Source: Minisyncoccota bacterium
GTDB lineage: Bacteria > Patescibacteriota > Minisyncoccia > Phycocordibacterales > Phycocordibacteraceae
Direction of reading: 5' to 3'
Assembly: GCA_036405415.1 (NCBI GenBank)
Contig: DASWXP010000002.1
Span: 556,450-620,449 of the forward strand
DNA: 64,000 bases
The notes beneath the pieces were generated by a model. That model was not told where the DNA came from. It ran no database searches and worked only from the letters and a program-made list of their open reading frames with translations. A program made the position numbers and the translations under genes. Below are positions 1 to 64,000 of the stretch, in pieces (positions within the stretch are counted from its first letter, which is position 1; each line of letters opens with the position of its first letter).

Positions 1-756
1 GAGGTCATGGGGTATCTGCTTGCGACCTATCCGGGGCGATTCTCCCTGTTCGAGGAAACGCCGGTAACGAAGCTCTCGCTTAAGGAGGACAGGGGAATCC
101 TGCATACCCGCCAGGGGCATGTGGTCGAAGCGCGCCGCGTCGTTTTGTGCACGAACGGGTTCGAGCAGTTCCATATCGAGAACGAATCAGGAAGCGATAT
201 AGACACGAAGTTCCATCATCTCGTCCAGGGACGCATCGGTTACATGGCTGGGTACCTTGAATCCATGAACGCCTCACCGACCGCGATCAGCTACTTCCCG
301 AAGGGAATGCCTGAGACCGGCGACCCGACCGGCGAGACCTATTTCTATCTCACTCGAAGGCCTCACGGGGAAGAGCAGAACGAGGCGAAGAATCTCGTAT
401 GCGCAGGCGGTCCGGAGCAGGTACTCCCGAACCAGGCCCTCTACTCGCGTGCGGACCACTGTCGCGAGGACGTGCGCGAATCCTTAGATGATTTCCTCAA
501 GGCTACGTACCGGCACTATCCGGACCCAGGCACCGAGTACGCCTTCTGTTGGCACGGACTCATGGGCTACACGCCTGGGGGATTGCGGCGTATCGGCATC
601 GAGCCGTGCAACCCGATCCTCCTCTACAACCTCGGATGTAACGGGGTAGGAATCCTGCCCTCGATATACGGAGGTAAGCGCATCGCGCGCATCCTCGCCG
701 GAGAGGCTGTGGAGCGTTCCATATTCGATCCTGCGGATCAGCGCTGCGCCATATAG
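1..756 (+). CDS. FAD-dependent oxidoreductase (DAO/glycine-oxidase-like), 5' truncated at window edge
   Basis: ORF 7..756 is open to nt 1; C-terminal-type motifs of DAO-family flavoproteins (VVLCTNGF..., GxxPxxG-like end). Confidence 0.45.
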   Translation, partial: EVMGYLLATYPGRFSLFEETPVTKLSLKEDRGILHTRQGHVVEARRVVLCTNGFEQFHIENESGSDIDTKFHHLVQGRIGYMAGYLESMNASPTAISYFPKGMPETGDPTGETYFYLTRRPHGEEQNEAKNLVCAGGPEQVLPNQALYSRADHCREDVRESLDDFLKATYRHYPDPGTEYAFCWHGLMGYTPGGLRRIGIEPCNPILLYNLGCNGVGILPSIYGGKRIARILAGEAVERSIFDPADQRCAI

Positions 757-759
757 GCT

Positions 760-2472
760 TTGGCGCGCACGCGCTATACTTTCCTCATGATGGAGAACCC
801 GGAACGCGTGACGTACTTCGGAGCGACTGACGCGCGCGGGAAGCGCGTGCCGTTCGGCATCAAGGCCAAGGACCGGGCGCGCCATATGTACGTGATCGGG
901 AAGACGGGCATGGGCAAGTCCACCTTGCTCGAGAACATGGCGATCCAGGACATCCGGAACGGGGAGGGTATGGCCTTCATCGACCCGCACGGCTCGGCGG
1001 TCGAGACGCTCCTCAATTTCATACCGAAGGAGCGCATCAAGGACGTGGTGTATTTTGCGCCGTTCGACATGGATCATCCGATCGCGTTCAATGTTATGGA
1101 GGACGTGGGATACGACAAGCGCCATCTCGTGGTGTCCGGTCTCATGGCTACCTTCAAGAAGATCTGGGTAGATGCGTGGTCCGCCCGCATGGAGTACATC
1201 CTCTCAAACACCATCCTCGCGCTTCTCGAGTACCCGGGCGCGACCCTGCTCGATGTGAACCGGATGTACACCGACAAGAACTACCGCAAGAAGGTGGTCG
1301 AGAACGTGAAGGACCCGGTGGTGAAGAGCTTCTGGGTGGACGAGTTCGCGAACTATGGCGACCGCTACACGCAGGAAGCGACGCCGTCGATCCAGAACAA
1401 GATCGGCCAGTTCACCTCGAACCCGCTCATCCGCAACATCATCGGCCAGGAAAAGTCCTCGTTCGATATCCGGGATCTCATGGATCGCCGCAAGATCCTC
1501 CTCATCAACCTTTCGAAAGGGCTCGTGGGCGACACGAACATGAAGCTCCTCGGGTCCATGCTCACGACCCGCATCTTCTTGGGGGCGATGAGCCGCGCGA
1601 ACCTGCCGCCGCACGAACTTTCTAAGGCGCCGAAGTTTTACTTCTACGTGGACGAGTTCCAGAACTTCGCGAACGATACGTTCTCGGAGATTCTGTCCGA
1701 GGCCCGAAAGTACCAGCTCAACCTCCTTATCGCGCATCAGTACGTGGCGCAGATGGAAGAGGAGGTGCAGGCTGCGGTGTTCGGCAACGTAGGCACGACG
1801 GTTGCGTTCCGTGTAGGACCGCTCGATGCGGAACTCCTCGAGAAGGTGTTCGCGCCTGAGTTCACGCAGGAAGACCTGGTGAATCTCGGATTCGCGCAGA
1901 TCTACCTGTCCTTGATGATCGACGGCATCGGGTCGCGTCCGTTCTCGGCGATAACCATTCCGCCGATCGAGGCACCTGCGACGTCGTATCGCGAGCAGGT
2001 AATCGAAAGCTCGCGTACGCAGTTCGCAGCACCGCGCGCCGGCATCGAAGAGACGCTCTATACCCGCCTTGCAGAGGCCGCAGCGGAAGTCCAGGCAATG
2101 CACAAGGCTGCATCTGCGGGTCCCGCGAAAAAGCCTGCATACGGGAACCAGAAGCCGCCTGTACGGCGAGAGGAACCGCGCCAGGAGCCCCGGCGAGAGC
2201 AGCGGCCCGAGAAGCAGCCGCCGCACGCTGCCCAGAAGACCGCAGAAGATTTGAAGGCAATCCTCCGGGCAACGGTTGCGAACGCGGACAAGGCCAAGGA
2301 TACTAAGGAGAGAGGGAAGCAGGAGTCGCTTAAGGGCGCCCTCAAGGACGCGCTCAAGCCTGCGCAGGCGCCTGCGACCCCGTCCATTACACAAGGGGCA
2401 GATCTTCCGAAACCGAAGACTGTCTTCGAGGTGCCGGAAGAGACACTCCGTTCACTATTCAAGGATGTCTAA
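760..2472 (+). CDS. FtsK/HerA/TraD-superfamily P-loop ATPase (DUF87 / T4SS-coupling-protein-like) with disordered K/P/E/R-rich C-terminal tail
   Basis: Walker A GKTGMGKST followed by FIDPHG motif (compare IDPKG of TraD/HerA-like ATPases); last ~150 aa low complexity. Confidence 0.5.
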   Translation: MARTRYTFLMMENPERVTYFGATDARGKRVPFGIKAKDRARHMYVIGKTGMGKSTLLENMAIQDIRNGEGMAFIDPHGSAVETLLNFIPKERIKDVVYFAPFDMDHPIAFNVMEDVGYDKRHLVVSGLMATFKKIWVDAWSARMEYILSNTILALLEYPGATLLDVNRMYTDKNYRKKVVENVKDPVVKSFWVDEFANYGDRYTQEATPSIQNKIGQFTSNPLIRNIIGQEKSSFDIRDLMDRRKILLINLSKGLVGDTNMKLLGSMLTTRIFLGAMSRANLPPHELSKAPKFYFYVDEFQNFANDTFSEILSEARKYQLNLLIAHQYVAQMEEEVQAAVFGNVGTTVAFRVGPLDAELLEKVFAPEFTQEDLVNLGFAQIYLSLMIDGIGSRPFSAITIPPIEAPATSYREQVIESSRTQFAAPRAGIEETLYTRLAEAAAEVQAMHKAASAGPAKKPAYGNQKPPVRREEPRQEPRREQRPEKQPPHAAQKTAEDLKAILRATVANADKAKDTKERGKQESLKGALKDALKPAQAPATPSITQGADLPKPKTVFEVPEETLRSLFKDV

Positions 2473-3592
2473 ATTCTTCTATGGCCTATTCCTTATCATC
2501 CCTCTCTCACTTGCACCCGGAGTTGCGCACGGGCAGGTACTCGTAAGCGAGATAGCGTGGATGGGGAATGGTGCTGCTACCAATGCCCACTATTGCGAGT
2601 GGGTGGAACTTCATAATCAGGGTGCGGAGCGCGTGTCGCTCTCGGGCTGGAAACTCTCGACCGCCGACGGCGGCATGAACGTATCGCTTACGGGTTCAAT
2701 AGATCCGGGAGCGTATTTCGTCGTAGAGCGGTATACCGCTACCGCGTGTCCTGACCCGGTGCCTGGCATAAGCGACTTGTCCGTATCGTTCGGGAGTGGA
2801 CTCGCCAATTCCGGTGAGATACTCGTGCTTACCGGTGCGGGACAGGAACAGGATCGCGTAGACGCGTCTGTTGGGTGGGAAGATACCGTAGGCGGAGACG
2901 CAACCAAGAAGCTTACGGCTCAGAGAAACGGGGCTTCGTGGGTGACGGCTGAACCAACTCCTGGAGCAGCAAATGCGACGGTGTCGGTTGCAACTGAGGA
3001 GGAATCTACTACGACAACCTCAAGCTCGTCAGGGAGCACGAAGAAAGTAACGAATCCGATCCCGTATCTCGTTATCGAGCCCGGAAAGGACCGCGTGGTA
3101 TCCGTCGGTGCGCATGTAACCTATGCGGCAACCGTGCATGACAGCAAGAGCGAGATCCGGAACCATCCGTATATCACGTGGGCGTTCGGAGACGGCGGGA
3201 GAGAGATCGGGCGGGAGGTGTCGTACAAGTACGACGAGCCGGGAGAGTATCTCGTAGTCGCGCGGGCTCAGGACGGGTATAGCGACGGCCATGCCCTTTT
3301 CACCGTCGTTGCGGATACTGCTGATGTTACGGTTTCAAGCAGCACCGAAAAGGGTATCGAGCTTTTTAACCAGAACGACCGCATCGTCGACCTCTCGCGC
3401 TGGCTACTCTCAAGCGGAGGAGAGACATACCGGCTCCCGGAGGACACGTGGATACTTCCTGGAAGGCGTGTCTGGTTCCTTTCGTCCGTAACGGGCCTTA
3501 GGTCTCTCGGTGAAAGCTCGCTTCTGTATCCTGACGGAAAGATAGCTGCGGCACCCGCGAAACCTGGCGTTCTCGCTGGCGGTTCTCTCTAA
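2465..3592 (+). CDS. secreted lamin-tail-domain (LTD) protein with internal PKD-like domain
   Basis: Signal-peptide-like N-terminus (FFYGLFLIIPLSLAPGVAHG); SEIAWMG...EWVELHN LTD signature twice; central PKD-like segment; start ATG 2465 overlaps stop of upstream gene. Confidence 0.6.
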   Translation: MSKFFYGLFLIIPLSLAPGVAHGQVLVSEIAWMGNGAATNAHYCEWVELHNQGAERVSLSGWKLSTADGGMNVSLTGSIDPGAYFVVERYTATACPDPVPGISDLSVSFGSGLANSGEILVLTGAGQEQDRVDASVGWEDTVGGDATKKLTAQRNGASWVTAEPTPGAANATVSVATEEESTTTTSSSSGSTKKVTNPIPYLVIEPGKDRVVSVGAHVTYAATVHDSKSEIRNHPYITWAFGDGGREIGREVSYKYDEPGEYLVVARAQDGYSDGHALFTVVADTADVTVSSSTEKGIELFNQNDRIVDLSRWLLSSGGETYRLPEDTWILPGRRVWFLSSVTGLRSLGESSLLYPDGKIAAAPAKPGVLAGGSL

Positions 3593-3637
3593 GGAAGAGA
3601 AGCCTTAGCAACCAAGAACCATGCATCTGTCACTCTA

Positions 3638-3675
3638 GCCCCGCCGGGCGCAGCAGAATCTGCGTCCGGCGGGGC
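3638..3675 (+). terminator. GC-rich 16-bp stem hairpin (one G-U) with 6-nt loop, no U-tract
   Basis: gccccgccgggcgcag-cagaat-ctgcgtccggcggggc between LTD gene and yvcK-like gene. Confidence 0.35.
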
Positions 3676-3703
3676 GCCATGCGACAGGAGAAGCGAGGGG
3701 CGA

Positions 3704-3709
3704 TACTAT
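3704..3709 (+). promoter_or_regulatory. -10-like hexamer TACTAT 6 nt upstream of ATG 3716
   Basis: Part of a recurrent TATAcT-N5-12-ATG pattern in this window. Confidence 0.3.
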
Positions 3710-3715
3710 GACTGT

Positions 3716-4684
3716 ATGACCAAGATTGTGACTATAGGGGGCGGGACCGGCACATTCGTGGTCCTTTCAGGACTGCGCCGCCTGCCAGACGTTGAGCTCA
3801 CGGCTATCGTCACGAGCGCGGATGACGGAGGTTCAACGGGGAATCTGCGCGACGCGTACGGGTTCCTGCCTGCCGGGGATTCGCGGCAGGCGCTCGTTGC
3901 GCTCGCGGAAGACGGGAACGTGCTGCGCGACTTGTTTGCGTATCGGTTCGAGAAGAGCGAGGTGAAGGGGCACAATCTCGGGAACCTCTTCCTTACGGCG
4001 CTTACGGACATTCTCGGATCAGATGCTGCAGCGCTTGAAGAAGCATCAAGGATTCTGCGCATCTGCGGGACGGTGGTACCCGCGACAGAATATCCTGCAA
4101 CCCTCGTAGCGACGCTTAAGGACGGTACCGTTCTCCGGAACGAGCGGCATATTGATGAGCGTGTCGGAGGCCGCGCTCGGATTGCTGAGATCGCACTTGA
4201 GGAAAATCCTGAAATGTCCCAGGGAGCGCGCAGCGCGATAGAGTCCGCGGACCTGATAATCATCGGCCCGGGGGATCTCTACACGTCAAGCATCGCGGCG
4301 CTCCTGCCGAATGGCATGAAAGAAGCGATCGGAGGCGCCAAGGGCCGTCTTCTGTACGTATCGAATCTGTTTACGAAGTCCGGGCAGACCGAAGACTATT
4401 CGATCAAGGATCATGTGACCGAGGTGGCGCGGTACGCAGGACGCGAGCCTGACATCATTCTCGTGAATCAGGGAGGGTTAACCGAGGACGTGCTCTCTCG
4501 ATACGCTCAGGAAGGGGAGTACCCGCCAAAGGACGACTATCTCGCGTCTGATACGAGGGTACGCAGGCTACCGCTCGTTTCGGTGTATGCTGTTCCTGCA
4601 GTGCCCGGGGACCCGCTTCCGCGCTCCCTGGTGCGTCACGAGCCCGCGAAGCTCGCTGCAGCCATCGCCACTCTTTTCTCATGA
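3716..4684 (+). CDS. YvcK/CofD-family (UPF0052, gluconeogenesis factor-like) protein
   Basis: N-terminal IVTIGGGTG...VTSADDGGSTG motifs characteristic of the YvcK/CofD family. Confidence 0.7.
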   Translation: MTKIVTIGGGTGTFVVLSGLRRLPDVELTAIVTSADDGGSTGNLRDAYGFLPAGDSRQALVALAEDGNVLRDLFAYRFEKSEVKGHNLGNLFLTALTDILGSDAAALEEASRILRICGTVVPATEYPATLVATLKDGTVLRNERHIDERVGGRARIAEIALEENPEMSQGARSAIESADLIIIGPGDLYTSSIAALLPNGMKEAIGGAKGRLLYVSNLFTKSGQTEDYSIKDHVTEVARYAGREPDIILVNQGGLTEDVLSRYAQEGEYPPKDDYLASDTRVRRLPLVSVYAVPAVPGDPLPRSLVRHEPAKLAAAIATLFS

Positions 4685-5199
4685 GGTACTATCTCGATTT
4701 CGACAGGACGGTCTTCGATACGGAAGCGTTCTATGCGTACGTTGAAGAGCGCGAGGGCGGGACGCTTTTTGCAGGTCTGCCGCGCGAGGAATACTCATCC
4801 ACGCTTCATAGCATGGCGCATGAAGGTAAGATCGCGTTCGAGCCTGGCGAGCTTTCTCGGTTCCTCTATCCGGACGCCGATCGGTTTCTTCGGGAGAAGG
4901 AGAATGCAGTCACTATCATCACTTTCGGGGACATAACGTTCCAGCAGATGAAGGTTAAGAGCGCGCTTCAGGGTATCCCGCGCATGTCCGTTATGTATAC
5001 GGGAGACGTGCGTAAAGGCGAGTACCTTGCGCCCCACACACATTTGCATGAAGGAGCTATCGCAGTGGACGATCTGCCGATTGAGCTTGAGGGGTATACA
5101 GCACATTGTCCGCCGATCCAGCTCTTTGAGATACGCAGGAACGGCGCACCGGGAGACGGGGGGTGGCCGGTAATCAAAAGTCTTACGGAACTGCCATGA
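4681..5199 (+). CDS. hypothetical protein, possible HAD-like hydrolase
   Basis: N-terminal LDFDRTVFDT resembles HAD motif I (DxDxT); start overlaps upstream stop (ATGA). Confidence 0.3.
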   Translation: MRYYLDFDRTVFDTEAFYAYVEEREGGTLFAGLPREEYSSTLHSMAHEGKIAFEPGELSRFLYPDADRFLREKENAVTIITFGDITFQQMKVKSALQGIPRMSVMYTGDVRKGEYLAPHTHLHEGAIAVDDLPIELEGYTAHCPPIQLFEIRRNGAPGDGGWPVIKSLTELP

Positions 5200-6704
5200 C
5201 CACCATCCCGAAGATTATTCATTATGTGTGGGTCGGGGGAAGGCCACTTACGCCGCTTGCGCTCAGTTGTATCGAAAGCTGGAAGACGCACGCGCCTGAC
5301 TACGAGCTCCGCCTCTGGAACGAGGAGAATATTCCACTCGACCATCAGTATGTAATCGAGATGTATCGGATGAAGAGGTGGGCATTCGTGTCGGATTACG
5401 TCCGCTTTTGGGCACTCGAGCGTGAAGGAGGAATCTATCTTGATACGGATATGGAACTATTTCGCCCACTCGACACATTCCTCGAGCAGGGCGCGTTCTT
5501 AGGCCGCTCGAAGAGCGGGCACGTTGAGAGTAGTATTGTCGGAGCCTCTGCAGGGCACCCCTTTATTCGCGCAGCTCTTGCGTTCTACGACCGCGATACG
5601 GAATTCTCGACTGAGAACACGTCTCCGCTCGTGCTCGAGCGAATCTTTAAATCAGGTGCATATCCGGACGTCAGGGTGTACGGCCCAGAATACTTCCACC
5701 CCTGTGACGAAGGGGAGTCCTGCCGCCCGAAAGTCCTTGCACAGGCCTATGCACGGCATCATTGGGCAGAGTCGTGGGTACCGTTCGCGTCGCTCCGAAA
5801 GGCGCTTCGGCGCGTCGGCATCATGCCGGCGCTACGAGCCCTGAAGCGGGGGCTGAGCCCCAAGGCCCGTGTACCGTATCGGCCGCTCGTGTCTATAGCC
5901 ATGACTACTTATAACGGCGGGGACCTGATACGTGAGCAGGTCGATTCGATCCTTGCGCAGACCTACCAGAATCTCGAGCTGGTGATAAGTGATGATGGGA
6001 GCGACGAGAAGACCGTCGCGATACTAAACGAGTACGCAAAGAAGGATCCTCGGGTCTCATGGTCTCGAAGTCCCTTAGAGCGCGGGTACGTGAAGAATAC
6101 TGAGAACTCAATATCGCTCTGTAAGGGGGAGATCATCTTCCTGTGCGACCAGGACGATACATGGTATCCGAAAAAAGTTGAAAAGCATGTGGAGCGATAC
6201 CAGGATCCTTCAGTGACATGGGTTTACAATCGCCTCGTCATTACGGACGCCACAGGTAATGAGATAGGGCACCTTGAGGATACGTTGCCCGACTATTACC
6301 GCCACAAAACCATGCTCGAGAATGCATGGGGAACCTGTATCGGAGGTGCGCAGACATCATATCGCGCCTCGGTAGTGAAGAAAGCAATGCCAGTCGGTAG
6401 GTATGCTCCAGCGCATGATTCCTGGATTCAGCTCGCTATCAATCCCATGAGGGGAACGTTCATAAACGAGATTCTACAGACCTATCGCCAGCATGGCGCG
6501 AACGAGGTGGGTGTGCGGGTGTTCACGCCGGAAGAGGAAGCGGAGCGCGAGACGCGCGCGATATATGAGAATCTCCGGTATCTTCGGAACCTACCTTTAA
6601 ATTCTACGTTGCCGCTCTGGAAAAGGACGTTCTTCCTCCTGGTGTATATAGCAAAGCGCGCCCGTGCAGTGATTAGGAAGGCTCGGTCTCGCTTCGTCTC
6701 CTAA
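5196..6704 (+). CDS. bifunctional glycosyltransferase, GT32-like (DXD) N-domain fused to GT2 C-domain
   Basis: N-terminal half has IIHYVWVGG...YLDTDME (GT32/Gly_transf_sug-like); C-terminal half has VSIAMTTYNGGDLIREQVDSILAQTY...ISDDGSDE...CDQDD (GT2). Confidence 0.6.
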   Translation: MTTIPKIIHYVWVGGRPLTPLALSCIESWKTHAPDYELRLWNEENIPLDHQYVIEMYRMKRWAFVSDYVRFWALEREGGIYLDTDMELFRPLDTFLEQGAFLGRSKSGHVESSIVGASAGHPFIRAALAFYDRDTEFSTENTSPLVLERIFKSGAYPDVRVYGPEYFHPCDEGESCRPKVLAQAYARHHWAESWVPFASLRKALRRVGIMPALRALKRGLSPKARVPYRPLVSIAMTTYNGGDLIREQVDSILAQTYQNLELVISDDGSDEKTVAILNEYAKKDPRVSWSRSPLERGYVKNTENSISLCKGEIIFLCDQDDTWYPKKVEKHVERYQDPSVTWVYNRLVITDATGNEIGHLEDTLPDYYRHKTMLENAWGTCIGGAQTSYRASVVKKAMPVGRYAPAHDSWIQLAINPMRGTFINEILQTYRQHGANEVGVRVFTPEEEAERETRAIYENLRYLRNLPLNSTLPLWKRTFFLLVYIAKRARAVIRKARSRFVS

Positions 6705-6705
6705 C

Positions 6706-7746
6706 TCATTTCTTACATGAAAGCACAGCAACCTCGTCTCGTCCGGGGTGCAGTATATGCAGCCATCCCAGCACGAACCAACGCAATTGCTTCGCGAGTT
6801 TTTCGTATAGGCCCGTACGTGTTGGAGGTTCTGGGTGACCGTAGCGCATTAACCCTTCGGAAGCGTCGAGCAGATAGTCTACGCCCTGAAGCGAAGAGAA
6901 GGAGCGGACGCTACTGAACCCTGTTTCAGCGCCGAGCGCCTTCAGCGCCTGCGGCGTGAATATCTGTAGATGGTCGGGCTCGAATCCGCGCCAGTCCTTG
7001 CAATATTTCTGATGCCCGCGAGAAGCCGCGTTTGGGGTTATGGCGATAAGGACGCCTCCTTCCTTCAGAATTCTCCGGCATTCCTGAAGCAGCGCCTTGG
7101 CGCACGGTACGTGCTCTATGACATGACTCATGATGATGGCGTCAAAGAATCCTTCCGGAAATTTTTGCGACTCAAGCTCGCCGACGCGCGCATCGGTACC
7201 TAGTGAGCGTGCGACGTCTACGGCAACCGGATCGAAATCAACGCCGATTCCGCGCCAGCCTCTCTGCTCAAGTGCGCGCAGAGAGCTCCCGTTTCCGCAG
7301 CCCACATCAAGTACGGTACCGCCTGGGACCGCAGGAAGGTAGAAGACACTCGCAGCCTGTGTATCTCGCCACGCGGGATGTAGGTAAGCGATAGAGGCGA
7401 GGAAAGGACGAAGCCATCGAGGAGACGAGGATGCATACCCATACCGCGTATACAGGTACTCGTTCCGCACTGCGTCGCGTAGATGCTGGGCGAATCCTCG
7501 AGATTTCGTTCCTTCTTGGCCGCCTTCATGGGTCGGATAATTGATATAGAGCTTCCAGAGGTCCTCGTCTACCGTTACAGGATCCTGCCAGAGAGTACCG
7601 CAGCGCTTATCGTTGCATTGCTTCCATCTCCATGACCCTGGTAATCCGAGAATCCTGTCTACCCACTCCTCGTAAAGCACCTGCCCGCTCGAAGAGCAGG
7701 TAGGGCATTCCGGACGGGGGCGGGTACGAATTGTCGCGTTATCCAT
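6706..7746 (-). CDS. class I SAM-dependent methyltransferase with N-terminal Cys4 zinc-ribbon
   Basis: CPTC...C..C zinc-ribbon, then LDVGCGNGS motif I and ILKEGGVLIAITPN-type motifs. Confidence 0.6.
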   Translation of the reverse strand: MDNATIRTRPRPECPTCSSSGQVLYEEWVDRILGLPGSWRWKQCNDKRCGTLWQDPVTVDEDLWKLYINYPTHEGGQEGTKSRGFAQHLRDAVRNEYLYTRYGYASSSPRWLRPFLASIAYLHPAWRDTQAASVFYLPAVPGGTVLDVGCGNGSSLRALEQRGWRGIGVDFDPVAVDVARSLGTDARVGELESQKFPEGFFDAIIMSHVIEHVPCAKALLQECRRILKEGGVLIAITPNAASRGHQKYCKDWRGFEPDHLQIFTPQALKALGAETGFSSVRSFSSLQGVDYLLDASEGLMRYGHPEPPTRTGLYEKLAKQLRWFVLGWLHILHPGRDEVAVLSCKK

Positions 7747-7805
7747 ACGATTTCCGCAGTATAGCAGCCAGGGTTTCCCGGTCTTCGCTGATCAAGTACT
7801 TGGAG

Positions 7806-7811
7806 TACAAT
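7806..7811 (+). promoter_or_regulatory. -10-like hexamer TACAAT 7 nt upstream of ATG 7819
   Basis: TACAAT-agctccc-ATG. Confidence 0.3.
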
Positions 7812-7818
7812 AGCTCCC

Positions 7819-8598
7819 ATGGTCAGGGCTTTCGTGATAAACCTCGATACAGACACGGAGCGCATGGCGTTTATGGCACGCCAGCTCGACGCTCTTGGAA
7901 TTCCGTACGAGCGGTTTGCAGCATTGAGAGGGGAGAGCGTGCCAGCCAAGGAGTACGACGCAGAGGCAGCGCGTTCGACCGGAGGGCACGCGCTTATCCC
8001 TGGCGAGCTTGGATGTGCCGCCTCGCATAAGCGGATATACGAGCAGGTGCTCGCGCGCGGGCTCCCATACGCTCTGGTCCTTGAGGATGATGTCGAGCTC
8101 CCTCGCAATTTCGCAGAGATAGTCGAGGAGGAGGTTGCGCGCAACCGCGGGCAATGGGAGTACCTCCTTTTCGACTACTGGGAACCGGGGATGCCATTTC
8201 TCAATAGATGGTTCAAGTCAGTAGGAAGCACGATCCATGCTTCGCGGAAAAACCCTTTCGTGCTCGCGTGGCACGTACTCTATGCGCTTGCGAAGGTGCC
8301 GTACATAGTCCCGCTCTCCATATTCGAAGGTATTCGTAACGCGTACAAGCGCATGCATCCAGGCCCGGTAGTATTCTACCGACCACTATTCCTGGCAGGG
8401 GCCTACCTTGTGTCTCAGGAAGGCGCGCGGAAGCTTCTTTCGCTTTCAGATCCTATTATCTATACCGCAGATGCGCTTCCGAATGAGGCACGGAGGCGGA
8501 GAGGGCTTGCGTTCAAGGCGTATGCGCCTTGCATAGTGCGTCAGGAAAAGGCTCGATTTGGCTCTAGCATCCTCCACCTCCCAGGCTCCGCAACCTAG
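7819..8598 (+). CDS. glycosyltransferase family 25 (LPS/LOS biosynthesis-type)
   Basis: AFVINLDTDTERMAFMARQL...LGCAASHKRIYEQ...LVLEDDVEL typical of GT25. Confidence 0.6.
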   Translation: MVRAFVINLDTDTERMAFMARQLDALGIPYERFAALRGESVPAKEYDAEAARSTGGHALIPGELGCAASHKRIYEQVLARGLPYALVLEDDVELPRNFAEIVEEEVARNRGQWEYLLFDYWEPGMPFLNRWFKSVGSTIHASRKNPFVLAWHVLYALAKVPYIVPLSIFEGIRNAYKRMHPGPVVFYRPLFLAGAYLVSQEGARKLLSLSDPIIYTADALPNEARRRRGLAFKAYAPCIVRQEKARFGSSILHLPGSAT

Positions 8599-8599
8599 C

Positions 8600-9403
8600 A
8601 TGCATACATCCCAACGAGCACTGAGATTTCTTATTCGGTATGCCGCGCACCCGGTGTATATCGTCACCTACCTTGCAAACTATTGGCGCGCAGGGTTTGC
8701 GCTTGGAATCGACTTATACAGCGAGTCTGAAGTAGTGGAAGAAATACGGAGAGGTAGATCCCTCATACGGTTTGGGGATGGAGAGATAAATCTTCTGCTC
8801 GGGCTTCGTAACCACTACCACGGTTACGACCCTAAACTTAGAAGAATGCTAAAGGAGATTGTTAGGGAATATGACAATAACAAGCCGTACATACTCGCCG
8901 TACCGAAGTTTCTAAACTATAGCAATGCTGAGCTAAGACAAGTCGGGAGACTAAACCTGTGGATGCCGTTCAAGATCATGTTCATGCTGTTGTTTCCGAA
9001 ACATGCACGATACATGGATGCGCACTGCTTCTACTACACCGGCTACTTCGAACGGTTCGTCGCTCCAGCGATTGAGGGGAAGCGCGTGATCTTCGTAACG
9101 AATGAGGCTACTCTTGCAAGGCAGCGCACAAACCCTGCCTTCCCGTGGAAAGACAGTATCGAGATTTCAACCCCGAACGAGGAAGCTTTAGCTGTCTACG
9201 AAACGGTGCGTGCAGAACTCCATGAGACTCTATCCCAAGGAAGAAATGGAGAGTTCGTCACGCTTATATCGATGGGTCCGGCAGGTAAGTACTTGGCGAA
9301 GGAACTCGCTGAAGCAGGATATCAGGTTATCGATCTCGGTAAGGCAGCTGAGGTTATATACACTGAGGAGTCGATTGAGTGGATGATATTAGGAGCCCTC
9401 TAG
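8600..9403 (+). CDS. GT-D-type glycosyltransferase (DUF1792 family), paralog 1
   Basis: IRFGDGE motif and overall similarity to the ORF at 13134..13997 (VRFGDE..., SMG[PS]A[GA]K...L...AGY); ATG 8600 lies 1 nt after the upstream stop. Confidence 0.5.
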   Translation: MHTSQRALRFLIRYAAHPVYIVTYLANYWRAGFALGIDLYSESEVVEEIRRGRSLIRFGDGEINLLLGLRNHYHGYDPKLRRMLKEIVREYDNNKPYILAVPKFLNYSNAELRQVGRLNLWMPFKIMFMLLFPKHARYMDAHCFYYTGYFERFVAPAIEGKRVIFVTNEATLARQRTNPAFPWKDSIEISTPNEEALAVYETVRAELHETLSQGRNGEFVTLISMGPAGKYLAKELAEAGYQVIDLGKAAEVIYTEESIEWMILGAL

Positions 9404-9431
9404 AGCGCTCTCCAAGAGTGAGAGAGGTGAC

Positions 9432-10223
9432 CTAGGCCTTTCCGTAGAGCGATGCGAGGTCCTGGAGCTGCACTTTGAGCGGAGGAAGTACTGCGTCACT
9501 TACGAGGCACTTGTTTACGGTCTCCGGAGTCTCAAACGGCTCTAGGGAGATTTCCTTCCCGTACACCTTGGCGACGATACGCAGAACATCGTGCTTACTC
9601 ATGCATTCGGGAGAGGCAATCTGCGTAAGCCTCGGATAGGCATCCCAGTCGCGAATAAGCATGAGCGCCTGCTTTGCCCACTGAAGCGTCGTGATGCCGT
9701 TCCAGTAATGATTGCTATAGCCTCGTACCGTACCTTCGCTCGCGAGGAACCAGTCGAGGAGCGAAAGGGCGGTGCCGCTCTCGTGCCCGATTATCGAGGT
9801 CCGTATGATCTTCGTATGGGATCCGTGTTCCTCGATCCATGCAGATGCCTTTGCCTTGCTTCTGCCGTACGCATCAGCTGCATCGCGCGACGCATCCTTC
9901 TCATACCGCTCGCCAGGAGGAATGGTTCCGAGGAACTCGCAATCCGTGGAGGGGTGGATCACGCGGCTCCCGACGCTGTCGAGGAACAGGGGAAGGGCTA
10001 CGTTCAGCGTTTCGTAGTCGGAGGCCGTCCCACCTTTCTGCGGAATCTTGCCGATTGCATTAACGATATAGTCCGCACTGGAACCGAGGACGGCTTCCTT
10101 AAACGCTTCGTCGGGCCATCGCGCGCTCGTGGTCACGCATTCTATATCAGCATACGAATCGAGGTGCCTGAAGACCGCATCCCCGAGCATGCCCCGATGT
10201 CCAAGAATGAGTACTCGAGTCAT
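9432..10223 (-). CDS. RmlD-like SDR (dTDP-4-dehydrorhamnose reductase family) sugar-nucleotide reductase
   Basis: VLILGHRGMLG N-terminal Rossmann, YGRSK catalytic motif. Confidence 0.55.
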   Translation of the reverse strand: MTRVLILGHRGMLGDAVFRHLDSYADIECVTTSARWPDEAFKEAVLGSSADYIVNAIGKIPQKGGTASDYETLNVALPLFLDSVGSRVIHPSTDCEFLGTIPPGERYEKDASRDAADAYGRSKAKASAWIEEHGSHTKIIRTSIIGHESGTALSLLDWFLASEGTVRGYSNHYWNGITTLQWAKQALMLIRDWDAYPRLTQIASPECMSKHDVLRIVAKVYGKEISLEPFETPETVNKCLVSDAVLPPLKVQLQDLASLYGKA

Positions 10224-11163
10224 GATGGCTTGAAGTAATCGTGATCCTTAAGAAGGGTTCGGAGATCTTCCTTTGAAATGACACAGTCTTCGGACGAGAG
10301 TCCGTTCTTCGGAAGCCTGCCTTCATGGTACACGTTCCGATAGTGGAGGAGGTATTTTTTGTTGGCTTCATCGTACGTCGCGCGCTCCATCTCATACGGA
10401 GAGATCATCTGCTCATGGGTCTTCTCTGAGATACGAGGCACGCCGAGCTGCCAAGTGAGACTGAACTCCTCTTGGTATATCTCAAAGAGGTCCTTCACCT
10501 TGAAGGCAGGGAGATCAGGGACGATATTGAAGCCAGTCTTCTCGAGTGCATACTCTATGCAGTCGATCGCCTCTTCAATATCGATCATGAATCGCGTCAT
10601 GTCCTCGGAGTAGAGGGTGAGAGGGTACTGCTTGCCGATCGAATCCCAGATGAGTGGGATGATAGAGCCAGTAGAGTTAAGGACATTGCCGTAGATCACG
10701 GAGGTAAGCCGACACGACTCCTCCTCTGCATTGAGCGTGAATGCCTCTCCCGCCACGAACTTCATGGCGCCGTACAGCGTCGTAGCGCAACGACTCTTGT
10801 CGGTCGAAATAAATGCCGCGGCTTTGAGCCCGTTATCGATAGCTGCCTTGCGGGAGTTCATTGCACCGTGGATGATGACCTGCAACGCCTCTTCCACATT
10901 CTGATCCACCGCCTCGATCTGCTTGAGTGAAGCCGCGAATATGCCGATAGTGTGTCCCGCCACGGAGCGGTGCAAGAGCTCGGCGTTTCGAATGTCGCCG
11001 ATGATGCAGCGCACCCTTGGGAAACGCTTTTTAAGGTAGTAATGCTTCGATTCGTCGCGACTGAAGATCGTGATGTCGTTGTGCTCGTAAAAGCGCTTCA
11101 CCAGGTTCCTTCCCAGATATCCCGCGCCGCCGGTAATGAATATCTTCTCGCCTTTGATCATGT
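10220..11163 (-). CDS. PseB/CapD-like UDP-sugar 4,6-dehydratase (polysaccharide biosynthesis protein)
   Basis: KIFITGGAGYLGRNL Rossmann start, YGAMK catalytic motif; start likely ATG 11163 (MIKGEK). Confidence 0.6.
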
Positions 11164-11297
11164 ATGGAGTATATAACCCGCTTGTTTGAATAATAGTAGC
11201 ACCGATTCCCCGGGGGACCACCTAATTGACATCCCATACTCTACTGGTGAAAAGAAATCACATCGCCTTGGGTATTCATTGTTATACTCAAGCCACA

Positions 11298-12329
11298 ATG
11301 ACTACCCGTCGCGTAACTGTCGTAACTGTTGTGTTTGGGGACCGGTGGGACCTTCTTCGTCAGGTTGCAGATTCTCTACTCCCAGATCCTCTCGCCACCA
11401 CGTTTGTCATTGTAGATAACGGCTGCACGGACCGAGAGTTAATGGATGCTTACGCAGCCAACCACCCGGATCGAGTAGTGGTGCTGAGACAGGAAGAGAA
11501 TATTGGCTACTCGGGTGCGATACGCAAAGGTCTCGAGTACGCGCGTACTACCGACTGCGACCGCGTGTTCGTGCTCGACGACGACTCGGTCCCTGAGCCG
11601 GGAGCCATAGGCCGCCTGTATGAGAACCTGGCGTTTTTCCCGGAGCCCGAGAAGATTGTTCTCGCAGGCAACCGCATCGACGTGGCTGACAACGCAAAGG
11701 TCTTCAATCGGTTGCCGTCAAAAACCCTGATGCCTAAAGGTACGCTTTTCGAAGTGTTCTCATTTAGGAAGTTCGTATCGCTCGTGCGGCTCCTCCTCAG
11801 AATACCGAAGCCGGCTGGAGACCCGTATCTTCCTATGGTCCCGCTCGAAGCACTCGTAACCGGCGGGTCGTTCATTCCTATCGGTGCTATCCGCACGACC
11901 GAGCTTCCTGACCCTGAGCTCTTCCTGTATGGCGAGGATCTTGAGTTCTCCTGGCGTATGCGGCGGAACGGATACTCCTGCTACGTGTGTGCACAGCCGG
12001 TGATACGTGATATCGATCTCACATTCTCAAAAGAGGGGGATCATATCTTTGACCTTTTCGAGTCTAAGTTTAGGGACTACAAGGTGTATTTCCGCATCCG
12101 GAACGCAGTCATCATATCTCGTAGGAACACTATCCAGGCGCCTCCGGTGCTTTTAGCGAATGTGCTTATCTGGACGGCAGGTCTCATTGCCATCGGTTTC
12201 TTCGCGAAGGGCCTCTCAAAAACGTTCTTTAAGAGGGCGCGAATCATACTCCGTGCGGTGCGCGACGGCTACGGCTCGGAACGTACGCCCCCGCCGTTTA
12301 TCGAGATACCGGGACGGAAGCGCGCTTAG
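11298..12329 (+). CDS. GT2-family glycosyltransferase
   Basis: VTVVTVVFGDR...VIVDNGCTD...VLDDD motifs; start at ATG 11298 (MTTRR). Confidence 0.6.
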   Translation: MTTRRVTVVTVVFGDRWDLLRQVADSLLPDPLATTFVIVDNGCTDRELMDAYAANHPDRVVVLRQEENIGYSGAIRKGLEYARTTDCDRVFVLDDDSVPEPGAIGRLYENLAFFPEPEKIVLAGNRIDVADNAKVFNRLPSKTLMPKGTLFEVFSFRKFVSLVRLLLRIPKPAGDPYLPMVPLEALVTGGSFIPIGAIRTTELPDPELFLYGEDLEFSWRMRRNGYSCYVCAQPVIRDIDLTFSKEGDHIFDLFESKFRDYKVYFRIRNAVIISRRNTIQAPPVLLANVLIWTAGLIAIGFFAKGLSKTFFKRARIILRAVRDGYGSERTPPPFIEIPGRKRA

Positions 12330-13101
12330 GTATGCACATCCTTCCAAAGCGGAGCGCCATATAGACGAAGAGGGCGAGGTTCCAGAGGTTTCGAGATCCA
12401 ATCTCGCGCGTAAGACGCGCGTACAGCCCGAGCCTAGAGCGGAACGATGCGCGCTCATGCGTGACGCCCCCTGGCAGATACCCTTCCGAATATGTTCCCG
12501 GAAAGGGTAGGTACGTGAACCGGGGACATGCTCTCGCTATCTGCGAGAAGAAAAACCACTCCTCGCCATTCTTTGCCGAAGAAGGGAAGACGCATGCCAG
12601 CGCGTGCACCGAGTTGATGCAATGCGTCGCATCTCCGCTGAATCTCTTCGTTATGAGGTACTCGCGATAATAGGAGACCTCGGAACAGCCCGTGCGGTTC
12701 TTCGTGAGCCGTGTACCGCTAGAGAGGACCCGGTCTGACACAAGCCAGCCATATGGTCGTTCTGAGAGCGTTCTTGCAAACTGCTCAAGGCAGTCGCTAT
12801 CGAGCCAGTCATCGTCATCAAGGAGAATGATGTACCCTTTAAATCCTGAATTTCGCAGGTGCGCGAGTGCAGCATTGAGGGATGCGTTCTTTCCTTCGTT
12901 CTCGGTGTTGCGTATATATGTGATTCTTTTATCTTCAGCGACGGATCGTTCGAAATCGCCATAGGGAATCTCTGGTGAATCGTTCACGCATACGAGTTTC
13001 CATTCTGGATAGGATTGCGCGCGAATGCTCTCAAGGGCCCTTATGGCGAGCGCTTCGCGAGCGTGAGTAGGCATGAGCACGGCGAATCGGACGGGTAGCA
13101 T
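12298..13101 (-). CDS. GT2-family glycosyltransferase
   Basis: FAVLMPTHAREA...VCVNDSPE...ILLDDDDW motifs; start ambiguous (13125/13101/13074). Confidence 0.55.
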   Translation of the reverse strand: MLPVRFAVLMPTHAREALAIRALESIRAQSYPEWKLVCVNDSPEIPYGDFERSVAEDKRITYIRNTENEGKNASLNAALAHLRNSGFKGYIILLDDDDWLDSDCLEQFARTLSERPYGWLVSDRVLSSGTRLTKNRTGCSEVSYYREYLITKRFSGDATHCINSVHALACVFPSSAKNGEEWFFFSQIARACPRFTYLPFPGTYSEGYLPGGVTHERASFRSRLGLYARLTREIGSRNLWNLALFVYMALRFGRMCIPKRASVPVSR

Positions 13102-13133
13102 AGTGTGATATCGTGCGAAAAGCATACCACTTC

Positions 13134-13997
13134 ATGCAACATGCCATGAGCCACCTTACCCATATTTGGAAGAACCGACTGTCTAAATTCAGGGACAACC
13201 CAGGAGGCATTTGGCCGTTTCTTAAGAAGCGGCTCTACTACAACTTCGTTGCGGACCGCTATCTCGGCGCGTACAAGGATTTCCAATATTTGAATTACGA
13301 AGAGACTATCGACACTGCGATTCGCGAGAACAGGTCTGTTGTGCGTTTCGGTGACGAGCTCTTTGACATGCTCCAGGGCATTGGCTTGTACTTCGGGAAC
13401 TGGCGCCAGCGCTATCATCCCGAGCTCGCAGGCCGGCTCAAGGAAATCATCTCGTCGGAAGACGAGCGTCTCCTTATCTGTTTCAATCCGGAGCTCATAC
13501 TCAAGACTAGAAAGGAATTCCGCGACATGGGTATCCCTGAGCAGTATCAGTTCTGGACGAACTCGAAGATGTTCCTGAGGAAGTATTATCACCCACACAT
13601 TGTGTATGGCAGCGCGCTCTCGTTTCATACCCGCTATAATCCTGATCTGGATTTCGAGAAGCTCGGACGTTACTTCGCCACTAAGGATGTGATCATTGTT
13701 ACTTCGGATACGGCTCGGTTCGAGGGACTCTCTCTCGGTAAAAGCACTGCGTTCATAGAGGCGCCTGCGAGCGATGCCTGGGACCGGTACGCAGAGATCT
13801 ATCAGGAGATAGTCCGTCGCATTAAGGCGGGACATCTCTACACGAAAGACGTGCTCGTCATGGTCTCCATGGGAAGCGCTGCCAAGGTGCTTGTCTACGA
13901 TCTTACGAAGGCCGGATATGTGGCATGGGATACGGGCCAGTTCTTCGACTTAGCCTCAAAGAGGATCAATGCGCTCGGGGGCAGGTCAGCTTCCTAG
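13134..13997 (+). CDS. GT-D-type glycosyltransferase (DUF1792 family), paralog 2
   Basis: VRFGDE motif; shares motifs with 8600..9403; start ambiguous (13113/13134/13146). Confidence 0.5.
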   Translation: MQHAMSHLTHIWKNRLSKFRDNPGGIWPFLKKRLYYNFVADRYLGAYKDFQYLNYEETIDTAIRENRSVVRFGDELFDMLQGIGLYFGNWRQRYHPELAGRLKEIISSEDERLLICFNPELILKTRKEFRDMGIPEQYQFWTNSKMFLRKYYHPHIVYGSALSFHTRYNPDLDFEKLGRYFATKDVIIVTSDTARFEGLSLGKSTAFIEAPASDAWDRYAEIYQEIVRRIKAGHLYTKDVLVMVSMGSAAKVLVYDLTKAGYVAWDTGQFFDLASKRINALGGRSAS

Positions 13998-15350
13998 TGG
14001 GTTCCCAGGAAGATCAACAGCGAGTCTCGAGTCTCCCTTTTGAGGGGTCGAAGACCGTCGGACGAAGAGAATAAATAGAGGCACGAGACTGTAGGAGAGC
14101 ACTGTTGCATACGCCGCGCCGAGGATTCCGTATGCCGGTATCCAAAGTAGGTTGCAGACGATATTCACGGTCATGGGCACGAGCGCCGAAAGGACCAACA
14201 CAAGTCGCTTGTTCTTTGTGGTGAGATAGGTGTGGACGAGGATACTGAGCGAGGTACCAACGAACGACCATATATAGACTTGGAGCACGGGTATCGTGGC
14301 TGCGAATTCAGGGCCGTACAGGAGTGGCACGACAAACGGCGCGAGGAGCATCACGAACATGGAGATTCCTACGGGAATAGCGACGAATAGCCAGCTTATG
14401 CGGAGCATCCTTCTTTCGAATACGCGCTCGTCAGACCGGTGCGCGTTTACAATGGCGGGAAAGAGGGCTGATGCGATCGCGCCAGGAATGAAATTCCAGA
14501 GATCCGTAAGTCGTACCGCCGCATCATAAATGCCCACAGCCTCTGCATCAATAAAATGCTTGATAAATACCTGGTCGATGCGGGCATAGATAACTGTGAA
14601 CGCGCTCAGGAACATAATCGGAAGCGAGTCAGCGAGCAGGCGCCGTGCGAGCGTCGGCTCCCATACCCAGTCCCTGAGGCGGTTATGGAAGCGCGTCCGA
14701 TAGAGGTATACGTACATGACCGCATAAAGCGCCGGTTCAAGAAGGAGAATGAGTGCGAGGTATATCACTCCTTCTCCGGCGAGCATAACGCACACCTTGA
14801 GTATATTGAGCACTATCGTGGCCAGTATCGAGATGAGCGTTGGATACTTTGATTCGGCTCGCGCAAGAAATGCAAAAGAGATCACCTGGAATGGAACAAG
14901 AATGAAGGTACCAGCAAGTATGAGAATAAGAATGCGTGAGACGTCATCCGCGGCGACAGTCGCAGCAAGCACTCCCGCAACGACAGCAGTCAGGATCCCG
15001 GCGCCCATTCGCAGCACGAACGAAGTGCCGAGAAGCTGCGAGCGCTTCTCAGGCTCCTTGATGAGTTCACGGAAGAGGATGGTATCAAGCCCAAGTGGCG
15101 CCAAGAACCCAACCAGTCCTACAACGCTGAGCGCATAACTTATCTGCCCATAGTTTTCAGGTCCGAGGTTCCGAGCGATAAACAGGGTCGCTAGGAAGGA
15201 GATGCCGAGTGTAAGCATCCTCCCGCCTAGGAGCCAAGTGGCATTCTTGAAGTATCTTCGAAAACCCTGGTGTATCCAGGCCAGGCGCAGGAGCGCGAGG
15301 GGTCGAGCGAGGATGGGGAGACGGCTCATGAGATGGGTAAATCGTAGCAT
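13986..15350 (-). CDS. Wzx-like polysaccharide/oligosaccharide flippase (multi-pass membrane protein)
   Basis: About 12 predicted TM segments with polysaccharide-biosynthesis-protein-type N-terminus (KNATWLLGGRMLTLGISFL...). Confidence 0.55.
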   Translation of the reverse strand: MLRFTHLMSRLPILARPLALLRLAWIHQGFRRYFKNATWLLGGRMLTLGISFLATLFIARNLGPENYGQISYALSVVGLVGFLAPLGLDTILFRELIKEPEKRSQLLGTSFVLRMGAGILTAVVAGVLAATVAADDVSRILILILAGTFILVPFQVISFAFLARAESKYPTLISILATIVLNILKVCVMLAGEGVIYLALILLLEPALYAVMYVYLYRTRFHNRLRDWVWEPTLARRLLADSLPIMFLSAFTVIYARIDQVFIKHFIDAEAVGIYDAAVRLTDLWNFIPGAIASALFPAIVNAHRSDERVFERRMLRISWLFVAIPVGISMFVMLLAPFVVPLLYGPEFAATIPVLQVYIWSFVGTSLSILVHTYLTTKNKRLVLVLSALVPMTVNIVCNLLWIPAYGILGAAYATVLSYSLVPLFILFVRRSSTPQKGDSRLAVDLPGNPLGS

Positions 15351-15433
15351 CTTGGAAAGGGGTATTGGATATAACCTCGTTGCCCAGGGATTCGTGGCAG
15401 AAATCGGAAATCGAGTAGTATACTGGCCGCATC

Positions 15434-17614
15434 ATGAAAGACGCCGCCCGATGGACCGCTTTGCTAGCCTTGTTCGCGATCCCGTTCCTACCCTTATATG
15501 TATCGAATGAACTTTTCTTCCCGTTCATTACCGGGAAGAACTTCGCGTTCAGGATTCTCGTTGAAATCGCTTTCGTAGCGTATGGATTCCTCGCGCTTGT
15601 AGACAGACGGTATCGTCCGAAGTATTCGCATGTGTTGGCGGCATTCGGCGGGCTCGTTGCTTGGACAGCTGTTGCGAACATGCTCGGCGTGCTCCCGATG
15701 AAAGCGTTCTGGAGTAACTTCGAGCGCATGGACGGGTGGGTGACTCTGGTGCATCTCTTCCTATTCTTCGTCGTGGCGGGCGCAGTGCTTTCGGTTGAGC
15801 GGCTGTGGCGGCGCTGGTGGCTCTTCTTTGTATCTGTTGCGGCGGTAGTGTGTCTTTACGGACTGGTGCAGCTTGGGGGCGGTGCGGAAATCCACCAGGG
15901 AGGCGTGCGTCTCACTGGAACGCTCGGTAACGCTATCTACCTCGCGGTGTACCTCATGTTTGCGATATTCATTTCGTGCTGGCTTGCGGTCCGCTCTAAA
16001 GGCTGGCTTCGCTGGTCGCTTATCGGTTTTATAGCACTCGCGTTCGTCATCATGTTCTTCACCGGATCGCGCGGTCCGCTCGTCGGCCTCATTGCAGGCA
16101 CCATCTCCGGCGCGGGACTGTGGCTCTTCCTCGCTCGTAAGGAGTGGGGTAAAGGCGCTGCAGCGACCGGCATCAAGATTGCGCTCGGAAGCGTCGCTGC
16201 GCTCGTGCTTGCAGGCGGACTGCTGTTTTCGCTCAAGGATAGCGACACCGTTACCGGAAACCCGTTCCTTTCGCGTGCAGCATCCCTCTTCTCAGTGGGA
16301 AGCGAGCTCGAAGTTCGCGAAAAGCTCTGGGGAATCGCGTTCAAGGGTGTAGCGGAGGATCCGATTACCGGCTGGGGTCAGGAAGGGTTCAATCAGGTCT
16401 TCAACAAGTATTACGATCCTTCGCTCTACGATCAGGAGGCGTGGTTCGATCGTGCGCACAACATGTACATCGACTGGTTCGTTGCAGGCGGTATCCCTGC
16501 CGGGCTCCTATTCCTTGCGCTTCTCGGCCTCGGATTCACCGCGCTCGTACGCCTCCCGGGGGCGTCCCGTGCGGAGCGAGTATTCCTTGTTTCTGCATTC
16601 GTAGCATATGCAGTTCAGGCGATCGTAGTGTTCGACAATCTCTTTAGCTACGTACCGCTCATGATGCTCCTTGCGATGGCACATGCGCAGTCGGGCAGGA
16701 ATGTCCGCGCACTCAGTAATGCACCTGAAATGGATGCTGAGAGTACCCGGGGTTATGCAGTCGCGAGTGCGGGGGCTATCATCCTTATCGCCATCATTTG
16801 GACGGTGAATGTGTCAGGAATTCAAGCCGCCAATCATCTCGTCTATGCGCTTTCCTCAGGTCAGAGCGCCACATCGAGCCTTGCTCGATTCGAGGAAGCG
16901 CTCGCGGCAGACTCTTTCGCGTCACAAGAGATCCGAGAACAATTCTCTTCAGCCGCCACATCGCTTAGTGAGAACGAAGCCATACCGGAGCAGATTCGTA
17001 AGGAATTTCTCGTTCGTGCAGCGGAAGAGATGAATAAAGAGGTAGCTTCGTCTCCTAACGATGCGCGTTTGCGTGTACAGTACGCTTCGCTTCTCAAAGC
17101 AGCAGGGGACATAGAAGGAGCGCTAACACAGTATCAAGCGGCGCTCGCGCTTTCTCCGAAGAAGCAGGCAATCTATGTGACGCGCGGATTCATGTTCCAC
17201 GACCTTGGCGATAATGAGTCAGCTCAGCGTGACTTCATATATGCATATGAGCTCGATCCTTCTTTCCCGTCGCTCAATACCAGTATCGCTGCCGGCTTAA
17301 TAATCACAGGCGACGTGGCTAAAGGTAAGGAGATAGCCATGGAGGTATTCAGTACGACTACACCTGACGATGATTCGTTGTTCCTAGCATACTACCGGAC
17401 AAAGGCATGGAACGACCTTATCGCGGTGGCGCGTGCAGGAGTTCTTGCGCGCAGCAACGAGCCTGAGGCGCACTACAGACTTGCGCAGGCGTATGCTGCT
17501 GCAGGTCGTATGGCAGAAGCGCGCGCACAGATCGTACAGACAGTAAAGTCATTCCCTGCGACGCGTGAGCTTGGAGAAGCGCTCATGCAAGAGATCTTCG
17601 GCCAGGCACGATGA
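15434..17614 (+). CDS. O-antigen ligase/polymerase-family (Wzy_C) membrane protein with C-terminal TPR repeats
   Basis: Multi-TM N-domain with FFTGSRGPLVGL motif typical of O-antigen ligase family; C-terminal ~250 aa TPR-like repeats. Confidence 0.6.
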   Translation: MKDAARWTALLALFAIPFLPLYVSNELFFPFITGKNFAFRILVEIAFVAYGFLALVDRRYRPKYSHVLAAFGGLVAWTAVANMLGVLPMKAFWSNFERMDGWVTLVHLFLFFVVAGAVLSVERLWRRWWLFFVSVAAVVCLYGLVQLGGGAEIHQGGVRLTGTLGNAIYLAVYLMFAIFISCWLAVRSKGWLRWSLIGFIALAFVIMFFTGSRGPLVGLIAGTISGAGLWLFLARKEWGKGAAATGIKIALGSVAALVLAGGLLFSLKDSDTVTGNPFLSRAASLFSVGSELEVREKLWGIAFKGVAEDPITGWGQEGFNQVFNKYYDPSLYDQEAWFDRAHNMYIDWFVAGGIPAGLLFLALLGLGFTALVRLPGASRAERVFLVSAFVAYAVQAIVVFDNLFSYVPLMMLLAMAHAQSGRNVRALSNAPEMDAESTRGYAVASAGAIILIAIIWTVNVSGIQAANHLVYALSSGQSATSSLARFEEALAADSFASQEIREQFSSAATSLSENEAIPEQIRKEFLVRAAEEMNKEVASSPNDARLRVQYASLLKAAGDIEGALTQYQAALALSPKKQAIYVTRGFMFHDLGDNESAQRDFIYAYELDPSFPSLNTSIAAGLIITGDVAKGKEIAMEVFSTTTPDDDSLFLAYYRTKAWNDLIAVARAGVLARSNEPEAHYRLAQAYAAAGRMAEARAQIVQTVKSFPATRELGEALMQEIFGQAR

Positions 17615-18621
17615 TGCCCAAGGAACAGATCCTGTTCGCAGGACTCACTACGCTTCGGGTAGGAGGCCCGATTCATGATCTGTTCGAGTGCACGTCCGAG
17701 AATGAGGTTCTGAACGCGATTACGTTTGCACAAGCAAAGCACCTTCCGTGGAGAGTGCTCGGCGAGGGAAGTAACGTCCTGGCCTCAGACGAAGGGTTTG
17801 AAGGAGTCGTGATACTCATGCGTATTCCCGGCATGACGTTTACTGAAGAAGAATCCTTCTCGCTAGTTACCGCTGGTGCGGGCGTGCACTGGGATACGCT
17901 CGTCGAAGAGTGCGCGCAACGGGGACTGTGGGGCCTTGAGAACCTTGCAGGAATCCCTGGAACCGTTGGCGCCTCTCCAGTCCAGAATATTGGTGCGTAT
18001 GGTAGCGAAGTTAAGGACACCATTCATTCCGTAAGAGTCTTGAATACGCGCAGTAATGCTATTGAGGACATGGATAACGCTTCATGCGGCTTCGGATATA
18101 GAGATAGTCTGCTCAAGAGAGACTCAGCACTCATTATCCTAAGCGTCACCTTCAAGCTTTCAAGAAACAGTGCGCCAAGCCTCTCATATAAGGATCTTGC
18201 AGCACGTGCATCAGAAGGAGAGGACCTGTCTACTCCTGCGAAAATCGCAGCGGCAGTGCGCTCGATTCGCGCGCAGAAGTTTCCGGATTTGCATGAGTAC
18301 GGTACGGCGGGCTCCTTCTTTAAGAATCCAACCATTAGTACTGAAGCATACGAAAAGCTCGCATCAGAATACAAAGGGCTGCCAGGATTCCCGAACGCTG
18401 AAGGCGTGAAAATACCGCTCGCATTCGTGCTCGACAAAATTCTTAACCTTAGAGGATACCGAGAAGGAAATGTTTCTCTCTTTGAGCGTCAGCCGCTCGT
18501 ACTTGTCGCAGACCATGGTGCAACGCAGGAGGAGATCGATGCATTCGCGAATGAGATTGCACAACGTGTCTTTGACGCAACGAACATCACTACCGAAAGA
18601 GAAGTACGAACGTTTCCATAA
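17611..18621 (+). CDS. murB: UDP-N-acetylenolpyruvoylglucosamine reductase
   Basis: FAD-binding LTTLRVGGP..., NLAGIPGTVGASPVQNIGAYG motifs. Confidence 0.8.
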   Translation: MMPKEQILFAGLTTLRVGGPIHDLFECTSENEVLNAITFAQAKHLPWRVLGEGSNVLASDEGFEGVVILMRIPGMTFTEEESFSLVTAGAGVHWDTLVEECAQRGLWGLENLAGIPGTVGASPVQNIGAYGSEVKDTIHSVRVLNTRSNAIEDMDNASCGFGYRDSLLKRDSALIILSVTFKLSRNSAPSLSYKDLAARASEGEDLSTPAKIAAAVRSIRAQKFPDLHEYGTAGSFFKNPTISTEAYEKLASEYKGLPGFPNAEGVKIPLAFVLDKILNLRGYREGNVSLFERQPLVLVADHGATQEEIDAFANEIAQRVFDATNITTEREVRTFP

Positions 18622-18804
18622 AAGTTTTTTTCTAAAAATTAATTTTTATTTTTAAAACTTATCCACATATAAAAATATTTCTTACACAAAAAATATTTTT
18701 CAGACGCATACTTATCACTAACACGCATGTGTAAGAAATTTTCGTAAGAAAGATTCTTATCGTGCGGGTCGAAGATATCAGTCATAGCAAAACACTCGAG
18801 ACCT
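18622..18804 (+). promoter_or_regulatory. AT-rich intergenic region upstream of histone-like sORF
   Basis: Strongly AT-biased stretch in a ~60% GC genome; likely promoter region. Confidence 0.35.
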
Positions 18805-18978
18805 ATGGCAGCAAAGAAGAAGACCGTTCGCAAGGCAGCTAAGAAGTCGGTAAAGAAGGCAGCTCCTAAGAAGAAGACTGCAAAGAAGACCGTCAAGAAG
18901 GCAGCTAAGCGTCCGGCAGCAAAGAAGAAGGCTGCGAAGAAGGCTCCTGCGAAGCGCAAGACCGCGCGCCGCAAGTAG
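18805..18978 (+). CDS. small Lys/Ala-rich histone H1-like / nucleoid-associated basic protein (57 aa; missed by ORF track)
   Basis: ATG 18805 to TAG 18976-18978 encodes MAAKKKTVRKAAKKSVKKAAPKKKTAKKTVKKAAKRPAAKKKAAKKAPAKRKTARRK, followed by a hairpin terminator. Confidence 0.5.
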   Translation: MAAKKKTVRKAAKKSVKKAAPKKKTAKKTVKKAAKRPAAKKKAAKKAPAKRKTARRK

Positions 18979-19000
18979 CCCCTCTTCGACCCTCTTATGC

Positions 19001-19028
19001 AAAGCCTCCCGTACGGGAGGCTTTTGCG
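19001..19028 (+). terminator. rho-independent terminator (10-bp stem, GTAC loop, T-tract)
   Basis: aaagcctccc-gtac-gggaggctttt. Confidence 0.6.
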
Positions 19029-19049
19029 GTATAGTGGCCGATACCTATA

Positions 19050-19055
19050 TATAGT
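19050..19055 (+). promoter_or_regulatory. -10-like hexamer TATAGT 7 nt upstream of secA ATG, within CCTATATATAG motif
   Basis: tacctatatatagttattcct-ATG. Confidence 0.35.
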
Positions 19056-19062
19056 TATTCCT

Positions 19063-21588
19063 ATGCCTACTTTCCTCGGTAAACTCTTCTCCAAGAACCA
19101 GTCCCAGGGCTTCGTGAAAGCCGCTGCACCGGTTGTTCAGGCCGCCGCTGCCCTCTCTGACGAGCTTGAGGCGCTTAGCGACCAGGCGCTTAAAGAGCGA
19201 TTTCTCGCCATAAGGAGCCGTGTAGCGGGCGTTCCTGAGGAGACTAAGGATATCGCTGAGACCTTCGCGCTCGTGCGCGAATCAGCACGCCGCACGCTCG
19301 GGGAGCGTCATTACGACGTACAGCTCATCGGCGGACTCGCGCTCGGAAAGGGAAAGATCGCCGAGATGCGCACGGGAGAGGGAAAGACGCTCGTGGCGAC
19401 GCTTCCAGTATCGCTGTTCGCGCTTGCCGGTAAGGGCGTGCACGTCGTCACCGTAAACGACTACCTCGCACGTCGTGACGCAGCTTGGATGGGGCAGGTG
19501 TATGCAGCGCTTGGCCTTTCGGTTGGTGCCGTAACGTCGCAGGGTGCGTACCTCTATGACGCGTCTCATGTTGAGTCTGAGGAAGATAAGGAGCGAGACG
19601 CTGAAGGATCGTTCCGCGTGTTCTATGACTACCTGCGTCCGGTATCGAAGCAGGAAGCATACGCCGCAGACATCACGTACGCGACCAATAATGAGCTTGG
19701 ATTCGATTATCTGCGTGACAATACCGCATACGACGTATCGCAGCTCTCACAGCGCGGCCATCACTACGCTATCATCGACGAGATCGACTCGATACTCATC
19801 GACGAGGCGCGCACGCCGCTCATCATTTCTGGCCCCGCAGGCGACGCCGAAGGTCTGTACGAGCGCTTCGCAGGGATCGCCCGCTCGCTTGTCGAAGGAG
19901 AAGACTACACGGTCGATGAGAAGCAGCGCGCTGTGCAGGTGACCGAAGAGGGTATCCGTAAGGCAGAAGAGGCACTCCATATCGAGAACCTCTACGCAGA
20001 GGGTGGCATGAAGTACGCGCACCATCTTGATACCGCAGTGCGAGCGAAGGCTCTCTTTAAGAAGGACAAGGAATACGTCATTCGCGATAACGGGATCGTG
20101 ATCGTTGACGAGTTCACGGGGCGCCTGCAGCCAGGACGTCGCTGGAGCGAGGGTCTGCACCAAGCCATCGAGGCTAAAGAGGGCGTGCCGATTCAGAAGG
20201 AGACGCGTACGTACGCATCCGTAACGTTCCAAAATTATTTCCGCATGTACGACCGCATTGCGGGCATGACCGGTACGGGTCTTTCCTCTGAGGAGGAGTT
20301 CTTCACGGTGTACGGGCTTGAGGTGGTGCAGGTGCCTACCCATCGCCCGATACAGCGCCGTGACTACGACGATCTCATCTTCCAGAACGTGCCGGGCAAG
20401 TACAAAGCGCTTGCCGCGCATGCCAAGGAGATGCACGAGAAGGGCCAGCCGATCCTCATCGGTACGGTCTCTATCGAGGACAACGAGGTAGTGAGCGAGG
20501 CGCTTACTCAGGCGGGCATTCCGCATGAGGTATTGAACGCAAAGAACCATGAGCGCGAGGGCGAGATTATCGCGAACGCGGGGCGCAGGGGCGCCGTAAC
20601 GGTCGCTACAAACCTCGCAGGTCGCGGCGTCGACATCAAGCTCGGGGGCGCGATTGCTACCCCAGAGGAGCGCGAAGAAGTTCGCTCGCTCGGTGGACTC
20701 GCCGTGCTCGGTACCGAGCGCCATGAAGCCCGTCGTATCGATGACCAGCTCCGTGGCCGCTCTGGCCGTCAGGGCGATCCGGGAGAGACGCGATTCTACG
20801 TGTCGCTCGACGACAAGCTCATGCGCGTCTTCGCATCCGACATGGTGAAGAACGTCATGGGTACGTTCAAGATCCCGGAGGACGAGCCAATACAGAGCTC
20901 GCTCATTACGAAGTCGCTTGAGACCGCTCAGCGCCGTATCGAGGGCTTTAACTTTGATGCGCGAAAGCAGGTACTCTCGTACGACGATGTGCTGAACTCC
21001 CAGCGACTCGCGGTCTATCGCGAGCGCATGACGGCGCTCATGGGCACCGATGAGGAGATCGAAGCCCTGGTACGCGATGCTCTTAATGGAGACGCGGAGG
21101 CGGTCGCTGCGTATGAAGCCAAGCGCGAAGAATACGGACCTGAGGTTTTCGCGACGCTCCTCCGACGCATTGTCCTTCAGGTGACTGATACGCTCTGGCT
21201 CGAGCACCTTGAGACCATGGACTACCTGCGACGCTCCGTATCGCTTCGCGCGTACGGACAGCGCGACCCGCTTATCGAGTATCGAAAGGAGGGACTCGCG
21301 AGGTTCCAGGCGATGCAGGCAGCGGTACGCGCTGCGATCGTTGAAGCTATCCCGCGCATCCGTCCGGCAGATGACGCGCGTATCCGTGCCGAGGAAGAGA
21401 AGACCCGAAGGCAGCTCGTAGCGGCATCCGAAGGGGGCGATGCATCAGTCACAAAGGAGCCGGTCTTGAACGGAAAGGAGTACGGCCGGAATGACGAAGT
21501 GACTATCCGCAAGGGAGACGAGACGCAGACGCTCAAGTACAAGAAAGCGGAGCCGCTGCTCGAGGAAGGGTGGACCATCGTGTCCTAA
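19063..21588 (+). CDS. secA: preprotein translocase ATPase SecA
   Basis: Canonical SecA motifs (GKIAEMRTGEGKTLVATLP, DEIDSILIDEARTPLIISG); ORF-track start 18997 lies inside the upstream terminator hairpin, so ATG 19063 is preferred. Confidence 0.9.
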   Translation: MPTFLGKLFSKNQSQGFVKAAAPVVQAAAALSDELEALSDQALKERFLAIRSRVAGVPEETKDIAETFALVRESARRTLGERHYDVQLIGGLALGKGKIAEMRTGEGKTLVATLPVSLFALAGKGVHVVTVNDYLARRDAAWMGQVYAALGLSVGAVTSQGAYLYDASHVESEEDKERDAEGSFRVFYDYLRPVSKQEAYAADITYATNNELGFDYLRDNTAYDVSQLSQRGHHYAIIDEIDSILIDEARTPLIISGPAGDAEGLYERFAGIARSLVEGEDYTVDEKQRAVQVTEEGIRKAEEALHIENLYAEGGMKYAHHLDTAVRAKALFKKDKEYVIRDNGIVIVDEFTGRLQPGRRWSEGLHQAIEAKEGVPIQKETRTYASVTFQNYFRMYDRIAGMTGTGLSSEEEFFTVYGLEVVQVPTHRPIQRRDYDDLIFQNVPGKYKALAAHAKEMHEKGQPILIGTVSIEDNEVVSEALTQAGIPHEVLNAKNHEREGEIIANAGRRGAVTVATNLAGRGVDIKLGGAIATPEEREEVRSLGGLAVLGTERHEARRIDDQLRGRSGRQGDPGETRFYVSLDDKLMRVFASDMVKNVMGTFKIPEDEPIQSSLITKSLETAQRRIEGFNFDARKQVLSYDDVLNSQRLAVYRERMTALMGTDEEIEALVRDALNGDAEAVAAYEAKREEYGPEVFATLLRRIVLQVTDTLWLEHLETMDYLRRSVSLRAYGQRDPLIEYRKEGLARFQAMQAAVRAAIVEAIPRIRPADDARIRAEEEKTRRQLVAASEGGDASVTKEPVLNGKEYGRNDEVTIRKGDETQTLKYKKAEPLLEEGWTIVS

Positions 21589-21590
21589 GG

Positions 21591-21620
21591 AAAAGCCGCC
21601 ACGAGGGCGGCTTTTCTCTT
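21591..21620 (+). terminator. rho-independent terminator
   Basis: aaaagccgcc-acgag-ggcggctttt followed by ctctttgttc. Confidence 0.6.
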
Positions 21621-21677
21621 TGTTCATAAGAACCTCGATACTAGATAAAGTCAACGTTCCGTGATACGGTGACTCTA

Positions 21678-22658
21678 ATGGCATTTATCGATGAGATGCA
21701 GGTACACGCGGTCGCCGGAAAGGGTGGCAACGGTGTCGTGCGCTGGCTCCACCTCAAGGGCAAGGAGCGCGGCGGCCCTTCTGGAGGCGACGGGGGTCGT
21801 GGCGGCGATATTATCGTTGAGGGGGTTCATGACCTCGCGATCCTCGCTGCATACCGGTACACCAAGCGCATCGCTGCCGAGAACGGAGGTGACGGCGAGG
21901 GTAACGATCGGCACGGCAAGGACGGCGAACCCTACGTTCTCAAGCTTCCGGTAGGGAGCTCGGTCACGGTCTCCTCGACCGGTGAGACCTACGAGATCCT
22001 CGAGGCTGGACAATGCTTTACGGTCCTTAAAGGAGGGTCCGGAGGGTTCGGTAACGCGCACTTCAAAGGGTCTACAAACCAGAATCCTAAGCAGGTTACC
22101 TACGGCCGGAACGGCCAGAGTGGGGATATCCGGGTGAGTCTCAAGCTTATCGCAGACGCAGGCCTGATCGGCTTCCCGAACGCCGGAAAGTCATCCCTCC
22201 TTAACGAACTTACCCGCTCCCGGTCTCGGGTGGGTGCCTATCCCTTCACCACGCTCGATCCGCATTTGGGAGACTTCTACGGCCGTATCTTGGCCGATAT
22301 TCCAGGGCTTATTGAGGGCGCCTCGGAAGGGCGAGGTCTCGGTTCTCGGTTCCTCAAGCACATAGAACGTACGAGATTCCTTGTGCATCTCGTCTCGGCT
22401 GAGCAAGAAGACGTGGTTTCTTCGTATAGGGCCATACGGAAAGAGCTTGAGGCGTTCGGACACGAGCTTTCCGAGAAAGAGGAGCTCGTGGTGCTCTCGA
22501 AGACTGATGTGCTGAGCCCTAGTGAGGTTTTAGAGCGGGTTTCTGCCCTGGAGGCTGTAGCGGGGAAGGGGGTGCTCACCCTTACGATCCTCGACGACAC
22601 CTCGGTTAAGGCCTTCGCGGATGAGCTTACCAAGCGCCTTTCGGCACCGGTTTCCTAG
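21678..22658 (+). CDS. obg: GTPase Obg/CgtA
   Basis: Obg fold N-terminus (FIDEMQVHAVAGKGGNG), GFPNAGKSSLL G1 motif, DIPGLIEGA. Confidence 0.85.
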   Translation: MAFIDEMQVHAVAGKGGNGVVRWLHLKGKERGGPSGGDGGRGGDIIVEGVHDLAILAAYRYTKRIAAENGGDGEGNDRHGKDGEPYVLKLPVGSSVTVSSTGETYEILEAGQCFTVLKGGSGGFGNAHFKGSTNQNPKQVTYGRNGQSGDIRVSLKLIADAGLIGFPNAGKSSLLNELTRSRSRVGAYPFTTLDPHLGDFYGRILADIPGLIEGASEGRGLGSRFLKHIERTRFLVHLVSAEQEDVVSSYRAIRKELEAFGHELSEKEELVVLSKTDVLSPSEVLERVSALEAVAGKGVLTLTILDDTSVKAFADELTKRLSAPVS

Positions 22659-22696
22659 CTGGCGGGCGGGAAGCCTGGCGTGCTAGCATTTCCTTT

Positions 22697-24109
22697 ATGA
22701 GCGCGTACCGCCCGACCATAGGACTTGAGATCCATGCAGAACTCGCCACAGCGACTAAGATGTTCTGTGTCTGTAAGAATGATCCTGAAGAGGCTCGCGC
22801 GAACGCGAATGTCTGTCCGGTGTGCATGGCGCACCCAGGCACACTTCCGGTCCCGAACCGGGAGGCAGTACGCCAGGTGCTTCGGGTCGGTGCGGCGATT
22901 GGCGGCTCGCTCGCGGACTTCAGCGAATTCGATCGCAAGAGCTACTTCTATCCGGACATACCGAAGGGATATCAGATAAGTCAGTTTGAGCACCCACTCG
23001 TGCTCGGAGGAACGCTTGCAGGTGTGGCAGTAACACGCATCCATCTTGAAGAAGACACCGCGCGATCTTCTCATGAGGATGGTGTGAGTCTCGTAGATTT
23101 CAATCGCGCAGGCGTTCCGCTTATGGAGCTCGTTACGGAACCGGTCATCCATGATGCTGAGACCGCAGGTACGTTCGCACGCGAGCTTCAGCTCCTGCTC
23201 CGCACTCTCGGCGCGTCACACGCAAACCTCGAGAAAGGAGAGATGCGCATCGAGGCGAACATCTCTGTCTCCAAGGATGAGTCGTTCGGCACGAAGGTCG
23301 AGGTGAAGAACCTCAACTCGTTCCGCTCGGTCGAGCGCGCCATCGCCTTCGAAGTCGAGCGACAATCAAAGCTTCTCGATGAGGGAGGTGTAGTTGTACA
23401 GGAGACGCGAGGATGGGATGAGAACGGACAGCGCACCTTCTCGCAGCGCCTCAAAGAGGGCAGTGCCGACTACCGGTACTTCCCGGAGCCGGACATCCCG
23501 AAGCTCCTCCTTTCTGAAGAGGCAGAGCTTTCCGCTGATGCGATACGAGCGTCACTGCCGGAGCTTCCATGGCAGCGCCGTGAGCGGTATACGAGTCTCG
23601 GACTCAAGGTCACGGACGCTGTCTATCTTTCTGATACGAATGCACGATCAGAATTCTTCGATGCGGTCCTCACTGAACTCGGATCGAAGCAAGATGATAT
23701 TCTGCTCGCCGCAAACTACCTCATTTCAGATGCTGCCGGATGGTATGCAAAAAACGGAAAGCCTGAATACGAAGGTCTCTCATCTTCAAGCTTCTCGAGT
23801 CTCATACGCCTGGTCTCGGACCAGAAGCTATCTTCAAGGGGGGCGAAGGATGTTCTTGCCCTGATGCTTGAATCTGGAGGAGATCCGGAAACCCTTGCTC
23901 GCGAGCACGGGCTCCTGCAGGTCAGTGACGAAGGAGCGCTTAGGGGGGTAGTAAAGCAGGTAATCGCTGAAAACGAAGCCGCTGTACTTGAGTTCAAGGG
24001 CGGCAAAGAGGCGTCCCTCCAGTTCCTGATTGGCATGTCCATGAAAGCCACCAAGGGTGCTGGTAACCCAGCGTCACTGAAGGCACTTCTCCTGGAAGAA
24101 CTCGCGTAA
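22697..24109 (+). CDS. gatB: aspartyl/glutamyl-tRNA(Asn/Gln) amidotransferase subunit B
   Basis: PTIGLEIHAEL...KMFCVC...NANVCPVCMAHPG canonical GatB N-terminus. Confidence 0.9.
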   Translation: MSAYRPTIGLEIHAELATATKMFCVCKNDPEEARANANVCPVCMAHPGTLPVPNREAVRQVLRVGAAIGGSLADFSEFDRKSYFYPDIPKGYQISQFEHPLVLGGTLAGVAVTRIHLEEDTARSSHEDGVSLVDFNRAGVPLMELVTEPVIHDAETAGTFARELQLLLRTLGASHANLEKGEMRIEANISVSKDESFGTKVEVKNLNSFRSVERAIAFEVERQSKLLDEGGVVVQETRGWDENGQRTFSQRLKEGSADYRYFPEPDIPKLLLSEEAELSADAIRASLPELPWQRRERYTSLGLKVTDAVYLSDTNARSEFFDAVLTELGSKQDDILLAANYLISDAAGWYAKNGKPEYEGLSSSSFSSLIRLVSDQKLSSRGAKDVLALMLESGGDPETLAREHGLLQVSDEGALRGVVKQVIAENEAAVLEFKGGKEASLQFLIGMSMKATKGAGNPASLKALLLEELA

Positions 24110-24122
24110 GGATAAGATAGGG

Positions 24123-24149
24123 AAAAGGCCGGTTTGAAACCGGCCTTTT
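24123..24149 (+). terminator. rho-independent terminator
   Basis: aaaaggccgg-tttgaaa-ccggcctttt. Confidence 0.6.
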
Positions 24150-24188
24150 CTGTTATCAGAACTTCCTTCCAAGTACTGTTTATAAGCT

Positions 24189-25103
24189 ATGTTAACCGAG
24201 GCAAGAAAGCTATATAGTATATGCATGGATGAGATAACTATTGGTGACAAGGTCTATATCTCGTCAAAGCGCGCCGCAAAAATTACTGGTTATGCGAAGG
24301 ACTATGTCGGCCAGCTTTGTCGTGAGGGCAGGGTTGAAGCGCGACTGGTAGGCCGAAACTGGTATGTCCTGGAATCTGCGATCCGTGAGCACCGCTTCGG
24401 TTCTGCGCATGAATCCAGCAATGTAGCAGCTAGCTCTGAGGAGGTTCCTGTTGAGGATAGGGCAAATACGTGGCAGAAACCTACATATATACCTGAAAAT
24501 CCTTTGATGGTGCCAGAACTTGCCCAGAAGCCTGTTCAAGAGCCAGTTTCAAGCCCTGCGATAGCTGATATGCAGTCTGCTTGGAGGGAGTGGTTCTCCG
24601 ATAAGAAGACAGTTGATGCGCTTCCTGACGGATCTGAAGACTTTAAGGACGAATATCTCCCTGTAGTGCTTGAAAGTGCCGAGCCTGTAGAGATAAGAGA
24701 AGAGGAAACCGTAACCCTGCAAAGAATAGAGTCTCCAGTTGAGGCAAAAAAGCCTGAAAGCAGTGAGGAAAGTGAGGTTGAGATTCACAAATCCTACGCC
24801 TCTAGGGAGACGGGAGAGCTGGTACCGCATACCAGCATTCCTGTAGTCGACCTAACACCTAAGAGCCAGGGTAGAAGCAGGCCTGTAAAGCCACTAAATC
24901 CGGCAGCAACCGCTAAAAAACCTTCGGGCAGTGGTGTAACCCGAGCGCTCCTGATTGTTCTCGCTTCGGTAGCAGTGCTAGTAGCTGTTGTAGGAACCGG
25001 TAATGCCGACAGATACATTGGCACTACTAGTACCGATTCAGGACCACAGAAAGCGATTCTGGACTTTCTCGGAGGAAAGAGTAGCTATAAAAGTACCCTA
25101 TAA
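24189..25103 (+). CDS. bitopic membrane protein with N-terminal excisionase-type HTH (HTH_17-like), acidic linker, C-terminal TM helix and short exposed tail
   Basis: KVYISSKRAAKITGYAKDYVGQLCREGRVEARLVGRNWYV matches the HTH_17 pattern and the N-terminus of the giant ORF at 25688; TM ALLIVLASVAVLVAVVG near C-terminus; alternative start ATG 24225. Confidence 0.5.
   Translation: MLTEARKLYSICMDEITIGDKVYISSKRAAKITGYAKDYVGQLCREGRVEARLVGRNWYVLESAIREHRFGSAHESSNVAASSEEVPVEDRANTWQKPTYIPENPLMVPELAQKPVQEPVSSPAIADMQSAWREWFSDKKTVDALPDGSEDFKDEYLPVVLESAEPVEIREEETVTLQRIESPVEAKKPESSEESEVEIHKSYASRETGELVPHTSIPVVDLTPKSQGRSRPVKPLNPAATAKKPSGSGVTRALLIVLASVAVLVAVVGTGNADRYIGTTSTDSGPQKAILDFLGGKSSYKSTL
24213..24218 (+). 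promoter_or_regulatory. -10-like hexamer TATAGT 6 nt upstream of ATG 24225
   Basis: gctatatagtatatgc-ATG. Confidence 0.3.
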
Positions 25104-25147
25104 AATATAGATATCTCGTCTCGTATCAAAGAGATTAGATAAAACGT

Positions 25148-25183
25148 ATAGAACACCCTCAACTTATGTTGAGGGTGTTCTAT
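25148..25183 (+). repeat. perfect 16-bp inverted repeat, 4-nt loop
   Basis: atagaacaccctcaac-ttat-gttgagggtgttctat. Confidence 0.45.
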
Positions 25184-25310
25184 CAATTTAGATCAGCTAA
25201 ATAAAGGCTAACCACTAGCAAATATGTACAAAAAGTCATTCTGTAGGAATTAATACTCCGTAGACGGTCTCTTAATAACTGGCAAAAAATTAGAGATTAA
25301 GAGCAATTAA

Positions 25311-25348
25311 CGAGCCCTACATACCTATATATAGATATGTAGGGCTCG
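25311..25348 (+). repeat. 38-bp near-perfect palindrome centred on CTATATATAG
   Basis: cgagccctacata-c-ctatatatag-a-tatgtagggctcg; candidate operator. Confidence 0.45.
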
Positions 25349-25687
25349 TACAAATTAAACTTCTGCGCGCAATTACTAATAAATACTTAGTTAGTCCGAA
25401 TAACCGATACGCTCCTATATATAATTGTCTACTTACACACGAAACTAGTTCTGGTAGGAATTTTGTATCCCTTCTGTTGCAAGGGAGTTGAATCTAAGGG
25501 TGGTAATTCTCTTGGATTTGAGTTTAGTGTCTATGCTGCGATGAATTTTTTCGTAATCAGTAGTAATGGATCTTGTTGGCAATTTTTTTCATGATGAGTG
25601 CCTGAAGAATATCCACAAAGAAACATACTAATTAAAAGAAATATCAAGGTAAACTGTAGTTAATTCGGATATCCGACCTACTGCACC

Positions 25688-28600
25688 TTGAACAAACTTC
25701 TTCAAGAAAAATTAATTTCTACGAAAGACGCCTCTGCTCTTTCTGGATACACTTCCGACTATCTTTCACGGCTATGTCGCGAAGGAAAGATTGATGGCAC
25801 GCAGGTCGGAAGAACATGGCTTGTAGATCGTGATTCGCTTGAGAAGTTTATTGCAACGCAGATTGATCGAAAGGCTGAGCTTGCAGAATCGCTTGCACGC
25901 GAGCGCGAGCGCGAGTATCGCTTGAGCAACACGAAATCCATCTCGATGACTCGTTCGATGGAGCGGGGAACGCGGGATGCGGTCAACTCTGTGGTTGCAG
26001 CGTTTGCAAAGGCACGGCTGCCTCACGGTATGCCGGCATTCTCAGGGACTGCTGTTGCTATGGCACTTACCGCAATCGTACTTGCTGGTAGCGCAGCAGC
26101 CGCAGGATCTGGAGTGGTCGCGCGCATGGGTGCCGGTCTTCTCGCGGCAGCGCTCGAGGCTCGAGTCCAGGTACTTGAAGGAGCACACTCACTTGCGATT
26201 GATTCATTAGCGCATCGAGAGACGCTTGCAGAGACAGCGCGCGAAGACCTTGCGCTTGATGAGAATGCATTTGCAAACGTGCAGAGCATAAAGCTTGAAG
26301 AAGTGTCTTCGGCACTTACGCTAGCGATGCGCGACGTGCATGCCCCCGTAGCCCCAACGCAGATTGCATACGAGCGCGCAGAAGAAATCTCTGCTACCTA
26401 TGCGAGCGATACTACGTTTGCAGAAAGCGCAAAGGCAATTGGATCGGCAGTACAGAATCCTAACGTTACAGCCTCTGTTGTGGCTGATGGTCTTATGCGC
26501 ACCTACGCATCGGTTGGTGCGCTTGCGCTCCGCGACATTGAGACGACGCTAAGCGCACATGAGGATGCGGTCACTGCAGCAGGCGAAGGATTGTTCGCGC
26601 TAAGCACCGGCATGCGCGATGGTGCACGTACGCTACCGCTTGCGGTAGGAAGTGCTTTCATAAGAGCGAGCGACGCGTCATTGAGTCTCTACGAACAGGG
26701 TGTCTATGGGTTCGCAGCGCTCTCCCAGGATGTCCCGCATACTCTCGTTGCTGCAGCGCTCGATACTGGCTCCATGGTTGGGGGACTCACACAGCTTGCG
26801 GTCACAGCTGCCCCTCGAGCGTATGAAGATGGGATGATTTCATTCAGTGAGGAGACCTCGCAGCTTGGAATGCGCATATCTGAAGGATCCTTTGCGCTCG
26901 GGGCCAATTCACACGGTCTCGTTTCAGGCCTCTTGATCGCTGAAGACCGCGCAATCGCAGGATTCATGCGCTCTGCTAGCGATACGGTTGCTCTAGCTCC
27001 CGCAGGTACCGGAAGCGCTTCAGCACAGCAGGGAATCGATCTGGTACCAAGCGCCATAACGAACGAAGTGCTGGGAATCGTAGGCAATATCGCGCTCTCG
27101 ATCGAGAACCTGGAGGGAGACATGCTTACCGCGTCTCCGCTCGCGTCTCTTAACCTCGACGCATTCGTTCCAGGATTCCTCAAGAATGTGACCGCGGTGC
27201 TTGCTCGCGCATTTGATAGCGCGCTCCATGGAATCCTCGGACCGCTCGCGGGCTTCTTTGGCGCAGGCGAAGAGGCGGGCATCGCGATCATTCCTGGAGA
27301 CGGTGCGAACATCCCGGGTCCTGGTGACCGCGGCTCGAGTGAGGCTTCGATCGTGTACAACGGGCCGGTAACAATCATCCGTAATGAGTATCCTTCCGTA
27401 ACCTACGGAGGTGTACCTCAGGCATACGTCGATGAACGATTCGACTTCCTCCGTCGCACGCTCTACAACCGCATCGAAGACGTTGCTGATGACGATGATG
27501 TCGGCATCACGACGCTCGACGGCCAGACCGGCAATGACATGTTGCTTAATAATCCGACGATCGTCGGAGGGACCATCACCGACAGCGAACTCGATGTCGC
27601 AACCTCGACCGTAACCGGCTCGTTCACCGTAAACGGGAACGCATCGATCACCGGCGACCTCACTGCTACGAATGCAACCACGACGAATTTCTACGCGACT
27701 GCCGGCTCCTTCGCCTCGGCGACCATCGATGTGCTTACCGCGCCGTCTGCGACCATAGCGAATCTCATCGTCACGAACAGCACCACCACGAACGCGACGT
27801 CGACCAATCTCTACGTTTCCAATCTCGCAGGCCTCGTAGCGACGATTACCGATGCGTTCTTTACGAACGTCACCGCATCGCTCGCGACGCTCACGAACGC
27901 GGTCGTAACGACGCTCACCGCTACGAATGCGACACTCACGAACGCCACGTCGACCAACGCGACCACCACCGGGTCGCTCGCGCTTACGTACGTGACCCCG
28001 TCACGCCTCCTGTCCGTAGACGCGTTCGGGAAAGTCGTCGCGACCAATCTCGCGTCATGGGTAACCGGCTCAGCGAACCAGATCACGGTGACGGATACGG
28101 GCGCAGGCGGCATCCAGCTCTCGCTCCCGTCAGTACTCGTCTTCGGCACATCCTCTCCGACCACGCTTGCCGGAAACGGCGCTACCAGCACCTTCGGCGG
28201 CGGCATCTACGCGCCGCGCATCGAGGCGGGAGAGTACATCGCAGGCCCGTACGTCCTCGCCACCTCGACCACCGCAACCTCGGCGTTCTCAGGCAACATA
28301 GCGATCGGTCGGAACGCCACGATCGGTACCAGCGCGTCCGATTCGCTCGTCGTGAATGCGACCGTCGGCTCTAACTTCGTCCCGTCTCTTAATAACGCGT
28401 ACGATCTTGGCTCCGCCGCGAATAACTGGCGCCGTATCTACGTAGATGAAGTGGTAGCGAACAACCTCTCCGCAGCGTCCACCTCGATCGCAGGGACGGT
28501 ATCGAGCGACTTCTCCATAAACTCTGATAACGCTTCGAACGATACGGAGGACATGAGCCTCACGTTCAATCGCGGCGTCGCGTCCCCGAACGCTATCCTC

Positions 28601-31600
28601 GCGTGGAACAGCACGACGAAGCGCTTCGAGTTCAACATGCCGGTCTTCTCCGCAAACGGCATCTTCACAAACGCGACCACGAGTAACCTAGCCGTTACGA
28701 ACTTCACGCTCGGCGGTTCCACCTTTACCTCGCTCCTCGGATCAGGACTCTCGAACGTTGGGGGCGCACTTACCGCAGACCTCGGCGCGCTCGACGACAC
28801 GTTCTTCAGGCAGGACGGGAACTCTTTCGGCGCTACCGCAATCCTTGGCACGAACGACAATAACAATCTCGCGTTTGAGACGAACGGGTCCACGAAGATG
28901 ACCCTCCTTGCCAACGGCTACCTCGGTATCGGCACCACCTCTCCGACGACCCCGCTTTACGTCTCGAGCGACTTCCCGCGCATCACCATCGACAGGAATA
29001 CGAACAACAGCGGCAACTCGCTCATACTCTTCAACCAGGAGTCCGTACTCAAGGCCGGGATAGGAATCGCCGGAGGAACCAACGGCGTGATTGCTGGAAG
29101 CGTATCCGGAGACCTCGTCGCGCGCACTCAGGGAGGGAACATGTACTTCTCGAACGATGGCACGGGAGCGACCTCGCAGCTCTCGATTATCAATAACGGG
29201 AACGTCGGTATCGGTACCGTGACGCCATCGACGCTCTTGCATCTTCATACGGCCGGCGGAGGTGACGCACCTCGCCTTAAGTTCACGAACGGCACCACCG
29301 GCACGACCGCGACAGACGGCGCGTTCGTGGGCATCTCGAACACCTCGCAGCTCGATGTGTGGAACTTCGAGAGCAATTCCTTGCGGTTTGCCACAGCGAA
29401 CACCCTGCGGATGGTAATCGATGCTACGGGAAATGTAGGAGTAGGAACCTCGTCTCCAGCTTTCGCGGCGATATCAGCCCGGTATCTGGCGGTTGACGGG
29501 TCAAGTCTCGGAGCGGATATTCCTGGTGCGGTCGGTGCCGGAGGCAACATCACAGGAACTACGAATAACATCGGCCAGTTTGCGTTCTACAACAACGCGC
29601 TTTCAACCGCAGAGAAGCGCAACGCGACGATTGTAGGAACGAACGACGGGGCGCTCAATAGCGGTCTCATCAGATTCTTCACGGCGAATGCGGGCACGCT
29701 AGGCGAACGCATGCGCATCACGTCAACCGGCAACATCGGTATCGGCACCACAACTCCGGATCGAATGCTCTCTGTGGCGGGTACGGGACTCTTCACCGGC
29801 CTCACGACCTTCCTCTCCGGCTTTGACATCGGAGGCTCGACGTTCACGTCGCTTCTCGGGAGCGGCCTCACTAACGTAGGCGGCGCGCTTACGCTTGACC
29901 GCACGGGAGACTGGACCGGAACATTCGATGGACAGGAGGGGTCGTACTATCTTGCGCGCGCGAACCATACCGGTACGCAGCTAGCGTCTACCATCTCTGA
30001 TTTCGCAAGCACCGCGCGCGGACTCTTCAGCTCGACCGCGACGGGCCTTACCTATACTTCAGGCACGGGCGTCTTTTCTCTGACATCAGGCTACGAGATT
30101 CCGCTGACCGCTTCAACTACCAATTGGAACACCTTCTATAACACCCCTTCGACCCGCATCACCGCAGGTTCTGGCCTTGCATGGGCAGGCAACACGCTCT
30201 CAGCAGACCTTAATACCCTCGACGACACGTTCTTCAGGCAAGACGGCAATTCCTTCGGAACGACCGCAACGCTTGGTACGAATGACAGCAATGCGCTCGC
30301 ACTTGAGACCAATGGATCAACCCGGCTCACCATCACGTCCTCAGGGAACGTCGGTATCGGAACGAGCTCGCCGACGCATGCACTGTCCGTAAACGGAAAT
30401 GCCTATATACAAGGAGGAATCGGAAGCGGCATCGAGCCGGCTTCAGTGCCGGGCATACTCTTGCTTAACCGCACGGGCGGCGATCCGGCCATAGTGTTCT
30501 ACGAGAATGGTTCCCAGGTCGGACAGCTGCGCGGAGACGGCACCAACAACAAGATCCAGTTCAGTAACGCGCTCGCAACCCGCTTCCCGTTCACTCTTGA
30601 TCTGACGACAGAGAACATCGGTATCGGCACCACAACTCCGGAGGGCCGCCTTACGCTTGTGGCGAGCTCGACAGGAGACTCGCTTGTCATCGCAAGCTCG
30701 ACCGGCGCTCGGCAGCTTACGGTCAATACGAATGGCTCCCTAATCTTCTCTTCAAGCGGGCAGTCCTACAAGCAGGTTACGGGCGTAGATGAGGACGGGC
30801 CTTCGATCTTCCTTAACCGCACGCTCGGCAATGAAGCCACGGCAAACGAGCACGGCATCATAGACCGCAACACCTTCACGCGCGCGACCAAGGCCTATAA
30901 CTCGTACGACTCACAGCCGTACTTTACGGGTACGAACGACTACGATCACTACGCAGGATTCCAAGCCCGGGGCGCGATGAACTCGACCGGCACGCTCAGC
31001 CGTTATCACGGCTTCGCATCGACGCCGAATGTCGCCGCTGGTACGGTGACGAACCTGTACGGCTACAGCGTCTACGACGCGGTCGGTGCCGGAACGGTGA
31101 CGAACAACTACGGCCTCCACGTACAGAACCTTACGAAGGGAACGAATAACTTCGCGATATACACCGACGGAACTACAAAGTCCTATTTCGGCGGAAACGT
31201 CGGCATCGGTACCACATCTCCAGCGTCACTACTCCACGTCTCTTCTAACACATCTACGAGTTTTACCGTCGAGCGCGATAGCGTTACTGATCCTGGAAAG
31301 ATCCAGCTCATTACTGAATCGGCAGAGAACAGCATTTACTCGAGAACTAACACAACAGCCGCAAAGAACTTGCGATTTGTAATCGGTACTGCCGAGCGAA
31401 TGCGCATCGATACGTTAGGCAATGTCGGTATCGGAACGACGTCGCCATCCCGACTGCTCTCCGTTGGTGATGACGGAACATACTCCGCGTACTTCTCCGG
31501 TCGCGTGGGTATCGGAACGACATCGCCTACCCGCGGTCTAGTTCTTACTTCTGCAACAACGGTTAACGCAGCCCTCCAGCTTGCTTATACGGCCTCAGGC

Positions 31601-34600
31601 GGACGCACCTGGGACATCAATCCGTTCCGAAACGGCGTGAGCAATGCCGGATTCGAGATTTACGATGTCACCGCAGGAGCGAGCCGCATTGCGATTGACG
31701 CGTCAGGGAACGTAGGTATCGGCACTACATCTCCTTCTGCGAAGCTTGATGTGTACGGGAACGCAATCCTTTCATCGGCAGGCTCTACCCTCAGTTTCGT
31801 TAAGAGCGGCGCAGGAGAGACGCCTGCAATCCTCTTTACGCACTCGACGAATGCCGGCGGCTCCCGCATAGTCTCGAGCGGCTCGAACGCGCAGGCGCTG
31901 ATCATCGATCTTGATCAAGATGCAACCTCAAATTTCGATGCATTCAGCATCAGGGCGAACAATACGAGCACGCGATTCCACATTGATAATGCGGGGAATG
32001 TCGGTATCGGCACCACATCTCCATTCGCCAAGCTTCATGTATATGGCGGCGCATCAGGAGTTACTACGCCTTCTGCTACCGCAGACGATTTCGTTGTTGA
32101 AGGCAGCTCGACGAGCCAGAACGGCTTTTCGCTCCTCGGTCCCGACAGCGCGTACGCTTACCAAGTATTCGGTTCTCCCTCAGACAGCTTTGGCGCGTTC
32201 TCGCGGTGGAACTTTAATAATAAGCTTTTTGAAATAGGAACCGCAGATGACACCGGTGCCGCAGACCTTGCCTTCGTGACCGGAAACTCTTCCGAGAAAA
32301 TGCGCATTCTTGATAATGGGAATGTCGGTATCGGCACAACCACGCCAGGGCAGCTGCTCCATGTATATGGCGGAACGAACCCGGCTATCCGCGTTACCGG
32401 AAGCGGCAACACGAGCGCGTACATGGACATTGCAACCGATGGAACCGGCACGGCTCAGACGCGATACATAACAGGGAATACGGCACGGTGGGCCGTAGGT
32501 GTCGACCCGGCAGCGAATAACAATTTCGTGTTCGCGAATAGCTCCGCTGTTACGAGCGGTCAAAGGATGGTGCTTACGACTTCTGGAAATCTCGGTATCG
32601 GCACTGTCGCGCCGCAGACGGCACTTTCTTTCGCGACAACGTCTGCCGCATCCGGCATAACGCTCTATCAGACAGCTGACGAGACGACGAATTACGCGCG
32701 GGGACGCATGTACTACAACGGAAGCGTGTTTACGCTTCGCACGGAAAAGGCAGGATCAGGAGCCGATACGCCGCTCAGTATCTACCCATCAAACGGCATC
32801 GCGAATATCTACTTCTCAACATTAGGCACAGATGGAAATACCGGCTTCGTGCAGATCGGCGCTGCCAATAACACACAGAACCGCATCAGCGTGCATCTCG
32901 GTGTCGGCTCGCACGGCGCTTCTGTAGGAACGCAGACACAGGTCGCTATCCAGCCTACGATTGCGCAGGCTGGAACTGCGAACTACATTGCGCTCTCCAT
33001 CAAGCCGACCGAATCATCGCTCGGATCCGGAAGCAGCTATCTGTTCCAGGCGGGGACCGCAGCCAATCCTGGGATGTTTAACATCACGAATGCTGGAAAC
33101 GTGGGTATTGGAAACTCGAATCCTGGCTCGCTTCTGAATGTTTCTACCGATACGGTCGGCGCAGCAGCTTTCATGGTCAATACTGTAACGGGGGGCCAGG
33201 CACGATGGCAGATTACAGCGGCAGGTTCGCCAACAACCTCGCGCTTCATAATGTCTGCGCGAGACAGCTCGAACAACACTGCTGTGTCCATCGATCCAAC
33301 GGGAACAACCTATTTCAATACTGGAGGCAATTTCGGTATTGGCACTTCCAGCCCGTCACGCAAGCTTACGGTTGAAGGCGACGCATCTGTCTTGTTCCGC
33401 CTCGATCGAACCACGACGGTTAACAGCTATAATACGATTCAATTCAACAGCCCTTGGACAGGTGGAAGCTACACAGCACAGATAGGAACGAAGGCAGAAA
33501 GTACGTATGCCAATAGCTACACGTACATCTCGGCTGATAATACGAACATTCACCTCGCGGTAACCACTGCGGGTAACGTGGGCATCGGCACCGTCAGTCC
33601 AACCGACAAGCTTGCGGTGCTCGGAGACACGAATGGATACATAAACGCTCGCGTACGCAATGATAATGCCGGATCTTCAGCGTATGCGATGATCGGCATC
33701 AATGCTTCAGGCAACTCCTGGGGCATGCGCATGGGGTCTGCAGCAAACAACAGCAACAGGCTTGATTTCGTCTCAGACGCCTTCGGTACGCCTGTAGAAA
33801 GGTTGAGCATCACGACAGCAGGAAACGTCGGTATAGGTACCACGACTCCTACCGCACTGTTCCAGGTAGGAAGCGCGACTCAACGCGGCTTCAAAGTGTA
33901 TGGAAATAATAGTCCTTATGGGACGGTGCTCGCCGGTGATGCTGGTGGTTGGGCGTTTGGGTATAATTTTGAAGGTAATGCAGGAGCAGCTCTCGGTGGA
34001 TTCGGAGCGTTAGGGAACTCAAATAGCCTGGACAGTTACTATATCGGTACGTTCGCGAATCAGAGGATGACTATCCTTAGCGGGGGTAATGTCGGTATCG
34101 GGACTACAAGCCCGTACGCTGGACTCACGATTGCCCGCGGAGGCGGTACTGCAGCATTTGCCGACACAATCCTTTCGCTAAACAGCTCATCGAATGTTGA
34201 GCGATTCAGATTCTCCGGAGACGGTTCGATGCAGTGGGGAACAGGTGCGGCAAACGGCATCCTTTCTTGGGATACAAATCTCGCGATAGTGGGGGGAAGC
34301 GCAGGGAACGCCCTTTCTCTACGTGCGAACAATGCAGACGTTGTCCGCATAACAACTGCAGGCAACGTCGGCATCGGCAACTCGGCGCCAACCACACCAC
34401 TTGATACGCAGGGCATAATCACGACGCGCTCCGCGGCAGCGGATACGCCGGGCGCGCCAACCGAAAGCATTCGCATGTCGCTTACGGGATATTCGCCAAC
34501 AGACAGATATAGGAATTCGATATTCAACTCGGTATCGACCATCCCCGCTTCTTCGGTAATGCAGTTCAGGGTTAATAATGGTGATACGACGCAGGCGACG

Positions 34601-37600
34601 GTAATGACGCTGCTGGGCAATGGAAACGTAGGCGTCGGCATCACGAATCCAAGCTACCGATTCACCGTTCAGGATACGACGACAGACGGTATCGCAGGAC
34701 GATTCTCTCAGTCAGGAACGGGCACGCCCTTTGGTGTCTACTCGTCAGCAACAGGCGCGGGAACGCAGAACGTTGCCGGCTACTTCCAGACAAGCGGCGC
34801 AACTACGAATATCGGCGTAAGTGCTGACGTTGCGTCAGGCGCGAACAACTACGCCTTCTACGCAGCCAATACTGCAAAATCGTACTTCGCAGGCAACGTC
34901 GGCATCGGCGTTACGAGTCCCGCAAGCCAACTCACGGTTGGAAAGACAACCGGAGGTGTCATATCGATCACGACCGCAGGAACCGCGGGTACCACCGCCT
35001 CGCCGCTTCCGGCGACCCTCAACTTCGTTGGGTACGGAGAAGTCACCAAGGGCGCTATCAGCGTGCAGGACCGAACCGGAAACGTCCTCGGAGGATGGAT
35101 GAAGTTCCAGACCGCCGACAGCTCTGACGTGCTTCAGGACCGAGTAATGATAGATAGGGCGGGCAACTTCGGTATCAATACGATGACGCCGCAGGCAACG
35201 CTCGTGGTGGGCGGCGCGCAGAGCGGCAATGCAGGCCTCGAGATCGTTCCAGGCTCCGGCATCGTCGCGCAGTCGTACAACCGAAACACAAGCGCGTATG
35301 CAAGCCTCAGCTTCGACGCGTCAGCAATCGCATTCCGCCCGAGCGGCTCGACCATGCTTACGGTCAACGGCGCAGGAGCTGCGGTGGGAACCGCGAGCGT
35401 CTCTGACCGCTTCGTCGTGGAGGTCGCGACCAATAAGCGTCTCGGTGTAGAAGAGATCACGAGCTCGGCAATCAGCGACTTCTCGACGGGCGGCGCGAGC
35501 ATCCAGTTCTCGCGCGCGAGCGATGGGGCAGATAACCTGACCGGTATATTCACCTACAACAATTCCGGAAACACGAGCATTAACCTCGCCATGGCAGCAC
35601 GCAGCGACTTGGTGTTCGCAGCTGGCGGAGGCGCAGCGTACACGAACTCTCCAGAGCGCATGCGCATAACGAGTTCCGGTAACGTCGGTATCGCTACGTC
35701 CACTCCTGGCCAGGCGCTCACGGTTGCAGGAAGCACGTACATAACCGGAGGTCTTGGCATCGGTAACGTCAACACGACTGCAGGCTCGCTCCTCACCACC
35801 TCGCACATAACGATGGGAACGCTCTCGCAGTTCTCTGCTGCAGGCGGCTCAGCACTCACGTCGCCAGCAAACGGCGTATGGCGCGTAACCAACAACGCAG
35901 GAACCGACTTCAGTCGCTTCCAGTTCGGCGGAGGCACTTCAGCATTCCCGTCTATCAAGCGCAATGGCGCAGGTCTCGACTTCCGCCTGGCGGATGATTC
36001 CGGATATGCGACCACGACCCATCAGGGCGGTCTCTTCCTTGGAAATGTCGGTGTGGGAACCACGACGCCAGGGTACAGGCTTAGTGTTGGAGGCGATATC
36101 AATTTTACCGGCAGCCTTTATCAGAACGGCGTCGCGTTCGGCGGCTCGTCACAGTGGACGACGAGCGGAAGTAACATCTACTACAACACTGGCAATGTCT
36201 CGATTGGTACGACCACAACGTCATCCACAACGAAGCTCTTCGTGGTAGGTCCGAACACTGGTACTGTCGCATTCTCGGTTGGCGATAGGTTTAGGGTTGA
36301 TGGCCTAGGAAATCTTTTCTGGGGCCAAACCGCAGGAACTGTTAGCGGCATTCTTTCATCTGCTGCGAATGGTGACGTAACGATGGGTTCTCAGTTTGCT
36401 AATAGAGACTTGTACATTCAGACAAGTGCATTTAACGCTATCCAAATCTACGGAGGTGTTACCGGCACGCTAGGAAACATCAAGCTTGGCGCATATGGAG
36501 CGGGTACACTCCAGACAGACGGTGCCGGAAACGTCACTGCTTCATCGGATGAGCGCCTCAAGGATATTCAAGGCAATTTCTCGAGAGGGCTTGCAGATCT
36601 CATGGCCATAAATCCGATTAATTACCGATGGAACGCAGCTTCAGGGTTCGATACTGAAGGCATGTACAGCGGATTCTCAGCACAGAACGTCAAAGATTCT
36701 ATCCCTGAAGCGGTAGGAACAGATCCGAGGGGATATCTGACGTTGTCGGATCGACCAATACTTGCTGCTACCGTGAACGCAGTGAAGGAGCTCAATGTCC
36801 GCACGCTTTCACTCGCACCAGCGGCTCAGAACCAGGAAGCACACTCGCTCGCGGTATCCGCAGACGCGTCCGTAGCAGGCCTCCTCACGGTCTCCGGCAC
36901 CGGCTCATTCCTCGGTACCGTAGAAGCAGCGTCATTCCTGACGACTGCAGACGCAGGACTTCCTGAGAACGTGCTCACGGCAGGTCAGGCAGACCTCTAC
37001 AAGATGGCGCGCTTCGCCATCTCAGAGATCAAGGACCTCAAGGAGCGCACGGACCTCCTTGCGGTACGCATCGACGACATCGAGACCCGTGTTGCCGCGC
37101 TCGAGGCACAGGGACAGAGCGCCTCCTCGACCATGGCCGGGGCCGTTGGCCTCACGGCAAGTTCCCTCAAGAGCGCGCTCGAATCCTTCGGTATCTTCAT
37201 CGAGAACGGCATCGCGCAGTTCAATACGCTCGTATTCCGACAGCTCGCGGTTGCCAAGGACGAAGCGGGCGACTCTTCCGCAGGCAGCGTAACCATCCTC
37301 GCGGGCAACACCGTGACGCAGGTGCAGAACCCGTACGTGCTCCCGACCTCAAAGGTATTCGTCACCTTCACGAGCCCGGTGGTTGGCGCGTGGTACATCA
37401 GCCACAAGGAAGCAGGCAGCTTCCGCGTGACGCTCGCCGAGTCCCAGCCTTCTGACGTCTCCTTCGACTACTTCATCCTCCAGACCGAAGGCCAGCTCGC
37501 AAGCCCGGGCGCCGCAGGACCGAGTCAGCAGAACCAGGTCCCGACGCCGGCACCGCAGCCGTTCCAGCCGGTGTTCCCGCAGGACGGGGGAACCACGACG

Positions 37601-37981
37601 CCAGCAACCTCAGGCGACACCACGCCGCCATCCATCTCGCTTAACGGAAGCGCCGCTATCGAAGTAGGGCAGGGAGGCTCTTGGAACGATCAGGGCGCAA
37701 CAGCTTCAGACGACGTTGACGGCGACCTCTCGAGCCATATTCAGGTATCAGGCTCCGTTGATACGGCAACGCCTGGCCTCTACACCGTCACGTACTCCGT
37801 ATCGGACGCTGCGGGTAATCAGGCGAACGTATCACGCATCGTGACGGTTACTGCAGCGCCACAGGCACCAGCACCAGCTCCAGCTCCGGCTCCGGTGCCT
37901 ACACCGACTCCGGAACCAGCTCCGGCTCCAGCACCTGAACCTGCTCCAGCTCCGGAACCAGCACCGGCACCCTCCGTATAG
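25688..37981 (+). CDS. giant (4097-aa) membrane-anchored surface fibre protein: N-terminal HTH_17-like module, TM helix, T/N-rich region, ~25 GNVGIGTTSP repeats, Peptidase_S74-like intramolecular chaperone domain, coiled coil, DUF5011 Ig-like domain, Pro/Ala/Glu tail
   Basis: Single uninterrupted ORF; only available start is TTG 25688 (in-frame TAA at 25661); domain calls from motif recognition (see findings). Confidence 0.7.
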   Translation: MNKLLQEKLISTKDASALSGYTSDYLSRLCREGKIDGTQVGRTWLVDRDSLEKFIATQIDRKAELAESLAREREREYRLSNTKSISMTRSMERGTRDAVNSVVAAFAKARLPHGMPAFSGTAVAMALTAIVLAGSAAAAGSGVVARMGAGLLAAALEARVQVLEGAHSLAIDSLAHRETLAETAREDLALDENAFANVQSIKLEEVSSALTLAMRDVHAPVAPTQIAYERAEEISATYASDTTFAESAKAIGSAVQNPNVTASVVADGLMRTYASVGALALRDIETTLSAHEDAVTAAGEGLFALSTGMRDGARTLPLAVGSAFIRASDASLSLYEQGVYGFAALSQDVPHTLVAAALDTGSMVGGLTQLAVTAAPRAYEDGMISFSEETSQLGMRISEGSFALGANSHGLVSGLLIAEDRAIAGFMRSASDTVALAPAGTGSASAQQGIDLVPSAITNEVLGIVGNIALSIENLEGDMLTASPLASLNLDAFVPGFLKNVTAVLARAFDSALHGILGPLAGFFGAGEEAGIAIIPGDGANIPGPGDRGSSEASIVYNGPVTIIRNEYPSVTYGGVPQAYVDERFDFLRRTLYNRIEDVADDDDVGITTLDGQTGNDMLLNNPTIVGGTITDSELDVATSTVTGSFTVNGNASITGDLTATNATTTNFYATAGSFASATIDVLTAPSATIANLIVTNSTTTNATSTNLYVSNLAGLVATITDAFFTNVTASLATLTNAVVTTLTATNATLTNATSTNATTTGSLALTYVTPSRLLSVDAFGKVVATNLASWVTGSANQITVTDTGAGGIQLSLPSVLVFGTSSPTTLAGNGATSTFGGGIYAPRIEAGEYIAGPYVLATSTTATSAFSGNIAIGRNATIGTSASDSLVVNATVGSNFVPSLNNAYDLGSAANNWRRIYVDEVVANNLSAASTSIAGTVSSDFSINSDNASNDTEDMSLTFNRGVASPNAILAWNSTTKRFEFNMPVFSANGIFTNATTSNLAVTNFTLGGSTFTSLLGSGLSNVGGALTADLGALDDTFFRQDGNSFGATAILGTNDNNNLAFETNGSTKMTLLANGYLGIGTTSPTTPLYVSSDFPRITIDRNTNNSGNSLILFNQESVLKAGIGIAGGTNGVIAGSVSGDLVARTQGGNMYFSNDGTGATSQLSIINNGNVGIGTVTPSTLLHLHTAGGGDAPRLKFTNGTTGTTATDGAFVGISNTSQLDVWNFESNSLRFATANTLRMVIDATGNVGVGTSSPAFAAISARYLAVDGSSLGADIPGAVGAGGNITGTTNNIGQFAFYNNALSTAEKRNATIVGTNDGALNSGLIRFFTANAGTLGERMRITSTGNIGIGTTTPDRMLSVAGTGLFTGLTTFLSGFDIGGSTFTSLLGSGLTNVGGALTLDRTGDWTGTFDGQEGSYYLARANHTGTQLASTISDFASTARGLFSSTATGLTYTSGTGVFSLTSGYEIPLTASTTNWNTFYNTPSTRITAGSGLAWAGNTLSADLNTLDDTFFRQDGNSFGTTATLGTNDSNALALETNGSTRLTITSSGNVGIGTSSPTHALSVNGNAYIQGGIGSGIEPASVPGILLLNRTGGDPAIVFYENGSQVGQLRGDGTNNKIQFSNALATRFPFTLDLTTENIGIGTTTPEGRLTLVASSTGDSLVIASSTGARQLTVNTNGSLIFSSSGQSYKQVTGVDEDGPSIFLNRTLGNEATANEHGIIDRNTFTRATKAYNSYDSQPYFTGTNDYDHYAGFQARGAMNSTGTLSRYHGFASTPNVAAGTVTNLYGYSVYDAVGAGTVTNNYGLHVQNLTKGTNNFAIYTDGTTKSYFGGNVGIGTTSPASLLHVSSNTSTSFTVERDSVTDPGKIQLITESAENSIYSRTNTTAAKNLRFVIGTAERMRIDTLGNVGIGTTSPSRLLSVGDDGTYSAYFSGRVGIGTTSPTRGLVLTSATTVNAALQLAYTASGGRTWDINPFRNGVSNAGFEIYDVTAGASRIAIDASGNVGIGTTSPSAKLDVYGNAILSSAGSTLSFVKSGAGETPAILFTHSTNAGGSRIVSSGSNAQALIIDLDQDATSNFDAFSIRANNTSTRFHIDNAGNVGIGTTSPFAKLHVYGGASGVTTPSATADDFVVEGSSTSQNGFSLLGPDSAYAYQVFGSPSDSFGAFSRWNFNNKLFEIGTADDTGAADLAFVTGNSSEKMRILDNGNVGIGTTTPGQLLHVYGGTNPAIRVTGSGNTSAYMDIATDGTGTAQTRYITGNTARWAVGVDPAANNNFVFANSSAVTSGQRMVLTTSGNLGIGTVAPQTALSFATTSAASGITLYQTADETTNYARGRMYYNGSVFTLRTEKAGSGADTPLSIYPSNGIANIYFSTLGTDGNTGFVQIGAANNTQNRISVHLGVGSHGASVGTQTQVAIQPTIAQAGTANYIALSIKPTESSLGSGSSYLFQAGTAANPGMFNITNAGNVGIGNSNPGSLLNVSTDTVGAAAFMVNTVTGGQARWQITAAGSPTTSRFIMSARDSSNNTAVSIDPTGTTYFNTGGNFGIGTSSPSRKLTVEGDASVLFRLDRTTTVNSYNTIQFNSPWTGGSYTAQIGTKAESTYANSYTYISADNTNIHLAVTTAGNVGIGTVSPTDKLAVLGDTNGYINARVRNDNAGSSAYAMIGINASGNSWGMRMGSAANNSNRLDFVSDAFGTPVERLSITTAGNVGIGTTTPTALFQVGSATQRGFKVYGNNSPYGTVLAGDAGGWAFGYNFEGNAGAALGGFGALGNSNSLDSYYIGTFANQRMTILSGGNVGIGTTSPYAGLTIARGGGTAAFADTILSLNSSSNVERFRFSGDGSMQWGTGAANGILSWDTNLAIVGGSAGNALSLRANNADVVRITTAGNVGIGNSAPTTPLDTQGIITTRSAAADTPGAPTESIRMSLTGYSPTDRYRNSIFNSVSTIPASSVMQFRVNNGDTTQATVMTLLGNGNVGVGITNPSYRFTVQDTTTDGIAGRFSQSGTGTPFGVYSSATGAGTQNVAGYFQTSGATTNIGVSADVASGANNYAFYAANTAKSYFAGNVGIGVTSPASQLTVGKTTGGVISITTAGTAGTTASPLPATLNFVGYGEVTKGAISVQDRTGNVLGGWMKFQTADSSDVLQDRVMIDRAGNFGINTMTPQATLVVGGAQSGNAGLEIVPGSGIVAQSYNRNTSAYASLSFDASAIAFRPSGSTMLTVNGAGAAVGTASVSDRFVVEVATNKRLGVEEITSSAISDFSTGGASIQFSRASDGADNLTGIFTYNNSGNTSINLAMAARSDLVFAAGGGAAYTNSPERMRITSSGNVGIATSTPGQALTVAGSTYITGGLGIGNVNTTAGSLLTTSHITMGTLSQFSAAGGSALTSPANGVWRVTNNAGTDFSRFQFGGGTSAFPSIKRNGAGLDFRLADDSGYATTTHQGGLFLGNVGVGTTTPGYRLSVGGDINFTGSLYQNGVAFGGSSQWTTSGSNIYYNTGNVSIGTTTTSSTTKLFVVGPNTGTVAFSVGDRFRVDGLGNLFWGQTAGTVSGILSSAANGDVTMGSQFANRDLYIQTSAFNAIQIYGGVTGTLGNIKLGAYGAGTLQTDGAGNVTASSDERLKDIQGNFSRGLADLMAINPINYRWNAASGFDTEGMYSGFSAQNVKDSIPEAVGTDPRGYLTLSDRPILAATVNAVKELNVRTLSLAPAAQNQEAHSLAVSADASVAGLLTVSGTGSFLGTVEAASFLTTADAGLPENVLTAGQADLYKMARFAISEIKDLKERTDLLAVRIDDIETRVAALEAQGQSASSTMAGAVGLTASSLKSALESFGIFIENGIAQFNTLVFRQLAVAKDEAGDSSAGSVTILAGNTVTQVQNPYVLPTSKVFVTFTSPVVGAWYISHKEAGSFRVTLAESQPSDVSFDYFILQTEGQLASPGAAGPSQQNQVPTPAPQPFQPVFPQDGGTTTPATSGDTTPPSISLNGSAAIEVGQGGSWNDQGATASDDVDGDLSSHIQVSGSVDTATPGLYTVTYSVSDAAGNQANVSRIVTVTAAPQAPAPAPAPAPVPTPTPEPAPAPAPEPAPAPEPAPAPSV
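28900..36250 (+). repeat. about 25 degenerate coding repeats (~240-300 nt each) each containing a G-N-[VIL]-G-[IV]-G-T-T-[ST]-P motif
   Basis: Motif recurrences read directly from translation (e.g. GNVGIGTTSPASLLHV, GNVGIGTTSPSRLLSV, GNVGIGTTSPFAKLHV). Confidence 0.7.
36542..36810 (+). other. Peptidase_S74-like intramolecular chaperone/autoprotease domain (tail-fibre/endosialidase C-terminal chaperone type)
   Basis: ASSDERLKDIQGNF...LMAINPINYRW...GFSAQNVKDSIPEAV matches the conserved SDxRLK Ser-Lys dyad region of S74 domains. Confidence 0.6.
37624..37852 (+). other. DUF5011-type bacterial Ig-like domain
   Basis: PPSISLNGSAAIEVGQGGSWNDQGATASDDVDGDLSSHIQVSGSVDTATPGLYTVTYSVSDAAGNQANVSRIVTV. 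Confidence 0.55.
37856..37978 (+). repeat. Pro/Ala/Glu-rich C-terminal tail encoded by short tandem ccagct/ccggct/ccggaa units
   Basis: APQAPAPAPAPAPVPTPTPEPAPAPAPEPAPAPEPAPAPSV. Confidence 0.5.
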
Positions 37982-38034
37982 CGAAGGGTAGGGATGGTAG
38001 ACTTTATCCATATTCAGGTATCAAACGTACATCT

Positions 38035-39045
38035 ATGGCCATTCGGGTAGCGATTAACGGTTTCGGGCGCATCGGCAGGGCATTCGTCCGGCAGACATGG
38101 GATAACCCGGAGATAGAGCTCGTGGCCATTAACGATCTCGGTTCCGCAGAGAATCTCGCGTATCTCCTCAAGTTCGATACGGTATACGGCCGAGCGCCGT
38201 TCCCGGTCTTGTGGAAGGAAGGCGCGCTCTCGATCAACGAGAAGGAGGTCCGTTTCCTCTCAGAGAAGGACCCCGCGCTCCTTCCCTGGAAGGATATGCA
38301 GGTAGACGTAGTAGTCGAGGCGACCGGGTTCTTCACGGACTATGAGAAAGCGAACGCGCACGTTACCGCAGGCGCCCGCCGCGTCGTCATCACGGGACCG
38401 GTGAAGGAAGAGCATCCCTTGGGCGCGACCATCCTCATGGGGCTCGACGAATCAAAGCTCGCTACCTGCCCGATAACGAGTAACGCCTCCTGCACTACCA
38501 ACTCCGCGTCTCCGGTGATCGCCATCCTCGACGAGGCGCTCGGCATCGAGAAGGCCGTGCTCTCGACCACGCACGCCTACACCGCGAGCCAGTCCATCGT
38601 GGACGGTCCGTCCAAGAAGGACCTCAAGGAGGGCAGGGCAGCGGCGCAGAACATCGTGCCGACCTCTACCGGCGCTGCGGTCGCGGTAACGAAGGCATAC
38701 CCGTCGCTTTCCGGGAAGTTCGACGGCATCTCGCTTCGCGTTCCGGTTCCGGCAGGCTCCATCGCGGACATAACCTTCATCGCCAAGCGCCCGACAACCG
38801 CGGAAGAAGTGAACGACATCCTCCGGAAGGCGGCTGAGCTCCCGCGCTGGCAGGGCATCTTCCGGGCTTCGGACGAGGAGTACGTCTCGAGCGACATCGT
38901 GGGCGAGCACGCCGCTTCCATCGCGGACCTCGGCATGACGCGCGTCGTGGACGGGAACCTCGTGAAGGTGCTCGCGTGGTACGACAACGAGGCCGGATAT
39001 ACGGCGACCCTGGTGCAGCACGTGCTCAAGGCAGGCGCGGCGTAA
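38035..39045 (+). CDS. gap: glyceraldehyde-3-phosphate dehydrogenase
   Basis: VAINGFGRIGR, SNASCTTN, catalytic Cys context. Confidence 0.9.
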   Translation: MAIRVAINGFGRIGRAFVRQTWDNPEIELVAINDLGSAENLAYLLKFDTVYGRAPFPVLWKEGALSINEKEVRFLSEKDPALLPWKDMQVDVVVEATGFFTDYEKANAHVTAGARRVVITGPVKEEHPLGATILMGLDESKLATCPITSNASCTTNSASPVIAILDEALGIEKAVLSTTHAYTASQSIVDGPSKKDLKEGRAAAQNIVPTSTGAAVAVTKAYPSLSGKFDGISLRVPVPAGSIADITFIAKRPTTAEEVNDILRKAAELPRWQGIFRASDEEYVSSDIVGEHAASIADLGMTRVVDGNLVKVLAWYDNEAGYTATLVQHVLKAGAA

Positions 39046-39063
39046 AACTCACACATTGACGCA

Positions 39064-39090
39064 GATACCACGCGCTATGCGCGTGGTATC
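39064..39090 (+). terminator. 12-bp perfect stem hairpin with 3-nt loop, followed by U-rich tcttattat
   Basis: gataccacgcgc-tat-gcgcgtggtatc. Confidence 0.5.
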
Positions 39091-39100
39091 GTCTTATTAT

Positions 39101-39490
39101 ATGGAACCCGTATCTCAAGCCGACCCTACCGAGCCTCGCACGAGAAGAGTCTTTATCATAATCTCCACCGTAGCGGTGCTCGCTGTCATAGTCGCAGGAG
39201 CGGCATACATGGCCTTCAATCCAAAAGAGAAGGAGGTCACGCTCATACGGAACTTCGCGTGTGCGGACGGTTCGCGGTATCTCGTGATCGACAATACGGA
39301 CAAGATTACCGTGTCCGGTCAGGAATTCGCCCGCGCCGGAGAGTCAGTGCCAGCTCGATACGAAAACGGCACGGATATAGCATTCGTGCTTAGCGAAGAC
39401 ACACTCGCAGTCGTTAACAATAAGACTGAGGAGTCCATCGCGACCTGCACAGCCCAGGCGGCTGAAGTTGATTTCGTAAAGGAGCAATAA
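39101..39490 (+). CDS. hypothetical single-pass membrane protein
   Basis: TM helix VFIIISTVAVLAVIVAGAAYMAF; start ATG 39101 chosen to sit after the terminator hairpin. Confidence 0.35.
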   Translation: MEPVSQADPTEPRTRRVFIIISTVAVLAVIVAGAAYMAFNPKEKEVTLIRNFACADGSRYLVIDNTDKITVSGQEFARAGESVPARYENGTDIAFVLSEDTLAVVNNKTEESIATCTAQAAEVDFVKEQ

Positions 39491-39498
39491 CGGAGCAT

Positions 39499-40992
39499 AT
39501 GAAAACCACACTATTCGCAAGAATCATCTCAGCTTCCTCAGCGCTTGCTCTGGCGACTCTCATTTTCTTCATGGCAGCTACGAATGCGCTTGCCTGCGGG
39601 ATGACCTGTAATGGGGACTACTTCGCTGCTGGTACGCCCGGAGCAGTTGCAGAGACGGGCAGGTACGACACGGCGGTGTGCATGGGGTCTGTCTCGATAG
39701 AAGAATGTCCTGGCGGAACCGATTATGGAGGCGGGGGCGGAGGTGGTGGTGGCGGAGGCGGCAGCTATGTCGACCTTACCGCAAGCGACATAACACCGGT
39801 CATCACGACTAGCGGCGAAGCACAGACATACTACGCAACCGTCTATAACGGCCCGACGATCGCAGGGAACACTACGACCCTGTTCCAGCGGACCGAGAAT
39901 CCCGGTGACGTGAGCGCGCCAGTGGTGAGTATGGTCGCGACAGCGAGCATGAACCCATACTCAGCGCGCACCTTGTCGGCAAGCTATACCCGTACGGGCG
40001 GTTCGTTCTACATGCGCGCATGCGCAGACGCGAACAATCAGATCGCCGAGATCAACGAGAATAACAACTGCGGTCCGTGGACGCTCATAACCGTCATGCC
40101 TTCTGCGCAGCAGGCGGATCTCGTCGCAGGAAGCGTGAGCGTCTCGAACGCGGTCCAAGGCGCGGCTGCGACCCTGAGCGCGAGCGCGTCGAATATCGGT
40201 GCTGGCGCGTCCGATAGCTTCCCGCTCTTGTTCCAGATCTCAGAGACCGGAGCACGCACTAACAGCGCGTACCTCGGGGGACTCGGTTCCGGCGCTTCTG
40301 CGGGCGGTACCGGCTCGTACAAGTTCCCGGATTTCGGGGTGTACAACGTGCGAGCCTGCGCGAACTTCGACACGGCCTGGAATCCGGTCGCGGCCGAATC
40401 GAGCACCGCGAACAACTGCGGTCCGTGGACCGAGGTCACGGTCTCGCCCGTGGTAACGCCGGCGCTCTCGTGCTCCGTATCGGCGACATCGGTAGCGGTT
40501 GGCGGATCGGTCACCTATAGCGCGAACCCGTCAGGAGGCGCCTCTGGTCCCTACACCTGGACCGCGTCTGACGGCGGGAGCTACGGAACCGGCTCGACCG
40601 CATCCCGATCCTTCAGCGCTCCCGGCACGTACGCGATGAACGTCGATACGTCCTCGACCGCGGTATCCTACTGCCCGAACGTGAGCGTCGTATCGACCGC
40701 ATGTAGCGCTGCGACAACTGATCTCTCCATAACCGCGACCCCGTCACGCGTGCGTGCGGGACAGACCTCGACCATCTCCTGGACCGCGTCCGGCGTGAAC
40801 GGCGAAGGCGCAAGCTGCACCGTCTCGGGCCCTGGCGTCTCCTGGACCTCAAGCGTAACGGCAGCGCCGCAGTGTTCCGCAGGCGGATCCTCAAGCGCTA
40901 CGATCGCGACCCAGAGCACCTACACCATCACGTGCGCCGGCCAGTCCGAGAGCGTCGTGGTGAACGTGATTCCGCAGATCATCGAGTTCTAG
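39499..40992 (+). CDS. secreted CARDB-domain adhesin-like protein A (Gly12 tract; C-terminal Cys-containing module ending NVIPQIIEF)
   Basis: Signal peptide, NNCGPWT motifs twice, C-terminal ~300 aa paralogous to the protein at 49982..51940. Confidence 0.6.
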   Translation: MKTTLFARIISASSALALATLIFFMAATNALACGMTCNGDYFAAGTPGAVAETGRYDTAVCMGSVSIEECPGGTDYGGGGGGGGGGGGSYVDLTASDITPVITTSGEAQTYYATVYNGPTIAGNTTTLFQRTENPGDVSAPVVSMVATASMNPYSARTLSASYTRTGGSFYMRACADANNQIAEINENNNCGPWTLITVMPSAQQADLVAGSVSVSNAVQGAAATLSASASNIGAGASDSFPLLFQISETGARTNSAYLGGLGSGASAGGTGSYKFPDFGVYNVRACANFDTAWNPVAAESSTANNCGPWTEVTVSPVVTPALSCSVSATSVAVGGSVTYSANPSGGASGPYTWTASDGGSYGTGSTASRSFSAPGTYAMNVDTSSTAVSYCPNVSVVSTACSAATTDLSITATPSRVRAGQTSTISWTASGVNGEGASCTVSGPGVSWTSSVTAAPQCSAGGSSSATIATQSTYTITCAGQSESVVVNVIPQIIEF

Positions 40993-40995
40993 TCC

Positions 40996-41487
40996 ATGCC
41001 CAAGGTATATATCGCGAGCGATCATACGGGATTCCTGCTCAAGGGAGAGCTCGTGACGTATCTCACCGAGACGCTCCTCTACGAGGTTGAGGATCTCGGT
41101 GCGCACGAACTCAATCCCGAAGATGATTATCCTGACCTCATAACGCCATGCGCGAAGAAGGTCGTAGGCACGCCTGACGCGCTCGGCATCGTGATCGGCG
41201 GATCAGGGCAAGGGGAAGCGGTTGCAGCGAACCGGGTCCCGGGCGTGCGCGCCGCGCTCTTCTACGGCGAGGCGCGGGCCGTAGGCGCTATCGACGCTGA
41301 AGGCGCCCCTGCGCTCGACGGCTACGATATCGTGCGCCTTGCGCGCGTGCACAACGATGCGAACGTACTTTCGCTTGCAGCGCGCTTCGTGGATACCGAC
41401 ACTGCTAAGGAGGCGGTGCGCATTTTCGTCTCGACGGCGTTCTCAGGCGTCGAGCGGCACCTGCGACGCATCAGAAAGCTCGGGTAG
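40996..41487 (+). CDS. rpiB: ribose-5-phosphate isomerase B (RpiB/LacAB family)
   Basis: KVYIASDHTGF...GIVIGGSGQGEAVAANR motifs. Confidence 0.8.
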   Translation: MPKVYIASDHTGFLLKGELVTYLTETLLYEVEDLGAHELNPEDDYPDLITPCAKKVVGTPDALGIVIGGSGQGEAVAANRVPGVRAALFYGEARAVGAIDAEGAPALDGYDIVRLARVHNDANVLSLAARFVDTDTAKEAVRIFVSTAFSGVERHLRRIRKLG

Positions 41488-41495
41488 GAGCGCGC

Positions 41496-41501
41496 TATAC
41501 T
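41496..41501 (+). promoter_or_regulatory. -10-like TATACT 7 nt upstream of ATG 41509
   Basis: gcgctatactagggtgc-ATG. Confidence 0.35.
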
Positions 41502-41508
41502 AGGGTGC

Positions 41509-42231
41509 ATGGGAATCATAGTCCCGGCCATACTTCCGGTATCGCGCGAGGACCTCGAGCAGAAGCTCGATATTCTTGACGGTGTCTGCGAAGAGGTGCA
41601 GGTAGATATCGTGGACGGCGTCTATGCCGGTCCTGCGACCTGGCCCTATACCCGGGACGCGTCAGAACCGTCACGCATGCTCGCGGATGGGGAATTCCTC
41701 CCGAAAGCCGGTCGCTTCAGGATTGAAATCGATCTCATGAGCGGAGACCCGGAGTCTGTGGCGGGAACCTGGATCGGGCTCGGCGCTGCGCGTCTTACGA
41801 TCCACGCGGAGAGCACGCGGTACCTGCCGCGCTTCCTTGCGAGCACCCGCTCCCTGTACGGGCATGACAAGGAGTTCGAATCCGACCTGCTGTCGCTCGG
41901 CCTTGCTATTGGCGCAGAGACCGACCTCTCGCTGATCGAGCCCTATATCGACAAGATCGATTACGTGCAGTTCATGGGCATCCGTACCATAGGCAGGCAG
42001 GGCGAGCCGTTCGATATGCGCACGATCGCGAAGGTCCGGGCATTCCGGAAGAAGTACCCGAAGACGCCGGTGCAGGTGGACGGAGGCGTGACGCTCAAGA
42101 ACGCCGCAGAGCTCCTTGATGCGGGTGTGGCGCGCCTTGTCGTGGGCTCTGCGATCTGGCGCGCAGAGAATCCACTCGACGCGTATCGCGCGCTCGACGC
42201 CCTCACCGAGCAGCATGGGCTCTATGCATAG
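41509..42231 (+). CDS. rpe: ribulose-phosphate 3-epimerase-like (divergent)
   Basis: IVPAIL N-terminus, VQVDIVDG, later FMGIRTIGRQGEPFD motifs reminiscent of Rpe TIM barrel. Confidence 0.55.
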   Translation: MGIIVPAILPVSREDLEQKLDILDGVCEEVQVDIVDGVYAGPATWPYTRDASEPSRMLADGEFLPKAGRFRIEIDLMSGDPESVAGTWIGLGAARLTIHAESTRYLPRFLASTRSLYGHDKEFESDLLSLGLAIGAETDLSLIEPYIDKIDYVQFMGIRTIGRQGEPFDMRTIAKVRAFRKKYPKTPVQVDGGVTLKNAAELLDAGVARLVVGSAIWRAENPLDAYRALDALTEQHGLYA

Positions 42232-42754
42232 CATCCGCGGATTCACTCTTATCGAGCTTCTCGTAGTGATAGCCATCATCGGCGTGCTCTCGTCGGTAGT
42301 ACTCGCAAGCCTCAGTCAGGCGCGCATCAAAGCACGCGACACGTCCCGGATATCGCAGCTCGCGGAGATCCGGAAAGCGCTCGAGCTCTATTATCTCGAT
42401 AAGGGCTACTATCCGGCATCTAACTGCGGCTGGGACTGCAACGGATACCGCTACAGCTACGACAGCTCATGGAATGCGCTCGCGAGCGACCTTGCTCCGT
42501 ACATGAGTACGTTGCCGCGCGATCCCGTGAATACCGGCTGCACGCCGTGGAGTGCGAATTGCTTCTCATACGCGTACGGGAACGTAGGACGCAGCACCTA
42601 TGCGCCGCAGTACGATCTCACCGCCCAGCTCGAAGACCCCTTGAGCGCGTACCGCTGCACAGCTCGCGGTTACCGGTTCTATTTCAATAATCAGGGCTGG
42701 TGCAGTGCATCTGGGGGATCCTATTCGGATCAGATTTACGAAGCGTCGCCATAA
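42215..42754 (+). CDS. type IV pilin / pseudopilin (prepilin-type N-terminal cleavage-methylation domain)
   Basis: MGSMHSIRG|FTLIELLVVIAIIGVLSSVVLASL class III signal; ATG 42215 overlaps rpe stop. Confidence 0.75.
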   Translation: MGSMHSIRGFTLIELLVVIAIIGVLSSVVLASLSQARIKARDTSRISQLAEIRKALELYYLDKGYYPASNCGWDCNGYRYSYDSSWNALASDLAPYMSTLPRDPVNTGCTPWSANCFSYAYGNVGRSTYAPQYDLTAQLEDPLSAYRCTARGYRFYFNNQGWCSASGGSYSDQIYEASP

Positions 42755-42759
42755 GCTGT

Positions 42760-43002
42760 ATGTCTAACGTCGTATTTAACGAAGAACAGACGCCAACGAG
42801 ACAGGTCGTGAACCGGGATCCGCTCTTCGTGCGCCTCCTTATCAAGTACCAGATAGTAAAGACTCCCAAAGCGGCGGAATACGTGCTTATCGCAGCGATC
42901 GTTCTCGCATGTATCGCGGCCGTCATCGTGTTCCCGAAGGGAAGGCCTGATCCGGGAACCAATATCCCGGTCGCAGGACCCATGGACACCCGTATGCGCT
43001 AG
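42760..43002 (+). CDS. hypothetical small membrane protein
   Basis: One TM helix YVLIAAIVLACIAAVIVF; weak support. Confidence 0.2.
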   Translation: MSNVVFNEEQTPTRQVVNRDPLFVRLLIKYQIVKTPKAAEYVLIAAIVLACIAAVIVFPKGRPDPGTNIPVAGPMDTRMR

Positions 43003-43012
43003 AGACGCGCGG

Positions 43013-43018
43013 TATACT
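43013..43018 (+). promoter_or_regulatory. -10-like TATACT 8 nt upstream of ATG 43027
   Basis: ggtatactggaaggta-ATG. Confidence 0.35.
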
Positions 43019-43026
43019 GGAAGGTA

Positions 43027-43884
43027 ATGGCGCTTACCGATACCGACGTACGCATGCTCGAAGAGAAGGCGGAAGCTATCCGCGAGACGATACTCGACAT
43101 GCTCGTCCAGGCAGGAAGCGGACACACCGCAGGTCCGCTCGGCATGAGCGACCTCTTCGCCGCGCTCTACTTCAGGGTCCTTAGGTACGATCCGAAGAAT
43201 CCGGATTGGGACGAGCGGGACTATCTCGTCCTCAGTAACGGGCACACCGCGCCGGTGCGCTATGCGGCGATGGCGCATGCAGGCTATTTCCCGATAGAGG
43301 AATGCCTCACGCTCCGAAAGTTCGGGTCGCGCCTCCAAGGACACCCGGAGCGCACGAAGCTTCCGGGACTGGAGACTACGTCCGGACCTCTCGGTTCAGG
43401 ACTCTCCCAGGCGGCAGGCATGGCACTCGCGCTTTCCATGGACCGGAAGAAGAATCGCGTGTTCTGTATGATGTCAGACGGCGAGCAGCAGGAGGGGAAT
43501 ACCTGGGAAGCGGTACTGTTCGCATCCAAGTACGGGCTCGGGAACCTCACGGCCATCATGGACCGCAATTTCATCCAGATAGACGGCATGACGGAAGATG
43601 TGATGCCGCTCGATTCGCTCAAGGCGAAATACGAATCCTTCGGATGGGAGGTGCTCGAGATCGACGGGCACAACATGAAAGCTATCGTGGACGCCTGCGA
43701 GGAAGCGAAAGCTATCGTTGAGAAGCCGACCTTGATCATCGCGCGCACGATTCCAGGGAAGGGCGTACCTGAGATCGAGTACGATTATAAGTGGCATGGA
43801 AAGCCGCCTACCAAGGAAGAGGCAGCTCGGTTCATGAAAGAGCTACGCAGCGGTGCGGGGAGGGTACCACACGAATATGCTTAA
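43027..43884 (+). CDS. tkt: transketolase, N-terminal (TPP-binding) subunit
   Basis: SGHTAGPLGMSDLFAALYF...SNGH motifs of transketolase N-terminal section. Confidence 0.85.
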   Translation: MALTDTDVRMLEEKAEAIRETILDMLVQAGSGHTAGPLGMSDLFAALYFRVLRYDPKNPDWDERDYLVLSNGHTAPVRYAAMAHAGYFPIEECLTLRKFGSRLQGHPERTKLPGLETTSGPLGSGLSQAAGMALALSMDRKKNRVFCMMSDGEQQEGNTWEAVLFASKYGLGNLTAIMDRNFIQIDGMTEDVMPLDSLKAKYESFGWEVLEIDGHNMKAIVDACEEAKAIVEKPTLIIARTIPGKGVPEIEYDYKWHGKPPTKEEAARFMKELRSGAGRVPHEYA

Positions 43885-44866
43885 CAAGAACGTAAGACTC
43901 TCAGACAAGATTTTCTCGAAGGATATTGAGCGAGCTCCGACGCGCGACGGATTCGGGCGCGGCACGGTTGCAGCAGGGAAGAAGGATGAGAACGTCGTGG
44001 TGCTGTGCGCCGATCTTAAGGAATCGACGCGCGCGGAATGGTTCGAGAAGGAGTTTCCGGACCGCTTCATCGAGGTGGGAGTAGCGGAGCAGAACCTCGC
44101 GACCGCCGCCGCAGGCATGGCAGCGATCGGGAAGCGCCCGTTCATCGCAAGCTACGCCGCGTTCAGTCCGGGCCGCAACTACGAGCAGATCCGCACGACC
44201 ATCGCGCTCAACGAGCAGCCGGTAGTGGTGTGCGGCATGCACGCGGGCGTGTCGGTTGGTCCTGACGGCGCGACGCACCAGATGCTCGAGGACATCGGGC
44301 TCATGCGCATGCTTCCGGGCATGTCTGTCATCGTGCCGGGGGACGCGGTAGAGGCGCAGAAGGCAGTCGAATACGCGGCTGTCGCAAGTCATCCTACCTA
44401 CATACGCTTCGGCAGGTCTCCGGTTCCGACCTTCACTACCTCAGAGACCCCGTTTGCATACAGCAAGGCGATCTCGGTGTGGGAGAGCGACAAGCCGAAG
44501 GTAGCGCTCATGGCGACCGGCGCGCTCACCTACGAAGCGCTCGTTGCGGCAAAGGCGCTCGCGGCTGACGGCATCGAGGTCTCGGTGCTGCACGTGCCAT
44601 TCGTTAAGCCGCTTGACGAGGAAGCGGTGCTTGCGGCGGCAAAGCGCGCAGGCCGGGTCATTACGATCGAGGAGCATCAGGCAGCGGGCGGGTTCGGCAG
44701 CGCCGTTGCGGAATTCCTTTCAGGCGCGTATCCGGTGCCGGTCATGCGTCTCGGCGTCCAGGATCAGTTCGGACAGTCCGGCGAACCGCAGGAACTCCTT
44801 TCGCACTACGGCCTCACGGCTCCGGAGATAACCGCTGCGGTGCGCAAGTCGCTCGGGGTATACTGA
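43877..44866 (+). CDS. tkt: transketolase, C-terminal (pyrimidine-binding) subunit
   Basis: FIEVGVAEQNLATAAAGMA..., split-tkt arrangement; ATG 43877 overlaps upstream stop. Confidence 0.85.
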   Translation: MLNKNVRLSDKIFSKDIERAPTRDGFGRGTVAAGKKDENVVVLCADLKESTRAEWFEKEFPDRFIEVGVAEQNLATAAAGMAAIGKRPFIASYAAFSPGRNYEQIRTTIALNEQPVVVCGMHAGVSVGPDGATHQMLEDIGLMRMLPGMSVIVPGDAVEAQKAVEYAAVASHPTYIRFGRSPVPTFTTSETPFAYSKAISVWESDKPKVALMATGALTYEALVAAKALAADGIEVSVLHVPFVKPLDEEAVLAAAKRAGRVITIEEHQAAGGFGSAVAEFLSGAYPVPVMRLGVQDQFGQSGEPQELLSHYGLTAPEITAAVRKSLGVY

Positions 44867-45036
44867 TGCCTATGAAAGGCAAGAAGCTCTCAGGATACGC
44901 GATCGCTTTCATCTTCTTTATGCTCGGGGTAGCAGCAACCCTGATCATCCTTACGGCAGCGAACCGCGCGGAATCGATGCATGAGGATTACGATTCCATA
45001 AACCCCGCAGACCTGAACGCGGACTTCGGACGATAG
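44866..45036 (+). CDS. hypothetical small membrane protein (56 aa; missed by ORF track)
   Basis: MPMKGKKLSGYAIAFIFFMLGVAATLIILTAANRAE...; ATG overlaps tkt stop (TGATG). Confidence 0.3.
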   Translation: MPMKGKKLSGYAIAFIFFMLGVAATLIILTAANRAESMHEDYDSINPADLNADFGR

Positions 45037-45039
45037 AGG

Positions 45040-45061
45040 AAAGGCCCCGTACGGGGCCTTT
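45040..45061. terminator. bidirectional hairpin terminator between convergent genes
   Basis: aaaggcccc-gtac-ggggccttt. Confidence 0.5.
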
Positions 45062-45065
45062 CGCG

Positions 45066-46085
45066 TTAGGGTGTAGTGAGCCTATACGAATCAGGTGCGG
45101 TCCTGAGGTATTCCTCGAGCGCCTCGCGCGTGAGTAGGCCTTCCTGGCCGCCGATCTTCTGTACGACCGACATGGAATTCACGGGTCCCCACAGGAGCGC
45201 CTCCTCAAGCGGCTTCCCGAGCGTGAGCGCGGCCGTCACGGTCGAGGCGAACGAATCCCCGGCGCCCGTGCGCTCGAACGGCTCGCGGGTATCCGGATAC
45301 ATAGGTACGAAGTACTGCTGCTCGCCGTTAAACGCATATGCGCCTGCGCGGCCGTCCGTAATGATCACGGTCTTCGGTCCGAGCGCGCGGATGCCTGAAA
45401 GGAGCGCTGACATCTCGGGCGTTCCGGAAAGGCCGAGGATGCGCGCCGCCTCCTCCTTGTTGCAGAAGAAGAGATCCGTGCGGGCGTAGATGCGCGAAAG
45501 GCGCTCGGTGCCCATGGCCATCTGGAAGGTGCCTGGCTGGAATACGAGACGCATGTCCGGACGCTCCTCAGCGAAATCAGCGATCGCCTCGTAGTACGAG
45601 TCCGGTACTTCGCCGAGCGAGGAGAGGTACAGCGTTTTCACGTCCGGCAGGTCGTTCGGGAAATAGTAGGCATAGGTCTCATGCTTCACGAGGATGGTGC
45701 GCTCGCTCTCGAACCACAGCACGTAGTGGTAGTTGGTCTTCTTGCCTTCCTGGAGCGCCACGTAGCTCGTGTCTACGCCGTTGCCGCGCAGGCTTAAGAG
45801 GATCTCTTCGCCGTACTGGTCCTTTCCGGTGTTCGAGATGAGGGAGCTCGAAAGGCCGAGGCGCGCGGCAGATACGGAGGCGTTCGCGGAATTGCCGACG
45901 CCTGAGACCTTCGTGGAGGATTCGAATGGGATCTTATCCCCGAAGCGCATGCAGATCTCGCAGCTCCCGTCCTGGATGTTGCAGTTCGTGCGTGCGTCCT
46001 TGAGGCGGATAAAGTCGTCGATGACGGTGTCGCCGATGGCGAGGAAGTCGATCCCTCCCTTGGGAGTGCGTGAGAATAGCTTCAT
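45066..46085 (-). CDS. PfkB-family carbohydrate kinase (ribokinase/fructokinase-like)
   Basis: Ribokinase-like fold motifs incl. C-terminal GAGDSFASTVTAAL (PfkB signature 2). Confidence 0.7.
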   Translation of the reverse strand: MKLFSRTPKGGIDFLAIGDTVIDDFIRLKDARTNCNIQDGSCEICMRFGDKIPFESSTKVSGVGNSANASVSAARLGLSSSLISNTGKDQYGEEILLSLRGNGVDTSYVALQEGKKTNYHYVLWFESERTILVKHETYAYYFPNDLPDVKTLYLSSLGEVPDSYYEAIADFAEERPDMRLVFQPGTFQMAMGTERLSRIYARTDLFFCNKEEAARILGLSGTPEMSALLSGIRALGPKTVIITDGRAGAYAFNGEQQYFVPMYPDTREPFERTGAGDSFASTVTAALTLGKPLEEALLWGPVNSMSVVQKIGGQEGLLTREALEEYLRTAPDSYRLTTP

Positions 46086-46132
46086 GCGCCGATACTAACA
46101 CGTAGCCAAACCATGCCCTGATGGCTGGGGGC

Positions 46133-46138
46133 TATACT
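46133..46138 (+). promoter_or_regulatory. -10-like TATACT 6 nt upstream of ATG 46145
   Basis: ggctatactgggacc-ATG. Confidence 0.35.
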
Positions 46139-46144
46139 GGGACC

Positions 46145-47143
46145 ATGACTGATCTCTCTGGTATCGCGCGTTCCTTAGTCGCTCCCGGCAAGGGGATCCT
46201 CGCCGCAGACGAGGGCAACGAGACTGCGGACAAGAAGCGCCTTGAAGCGTTCGGCATCGCGACCGGTCCTGAGATGCGCAGGAAATTCCGTGATCTTCTC
46301 CTTGCAACGCCGGGCATCGAGCAGTACCTCACGGGCGTCATCCTCTATAAGGAAACGCTGGAGCAGGAAAGTCTCGAGGGAATCCCGTTCCCGAAGCTCC
46401 TCCTTGAAAAGGGCATCGCTCCCGGCATCAAGGTGGACGAGGGCCTCGATCCGCTTGAGGGAAGCCCGGACGAGACGATTACGAAAGGGCTCCTCGGGCT
46501 GCCCGAGCGGCTTCTCGAATACCGCGAGCGACACCAGACGAGCTTCACGAAGTGGCGAGCGGCGATCCGTATCAGCGGAGATCGCCTCCCGACGAAGAAG
46601 GCGTTGCTTGAGAATGCGAAGCGTCTGGCGTCGTACGCGTGCGAAGTGCAGAGGGCGGGTATGGTGCCTATGCTCGAGCCTGAGGTACTGCTCGAAGGGA
46701 ATCACAGCCGCCTTCGCGCGCGCAAGGTGATCGAGGAATCAATGACCATGCTCTTCGATACACTGAACGAACAGTGCGCGGATATCTCCGGCGTCATCGT
46801 GAAGACTTCCATGGCGCTCTCAGGAAGCGGGACCGGCAGGACCGATACGCCGGAAGAGGTTGCTGAGGATACGCTCTGCGCTTTGATGGCGACGGTACCA
46901 GCAGACGTTGGCGGCATCGTGTTCCTCTCGGGAGGTCAGTCGCCGGACCAGGCGACCGAGAACCTGCGTGCTATAACGACGCTCGCAAAGAAACTCAAGG
47001 CGCCGTGGCCGCTCACGTTCAGCTACGCCCGCGCGTTCCAAGAGGAGGCGCTCCAAATATGGAAGGGGAAGGACGAGAACGTGGAAGCCGCCCGGGATGC
47101 ATTCGTGGCGCGCCTCAAGAAGGCTTCAGACGCGCTGCTATAA
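46145..47143 (+). CDS. fba: class I fructose-bisphosphate aldolase
   Basis: GKGILAADEGNETADKKRLEAFG class I FBA signature; ATG 46145 preferred over 46121. Confidence 0.8.
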   Translation: MTDLSGIARSLVAPGKGILAADEGNETADKKRLEAFGIATGPEMRRKFRDLLLATPGIEQYLTGVILYKETLEQESLEGIPFPKLLLEKGIAPGIKVDEGLDPLEGSPDETITKGLLGLPERLLEYRERHQTSFTKWRAAIRISGDRLPTKKALLENAKRLASYACEVQRAGMVPMLEPEVLLEGNHSRLRARKVIEESMTMLFDTLNEQCADISGVIVKTSMALSGSGTGRTDTPEEVAEDTLCALMATVPADVGGIVFLSGGQSPDQATENLRAITTLAKKLKAPWPLTFSYARAFQEEALQIWKGKDENVEAARDAFVARLKKASDALL

Positions 47144-47151
47144 TTTGAGGT

Positions 47152-47382
47152 ATGGACGTTAAGTTTGATGAGACTTCGTACGCTCCTCGGACGACCCAGG
47201 CTGCGCGTACCTCTGTTATGACGAGCCTCGTTATGAAGGCAGGTCTTGCAAAGGACGAGAAGGAGGCTAACCATGTGTTCTTATGGATAATCGGCCTATG
47301 CCTGCTCATACCCGCCGGCCTTTGGCTCGTTCCAGCACTCATACCCGATCCCGAGGTTCAACCCATAGTCTTGCCGAAATGA
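47152..47382 (+). CDS. hypothetical small membrane protein
   Basis: TM helix FLWIIGLCLLIPAGLWLVPALI; weak. Confidence 0.2.
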   Translation: MDVKFDETSYAPRTTQAARTSVMTSLVMKAGLAKDEKEANHVFLWIIGLCLLIPAGLWLVPALIPDPEVQPIVLPK

Positions 47383-47825
47383 TGAACCACAGCCGCGGCT
47401 TCACCCTCATCGAGCTTCTCGTAGTGATTGCCATCATCGGCGTACTTTCCTCGGTGGTGCTCGCGTCCCTTAATACCGCGCGCACGAAATCTCGCGATGC
47501 TGCACGCGTGGCTACCATGAAGCAGATCCAGAACGCACTCGCGCTGTATCACCTCGACCGTGGATATTATCCTACGATTACGGAGAACGAGTGTGGAGGA
47601 ACAGAAGGATTCACCACGAGCAACAACAATTTCATGCAGTCCCTGGTATCAGGCGGGTATCTGCCTGCGTATCCCATCGATCCAGGGAACCTGAGCTGTG
47701 GTATGCAGTACTACCAGAGCGGCAATAATGCCTACTATCTGTTCTACCGGCTCGAGGCTGGTCCTGTACCGTCTGCTACTGGCTGCAACCAGCCCCCGAC
47801 CTGGTACTGCATAGCCGGTGGTTAG
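47379..47825 (+). CDS. type IV pilin / pseudopilin (second copy)
   Basis: MMNHSRG|FTLIELLVVIAIIGVLSSVVLASL; paralog of 42215..42754. Confidence 0.75.
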   Translation: MMNHSRGFTLIELLVVIAIIGVLSSVVLASLNTARTKSRDAARVATMKQIQNALALYHLDRGYYPTITENECGGTEGFTTSNNNFMQSLVSGGYLPAYPIDPGNLSCGMQYYQSGNNAYYLFYRLEAGPVPSATGCNQPPTWYCIAGG

Positions 47826-47862
47826 GACCGCACTGCATCTTGCCACTGCGCCGTATTTCAGG

Positions 47863-47868
47863 CATACT
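47863..47868 (+). promoter_or_regulatory. -10-like CATACT 9 nt upstream of ATG 47878
   Basis: ggcatactccaggaact-ATG. Confidence 0.3.
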
Positions 47869-47877
47869 CCAGGAACT

Positions 47878-48504
47878 ATGCAGCACAACCTTACCGTTTC
47901 CCCGCGCGATATCGTCGGGAAGAGTTCCGGCAAGCTCGCTGACGAGGGCCTTATCCCGGCCGTCGTCTACGGGCCGAAGCAGGAGGCTCTCTCCATTTCC
48001 GTTCCGCTCCTCCCGTTCGAGGCAGTGCTCCGCCATGGCGGCGAGAGCGCGCTCATCGAGCTTTCAGGCCTCTCGAAGCCGATGCAGGTCCTCGTGCACG
48101 ATCTTGATCGCGACCCAGTAACGCACGTGCCGCGCCACGTCGACTTCTACGCGGTCGAGAAGGGCGCCAAGGTGCAGGTCATGGTGCCGCTGTCGTTCGT
48201 AGGCGAGTCCATGGCGATGAAGCAGGGCGCGAACCTCGTGAAGGTGCTTCACGAGGTTGAGGTCGAGTGCGATCCTTCGAAGATTCCGGCTGAGATCGAG
48301 GTGGACATCACGGCGCTCGCGGCCGAGGGCGACCAGATCCACATCTCCGACATCAAGGCTCCTTCTGGCGTTACTATCCTTACGTCAGGCGAGGAGGTGG
48401 CTGCGATCGCCCAGGCGGTCGAGGAAGAGTCCGAGGAGGGCGCTGCGCTCGATATGGACGCAATCGAGGTAGAGAAGAAGGGCAAGGAAGAGGAAGGCGC
48501 GTAA
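47878..48504 (+). CDS. rplY: ribosomal protein L25 / general stress protein Ctc form
   Basis: L25 N-domain plus acidic Ctc-type C-terminal extension. Confidence 0.75.
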   Translation: MQHNLTVSPRDIVGKSSGKLADEGLIPAVVYGPKQEALSISVPLLPFEAVLRHGGESALIELSGLSKPMQVLVHDLDRDPVTHVPRHVDFYAVEKGAKVQVMVPLSFVGESMAMKQGANLVKVLHEVEVECDPSKIPAEIEVDITALAAEGDQIHISDIKAPSGVTILTSGEEVAAIAQAVEEESEEGAALDMDAIEVEKKGKEEEGA

Positions 48505-48525
48505 GCCTGAACGCTTCATGTTCCC

Positions 48526-48557
48526 GGAGAAGCCCGCACGGTAAGTGCGGGCTTCTC
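48526..48557 (+). terminator. rho-independent terminator
   Basis: ggagaagcccgcac-ggtaa-gtgcgggcttctcc followed by atttcgtcttct. Confidence 0.55.
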
Positions 48558-48572
48558 CATTTCGTCTTCTGG

Positions 48573-48578
48573 TATACT
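48573..48578 (+). promoter_or_regulatory. -10-like TATACT 10 nt upstream of ATG 48589
   Basis: ggtatactactagtccca-ATG. Confidence 0.35.
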
Positions 48579-48588
48579 ACTAGTCCCA

Positions 48589-49920
48589 ATGAAGCGAATC
48601 GTTGTCGTACTTTCCGTGTTCGCGCTCTTGGTCGCCGGTCCCGCCGCGATCCTCGCGCAGGAACTAACTGCGAGCGAGCGCGCCGAGCTCGAGCGGCAGC
48701 TCGCGGACCTCGAGCGCGAGATGCAGAAGACACAGGCTACGATCGACAATCTTTCCGCACAGGGCGCTTCGCTCCAGCGCGATATCGCCATCCTCGACGG
48801 AGAGATCAAGCGCGCGCGCCTCAAGGTGCAGACCGCAGAAGCCGAGATCCGTGCGCTCGCGGCAGGCATCGTGGTGCACACGCGCACCATAGGAACGCTT
48901 AGCGAGAAGATGGTGCGCGAACGGGACTCGCTCGCGCAGATCCTGCGCAAGACCGATGCGATCGACGACTACACGCTCGTCGAAGCGGTGCTTTCAGGCG
49001 CCGAGATCTCTGATTTCTTCAGCGACCTCGATACGTTCGCCTCGATCAAGCAGGCGATGCGCACCTCCTTCGAGGAGCTCCGGGCTACGAAGGCGGAAAC
49101 GCAGGAAGAGCGATCGGGTCTCGAGAGCCAGAAGACCGATCAGGAGATCCTCAGGTCTGCGCTCGTGCTCGCGCAGCGCGAGGTAGAGGCGAAGGAAGCC
49201 GAGAAGAAGAAGCTCCTGGCTGAGACGAAGGGGCAGGAGAGCCTGTACCGCGGCCTCAAGTCCTCGCAGGAACAGACTGCGGCGCAGATCCGCGCGAAAC
49301 TGTTCCCGCTGCGCGATACCTCGGGCATCCAGTTCGGAGATGCGGTGCGCTATGCGCAGACCGCGAGCGCGCGTACCGGAGTGCGCCCGGCGCTCATCCT
49401 CGCGATCCTTTCGCAGGAAAGCGATCTCGGAAAGAACGTAGGACAGTGTCTCATCACGGATCTTGCAACCGGAGACGGAAAGGGCAAGAACACCGGTACG
49501 CCGTTCCCGGGAACCATGAAGGCGCCGCGCGACACGGTTCCGTTCGAGCGTCTCATGAAGGCCGCAGGCCGCGATCCTCTGAATACGCCGGTCTCATGTC
49601 CGCTTCCGGGCGGCTACGGCGGCGCGATGGGTCCGACCCAGTTCATCCCAAGCACCTGGGAGATGTACGAAGGACGCATCAAGGCCGCGCTTGGCGTGTC
49701 TGCGGCAGATCCGTGGAATGCGTCCCATGCGGTTATGGCTACCGCGCTCTATCTCGCTGATGTGGGTGCAGGAGGCGGAACCTATCTCGCGGAGCACACG
49801 GCAGCCGCCAAGTACTACGCAGGAGGGAACTGGGCCTCGAGCGGCCAGGGATACGGCAACAGCGTGATGAGCAAGGCCGCAGCGTTCCAGAAGGACATCG
49901 ACTTCCTCGAGGCGAATTAG
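48589..49920 (+). CDS. secreted coiled-coil protein with C-terminal lytic-transglycosylase-like (SLT_2/MltB-type) domain
   Basis: Signal peptide; ~230 aa heptad-rich region; C-terminal GAMGPTQFIPSTW signature. Confidence 0.6.
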   Translation: MKRIVVVLSVFALLVAGPAAILAQELTASERAELERQLADLEREMQKTQATIDNLSAQGASLQRDIAILDGEIKRARLKVQTAEAEIRALAAGIVVHTRTIGTLSEKMVRERDSLAQILRKTDAIDDYTLVEAVLSGAEISDFFSDLDTFASIKQAMRTSFEELRATKAETQEERSGLESQKTDQEILRSALVLAQREVEAKEAEKKKLLAETKGQESLYRGLKSSQEQTAAQIRAKLFPLRDTSGIQFGDAVRYAQTASARTGVRPALILAILSQESDLGKNVGQCLITDLATGDGKGKNTGTPFPGTMKAPRDTVPFERLMKAAGRDPLNTPVSCPLPGGYGGAMGPTQFIPSTWEMYEGRIKAALGVSAADPWNASHAVMATALYLADVGAGGGTYLAEHTAAAKYYAGGNWASSGQGYGNSVMSKAAAFQKDIDFLEAN

Positions 49921-49970
49921 TCTCACTGTATCAACACGACTCCAGGGGAAGGAGTTGGAAGGTGCTACCC

Positions 49971-49976
49971 TATATT
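49971..49976 (+). promoter_or_regulatory. -10-like TATATT 5 nt upstream of ATG 49982
   Basis: ccctatatttgtat-ATG. Confidence 0.3.
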
Positions 49977-49981
49977 TGTAT

Positions 49982-51940
49982 ATGAACGCCACACTCAAGA
50001 CGCTCCTCCTCAGCTTGTTTATCGGTATCGGAATCGCAGGATTCTTCCTTGCGCCCCAGCCCGCGAACGCAGCCGCATGTAATTTCAGCAACACGAACAT
50101 ACGAATCGCGTGGACTCCGAGTTCTCCCTATGACATGCAGGGAGGAACAAGCAGCTACTCCTATTCTCCCGGCACCACGGTAGCGAGATCCTACGGAGAA
50201 CTGAGCCTCAACCCTCAAACACCGAGGAACTGGACGGTGTCGGTGAACGTGACGAATAACGGGGTCACAAAGACATTGAGCACGTCAGAGTGTAACTGGG
50301 CGTATATCAACGGTCCGTGTTACACCCAGACAGGGGATCAGGATATCGGAGGTGCGACCTTCAATATGTTTTTCGAGGTGCAGTCTTATATAAAGGCTGA
50401 GATTACCTGTACGCCATCGCCTGAAGTAACGCCAGACCTTATCGGACAGGTCGGTGGCGCTCGTACCGTACAGGCGGAGCAGCCGGTTACCCTTTATGGA
50501 GCGATCGCGAATAGTGGCGGAAACGCCGGAGCATTCGAGAACATCATCCAGGTATGCGACCAGAGCTGCTTCACGCTTAACCGAATACTCTCAGCGACCA
50601 CGCTGTCGTCACTCGCTGCAGGGAGCTCTGCGGCCATATCCGCAACATTTACACCGGCCGCAACTCCTGGCGTCACGGACTACATGTATCGAGTGTGCGC
50701 GAACACGCGTGTTACTACGAGCAAGGGATCAAGCACCTGGAGCAACCCTGCTACTGAATCCAATTATGCGAACAACTGTAGCGGGTGGCAGTCCCTCACG
50801 ATCCAGCAAGCGCCGGTGCCGCCGACCGCAAACCTGACACTGACACCAGCGTCCATTGCTTACGGGGGCGCATCCATCCTGCAGTGGGGCTCGACGAATG
50901 CCACGTCCTGCACCGGTACCAACTTCTCGACGGGAGGGGCGACTTCGGGAAGTGTGTCCGTAACGGCGACGCAGAACACAACCTACACCGTGACGTGTAC
51001 GGGCGCTGCGGGAAGCGCGTCCGATTCCGAGCTTCTTAGCGTCGGCGCACAGCCGCAGCCAGACCTGGTCGCAGGTACGGTGACTGCGGGAAGCCCGCAG
51101 GCAGGCGTCTCCGCGACACTTTCAGCGGATGTTACCAACGTCGGTCCTGCAACCTCAGGCTCGTTCCCGATCCTCTTCCAAGTGTCCGAGACCGGCGCGC
51201 TCGCGCAAAGCGGGTATCTTGCGGCGCTCGGCTCCGGAGCCTCCCGAAGCGGGTCTGCGTCCTACACGTTCCCTGCGGCCGGAACCTACCAGGTCCGAGC
51301 ATGCGCTAACTACAATACGAGCTGGACAGCAATTACGACTGAGTCGAATTATGCGAACAATTGCGGACCGTGGACTACCATAACCGTTTCTTCTGCGCCG
51401 CAGCCGCCAGCCCTCTCCTGCAGCGTATCGCCAACGTCGGTTGCCCTGGGAGGATCGGTCACGTATAGGGCGAATCCGTCCGGCGGCGCATCAGGTCCCT
51501 ATACCTGGGTTGCAGCAGATGGCGGTAGCTATGGCACGGGCGCAACCGTAACCCGAACCTTCACGGCTTCGGGAACCTACGCCATGAACGTGGATACGTC
51601 CTCGACCGCGAGATCCTACTGTCCGAACGTGACGGTGACGTCGAACGCATGCAGCGGGGCAAGCACGAATCTCACGATAACCGCGACCCCTGAGCGCGTT
51701 CGGGCGGGGCAGTCATCGACCATAACCTGGAACGCTACTGGAGTGAATGGAGAGAGTGCCACCTGCACGGTCTCAGGTCCGGGCATATCCTGGAGCTCTC
51801 CGGTATCCGCAGCGCCGCAGTGTTCCGTAGGTGGCTCAGCATCCGCAACGATTGCCTCTCAGAGCACCTACACCCTCACCTGCGGCGGGGTCTCCGAGAA
51901 CGTCGTGGTGAACGTGATCCCGAAGATTATCGAGTTCTAG
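49982..51940 (+). CDS. secreted CARDB-domain adhesin-like protein B (C-terminal module ending NVIPKIIEF)
   Basis: Signal peptide MNATLKTLLLSLFIGIGIAGFFLAPQPANA; ANNC[SG][GP]W motifs; C-terminal ~300 aa paralogous to 39499..40992. Confidence 0.6.
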   Translation: MNATLKTLLLSLFIGIGIAGFFLAPQPANAAACNFSNTNIRIAWTPSSPYDMQGGTSSYSYSPGTTVARSYGELSLNPQTPRNWTVSVNVTNNGVTKTLSTSECNWAYINGPCYTQTGDQDIGGATFNMFFEVQSYIKAEITCTPSPEVTPDLIGQVGGARTVQAEQPVTLYGAIANSGGNAGAFENIIQVCDQSCFTLNRILSATTLSSLAAGSSAAISATFTPAATPGVTDYMYRVCANTRVTTSKGSSTWSNPATESNYANNCSGWQSLTIQQAPVPPTANLTLTPASIAYGGASILQWGSTNATSCTGTNFSTGGATSGSVSVTATQNTTYTVTCTGAAGSASDSELLSVGAQPQPDLVAGTVTAGSPQAGVSATLSADVTNVGPATSGSFPILFQVSETGALAQSGYLAALGSGASRSGSASYTFPAAGTYQVRACANYNTSWTAITTESNYANNCGPWTTITVSSAPQPPALSCSVSPTSVALGGSVTYRANPSGGASGPYTWVAADGGSYGTGATVTRTFTASGTYAMNVDTSSTARSYCPNVTVTSNACSGASTNLTITATPERVRAGQSSTITWNATGVNGESATCTVSGPGISWSSPVSAAPQCSVGGSASATIASQSTYTLTCGGVSENVVVNVIPKIIEF

Positions 51941-51960
51941 GCCTCCATACCAGGCTTTAC

Positions 51961-51996
51961 GGAGCGCTCCGGCATTGCTGCCGGGGCGCTCCTCTG
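51961..51996 (+). terminator. hairpin (12-bp stem, one mismatch)
   Basis: ggagcgctccgg-cattgctg-ccggggcgctcc. Confidence 0.4.
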
Positions 51997-51997
51997 G

Positions 51998-52003
51998 TAT
52001 AGT
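51998..52003 (+). promoter_or_regulatory. -10-like TATAGT 9 nt upstream of ATG 52013
   Basis: ggtatagtccctctgac-ATG. Confidence 0.35.
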
Positions 52004-52012
52004 CCCTCTGAC

Positions 52013-52261
52013 ATGAAGAAAGACACGCATCCGAAAGACTACCGACAGGTCCTTTTTGAGGACATGTCTTCTGGCGCCCAGTTCCTCGTTGGGTCCACCA
52101 TCCGCACGTCCGAGACCGGCACCTACGAGGGCAAGGAATACCCGAAGTACGTGATCGAGATCTCGAGCCAGTCCCACCCGTTCTACACCGGCGAGGACCG
52201 CTCGCTCGACAAGACCGGACGCGTGGAGCGCTTCAAGCAGCGCGCAGCGAAGAAGCAGTAG
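52013..52261 (+). CDS. rpmE: ribosomal protein L31
   Basis: MKKDTHPKDY start typical of L31. Confidence 0.85.
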   Translation: MKKDTHPKDYRQVLFEDMSSGAQFLVGSTIRTSETGTYEGKEYPKYVIEISSQSHPFYTGEDRSLDKTGRVERFKQRAAKKQ

Positions 52262-52315
52262 AGAGGGGAGGAAGAAGGCGCGGGGCCCTATGGTCCCGCG
52301 CCTCTCCCGTTACGC

Positions 52316-52321
52316 TATACT
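52316..52321 (+). promoter_or_regulatory. -10-like TATACT 9 nt upstream of ATG 52331
   Basis: gctatactcagagacac-ATG. Confidence 0.35.
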
Positions 52322-52330
52322 CAGAGACAC

Positions 52331-53287
52331 ATGATCGACTACTCGCCCGAGTTCAAGCAGAACCATCAGACCGCATATCTTGCGGAGGAGTATGAGCGGT
52401 TGTCGCGCGAGAAGACGGAAGCACTTGAGGCGGCCGGCGAGGACGCGGTGCTTCGCGAGATGGCTGCAGAAGACGAAGCGCGCATCGAGGCACGCCAGAA
52501 GGACATCCTCCTTGAGATCGAGAAGATCCTCGACAAGGAGAAGGAAGAGGCTGCAGCAGCCAAAGCGATCGTGCTTGAGTTCCGCGCAGGCGCAGGCGGC
52601 GACGAGGCGAACCTCTTCGCGCAGGAGCTCCGCGATATGTATATGAAGTACGCGGAAGGGAAGCGCTGGCGCGTGCGCAGCATCGACGACCTCACGCTCG
52701 AGATCGAGAGCGCGGAAGCCTATGAGGCGCTCCGGTACGAGACCGGCGTACATCGCGTGCAGCGCGTTCCGGTTACGGAGAAGTCCGGACGCATCCATAC
52801 CTCTACCGCGTCCGTTGCGGCGCTCCCGATCCGGCAGAAGCCGGTGGTTACGATTAATCCGTCCGACATCGAGATGGAGTTCACCCGCTCAGGAGGTGCC
52901 GGAGGCCAGAACGTGAACAAGGTGGAGACGGCGGTCCGTCTCATCCATACGCCGTCGGGTATCGATGTGCGCTCATCCAGCGAGCGCAGCCAGCTTGCGA
53001 ACCGCGAGAAGGCCATGGCAATCCTCGCCGCGAAGCTCGAGGCGCTTGCTATAGAGAAGGAGGCGTCCGAGCATGCGGCGCTCCGATCCGGCCAGATCGG
53101 CACCGGGGACCGCTCGGAGAAGATCCGGACCTACAACTTCCTCCAGGATCGCGTGACTGACCATCGTCTCAAGGAATCCTGGCACAACCTCCCGAAGATC
53201 CTCCAGGGCGGGATTGACCCTATCGTGGGGGCTCTCCAGGCGGCTGCCGAGAGCGGGGGTATCGGGGCGGCCGAGGATGGCGATTGA
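52331..53287 (+). CDS. prfA: peptide chain release factor 1 (short form)
   Basis: GGQ motif ([20 protein letters not shown]) and PVT tripeptide (RF1-type PxT) in [14 protein letters not shown]. Confidence 0.75.
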
Positions 53288-53321
53288 TAGGAAAAAGGCC
53301 TTGTGGTAAGCTAGCGAAATC

Positions 53322-54032
53322 ATGACTGAAGTATCACAGACCGCCATGAGCGGCCCTGGCGTTGAGCGTCTATTCGGCGCCGGCGCTCATTTTGCGCAGG
53401 TGAAGAGCCGTCGCCATCCGACCATGCGTCCGTTCGTGCTCGGCGCGAAGTCCAATGTCGAGATCTTCGACCTTAAGAAGACCGATGAGCAGCTCGCGAA
53501 GGCGAAGTCCGTAATGGCAGCGCTCGCACGCGATGGCAAGGTAGTCCTCGTCGTCGGCGGCAAGCGCGAGGCTCAGGACGGCGTAAAGGCAATCGGCAAG
53601 CGCCTCGGCGTTCCGTTCGTCGCCGGCCGCTGGCTCGGCGGTACGCTCACGAACTTCACGGAGATCAAGAAGCGCATCGATCGCCTTGCTGACCTTTCTC
53701 AGAAGCGTGACAACGGCGAGCTCGCAAAGCTCTACACGAAGCTCGAGCGCATCCGCATCGACCGCGAGATCGAGAAGCTCACGACCCGCCTTTCCGGCCT
53801 TACCTCGCTCCAGCGCCGCCCGGACGCGATGGTTATCGTCGATACCCGCCATGAGGCGCATGCGTCCCGCGAGGCACGCGCGCTCGGCATCCCGGTCATC
53901 GGCGTGATGAGCTCTGACTGCGACCTTAAGGACGCGACCTACCCGGTGGTAGTGAACGACGCATCCCGCGACACCATCGCGCTCGTGCTCGACGAGCTCG
54001 CGTCTGCGTACGAGTCAGGCCTCAAGGGCTAG
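53322..54032 (+). CDS. rpsB: ribosomal protein S2
   Basis: GAHFAQVKSRRHPTMRPFVLG..., S2 signature; start possibly ATG 53346. Confidence 0.9.
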   Translation: MTEVSQTAMSGPGVERLFGAGAHFAQVKSRRHPTMRPFVLGAKSNVEIFDLKKTDEQLAKAKSVMAALARDGKVVLVVGGKREAQDGVKAIGKRLGVPFVAGRWLGGTLTNFTEIKKRIDRLADLSQKRDNGELAKLYTKLERIRIDREIEKLTTRLSGLTSLQRRPDAMVIVDTRHEAHASREARALGIPVIGVMSSDCDLKDATYPVVVNDASRDTIALVLDELASAYESGLKG

Positions 54033-54085
54033 TCTCCGTTTTCGCTCCGGTTCCTCTTACTTACATTCAATAGCGCTTCATACCT

Positions 54086-54667
54086 ATGGACATCTCTCTC
54101 GATACCGTTAAGGTCCTCCGCGACAAGACCGGCGTTTCCATCATGCAGTGCCGCAAGGCGCTCGAGGAGGCCGAGGGCGACATGGACAAGGCCGAGGTTA
54201 TCCTGAAGAAGCGCTCCGGCGCGGCTGCCGACAAGAAGGCGGACCGCGAGCTCGGCGCAGGCGCTATCGGCACCTACGTCCATGACGGCGTGGTGGGCGC
54301 GATGGTCCTCCTTTCGTCCGAGACCGACTTCGTATCGAAGAACGAGGAGTTCGGCGATCTCGCGCGCGCTATCGCGATGCACGTCGCCGCAACCAATCCG
54401 GTCTTCCTCTCGTCTGACGAGATCTCTGAGGATAAGAAGGCAGCAGCCATGTCCATCTTCCAGGAGGAGGTGAAGGACAAACCGGCAGAGATGCAGGAGA
54501 AGATTCTCGAGGGCAAGATGGCGTCCTACTTCAAGGACCAGGTGCTCCTCGAGCAGTCCTACATCCGCGACGACTCGAAGACCGTCCGCGACCTCCTCAA
54601 CGAGGCTTCGCAGAAGTTCGGCGAGCGCGTCGAGATCTCCAAGTTCGCGCGCTTCTCAGCTCGCTAG
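54086..54667 (+). CDS. tsf: elongation factor Ts (short form)
   Basis: VKVLRDKTGVSIMQCRKALEEAEGDMDKA UBA-like N-terminus. Confidence 0.85.
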   Translation: MDISLDTVKVLRDKTGVSIMQCRKALEEAEGDMDKAEVILKKRSGAAADKKADRELGAGAIGTYVHDGVVGAMVLLSSETDFVSKNEEFGDLARAIAMHVAATNPVFLSSDEISEDKKAAAMSIFQEEVKDKPAEMQEKILEGKMASYFKDQVLLEQSYIRDDSKTVRDLLNEASQKFGERVEISKFARFSAR

Positions 54668-54668
54668 C

Positions 54669-54692
54669 CGAAGGCCGGGAGACCGGCCTTCT
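54669..54692 (+). terminator. hairpin
   Basis: gaaggccgg-gaga-ccggccttc. Confidence 0.4.
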
Positions 54693-54700
54693 CGCGTATC

Positions 54701-55117
54701 ATGATTTACCTCATCTTCATCGGCGTCTCAGCCCTTCTTCTCGGAGGTTTCTTCCTCCTCATCGCGGTTGAGAGGAATAGCGGAAACCGCGTTCTAGGCT
54801 CCTTCCGCGCGAAGCTTGATCGCAAGGTCTCGCGGACCGCGTTCATAGCGACGCATGTCGACTGGGGCGCGTTTGCACGGCACCTTGCGGGAACGGCGCT
54901 CGAGCGCGTGCTGCATGATATCGCGCATACCATCCTCCAGATGGTCCGCGCAACCGAGAGGATCCTCACGAGGGCTGTGAAGACGCTCCGGGAGCGCCGC
55001 GGCATGCCGGTTGCAGAAGAGGATAGCCAGGACGCGGCGAGCCCGCTCGCTCGAAGTCTCGACCGTGTGCGCACGGCGCTCAGGAGTGCGCGTAAGGCGC
55101 CGAGGAACAAGGCATAA
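54701..55117 (+). CDS. hypothetical membrane-anchored protein
   Basis: N-terminal TM IYLIFIGVSALLLGGFFLLIAV. Confidence 0.3.
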   Translation: MIYLIFIGVSALLLGGFFLLIAVERNSGNRVLGSFRAKLDRKVSRTAFIATHVDWGAFARHLAGTALERVLHDIAHTILQMVRATERILTRAVKTLRERRGMPVAEEDSQDAASPLARSLDRVRTALRSARKAPRNKA

Positions 55118-55160
55118 GAGAAAGCGAGGACCCGGAACGGGCCCTCGCTCGTTTCTTGCT

Positions 55161-55580
55161 TCACGAAGGGAAGAGAAGCGAGAGGTCGCGGAGTGCCTCA
55201 CGCTCGTTGATAGGGCGGTGCACGGCGTTCTCCCACCAAGGCGCGTCTCCCATGCGCTCTTCTGACGCGCCGCTTGCGAACCGCGCGCGCAGGGTGTGCG
55301 GGCGACAGCGACGGGGATCGCTATCATCTCCCACGACCTCAAGGAGCCGGTCGATGCTCGCAACCTCAAGGAGAAGCGCGATGCCGTCCATGCCGCAGAG
55401 TCGCGCGGCTATGGCGTCCCGCGCGCTCTGGTCCATGTGGTCGTAGAGCGCGTGCACGAGCGCTTTTGTGTAGGTGATACGCTTCTCGCGAATAATCGAG
55501 ACTCCCTCATTCTTAAGCGCAGCGACAATCTCGTCACGGCGCCCAGTCGCCTTAGGCTTGATGATGCAGCACGCACGCAT
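55161..55580 (-). CDS. nucleoside-diphosphate-kinase-like protein (divergent)
   Basis: CCIIKPKATGRRDEIVAALKNEGVSII resembles NDK N-terminus; NAVHRPINEREALRDLSLLF resembles the NIIHGSDS...E..WF end. Confidence 0.45.
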   Translation of the reverse strand: MRACCIIKPKATGRRDEIVAALKNEGVSIIREKRITYTKALVHALYDHMDQSARDAIAARLCGMDGIALLLEVASIDRLLEVVGDDSDPRRCRPHTLRARFASGASEERMGDAPWWENAVHRPINEREALRDLSLLFPS

Positions 55581-55679
55581 GGCTTCCTCCTAACGAACCA
55601 AGGTCCAGTGAGAATATAGGAAGCGGTTGATAGGAGTTTCCTGGATTAAACATAAAGTTTCCGGTATCGTAGCGTAATC

Positions 55680-55752
55680 GCCGGGATAGCTCAGTTGGTA
55701 GAGCAACGGTTTTGTAAACCGTAGGTCGCGAGTTCAAGCCTCGCTCCCGGCT
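55680..55752 (+). tRNA. tRNA-Thr (anticodon UGU)
   Basis: Cloverleaf folded by hand: acceptor GCCGGGA/TCCCGGC, D stem GCTC/GAGC, anticodon stem ACGGT/ACCGT with loop TTTGTAA, T stem GCGAG/CTCGC with loop TTCAAGC; 73 nt, CCA not encoded. Confidence 0.85.
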
Positions 55753-55762
55753 CAGGCAAGAG

Positions 55763-55794
55763 AAAAGCGCCCGAGGGAATCCTCGGGCGCTTTT
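55763..55794. terminator. bidirectional rho-independent terminator
   Basis: aaaagcgcccgagg-gaat-cctcgggcgctttt. Confidence 0.6.
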
Positions 55795-55808
55795 CTCATT
55801 CATTACTC

Positions 55809-56492
55809 CTACTCTTCGCCTTCAGCGTCTGTCGAGCTCGCCATCTCAAACAGCTCCTCAGGGAAGCGTTCCTCGAACGTCTCGAGGTCCTCGAATCCGT
55901 ACGAACGCTCGCCCTCGATAACGAAGGCAGGGAAGCGTTCGTCGATCTTCTCGACCGCGATAAGCGTCTTGAGGGCTCCGAGGTCGAGATTGTAGTCGAA
56001 CGAGTAGACGCGGAGCCCCGGGTACGTCTGGCGGAGGTAGGAGAGCGCGTAGCTGGCGCGGTCACAGCTCTCGCAGGCGCCCGGCTCGTTGGAGTAGAAG
56101 TAGAGCGCGGTCACCGGCTCCACATCGCAGGTGTCCGCGATGCGCTTCGTGAGGAGGTAGTCGCGGATCTGAAGCAGCGTGTACTGCTTCTTGATGCGGA
56201 TAACCTCAGGGTTGTCGCTTCCGAGACGCGATTCGGTAGCGCCGAGACGATCGCCGAGGAGCGATACCTCCTGTGTGAGGTCCGTACCGACCGAGAGATC
56301 CTCGCACGGCGCGTCCTCGAGTAGGGCGAACTGCGTCTCGATGGAGAGGGTGTCGGTGGCGAGCTGCGCCTGGATGGCGTCGAGTTCGGCGATGCGCTGG
56401 CGATCGAGATGATTGATCGCGGCGACGATGGTGCCGAAGATGGCGACAGTAATCGCGAGGGCGAGCAAGGCGTTTCGGGTAGCGAGAGGCAT
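55809..56492 (-). CDS. hypothetical membrane-anchored protein with CxxC motif (possible thioredoxin-like)
   Basis: N-terminal TM; NEPGACESCD motif; acidic C-terminus. Confidence 0.35.
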   Translation of the reverse strand: MPLATRNALLALAITVAIFGTIVAAINHLDRQRIAELDAIQAQLATDTLSIETQFALLEDAPCEDLSVGTDLTQEVSLLGDRLGATESRLGSDNPEVIRIKKQYTLLQIRDYLLTKRIADTCDVEPVTALYFYSNEPGACESCDRASYALSYLRQTYPGLRVYSFDYNLDLGALKTLIAVEKIDERFPAFVIEGERSYGFEDLETFEERFPEELFEMASSTDAEGEE

Positions 56493-56514
56493 GGTACGGG
56501 ATTAGATATAAGAG

Positions 56515-57753
56515 CTAGCGCCAGGCACGGCGCTTGCCGGTAAGCACATCATACATGGAACGCATGAGCCAGAACGGGGCGATGAAGGCGTAGATGAACG
56601 TGTATCCCACGATGCCGAGCGCCACCTTCGCCGGCGTGTTCGAGACGTGGCGGCCGATAAGGACGAGGGAGATCGAAAGGACGCCCACCACCACGCTCGC
56701 AAGGAGTATGAACGTGACGGGCACGTAGAACCAGTCGAGCGCGACGCGGGGCGTAAGGGTGTAGGCAAGCGGGATGCCGCTCGCAAGCGAGAGCGAGCGG
56801 TACACGCCCTGCGCGAGCGCAAGGAGCGCCACGAAGAAGAGGAACGCGCCGCCTACGATAGCCACGAAACCCAAGGGGAGGACCATGAGGCCGAGCGTGC
56901 CGTACTTCGGGTTGCCAACGAGGTCCCGATAATCGGTCATCACGTTCCGTAGGAAGCCGGTGGTCCAGCGGGTGCGCTGCTTGATGAGCTTCGGCACCGA
57001 GCGAGGAACCTTCGTGTAGACCCGGGCGCGCGGCGCGTTCTCGATCTCATAGCCTGCGCGCTGCATGCGGAGCGCCATCTCCATGTCCTCGGCCTGATGC
57101 GCGTGGCGGAAGCCGCCGATCTCCTCGATCACGGAGCGGCGGTAGAAGGAGAACGGGCCCGGGGTTACGTAGATGCCGTTCACGGCAGAAAGGGCATGGC
57201 GCGCGGCGATCCCGATGATGTACTCGGCGTTCTGCATCTGCTCGAGCAGGTTCTTCGGCTGGAACACCGACATGGCCGGGGTGGCAGCCGCCACCTTCGG
57301 GCTGTCGAAGGAGCCGATGATCTCGCGGAGCGCGTCAGGCGCTACGAACGAATCGGCGTCGAGGCATCCTACGAACTCGGCGTCCTTCGCGTGCTCGATG
57401 CCGAGATTGATCGCGGTGTGCTTCCCGCCGTTCTCCTTATGAATGACGGTTATCTGCGGATTCCCCACATACGCGTCCATAACTTCCTTCGTGTTATCGG
57501 TAGAGCCGTCGTTCACGAGGATGATCTCGAGCCTGTCTTTCGGATAGTCGAGCGCGAGAAGCGAGTTCACGGTCCCGCCGATGGTGTCCTGCTCGTTCCA
57601 GCAGGGAACGATGATCGCCACCTTGGGCGTGTTCGTCGCGGCAGCGCGGAGCCGGCGCTCCTTGGCCGGTTGCGAGAGGAAGGTTAGAAGCATGAAGACC
57701 TCAAAATAGAGGCCGAGGAACACGAACGGGTAGGCGAGTACCTCGAGGTTCAT
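56515..57753 (-). CDS. GT2-family processive glycosyltransferase (membrane-integrated, Q-x-x-RW-type)
   Basis: IIVPCWNE...LVNDGSTD...LDADS...QRTRWTTG motifs; multiple TM helices at both ends. Confidence 0.65.
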   Translation of the reverse strand: MNLEVLAYPFVFLGLYFEVFMLLTFLSQPAKERRLRAAATNTPKVAIIVPCWNEQDTIGGTVNSLLALDYPKDRLEIILVNDGSTDNTKEVMDAYVGNPQITVIHKENGGKHTAINLGIEHAKDAEFVGCLDADSFVAPDALREIIGSFDSPKVAAATPAMSVFQPKNLLEQMQNAEYIIGIAARHALSAVNGIYVTPGPFSFYRRSVIEEIGGFRHAHQAEDMEMALRMQRAGYEIENAPRARVYTKVPRSVPKLIKQRTRWTTGFLRNVMTDYRDLVGNPKYGTLGLMVLPLGFVAIVGGAFLFFVALLALAQGVYRSLSLASGIPLAYTLTPRVALDWFYVPVTFILLASVVVGVLSISLVLIGRHVSNTPAKVALGIVGYTFIYAFIAPFWLMRSMYDVLTGKRRAWR

Positions 57754-57813
57754 AGATGCCAGAGCGTTCTCGTAAGCATAGCAAATACGCCTGTTTTTTC
57801 TAGGTTTCCGCTG

Positions 57814-57819
57814 TATACT
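57814..57819 (+). promoter_or_regulatory. -10-like TATACT 9 nt upstream of pheS ATG
   Basis: ctgtatactgcggaagac-ATG. Confidence 0.35.
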
Positions 57820-57828
57820 GCGGAAGAC

Positions 57829-58557
57829 ATGGATTCGGGACGCTTGCATCCGCTCTCAGCAGACATTCGCCAGATCGCGGCGATATTCGCGCGCATGGGA
57901 TTCGGGATCGCCTACGGCCCTGAGCTCGAGGACGAGCATCATAACTTCGATGCACTGCGCATGCCTGCGGATCATCCGGCACGCGACATGCAGGATACGT
58001 TCTGGACGAAGGAAGAGACGCCTCGTGCGCCACGCACGCATACCACGTCAGTTACGATCCGCTGCCTCGAAGAGATGGCGAAGAGCGGACAGTCCGAAGC
58101 GCGCATGATTGCTCCTGCGAAGGTGTTTAGAAACGAGGCGACCGACGCGACGCATGAGGCGCAGTTCTATCAGCTCGACGGGTTCGCCGTAGGACCGAAG
58201 GGAACGGTTACGCTCGCGCACTTGAAGGGAACGTTCGACTATTTCTATCGCCAGTATCTCGGCGAGGACGCGAAGGTGCGCTTCCGTCCGAGCTTCTTCC
58301 CGTTCGTCGAGCCGGGCGTCGAGATCGACGTGTGGTACGAGGTTCCCGGCAAGAAGGGCAGGTGGCTCGAGACCGGTGGCGCAGGCATGCTCCATCCTGA
58401 AGTCATCAGGAACGCTGGCCTCGATCCTGATAAGATCGCTGGCTTTGCGTTTGGGGGCGGTATTGAGCGACTTCTTATGGTGAAGTACGGCATCCCGGAC
58501 GTGCGCGCCTTCCATAACGGCGATATCCGCTTCACATACGGGTTCGATCCCGCATAG
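57829..58557 (+). CDS. pheS: phenylalanine--tRNA ligase alpha subunit (short form)
   Basis: Class II aaRS motifs (FRPSFFPFVEPGVEIDV, GAGMLHPEV, GFAFGGGIERL). Confidence 0.85.
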   Translation: MDSGRLHPLSADIRQIAAIFARMGFGIAYGPELEDEHHNFDALRMPADHPARDMQDTFWTKEETPRAPRTHTTSVTIRCLEEMAKSGQSEARMIAPAKVFRNEATDATHEAQFYQLDGFAVGPKGTVTLAHLKGTFDYFYRQYLGEDAKVRFRPSFFPFVEPGVEIDVWYEVPGKKGRWLETGGAGMLHPEVIRNAGLDPDKIAGFAFGGGIERLLMVKYGIPDVRAFHNGDIRFTYGFDPA

Positions 58558-58560
58558 CAT

Positions 58561-60465
58561 ATGAGGATATCCAAGAAATGGCTCCAGCAATACTTTGACT
58601 CAGCGCTCCCAGACACGGAGGCGCTTTCGGACGCGCTCACGTTCCATGTCGCAGAGATTGAAGAGGCTACGAGTGACATGCTCGATGTTAAGGCGCTTCC
58701 GGACCGGGCGGCGTACCTCATGTCGCACCGCGGTGTTGCGCTTGAGCTCGGGGCAGCGCTCGGAATGCCTCTCAAGTCTGATCCGCTCCGAAAGGAGCTT
58801 CCGGTGTTCCCTGAAACCGACGAGCTCTCGGTCTCGCTCGATGCGGAAGGCAAATGCAATCGCTACATGGGCGCCCTCGTGAAGGGCGTGAAGGTCGGCC
58901 CGTCCCCGGCATGGCTCAAGGAGGCGCTTGAGTCCGTAGGACAGCGCTCCATCAACAACGTCGTGGACGCTACGAACTACGTGATGCTCAATATCGGGCA
59001 GCCGCTCCATGCGTTCGACGCGAAGAAGCTCTCCGTGCGCGACGGCAAGTACGCCATCGCTGTCCGCATCGCTACCGAAGGAGAGGCGTTCACGTCGCTT
59101 ACGGGAGAGGAGTACGCGCTTCCGGAGGGAACGCTTGTAATTGTCGACGGCAACAATGACGCGGTGCTCGGTGTGGCCGGTGTGAAAGGCGGGAAGGAAG
59201 CGCAGGTGGATGAGCGTACTACTGACCTTGTCATCGAAGCGGCGAACTTCGACGGCACGCAGGTGCGCCGCACCGCGCAGAAACTGAAGCTCTTCACCGA
59301 TGCGTCTTCGCGCTTCCAGAATCGTCCATCTCCTGCACTCGCCGCCTACGGCATGCGCGACGTGCTCGCGCTCATAACGGATATCGCAGGCGGCACGGTA
59401 GCGGGCGTCACGGATATCTATCCAAATCCTGAGGAGCCTCAAACGGTGTCGGCCTCTTTGCTTGAGGTGAACGCGGTGCTCGGCACGTCACTTTCCATGG
59501 ACGAGGTGCGTGCAGCGCTCACGCGCCTCTCGTTCTCCTTCGAGGAAGTCGAGGACCGATTCATCGTCCTCGTGCCGTTCGAGCGTCGGGACCTTTCTAT
59601 ACCTGAAGACCTGATCGAAGAGATAGGCCGTACGATCGGATACGACTCCATTGCTGGTGTGCAGCTCCCGGTATCAGCAGGCGAGCCGGAGCAGGCACGC
59701 TATCGCGGCATCGAGCGCGTGAAGGACTTCCTTATCGAGCGCGGCTACGCAGAAGTGTCCACGCCGTCGTTCGCAGGAGAGGGTGAGGTCCTGCTCGCGA
59801 ATCCGCTCCAGGAGGAGAAGCCGTACCTGCGCGCTTCGCTCATCGAGAACGTAAAGGATGCGCTTACGCGCGCCGCTCAGCTCGCGCCGCGCGTGATAGG
59901 GCCGGAGCAGTTTGTGCGGCTCTTTGAGGTGGGGAACGTATTCACGGCGAAGGGAGAGCATCTCGTCCTTTCGGTGGGTGCAGTGCCGCTTTCAGGAAAG
60001 CCTGCTAAGGCAGCGGAGCTCCTTCAGCAGGACGTACTCGCGCTCTCGCAGGATCTTGTCGGCGCTCCGCTAACGCCGCGCTACAGCCTCGACGGGCAGG
60101 TCATGGAGTTCGATCTCGGTGCGCTCAATCTCGAGAAGCTCGGGGAGGACTATGCGCCGAAGACGGTACGCTTAGGAGCGTTCCGTCCGTATTCCCAGTA
60201 TCCGTTCGCGCTCCGCGATATCGCGGTGTGGACGCCTGAAGGAACGACCGAGAGCGAAGTGGCGAACGCCATCGTGAAGGATGCCGGAGCATTCCTCGTG
60301 CGTCTCGACTGCTTCGACCGCTTCGAGAAGGAAGGCAGGACCTCCTACGCGTTCCGCCTCGTGTTCGAGTCTATGGAGCGCACCCTCGCTGATACGGATC
60401 TCGATCCTGCTATGCAGCGGGTTACCGACGGCCTGAACGCGAGAGATGGCTGGGAAGTGCGCTAA
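58561..60465 (+). CDS. pheT: phenylalanine--tRNA ligase beta subunit (short form)
   Basis: MRISKKWLQQYF start and B3/4 domain motifs. Confidence 0.85.
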   Translation: MRISKKWLQQYFDSALPDTEALSDALTFHVAEIEEATSDMLDVKALPDRAAYLMSHRGVALELGAALGMPLKSDPLRKELPVFPETDELSVSLDAEGKCNRYMGALVKGVKVGPSPAWLKEALESVGQRSINNVVDATNYVMLNIGQPLHAFDAKKLSVRDGKYAIAVRIATEGEAFTSLTGEEYALPEGTLVIVDGNNDAVLGVAGVKGGKEAQVDERTTDLVIEAANFDGTQVRRTAQKLKLFTDASSRFQNRPSPALAAYGMRDVLALITDIAGGTVAGVTDIYPNPEEPQTVSASLLEVNAVLGTSLSMDEVRAALTRLSFSFEEVEDRFIVLVPFERRDLSIPEDLIEEIGRTIGYDSIAGVQLPVSAGEPEQARYRGIERVKDFLIERGYAEVSTPSFAGEGEVLLANPLQEEKPYLRASLIENVKDALTRAAQLAPRVIGPEQFVRLFEVGNVFTAKGEHLVLSVGAVPLSGKPAKAAELLQQDVLALSQDLVGAPLTPRYSLDGQVMEFDLGALNLEKLGEDYAPKTVRLGAFRPYSQYPFALRDIAVWTPEGTTESEVANAIVKDAGAFLVRLDCFDRFEKEGRTSYAFRLVFESMERTLADTDLDPAMQRVTDGLNARDGWEVR

Positions 60466-60479
60466 ATAAGCCATATTAG

Positions 60480-62639
<2,160 letters not shown>

Positions 62640-62650
62640 GCGACACAAGG

Positions 62651-62682
62651 AAAAGCCCTCGCTCATAGGAGCGAGGGCTTTT
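62651..62682. terminator. bidirectional rho-independent terminator
   Basis: aaaagccctcgc-...-gcgagggctttt. Confidence 0.6.
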
Positions 62683-62707
62683 CTGTAAGGAGAAGGGAAA
62701 CGACGTC

Positions 62708-63475
62708 CTAGTCCTCGATGTCGACGGTGACCGAACGGTCGTTGTTGCTCTCGTTCGACTCGCGTACGTCATCATCCTGATCAACCGTGATCTCGATGCG
62801 GCGGTTGTTACCTTCGCGCGTCTGGTCGAAGCCCATCACGTACTCGATGCGCTCGCCCGGACGAAGAGACTGCTGCGTCTTCGAGCTGTAGGTGTAGCCG
62901 CGGGTCGTCGGGAGCTCGGCCTCGAAGTCGAAGCGTCCTGATACGTTGGTGCCGCGGTTTGCGATCGTGAACTTCACGGCGCCACGCTCGCCATCCGGAA
63001 CGCGGCTCGATGCGCGGAAGGAGCTCGTGTTCGAGGATGAGAGGTAGCCGGTCTGGACATTCTCGATGACGAGGTCCGGAAGGCCGTAGTAATTGGTAGA
63101 TGCCGGGACCTGGACCGGGATGACGGTCGTGGTCGGAGTGCCTGGACGAGGATTGGTCGTCACGGTGCCTCCCGTAGCCGGGGTGGTGGTAGGCGTCGAG
63201 GTGGCAACCTCAGCGTCGTCACCGAACGGTACGGTCTCGGTCGGAGGCACGACCACGAGGTCGGTGTCTCCCTCGTCAGAAGGGAAGACCTGGGACGAGA
63301 GGTATACCGCTGCGGAGCCTACGCGAGAGAGCGCAGCCGGAACGAAGGTCGCCGCGTAGATAGCGAGCGCCATGCCGATAAGGATAAGCACGATGAAGCC
63401 GACGATCGCGAGCGCGTTCACCGCCGCCTGGCGGGAACCCGAACGGGTCGTTGTACGGATGGTTGTCGTTTCCAT
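62708..63475 (-). CDS. membrane-anchored surface protein with Thr/Pro-rich linker and CARDB-like domain
   Basis: N-terminal TM helix; TPTTTPATGGTVTT linker; ESNESNNDRSVTV CARDB-like end. Confidence 0.45.
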   Translation of the reverse strand: METTTIRTTTRSGSRQAAVNALAIVGFIVLILIGMALAIYAATFVPAALSRVGSAAVYLSSQVFPSDEGDTDLVVVPPTETVPFGDDAEVATSTPTTTPATGGTVTTNPRPGTPTTTVIPVQVPASTNYYGLPDLVIENVQTGYLSSSNTSSFRASSRVPDGERGAVKFTIANRGTNVSGRFDFEAELPTTRGYTYSSKTQQSLRPGERIEYVMGFDQTREGNNRRIEITVDQDDDVRESNESNNDRSVTVDIED

Positions 63476-63609
63476 ATGTCACCCTATATACCACAGCCTA
63501 TATTTTCTGTCAAATCTCTGGTCTGGCAGGACCAGGAGCCTTCAGCATACCTTCAGGTACCTGACGGTAGGGTGAGGGAAGCCCTTCGCCTCCCTGGACC
63601 CAGTCAGGC

Positions 63610-63637
63610 TTGACAAATACTAGTTAGAATGTAATAT
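63610..63637 (+). promoter_or_regulatory. sigma70-like promoter, TTGACA-16 nt-TAATAT
   Basis: cTTGACAaatactagttagaatgTAATATagc, 14 nt upstream of ATG 63652. Confidence 0.45.
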
Positions 63638-63651
63638 AGCCAAGTCCAGGT

Positions 63652-64000
63652 ATGACAGCGATACAGAACACCGTCAAGTTCGTACGCGCCTCAGGGCGCG
63701 CATGGTCCAGGAAGTGGAGCTTCCTGGGCGTATTCCTTGCGGTCTTCTTCGTATCGTTCTCGACGCTCGCCGCGTTCGATCTCGTGCCTGAGACACCGGA
63801 AAAGGTCGCAGAGACCGATGTCCCGGCTCGTGCACTTTCCGCATCGGTTGCACTTGCCGCTCCGGAGAACGCTACGCGCGTTGCGATCGAGAAGATCGAT
63901 CTGGACGTCGTAGTCAAGAACCCTACGTCCACGAACGTGGCGGTGCTCGACGAGGCGCTCCTTACGGGCGCGGTCCGGTACCCGACCTCGGCGAAGCTCG
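63652..64000 (+). CDS. sortase-family protein, N-terminal part (3' truncated by window)
   Basis: TM helix then RVAIEKIDLDVVVKNPTSTNVAVLDEALLTGAVRYPTS resembling the sortase beta1-beta2 region (IPKIG...L..G.GH.PGT). Confidence 0.4.
   Translation, partial: MTAIQNTVKFVRASGRAWSRKWSFLGVFLAVFFVSFSTLAAFDLVPETPEKVAETDVPARALSASVALAAPENATRVAIEKIDLDVVVKNPTSTNVAVLDEALLTGAVRYPTSAKL

Follow-up and report, generated by a model that had tools for sequence, protein, structure and literature searches.

On the forward strand of the window, by which we mean the whole stretch of 64,000 nucleotides that was analyzed, lie two genes for multidomain proteins that end alike. Protein A (39499 to 40992, 497 amino acids) has the same gene model in the list of open reading frames (ORFs) and in three independent assemblies. 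It begins with a signal peptide, for which cleavage is predicted after amino acid 32 (A-L-A|C), and continues through a Cys-rich N terminus with a Gly12 run, a first CARDB domain (CARDB1), a second one (CARDB2; 40111 to 40461, amino acids 205 to 321), a PKD-like beta-sandwich with one Cys pair, C325 and C392 (40462 to 40698, amino acids 322 to 400), and a C-terminal domain (CTD; 40699 to 40989, amino acids 401 to 497). The CTD is an Ig-like seven-stranded sandwich with four Cys residues and falls outside curated families. It closes with the tail I-P-Q-I-I-E-F-COOH (40969 to 40989, amino acids 491 to 497), followed by TAG at 40990 to 40992. Protein B (49982 to 51940), also on the forward strand, has 652 amino acids counted from its ATG, while the start in the ORF list is a TTG at 49955. 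Its order of parts is a signal peptide (A-N-A|A), an N-domain, CARDB1, an internal Ig copy, CARDB2 (51056 to 51409, amino acids 359 to 476), a PKD-like domain (51410 to 51646, amino acids 477 to 555) and a CTD (51647 to 51937, amino acids 556 to 652) that contains the tail I-P-K-I-I-E-F (51917 to 51937) and precedes a TAG at 51938 to 51940. The internal copy (50798 to 51055, amino acids 273 to 358) has the CTD-type Ig fold without the tail, and the CTD hidden Markov model (HMM) recognized it at an E value of 2.3e-5 over profile positions 7 to 80 only; the CTD of A matched the same model at 2e-32 over positions 3 to 95.

Both genes lie where the initial annotation had placed them, and its description of the products as secreted CARDB proteins held as well. 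Each has a signal-peptide-like N terminus, and the Pfam CARDB model (PF07705, gathering threshold 22.7) matched each protein in two stretches, with 54.6 bits for A and 50.5 bits for B. The name PKD-like is a description only, because the domain is a beta-sandwich by AF2 and its Pfam scores stay under the cutoffs: 18.1 bits for A (PKD_4, cutoff 27) and 17.6 and 17.3 bits for B (PF00801 and PF18911, thresholds 23.5 and 27). No Pfam or NCBIfam model matched the CTD of either protein above threshold. The question of whether other genes end in IIEF was taken up within the window, where 535 stop-to-stop ORFs have at least 60 amino acids; just 2 of these, A and B, end in EF, and no other ORF there has the terminal domain. 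Another CARDB protein in the window has an N-terminal transmembrane (TM) helix instead and no CTD.

From CARDB2 to the stop codon the two proteins are colinear, as had been noticed from the sequence, and share in order the CARDB domain, the PKD-like domain and the Ig-like CTD of about 97 amino acids, with the common end ...VVVNVIP[QK]IIEF. A composition-adjusted BLASTP comparison aligned amino acids 205 to 497 of A with 359 to 652 of B at 203 identities in 294 positions (69%), with one gap of 1 amino acid and an E value of 2e-129. Identity at the amino acid level was 56% in CARDB2, 81% in the PKD-like domain and 76% in the last domain. The final 170 amino acids, judged by eye to be about three-quarters identical, measured 78% at the amino acid level and 77% at the nucleotide level, with 56% identity at third codon positions. 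The N-terminal halves, which had been called unrelated, are not wholly so, since both contain an additional CARDB domain, with about 35% identity between the two (E value of about 1e-6). Ser, Thr, Gly and Ala are abundant in both proteins, and the initial annotation had itself raised a purely low-complexity similarity as the alternative to paralogy. Such a chance or compositional origin was refuted by the BLASTP and codon-level analyses and retains practically no probability: the alignment is colinear and highly significant with composition-based statistics, the ratio of nonsynonymous to synonymous divergence (dN/dS) is about 0.17 to 0.19 in a codon-level alignment, and certain Cys, Pro and Asn positions are invariant in the profile of the whole family.

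The codon-level comparison also supports the earlier view of an old duplication with diverged synonymous sites and shows purifying selection. Synonymous divergence (dS) between A and B is 1.9 in the CARDB part and 0.85 in the PKD-like domain and CTD together, and no run of identical nucleotides exceeds 19. Since the dS of the CARDB part is twice that of the other two domains, the history of the pair is mosaic. The CARDB2 domain of B is 68 to 70% identical to CARDB domains of other genomes and thereby closer to them than to the CARDB2 domain of A (56%). With a longest run of 19 nucleotides and a dS of at least 0.85, it is ruled out that A and B underwent gene conversion recently; the support extends only to a mosaic history of greater age.

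The paralogy of A and B stood up, but the notion of just two genes did not. An exhaustive search with the CTD profile, a check that had been proposed at the outset, matched 3014 protein clusters (clustered at 50% identity) at E values of up to 1e-3 and 801 at up to 1e-10. In a second sample, drawn by a DNA pattern and therefore biased toward particular tail variants, 81 of 106 genome stretches were confirmed by the HMM, nearly all of them labelled Patescibacteria or Paceibacteria, and the unconfirmed remainder agrees with a chance estimate. The carriers are Sec-signal-bearing proteins of about 90 to 1600 amino acids with varied N-terminal architectures, and signal-peptide-like N termini were seen in about 65 of 79 members. 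Judged by these profile matches, the CTD is a lineage-wide, uncurated module on hundreds of otherwise different Paceibacteria proteins. The conserved Cys pattern seen in A and B is likewise family-wide, with Cys in columns 39 and 76 of the profile in 99 to 100% of 200 distinct CTDs; another Cys pair is present in 72 to 75% of them. The AF2 model of A consists of two soluble all-beta sandwiches, the PKD-like one with a pLDDT of about 81 to 93 and the CTD with its strands at model residues 87 to 169. A fold search returned Ig-like domains only, and the fold is that of a generic Ig-like sandwich. Tandem bacterial Ig-like repeats (Big-type, NF058597, NF038114) have the same general fold, and long repeat proteins contain hundreds of internal copies that lack the tail and match the CTD profile to about position 88 to 91; in contrast to these, the terminal subfamily has a conserved signature of its own, comprising ATPxRV, GPG, QSTYTxTC and VNVIPxFxEF.

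The most distinctive part of that signature is its end. Of 158 database proteins that were examined, 116 have the motif V-N-V-I-P-x-F-x-E-F-COOH as their exact end, and none has it internally; once A and B are counted in, the figure is 118 of 160. The ending IIEF, first thought invariant, is a minority variant of the consensus I-P-x-F-x-E-F, with Ile at position -4 in 18 of 118 sequences. In the logo of these 118 sequences, Pro at -6 is present in all, Glu at -2 in 107 and Phe at -1 in 111. By sequence conservation, the invariant element is P(-6), E(-2) and F(-1) together with the upstream V-N, rather than IIEF. All 122 terminal copies of the fold reach profile positions 94 to 95, which cover the tail, and only 3 of 502 internal copies reach position 93 or beyond. 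In the AF2 model of A the last strand lies at ..VVVNV and the tail is not a strand (pLDDT of about 80 in the last block); the model and the internal copies alike present the tail as an add-on to the fold and not as part of it. The motif is also distinct from the beta-signal of outer membrane beta-barrels, which has a C-terminal Phe, the tail here being placed by AF2 outside the last strand of a soluble sandwich.

Such a tail might be purely structural, a cap that protects the last Ig domain, at its exposed edge or core, from aggregation or proteolysis with no partner involved, and the conservation of the tail would then reflect folding constraints on the terminal domain. The pLDDT of the tail suggests that it is not disordered, a generic Ig-like sandwich is the sort of fold concerned, and internal copies could be capped by the domain that follows them. 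However, 499 of the 502 internal copies have the fold without the tail, no extension past the terminal Phe was found among about 200 distinct CTDs, and E(-2) and F(-1) are 94 to 96% conserved in that set, as strongly as the core Cys. The gene pairing and membrane-propeller fusions described below would also stay unexplained, and we consider a cap without a partner unlikely.

The proteins were also compared with the known means of surface attachment. None of 77 full-length members has an LPXTG motif, and none has a C-terminal hydrophobic helix (a run of at least 15 in the last 60 amino acids). A and B terminate at ...IIEF and do not qualify as sortase substrates. A lipobox ([LVI][ASTVI][GAS]C) was found in 1 of 77 members; with Ala at -3 in A-L-A|C of A, and A-N-A|A in B, neither protein qualifies as a lipoprotein. 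The exosortase, archaeosortase and rhombosortase signals (PEP-, PGF-, PEF- and GlyGly-CTERM) are likewise lacking in these proteins, which stop at the motif. CTERM models run against 52 members gave a single subthreshold match of 14.7 bits, to the body of NF041538, in one member. Profiles for the CTDs of the type IX secretion system (T9SS; TIGR04183/PF18962 and TIGR04131) had no match in 52 CTDs at E values of up to 10, in Pfam or NCBIfam, and no T9SS machinery (PorK/L/M/N, SprA, PorU/V) is encoded within the 64-kb window. Two Ig-like models came closer, in each case below the cutoff, over the body or the N-terminal half only and never over the tail. NF038114 ("rightmost," PxKF) matched 3 of 52 members, with a best E value of 0.0012; in an individual alignment, one member reached 13.5 bits, where the cutoff is 35 (E value of 0.068), with CTD residues 12 to 58 on profile positions 11 to 61 of 113 and the tail outside. 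NF058597, the choice-of-anchor Z repeat, scored 20.3 bits against a cutoff of 30 in one member. Membership in the T9SS CTD, CTERM sorting domain, "rightmost" and choice-of-anchor Z families was rejected, all matches being subthreshold or absent.

The layout nonetheless resembles that of a sorting signal that is cleaved off. The free C terminus could be read by a dedicated peptidase or transpeptidase, which would remove the CTD or tail and link the passenger covalently to a wall polymer or lipid, in the manner of PorU and T9SS type A or of sortase and LPXTG. The module is strictly terminal, its Sec-dependent cargo is of diverse architecture and its end residues are near-invariant; as in T9SS, an Ig-like sandwich of about 80 to 100 amino acids sits at the extreme C terminus. 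The tripartite signals (LPXTG with sortase; PEP-, PGF- and PEF-CTERM with exosortase or archaeosortase; GlyGly-CTERM with rhombosortase) are similarly short C-terminal signatures on unrelated secreted proteins of one lineage, with several paralogs per genome. In those systems, however, a TM helix and a basic cluster come after the motif, whereas the CTD proteins stop at the motif, and the substrate would be unheld during processing because no membrane-retention helix follows. About 110 loci and the window itself showed no linked gene for a protease, a sortase or a rhombosortase-like protein, and neither T9SS nor CTERM models matched the CTD even at E values of up to 10. Covalent processing of this kind seems quite improbable to us.

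The genes next to the CTD proteins offer candidates for a partner. Directly upstream of A, on the same strand, lies a gene for a small type II membrane protein (39056 to 39490), a 144-amino-acid ORF that is 93 amino acids long in public assemblies. In metagenome locus L134, a homolog of this protein stands ahead of an A-type member; the pair of small membrane protein and A-type protein is conserved and, at that locus, has moved as a unit. Family-wide, a gene for a membrane-anchored TolB-like PD40 beta-propeller lies directly upstream in 24 of the 69 members with upstream sequence (about 35%). These proteins combine a TM segment with the propeller, matched TolB structures at 1e-10 to 1e-13 and have PD40 in 8 of 13 members. 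The upstream propeller recurs in an independent metagenome set, and at two loci, L003 and L047, a single ORF encodes the propeller and the CTD protein as a fusion. Examples of adjacent propeller and CTD genes are two pairs at L001 (4211 to 5188 with 5116 to 6348, and 6658 to 7608 with 7500 to 8558) and the pairs at L023. The 64-kb window has no propeller gene, and no partner gene was found upstream of B, whose slot is conserved in the order SLT_2, B, L31 and RF1; the upstream flank is a coiled-coil protein resembling SLT_2 lytic transglycosylases (48589 to 49920, forward strand, Pfam SLT_2 at 4.7e-10). Other upstream genes are heterogeneous, encoding TPR-like proteins, secreted proteins of about 195 amino acids and TM proteins of about 110 amino acids, and this census of neighbors rules out a single universal upstream partner. 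The 144-amino-acid protein is not a truncated propeller homolog, its HMM similarity being confined to the TM helix (12 bits). Pilin genes are found near A and B, and P0004 is adjacent to a PilB ATPase; a link to type IV pili was rejected, with a pilin-like ORF in only 3 of 82 family loci. A giant neighbor of 4097 amino acids was considered as a carrier of the module, which is absent from it. No PDZ protein was found linked.

Several CTD paralogs occur per genome, often in tandem. Those at one locus share tail variants and were each other's nearest CTD neighbor in 23 of 34 comparisons. This likeness would fit CTDs that evolve in concert, or that coevolve with a partner specific to each genome; it can also be explained by nothing more than recent duplication or gene conversion. 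The matching tails of tandem paralogs would suit homotypic assembly too, in which the tail enters a groove of the next subunit in donor-strand style, or the CTDs form a lattice, giving fibers or an S-layer-like coat of mixed members. The hydrophobic terminal peptide beyond the last strand is in keeping with this, and the TM-propeller-CTD fusions could self-associate. An open groove is not evident in the single-chain model, though, and the carriers are very heterogeneous in size, so that we regard homotypic assembly as very unlikely.

The reading that we favor, at somewhat less than even confidence, is that the CTD and its tail act as a surface-retention or docking module read via the free C terminus. 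On this reading, A and B belong to a large class, found throughout Paceibacteria, of multidomain surface proteins that are exported by Sec and have varied N-terminal "business ends." After removal of the signal peptide by signal peptidase I, such a protein would lack any anchor of the membrane, lipid or sortase kind. Its CTD, a sandwich of about 97 amino acids with one or two disulfides and a last strand ..V-x-V-N-V, would present the seven-residue appendage I-P-x-Phi-x-E-F, which would have to be a free C terminus, and domain and tail would dock noncovalently onto a conserved envelope partner for surface retention or assembly. The best family-wide candidate is the membrane-anchored TolB-like PD40 propeller, often just upstream and occasionally fused; for A, the local candidate would be the small type II membrane protein, presumably cotranscribed. 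The terminal, never-internal tail and the lack of classical anchors give strong comparative support to the original suggestion of a sorting, anchoring or partner-binding module, from which we infer its function, including docking, surface retention and the identity of the partner. Counting against docking are the window without a propeller, the missing upstream partner of B, the presence of a propeller upstream in only about 35% of members, and a tail pLDDT that is compatible with packing in cis, as in a structural cap.

Two kinds of known system bear on the docking reading. In T9SS, genes for PorP-like proteins are often adjacent to cargo genes, and both type A (TIGR04183/Por_Secre_tail) and type B CTDs are terminal Ig-like domains of similar size on Sec-dependent, architecturally diverse cargo. 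One account describes type B CTD proteins as associating with PorP-like membrane proteins, which leads to cell surface anchorage (PMC9143113). The propeller pairing would follow the same logic of cargo and membrane anchor, but none of the T9SS CTD models matches the CTD in sequence, the free-end motif I-P-x-F-x-E-F differs, and the place of an outer membrane barrel would be taken by a candidate partner that spans the membrane once and has a PD40 propeller. The host lineage, Patescibacteria, is not known to have an outer membrane or a T9SS. Free C-terminal peptides are recognized elsewhere, as by the PDZ domain of DegS, which senses ...Y-x-F-COOH of outer membrane proteins, and the TolB propeller binds partner peptides. 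These cases have in common with the CTD a terminal aromatic residue with a free carboxylate after a short conserved peptide, and the candidate partner is itself TolB-like; the tail here, however, sits on a folded Ig domain and not on a beta-barrel, and its binding is putative. By analogy, the CTD with I-P-x-F-x-E-F-COOH might be the cargo tag of a previously unrecognized Paceibacteria surface display system, in which the single-pass propeller protein, or in some cassettes another small type II membrane protein, captures the tail, possibly by its insertion into the propeller as a strand or in the pore, and tethers interchangeable adhesin modules as a monoderm analog of the type B CTD-PorP pairing. 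We hold this more specific version to be doubtful. If true, it would mean that adhesins are tethered on a cell without sortase-type anchoring for those proteins.

At the least, a new domain-family model for annotation of the CTD is justified. Patescibacteria (CPR) are described as ultrasmall, with all cultivated members being obligate episymbionts (PMC11623550). Their lifestyle depends on surface proteins, and here is a class of proteins without any of the classical anchors, for which gene adjacency and two fusions point to a concrete candidate partner. If the CTD is a docking tag, it would provide a sequence rule to list the displayed surface proteins of Paceibacteria and a pull-down handle for their envelope receptors, and the binary interaction could be tested with recombinant proteins, free of culture.

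The secreted CARDB-containing proteins A (39499..40992, + strand, 497 aa) and B (49982..51940, + strand, 652 aa counted from the ATG) are colinear toward their C termini, as the initial annotation had claimed. Residues 205-497 of A and 359-652 of B are identical at 203 of 294 positions (69%) with a single 1-aa gap (BLASTP with composition-based statistics, E=2e-129), and chance similarity is excluded. Identity is 56% in the second CARDB domain (CARDB2), where the shared region starts, 81% in the PKD-like domain that follows, and 76% in the last domain; over the last 170 aa it is 78% for protein and 77% for nucleotides. Both proteins end in ...VVVNVIP(Q/K)IIEF followed by TAG, and the window has 535 stop-to-stop open reading frames (ORFs) of at least 60 aa, none of which ends in EF or carries the terminal domain apart from these two. 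The stop codon of A is no artefact, because the 497-aa gene model is identical in three independent public assemblies. The N-terminal halves had been thought unrelated, which needs correction, as each holds a CARDB domain weakly related to that of the other protein. Pfam places two CARDB domains above threshold in each protein and PKD matches only below it; the last ~97 aa have no Pfam or NCBIfam match, and B contains an internal copy of the terminal fold, without the tail (the last seven residues, I-P-x-F-x-E-F), that had escaped the earlier description. Judged from sequence, the N termini look like signal peptidase I substrates (A-L-A↓C in A, A-N-A↓A in B), not lipoproteins.

The last domain, here called the CTD, represents a large family that lacks a curated model. 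The terminal 176 aa as a query retrieved five Patescibacteria/Paceibacterota MAG proteins, each with a related end motif, and an exhaustive search of 1.84 billion representatives with a last-domain profile yielded 3014 clusters at E<=1e-3 and 801 at E<=1e-10. V-N-V-I-P-x-F-x-E-F is the exact C terminus of 116 of the 158 database proteins examined, and the motif had no internal occurrences among them. Across 118 tail-bearing proteins (A and B included), Pro occupies position -6 in all, Asn position -9 in 115, Phe position -4 in 88, Glu position -2 in 107, and Phe position -1 in 111. The other ~40 of the 158 proteins are long, most with 5 to 18 tandem copies that the profile matched only to about position 88-91; position 94-95 was reached by 122 of 122 terminal copies, and position 93 or beyond by 3 of 502 internal ones. 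Since 499 of 502 internal copies stop short of it, the tail is dispensable for the fold, and it is an appendage of those copies having a free C terminus. Modelled with AlphaFold2 (21-sequence alignment, mean pLDDT 89), A residues 322-497 form two beta-sandwich domains, with the last strand stopping at ..VVVNV, I-P-Q-I-I-E-F outside any strand, and a pLDDT of about 80 in the last block. The conserved Cys pattern noted initially was borne out in 200 distinct CTDs, with Cys at profile column 39 in 99% and column 76 in 100%, and a second pair (columns 5 and 55) in 72-75%. Scanning 52 diverse CTDs at E<=10 gave no consistent Pfam or NCBIfam family; the nearest matches were sub-threshold Ig-type repeats, with NF058597 scoring 20.3 bits (cutoff, 30) and NF038114 'rightmost' 13.5 bits (cutoff, 35) over the N-terminal half only. 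A Foldseek search of the PDB turned up nothing more specific than generic tandem Ig-like folds (Fc receptors, invasin, FnIII-like, Big_2, and S-layer SbsC domains).

In a 185,579-species genome set, 106 stretches matched a degenerate DNA pattern for V-N-Phi-Phi-P-x-F-x-E-F-stop; a CTD HMM match running up to the stop codon confirmed 81 of them. Virtually every confirmed locus is labelled as Paceibacterota, Parcubacteria, Kaiserbacteria, Nomurabacteria, Minisyncoccia, or Patescibacteria or has a pipeline label such as 'uncultured Saccharibacteria' or 'bacterium'. The two confirmed loci with odd labels, L050 and L083, are probably mis-binned; the L31/RF1 neighbours of L083 are Paceibacteria-like. 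Of the unconfirmed matches, about 19 lie in unrelated phyla, in keeping with the roughly 20 estimated by chance, and the other 6 are Patescibacteria-type loci with the match at the edge of the stretch retrieved. Full-length carriers vary in architecture and in size (about 250 to 1600 aa), and a hydrophobic, signal-peptide-like N terminus is present in about 65 of 79. None of 77 full-length tail-bearing proteins has an LPXTG motif or a C-terminal hydrophobic helix, one has a lipobox-like motif, and no linked sortase, PDZ protease, or peptidase gene was found in the window or the family loci; a cleaved or covalent sorting signal is a distinctly unlikely role for CTD and tail.

The commonest gene directly upstream of family members, found before 24 of the 69 that have upstream sequence, encodes a ~320-aa protein in which a TolB-like PD40 beta-propeller follows an N-terminal transmembrane (TM) helix. 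The propeller-family profile matched TolB structures at 1e-10 to 1e-13, and 8 of 13 members match PD40, with no Pfam assignment for the family itself. Examples lie at 874-1827 and 4920-5981 in L023, 4211-5188 and 6658-7608 in L001, 953-1954 in L025, 5270-6244 (-) in L007, and 379-1380 in L139; the pairing recurs in an independent metagenome set (L139, L133 twice, L126, L136, and L131). These are type II membrane proteins with their own conserved C terminus, ...K-(L/I)-(I/V/L)-P-COOH. In each of loci L003 (5069-7036) and L047 (3877-6987) an uninterrupted single ORF joins TM helix, PD40 propeller (partial in L047), a linker or further Ig/CARDB-type domains, and CTD with tail. Both are possible Rosetta-stone fusions or else assembly artefacts. 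The remaining upstream genes are heterogeneous. They include a ~195-aa secreted family with a conserved '..QP(A/S)S(A/T)PP(G/N)GNVSAP(V/I)NVG..' in five loci (L063 2347-2949, L075 5014-5634 [-], L100 3545-4159, L091 2487-3107, and L103 5662-6192) and a ~250-aa TM plus TPR-like family in seven.

The 64-kb window has no propeller gene. A is preceded by a small type II membrane protein (39056..39490), rejected as a propeller relative, with similarity confined to the TM helix. Its homolog in metagenome locus L134 (33% identity, E=5e-11) lies with an A-type member in the B slot, between SLT_2 and L31, and GAPDH, RpiB, and Rpe are contiguous there (L134 227-2525 and 8070-11835). The pair is thus conserved and moved as a unit, a cassette transferred between two housekeeping slots. 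The B slot itself is conserved as SLT_2, family member(s), L31, RF1, S2, and EF-Ts, with L31 adjacent in 45 and RF1 in 44 of about 82 loci.

The window is a stretch typical of Paceibacteria chromosomes, with housekeeping genes as neighbours (gap, rpiB, rpe, tkt, pfkB, fba, L25, L31, RF1, SecA, Obg, GatB, PheT, and GyrB). Two + strand type IV pilin genes with FTLIELLVVIAIIGVLSS N termini (42116-42754 and 47283-47825) lie amid its pentose-phosphate/glycolysis genes; their nearness to A and B appears coincidental, pilins being linked in 3 of 82 family loci. A polysaccharide/glycan biosynthesis cluster (5163-17614), followed by MurB, encodes several GT2, GT25, and GT-D glycosyltransferases, a methyltransferase, a Wzx-like flippase, and a Wzy_C O-antigen-ligase-like protein with TPR repeats. 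A giant 4097-aa ORF without CTD (25688-37981, +) has an N-terminal HTH-like segment (..LCREGKIDG..GRTWLV..), dozens of 'GN(V/I)GIGTTSP'-type repeats, a Pro/Ala-rich end, and an 'ERLKDI' near the C terminus reminiscent of tail-fibre intramolecular chaperone domains. Upstream, a 304-aa protein without Pfam match (24189-25103, +) has a C-terminal TM helix and shares the N-terminal '..LCREGR..G..W.V' HTH-like motif; GC content is 0.45 at 24001-26000 versus about 0.58 elsewhere. A 255-aa protein (62708-63475, -) is conventionally anchored and lacks the CTD, with an N-terminal TM helix, a Thr/Pro-rich linker, and one C-terminal CARDB. A TrwB/VirD4-like coupling ATPase (760-2472, +) beside a secreted Lamin-tail-domain plus PKD protein (2276-3592, +) may be what is left of a conjugation or DNA-uptake-type system.

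The duplication of A and B, initially called old, is indeed old, but its history is mosaic, because dS and nearest relatives differ by segment. dS is about 1.9 (saturated) in CARDB2 versus about 0.85 over the PKD-like domain and CTD, with dN/dS of about 0.17-0.19 throughout and a longest identical nucleotide run of 19. CARDB2 of B is 68-70% identical to CARDB domains of other genomes versus 56% to that of A; its PKD-like domain is nearest to that of A (82%), and for its CTD, A and the A ortholog P0026 tie at 76%. Paralog pairs within 8 kb are common among the loci, and in 17 two-member loci CTD identity is 66% within versus 39% between loci, a same-locus CTD being the closest in 23 of 34 comparisons. 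The terminal ~530 nt of A and B have a more recent common ancestry, explained by either old gene conversion/module exchange or co-evolution with a genome-specific partner.

We found no description of this module in a literature search. In its working it may most resemble T9SS C-terminal domains, above all type B, whose proteins are described in one report as associating with PorP-like membrane proteins for anchorage (PMC9143113). However, every sequence-based membership test placed the CTD outside both the T9SS CTD family and the tripartite CTERM and sortase signals, so it is of the 'C-terminal sorting/anchoring domain' type but outside any described family. The anchoring, sorting, or partner-binding role first proposed for the module of A and B is partly supported, and its scope is much widened, since the module marks a lineage-wide family rather than this pair alone. 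The CTD is a specialised Ig-like domain, always terminal, its appended tail peptide must be a free C terminus, exported proteins without another anchor carry both, and CTD proteins show recurrent adjacency to, and two fusions with, a membrane-anchored beta-propeller. On these grounds we tentatively infer, ahead of the unlikely reading as a purely structural cap and the very improbable one as a homotypic assembly module, that CTD and tail may serve as a docking or surface-retention tag that would be read by an envelope partner.

Follow-up and report, generated by a model that had tools for sequence, protein, structure and literature searches.

In a 64,000-nucleotide stretch of Minisyncoccota DNA, analysed as a whole and referred to here as the window, a hexamer resembling a bacterial -10 box lies just upstream of the start codon of about 25 genes and two small open reading frames (ORFs) and precedes one tRNA gene, and the layout is found at about 25 of the 36 genes that are not coupled to an upstream gene (about 70%). 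Because this box stands 6-12 bases before the ATG and is not accompanied by a ribosome-binding site, the mRNAs of most transcription units here and in about 80 related species are very probably leaderless. The explanation that best fits the sequence, and one that we hold with good confidence, is that sigma-70 -10 boxes abut the ATG of first cistrons, which would be translated from leaderless mRNAs, and that downstream cistrons would be translationally coupled to them. A leaderless or very-short-leader mode of expression had been proposed for this DNA before, and each sequence-level prediction of it that we tested was borne out.

A -10-like hexamer adjoins start codons in the window

The original prediction listed fourteen genes in which a -10-like hexamer is followed by a short spacer and an ATG. 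All fourteen were recovered, but the total had been under-counted by at least 11 genes. In what follows, sites are given as hexamer, spacer in nucleotides and position of the ATG, on the forward strand unless noted. At prfA (52316-52333), the site flagged earlier, TATACT (52316-52321) is followed by cagagacac (9 nt) and ATG 52331. The same arrangement occurs at the cofD/yvcK-like gene (3704-3718, TACTAT-6-ATG 3716), GT25 (7806-7821, TACAAT-7-ATG 7819), secA (19050-19065, TATAGT-7-ATG 19063), a hypothetical 292-aa gene (24213-24227, TATAGT-6-ATG 24225) whose earlier label 'HTH' lacks Pfam support, no family having been found for it, rpe (41496-41511, TATACT-7-ATG 41509), the gene for the tkt N-terminal subunit (tktN; 43013-43029, TATACT-8-ATG 43027), the class I aldolase gene fba (46133-46147, TATACT-6-ATG 46145), rplY (L25; 47840-47880, CATACT at 47863, 9 nt, ATG 47878), an SLT transglycosylase gene (48573-48591, TGg TATACT-10-ATG 48589), the CARDB-B gene (49971-49984, TATATT-5-ATG 49982), rpmE (L31; 51975-52015, TATAGT at 51998, 9 nt, ATG 52013), pheS (57814-57831, TATACT-9-ATG 57829) and gyrB (60516-60536, TGc TATACT-12-ATG 60534), the last with a leader of probably about 5 nt.

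The additional cases include genes for a TrwB/VirD4-like ATPase (775-789, TATACT-6-ATG 787), a methyltransferase (7744-7763, minus strand, TGc TATACT-11-ATG 7746), a Polysacc_synt_2 epimerase/dehydratase (11159-11173, minus strand, TATACT-6-ATG 11161), a GT2 glycosyltransferase (11283-11300, TGt TATACT-9-ATG 11298), a Wzy_C/TPR protein (15419-15436, TATACT-9-ATG 15434), obg (21665-21680, TGa TACGGT-7-ATG 21678, a weak box), gatB (22684-22699, TGc TAGCAT-7-ATG 22697), a hypothetical 129-aa protein (39087-39103, a hairpin and then TGg TATCGT-8-ATG 39101), a pfkB-family kinase (46083-46097, minus strand, TGt TAGTAT-6-ATG 46085), pilin b (ATG 47379) and rpsB (S2; 53284-53324, TAAGCT at 53307, 9 nt, ATG 53322). 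The median spacer in the window is 8-9 and the longest 12.

On both strands together TATACT occurs 18 times, and 12 of these copies have, 5-12 nt further on, an ATG with an ORF of 80 codons or more behind it, the chance expectation for this arrangement being 0.55 (binomial P about 1e-14). With TATAnT, 16 of 40 copies precede a long-ORF ATG at spacers 5-12 against 1.2 expected, and ten control hexamers matched for composition gave 0-3 matches each. Two minus-strand copies of TATACT, at 15422 and 24221, were rejected as promoters because they are the reverse reading of the palindromic sequences AGTATACT / TATAGTATA, and a third at 14805, with an ATG 13 nt on, was not counted as a gene start since the flippase Pfam domain encloses this ATG.

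It might be argued that A/T-rich intergenic DNA and a free choice of start codon yield such boxes by chance. The pattern TAnnnT is indeed loose, with 891 copies in the window, and the sites at obg (TACGGT), rplY (CATACT), CARDB-C and pilin b could be of this kind. Against an artefact speak the P value of the strict hexamers, the near absence of matches with the control hexamers and the 13 genes (cofD/yvcK, the methyltransferase gene, GT25, wzy, gatB, rpe, tktN, pfkB, SLT, rpmE, prfA, rpsB and pheS) that have no alternative start codon further upstream. In these genes the ATG beside the box is the first possible start of the ORF, and the choice of start is therefore not circular.

Conservation of the box in related species

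The comparison set consisted of 1.24 Mb of loci from 80 related species (Parcubacteria/Paceibacteria). In these loci TATAnT followed by ATG was enriched 10-14-fold at spacers 6-9; the enrichment sets in abruptly at spacer 6 (a single case at spacer 5 against 3.4 expected) and tails off to about 14. Orthologues, whose start codons are essentially all ATG, were then scored for TAnnnT at 5-12 nt before the start, a test in which control offsets give 1-15%. The box was kept in 73/74 orthologues of rpmE, 74/77 of prfA, 37/41 of rpsB, 43/47 of pheS, 32/33 of fba, 9/9 of tktN and 10/10 of the SLT gene; retention was lower for gyrB (16/24), rpe (4/7) and rplY (13/39), which at 33% is the weakest case. 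The modal spacer of prfA orthologues is 6, fba orthologues have spacers of 6-7 and those of the SLT gene 8-12, and in gyrB orthologues the box is mostly found at spacers 11-12. No CARDB-B orthologues were found in the loci of the relatives. Coupled internal genes stayed at the TAnnnT background of 7-23% (pheT 3/43, hyp138 4/53, tktC 3/13, rpiB 1/7); by this test the box sits at the first genes of transcription units and is absent from coupled internal genes.

In the region upstream of prfA, the T, A and T of the box are the sole invariant intergenic columns after a GC-rich hairpin (52276-52303, forward strand). This hairpin, which follows the rpmE stop codon, is terminator-like without a U-tract, ends 13 nt before the prfA box and has a folding energy of -35.9 kcal/mol (z-score -3.7); the relatives keep it, and 8 of its 10 pairs show compensatory changes among them. 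Similar hairpins stand ahead of the boxes of the SLT gene (a terminator hairpin at 48526-48558), rpmE and secA.

The conservation data bear directly on the idea of chance boxes, since orthologues keep the box in 90-100% of cases against the 1-15% of the control offsets, and 50 kb of E. coli examined by the same method showed no -10 peak before starts. Enrichment, relatives, orthologues and E. coli thus leave the artefact reading effectively refuted, with practically no probability remaining to it.

Promoter features of the hexamer

Within the hexamer T1, A2 and T6 are invariant and positions 3-5 vary. An extended -10 TGn was present in 184/380 orthologous sites (48%), and in 60/73 of the rpmE orthologues with TAnnnT. 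Among orthologues with TAnnnT, a -35 TTG at a spacing of 16-18 nt was found in 53/73 for rpmE and 36/37 for rpsB, compared with 2 and 4 at a control offset. In the window -35 support is confined to a few genes, namely rpmE (TTGCTG, 17 nt, TGg TATAGT), rpsB (TTGATA, 17 nt, TGg TAAGCT) and rplY (TTGCCA, 17 nt, CATACT). A strict two-hexamer promoter scan of the 44-64 kb region revealed no enrichment (6 found against 4.7 expected), as is to be expected for extended -10 promoters that mostly lack a -35.

The position of the ATG points in the same direction. A pyrimidine precedes the ATG in 174/212 cases (82%) against 57% in controls (P 1e-14), in keeping with the Y(-1)R(+1) start-site rule if +1 is the A of the ATG, and the minimum spacer of 6 with its peak at 6-9 matches the geometry between a -10 box and a transcription start site. 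Taken together, the invariant T1/A2/T6 and the accompanying TGn or -35 support the assignment of the hexamers as probable -10 boxes of sigma-70-type promoters. Most of these promoters would be of the extended -10 type (TGnTAnnnT) and lack a usable -35; those of rpmE, rpsB and rplY would have a TTGnnn -35 element in addition. The box is also found before tRNA-Thr(UGU) (55665-55753, forward strand), where TATCGT lies 9 nt upstream of the mature 5' end, and in the relatives TAnnnT peaks 8-11 nt upstream of the syntenic tRNA-Thr genes, with 32 of 71 carrying it there. A box that stands before a tRNA gene is therefore not a translation signal.

This last observation argues against a reading in which TAnnnT acts at the mRNA level, as a ribosome-binding or enhancer element not of the Shine-Dalgarno (SD) kind within a longer leader made from a promoter further upstream, similar to the A/U-rich signals found in Bacteroidetes ('group B') or to S1-binding sites. 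In favour of such an element, TAnnnT occupies the position of a ribosome-binding site where no SD exists, and initiation can be helped by A/T-rich sequence close to the start. However, internal cistrons, which would need a ribosome-binding site just as much, lack the motif, as seen above for pheT, hyp138 and tktC; T1/A2/T6 with free positions 3-5, TGn and a -35 TTG at 17 nt are signatures of RNA polymerase; the 6-nt minimum spacer is that of a -10 box and its start site; and conserved hairpins directly upstream of the boxes leave no room for another promoter. We therefore regard an mRNA-level element as very improbable. SD-independent initiation is the rule in 'group B' as it is here, but the 'group B' motif precedes all genes, internal ones included, in leadered mRNAs, whereas the hexamer of the window is found at first cistrons only.

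Absence of Shine-Dalgarno signals and probable coupling of internal genes

None of the genes originally listed was said to have a GGAGG-like ribosome-binding site. In agreement with this, the 20 nt upstream of their starts pair with the canonical anti-SD no better than random sequence does (mean pairing energy -2.8 kcal/mol against -3.5 kcal/mol for random 20-mers). GGAG, AGGAG and GGAGG showed no positional peak near starts in the window or in the relatives, whereas the identical test on the 50 kb of E. coli, used as a positive control, gave 8, 8 and 5 GGAG at spacers 6-8 against 0.6 expected. SD-like 4-mers were present at 3.9% of 688 orthologous starts and in 12.2% of random windows. The counter-example is ndk (55578-55618, minus strand), where TATATT (55618) is followed by a leader of about 25 nt, AGGAGG (55591-55586), 5 nt and ATG 55580. 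This AGGAGG is the sole clear one in the window and its region pairs with the anti-SD at -10.2 kcal/mol; with a canonical AGGAGG and a leader at ndk, some capacity to recognise an SD may persist. A 16S rRNA 3' end was sought in the window and the 80 loci and is not present in them, Rfam finding one tRNA only in the window.

The internal genes of the window show a different arrangement. In all 12 clear cases the ATG lies -8 to +8 nt from the preceding stop codon, and in 5 of the 12 the two overlap as ATGA. At the pheS/pheT junction (58555-58563, forward strand), for instance, the pheS stop lies 3 nt before pheT ATG 58561 with neither a -10 box nor an SD, and SD-like motifs were found in 2/43 pheT orthologues. 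Coupling by termination-reinitiation at overlapping stop and start codons is well established. The internal genes of the window resemble such systems in the geometry of stop and start, the likeness being one of geometry, and coupling here appears to operate without an assisting SD.

The boxes might also be real but mostly secondary or internal promoters, with read-through transcripts dominating, initiation being SD-independent on these and leaderless mRNAs a minor fraction. Several boxes follow the preceding gene on the same strand after a very short gap in which no terminator could be recognised (rpe 21 nt, tktN 24 nt, rpsB 34 nt, gatB 38 nt), and tsf and gapdh start with neither an SD nor an adjacent -10 box, so that an initiation mechanism of this sort must exist. 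More broadly, about 10 genes, among them tsf, gapdh, hyp227, a flippase gene and the giant ORF, lack an adjacent box, an SD and tight coupling, and a further route of initiation must therefore exist. Read-through is nevertheless opposed by the strong conserved hairpins that precede many boxes (rpmE/prfA, L25/SLT, CARDB-B/rpmE, secA), and it is barred in the divergent regions (methyltransferase/GT25, Polysacc_synt_2/GT2b, pfkB/fba, GT2d/pheS). Purifying selection holding the distance of the box in 90-100% of species would be odd for a minor promoter, and the pyrimidine at -1 is specific to box-adjacent ATGs. Dominant read-through thus seems unlikely to us, if somewhat less so than an mRNA-level element.

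In the preferred reading, with -10 boxes abutting leaderless first cistrons, RNA polymerase would start at the A of the ATG where the spacer is 6-9 nt, and 1-6 nt before it where the spacer is 10-12 nt. A start at or near the ATG would give an mRNA with no 5' untranslated region, or only a vestigial one, and hence no SD, and the ribosome would load directly on the 5'-terminal AUG, that is, by leaderless initiation. Since the ATG of downstream cistrons overlaps the preceding stop or lies right beside it, we infer that they are translated by termination-reinitiation.

Comparison with known leaderless systems

A -10 box abutting the start codon is an experimentally established mark of leaderless expression in Deinococcus-Thermus and Actinobacteria (PMC12340547, PMC6028130, PMC3898074). 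In Deinococcus-Thermus the '-10 region adjacent to ORFs' (de Groot 2014; Zhong et al. 2025, PMC12340547) has been shown to be a -10 region giving leaderless mRNA. The window shares with that system a TANNNT a few bases before the ORF without an SD, its presence at roughly one third of genes or more, its conservation between species and its power to expose mis-annotated starts. However, TATACT, TATAGT or TATCAT is preferred here and TACACT there, and spacers range over 6-12 here in contrast to 6-7 there. With spacers above the 6-7 of Deinococcus and Mycobacterium, the gyrB, SLT and methyltransferase genes would probably have leaders of 3-6 nt. Deinococcus has a clear second motif, a GGAG ribosome-binding site, that serves its remaining genes, whereas an SD signal could not be detected here; and the lineage is a different one, Patescibacteria/Parcubacteria, in which the layout is known from sequence and in Deinococcus-Thermus from experiment.

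GeneMarkS-2 'group C' (Lomsadze 2018, PMC6028130; Cortes 2013, PMC3898074; Zheng 2011, PMC3160421), that is, Actinobacteria such as Mycobacterium tuberculosis, likewise has little or no -35, a common TGn and no motif at internal genes. The internal or leadered genes of 'group C' use SD sites, whereas here stop/start overlap was found in their place, and about 70% of units in the window carry the layout against the 25-50% predicted for group C bacteria. The best reading of these likenesses is that the Actinobacteria/Deinococcus ('group C') pattern probably occurs in a new lineage, the leaderless mode itself being already known. Our literature search found no relevant report of leaderless expression in the candidate phyla radiation (CPR), Patescibacteria, Parcubacteria or Saccharibacteria.

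In the work of Tsurumaki et al. 2022 (PMC9297842), just 48% of Parcubacteria had a detectable CCTCCT motif, and the authors stated that in some members SD helices are unlikely to form. The organisms studied here fall within the same broad lineage, and the absence of SD signals fits; that study covered rRNA and ribosomal proteins and not mRNA start regions, and left the mechanism of initiation open (PMC9297842). If the leaderless reading is true, it would add the candidate phyla radiation to Actinobacteria and Deinococcus-Thermus as a group in which expression is predominantly leaderless and, together with the total lack of SD signal, would account in a testable way for the anti-SD loss reported in many Parcubacteria. 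The lineage may have gone further and dropped SD-dependent initiation almost entirely, with leaderless first cistrons and re-initiated downstream ones, a suggestion that we make tentatively and to which we give a little less than an even chance. In that case the share of about 70% leaderless units would be one of the largest in Bacteria and on a par with that of haloarchaea, even tRNA promoters would lie no more than about 10 nt from the mature 5' end, and the missing mechanism would be supplied for translation start in the approximately half of Parcubacteria reported without a 16S anti-SD motif. Ready-made minimal modules of promoter and start (TGnTATACT, 6-9 nt, ATG) might also be of use in the genetics of uncultured or co-cultured organisms of this lineage.

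Revised start codons and small genes

The box moved several starts away from those of the ORF track, and the revisions previously suggested for fba (46145), secA (19063, not 18997) and CARDB-B (49982) find support both in the orthologues and in Pfam coordinates. The distance from a proposed ATG to its Pfam domain is 1-18 residues, and alternative start codons further downstream were rejected on this ground. Position 1 of the profile falls on the Met at 52013 for L31, on residue 4 for CofD and GTP1_OBG (obg) and on residue 5 for L25p; position 2 falls on residue 4 for fba, residue 7 for GatB_N (gatB) and residue 8 for GT2; position 4 of SecA_DEAD falls on residue 8; and the Polysacc_synt_2 domain runs from residue 7. 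The N-terminus of CARDB-B read from 49982 resembles a signal peptide. Relative to the longest ORF, the new starts shorten secA by 22 codons, fba by 8, L25 by 20 and L31 by 24. If the box fixes the true start in this way, start-codon calls in these metagenome-assembled genomes (MAGs) would be systematically affected.

The -10 box may also reveal small genes missed by ORF tracks. One is a 54-aa ORF with a single hydrophobic helix (44859-44874, forward strand, TATACT-7-ATG 44872), which the ORF track missed and which has weak full-length homologues in 4 loci. The other is a 76-aa ORF (47139-47154, forward strand, TATAAT-7-ATG 47152) with weak homologues in 4 loci, whose stop codon overlaps the start of the pilin gene as ATGA at 47379.

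A -10-like Box Adjoins the Start Codons of Most Non-coupled Genes

At the prfA gene, the plus-strand hexamer TATACT (positions 52316-52321) is separated by cagagacac from the ATG at 52331, and it lies directly after the GC-rich hairpin behind the rpmE stop codon. The original prediction had listed 14 genes carrying such a -10-like box a short spacer before the ATG; all 14 hexamer/spacer/ATG arrangements are present exactly as listed, but the total was too low, as a TAnnnT-type box precedes the ATG by 5-12 nt in about 25 genes, to which two small ORFs are added. The layout covers about 25 of the 36 non-coupled genes of the window. TATACT occurs 18 times on both strands, and 12 of these copies are followed at 5-12 nt by an ATG opening at least 80 codons, versus 0.55 expected (binomial P ~1e-14). 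The same test with TATAnT and long-ORF ATGs gave 16/40 copies versus 1.2 expected, and ten composition-matched control hexamers yielded 0-3 matches each. Because the box adjoins the earliest start codon available in the ORF in 13 genes, the result is independent of the choice among starts. The start codons revised in the prediction are supported by Pfam domain coordinates, family N-termini falling 1-18 residues past the proposed ATGs: position 1 of the L31 profile lies on the Met at 52013, position 4 of SecA_DEAD on residue 8 counted from 19063, and position 2 of class I aldolase on residue 4 counted from 46145.

The two small ORFs each encode a hydrophobic helix and have weak full-length homologs in four related loci. 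The first (54 aa, 44859-45036, ATG 44872) has a TATACT box and the second (76 aa, 47139-47382, ATG 47152) a TATAAT box, in both cases 7 nt before the ATG. A 100-aa ORF cut-off misses both, and the 76-aa ORF ends in a stop codon that overlaps a pilin start (ATGA at 47379). The palindromes AGTATACT (15418-15425, separating flippase from the divergently oriented wzy) and TATAGTATATG (24213-24226) can be read as a -10 box on either strand; the minus-strand copy at 15422, a candidate, would put a leader of about 60 nt on the flippase gene. The polysaccharide/glycosyltransferase cluster (5000-18600), whose GC content of 51-54% is below that of the rest of the window, has the same TATACT-ATG layout; if it was horizontally acquired, its source host would have used the same expression signals, or the cluster would have adapted to such a host.

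The Box Is Conserved at First Genes of Transcription Units

The lineage-wide test set comprised 80 loci (1.24 Mb, 54% GC). The PrfA relatives (70-84% identity) come from metagenome-assembled genomes labeled Patescibacteria, Parcubacteria, Paceibacteria/Paceibacterota, Minisyncoccia or Candidatus Kaiserbacteria, and one block of records carries the automatic label Saccharibacteria. The gene content of the window is in keeping with a candidate-phyla-radiation (CPR) genome: the transketolase is split, the aldolase belongs to class I, type IV pilins are encoded along with surface proteins of the CARDB and LTD kinds, and PheS, PrfA and EF-Ts are all shortened. PheS (57829-58557) has 242 aa and is the catalytic core alone, PrfA (52331-53287) has 318 aa with the PCRF profile beginning at position 30, and EF-Ts (54086-54667) has 193 aa, in line with reports of small proteins in CPR.

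Upstream of prfA, TAnnnT was found at 4-13 nt in 76 of 78 species, with a sharp spacer mode (6 nt in 39 species, 7 nt in 19), and in the alignment of the rpmE-prfA spacer no column past the hairpin is invariant except those holding T, A and T in TAnnnT. Throughout the 80 loci, TATAnT followed by a long-ORF ATG was 10-14-fold above expectation at spacers 6-9, with a tail out to about 14; at spacer 5 there was one case versus 3.4 expected. When TAnnnT was scored at 5-12 nt before the starts of orthologs, genes that are first in their unit had it in 73/74 (rpmE), 74/77 (prfA), 37/41 (rpsB), 43/47 (pheS), 32/33 (fba), 9/9 (tktN, the transketolase N-terminal subunit), 10/10 (SLT, a transglycosylase gene), 50/73 (tsf) and 16/24 (gyrB) cases, and the longer spacers (10-12 nt) were kept among orthologs of SLT and gyrB. 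The same search at a control offset of these genes gave 1-15%, so that the coupled internal genes pheT (3/43), hyp138 (a hypothetical gene, 4/53), tktC (the C-terminal subunit, 3/13) and rpiB (1/7) are at background.

The Box Has the Properties of a Promoter Element

In information content the element matches a sigma-70 -10 box: T1, A2 and T6 are fixed, and positions 3, 4 and 5 are mainly T, A and C, respectively. Of 674 family sites, 43% had the T (-3) and 57% the G (-2) of the extended -10 element TGn immediately upstream; by gene, TGn was found in 184/380 orthologous sites and in 11/25 window sites. A -35 TTG at 16-18 nt spacing precedes the box in 53/73 rpmE orthologs (2/73 at the control offset) and in 36/37 rpsB orthologs (4/37), the window promoters being TTGCTG-17-TATAGT and TTGATA-17-TAAGCT. 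The nucleotide just 5' of the ATG is a pyrimidine in 174/212 cases (82%) versus 57% at other long-ORF ATGs (P ~1e-14); were the A of ATG +1, the Y(-1)R(+1) preference of start sites would predict this. The box also precedes tRNA-Thr(UGU) (55680-55753), where TATCGT lies 9 nt ahead of the mature 5' end, and 32 of 71 syntenic tRNA-Thr genes of related loci contribute to a TAnnnT peak 8-11 nt upstream, which indicates a role of the element in transcription rather than translation. At tRNA-Thr(UGU), the distance of the box would leave about 1-3 nt of 5' leader; behind this gene lies a strong terminator hairpin (~55766-55795).

The hairpin between rpmE and prfA (52276-52303; -35.9 kcal/mol, z-score -3.7) is conserved, with compensatory changes in 8/10 pairs, and ends 13 nt before the prfA box, leaving no room for another promoter between hairpin and ATG. 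Similar hairpins lie ahead of the SLT, rpmE, secA and hyp129 (hypothetical gene, ATG 39101) boxes. The strong GC hairpins behind stop codons (52276-52303, 51960-51990, 39062-39090 and 19007-19023) mostly lack a U-tract, and the -10 box of the following gene is 5-15 nt downstream of them; they could serve as terminators without a U-tract or as stabilizers of 3' ends, overlapping the -35 position of the following promoter.

Shine-Dalgarno Signals Are Missing and Internal Genes Abut Stop Codons

None of GGAGG, AGGAG, GGAG, GAGG and AGGA peaked at any position ahead of long-ORF ATGs, either in the window or in the 1.24 Mb from relatives, whereas the identical procedure applied to 50 kb of Escherichia coli K-12 returned GGAG 8, 8 and 5 times at spacers 6-8 versus 0.6 expected, with no peak for the -10 box. 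The 20 nt preceding each of 48 window starts paired with the canonical anti-Shine-Dalgarno (anti-SD) sequence no more strongly than random 20-mers did (mean -2.8 versus -3.5 kcal/mol), and SD-like 4-mers were rarer at 688 orthologous starts (3.9%) than in random windows (12.2%). The only window gene with a classical leadered SD layout is ndk (minus strand, 55578-55618, ATG 55580; TATATT, ~25-nt leader, AGGAGG, 5 nt, ATG), and no ortholog of it was found in the 80 loci. In 12 clearly internal window genes the distance from the preceding stop codon to the ATG is between -8 and +8 nt, with an ATGA overlap in five, which is the geometry of termination-reinitiation coupling.

Proposed Mechanism and Relation to Known Systems

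The observation behind the original prediction is confirmed, the motif, its geometry, its conservation and the missing SD signal being demonstrated in this analysis, and its leaderless interpretation is supported. Extended -10 promoters (-35/-10 promoters in a few genes) would initiate transcription at the A of AUG when the spacer is 6-9 nt, and 1-6 nt upstream of AUG when it is 10-12 nt; the ribosome would recognize the 5'-terminal AUG directly, and downstream cistrons would be translated through coupling. We infer these start sites and this mode of ribosome loading from experimentally characterized systems. The arrangement was surveyed earliest in PMC3160421, and TSS mapping and reporters have validated it in Mycobacterium (PMC3898074) as well as in Deinococcus and Thermus, with TANNNT 6-7 bp upstream (PMC12340547). 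It defines the computational class group C of GeneMarkS-2, which is marked by a Pribnow box at about 10 nt from the gene that opens an operon and which takes in 90% of Actinobacteria and 97% of Deinococcus-Thermus (PMC6028130). The window shows this same arrangement, but its lineage is different, the spacers in it and its relatives are broader, and it lacks the complementary SD motif on which group C genomes rely for other genes. The pattern is textbook for two other phyla and would not astonish a specialist.

The missing SD signal agrees with the data of Tsurumaki et al., who detected an anti-SD motif in just 48% of Parcubacteria 16S rRNAs and noted that SD helices are presumably not formed in some Parcubacteria, with unknown consequences (PMC9297842); the present data suggest what takes the place of SD in this group. 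A search of the full-text literature outside subscription journals found no paper on leaderless expression in CPR, Patescibacteria, Parcubacteria or Saccharibacteria, an absence that is not proof. Genome-wide and transcriptomic follow-up is worthwhile, given the dominance of the layout and the missing SD signal, the connection with loss of the anti-SD in Parcubacteria and what the layout means for annotating start codons.

Genes Outside the Two Layouts

About ten window genes fit neither the box-at-ATG layout nor coupling (tsf, gapdh, hyp138, the hypothetical gene hyp227, flippase, GT2c, GT-D b, GT2d, CARDB-C and a giant ORF). In the window, the genes tsf, gapdh, hyp227 and hyp138 show neither an adjacent -10 box nor an SD nor a stop/start overlap, and they start 22-53 nt behind the preceding same-strand gene (gaps 54033-54085, 37982-38034, 56493-56514 and 54668-54700, respectively). 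Among tsf orthologs, an A/T-rich TAAnTT-like box at 5-12 nt is often seen (50/73). The giant ORF (~4,100 aa, 25688-37981) may start at TTG 25688 or at ATG 25946, and neither a -10 box nor an SD adjoins its start. An A/T-rich stretch (24110-25690) in the otherwise 58% GC window holds the gene for a hypothetical protein of 292 aa and, upstream of the giant ORF, 584 nt of non-coding sequence. At 25445-25521, ARAGORN called a tRNA-Asn(GTT) with an odd anticodon position, for which Rfam gave no confirmation at gathering score; the call could reflect a pseudo-tRNA, the remnant of an integration site or a false positive.
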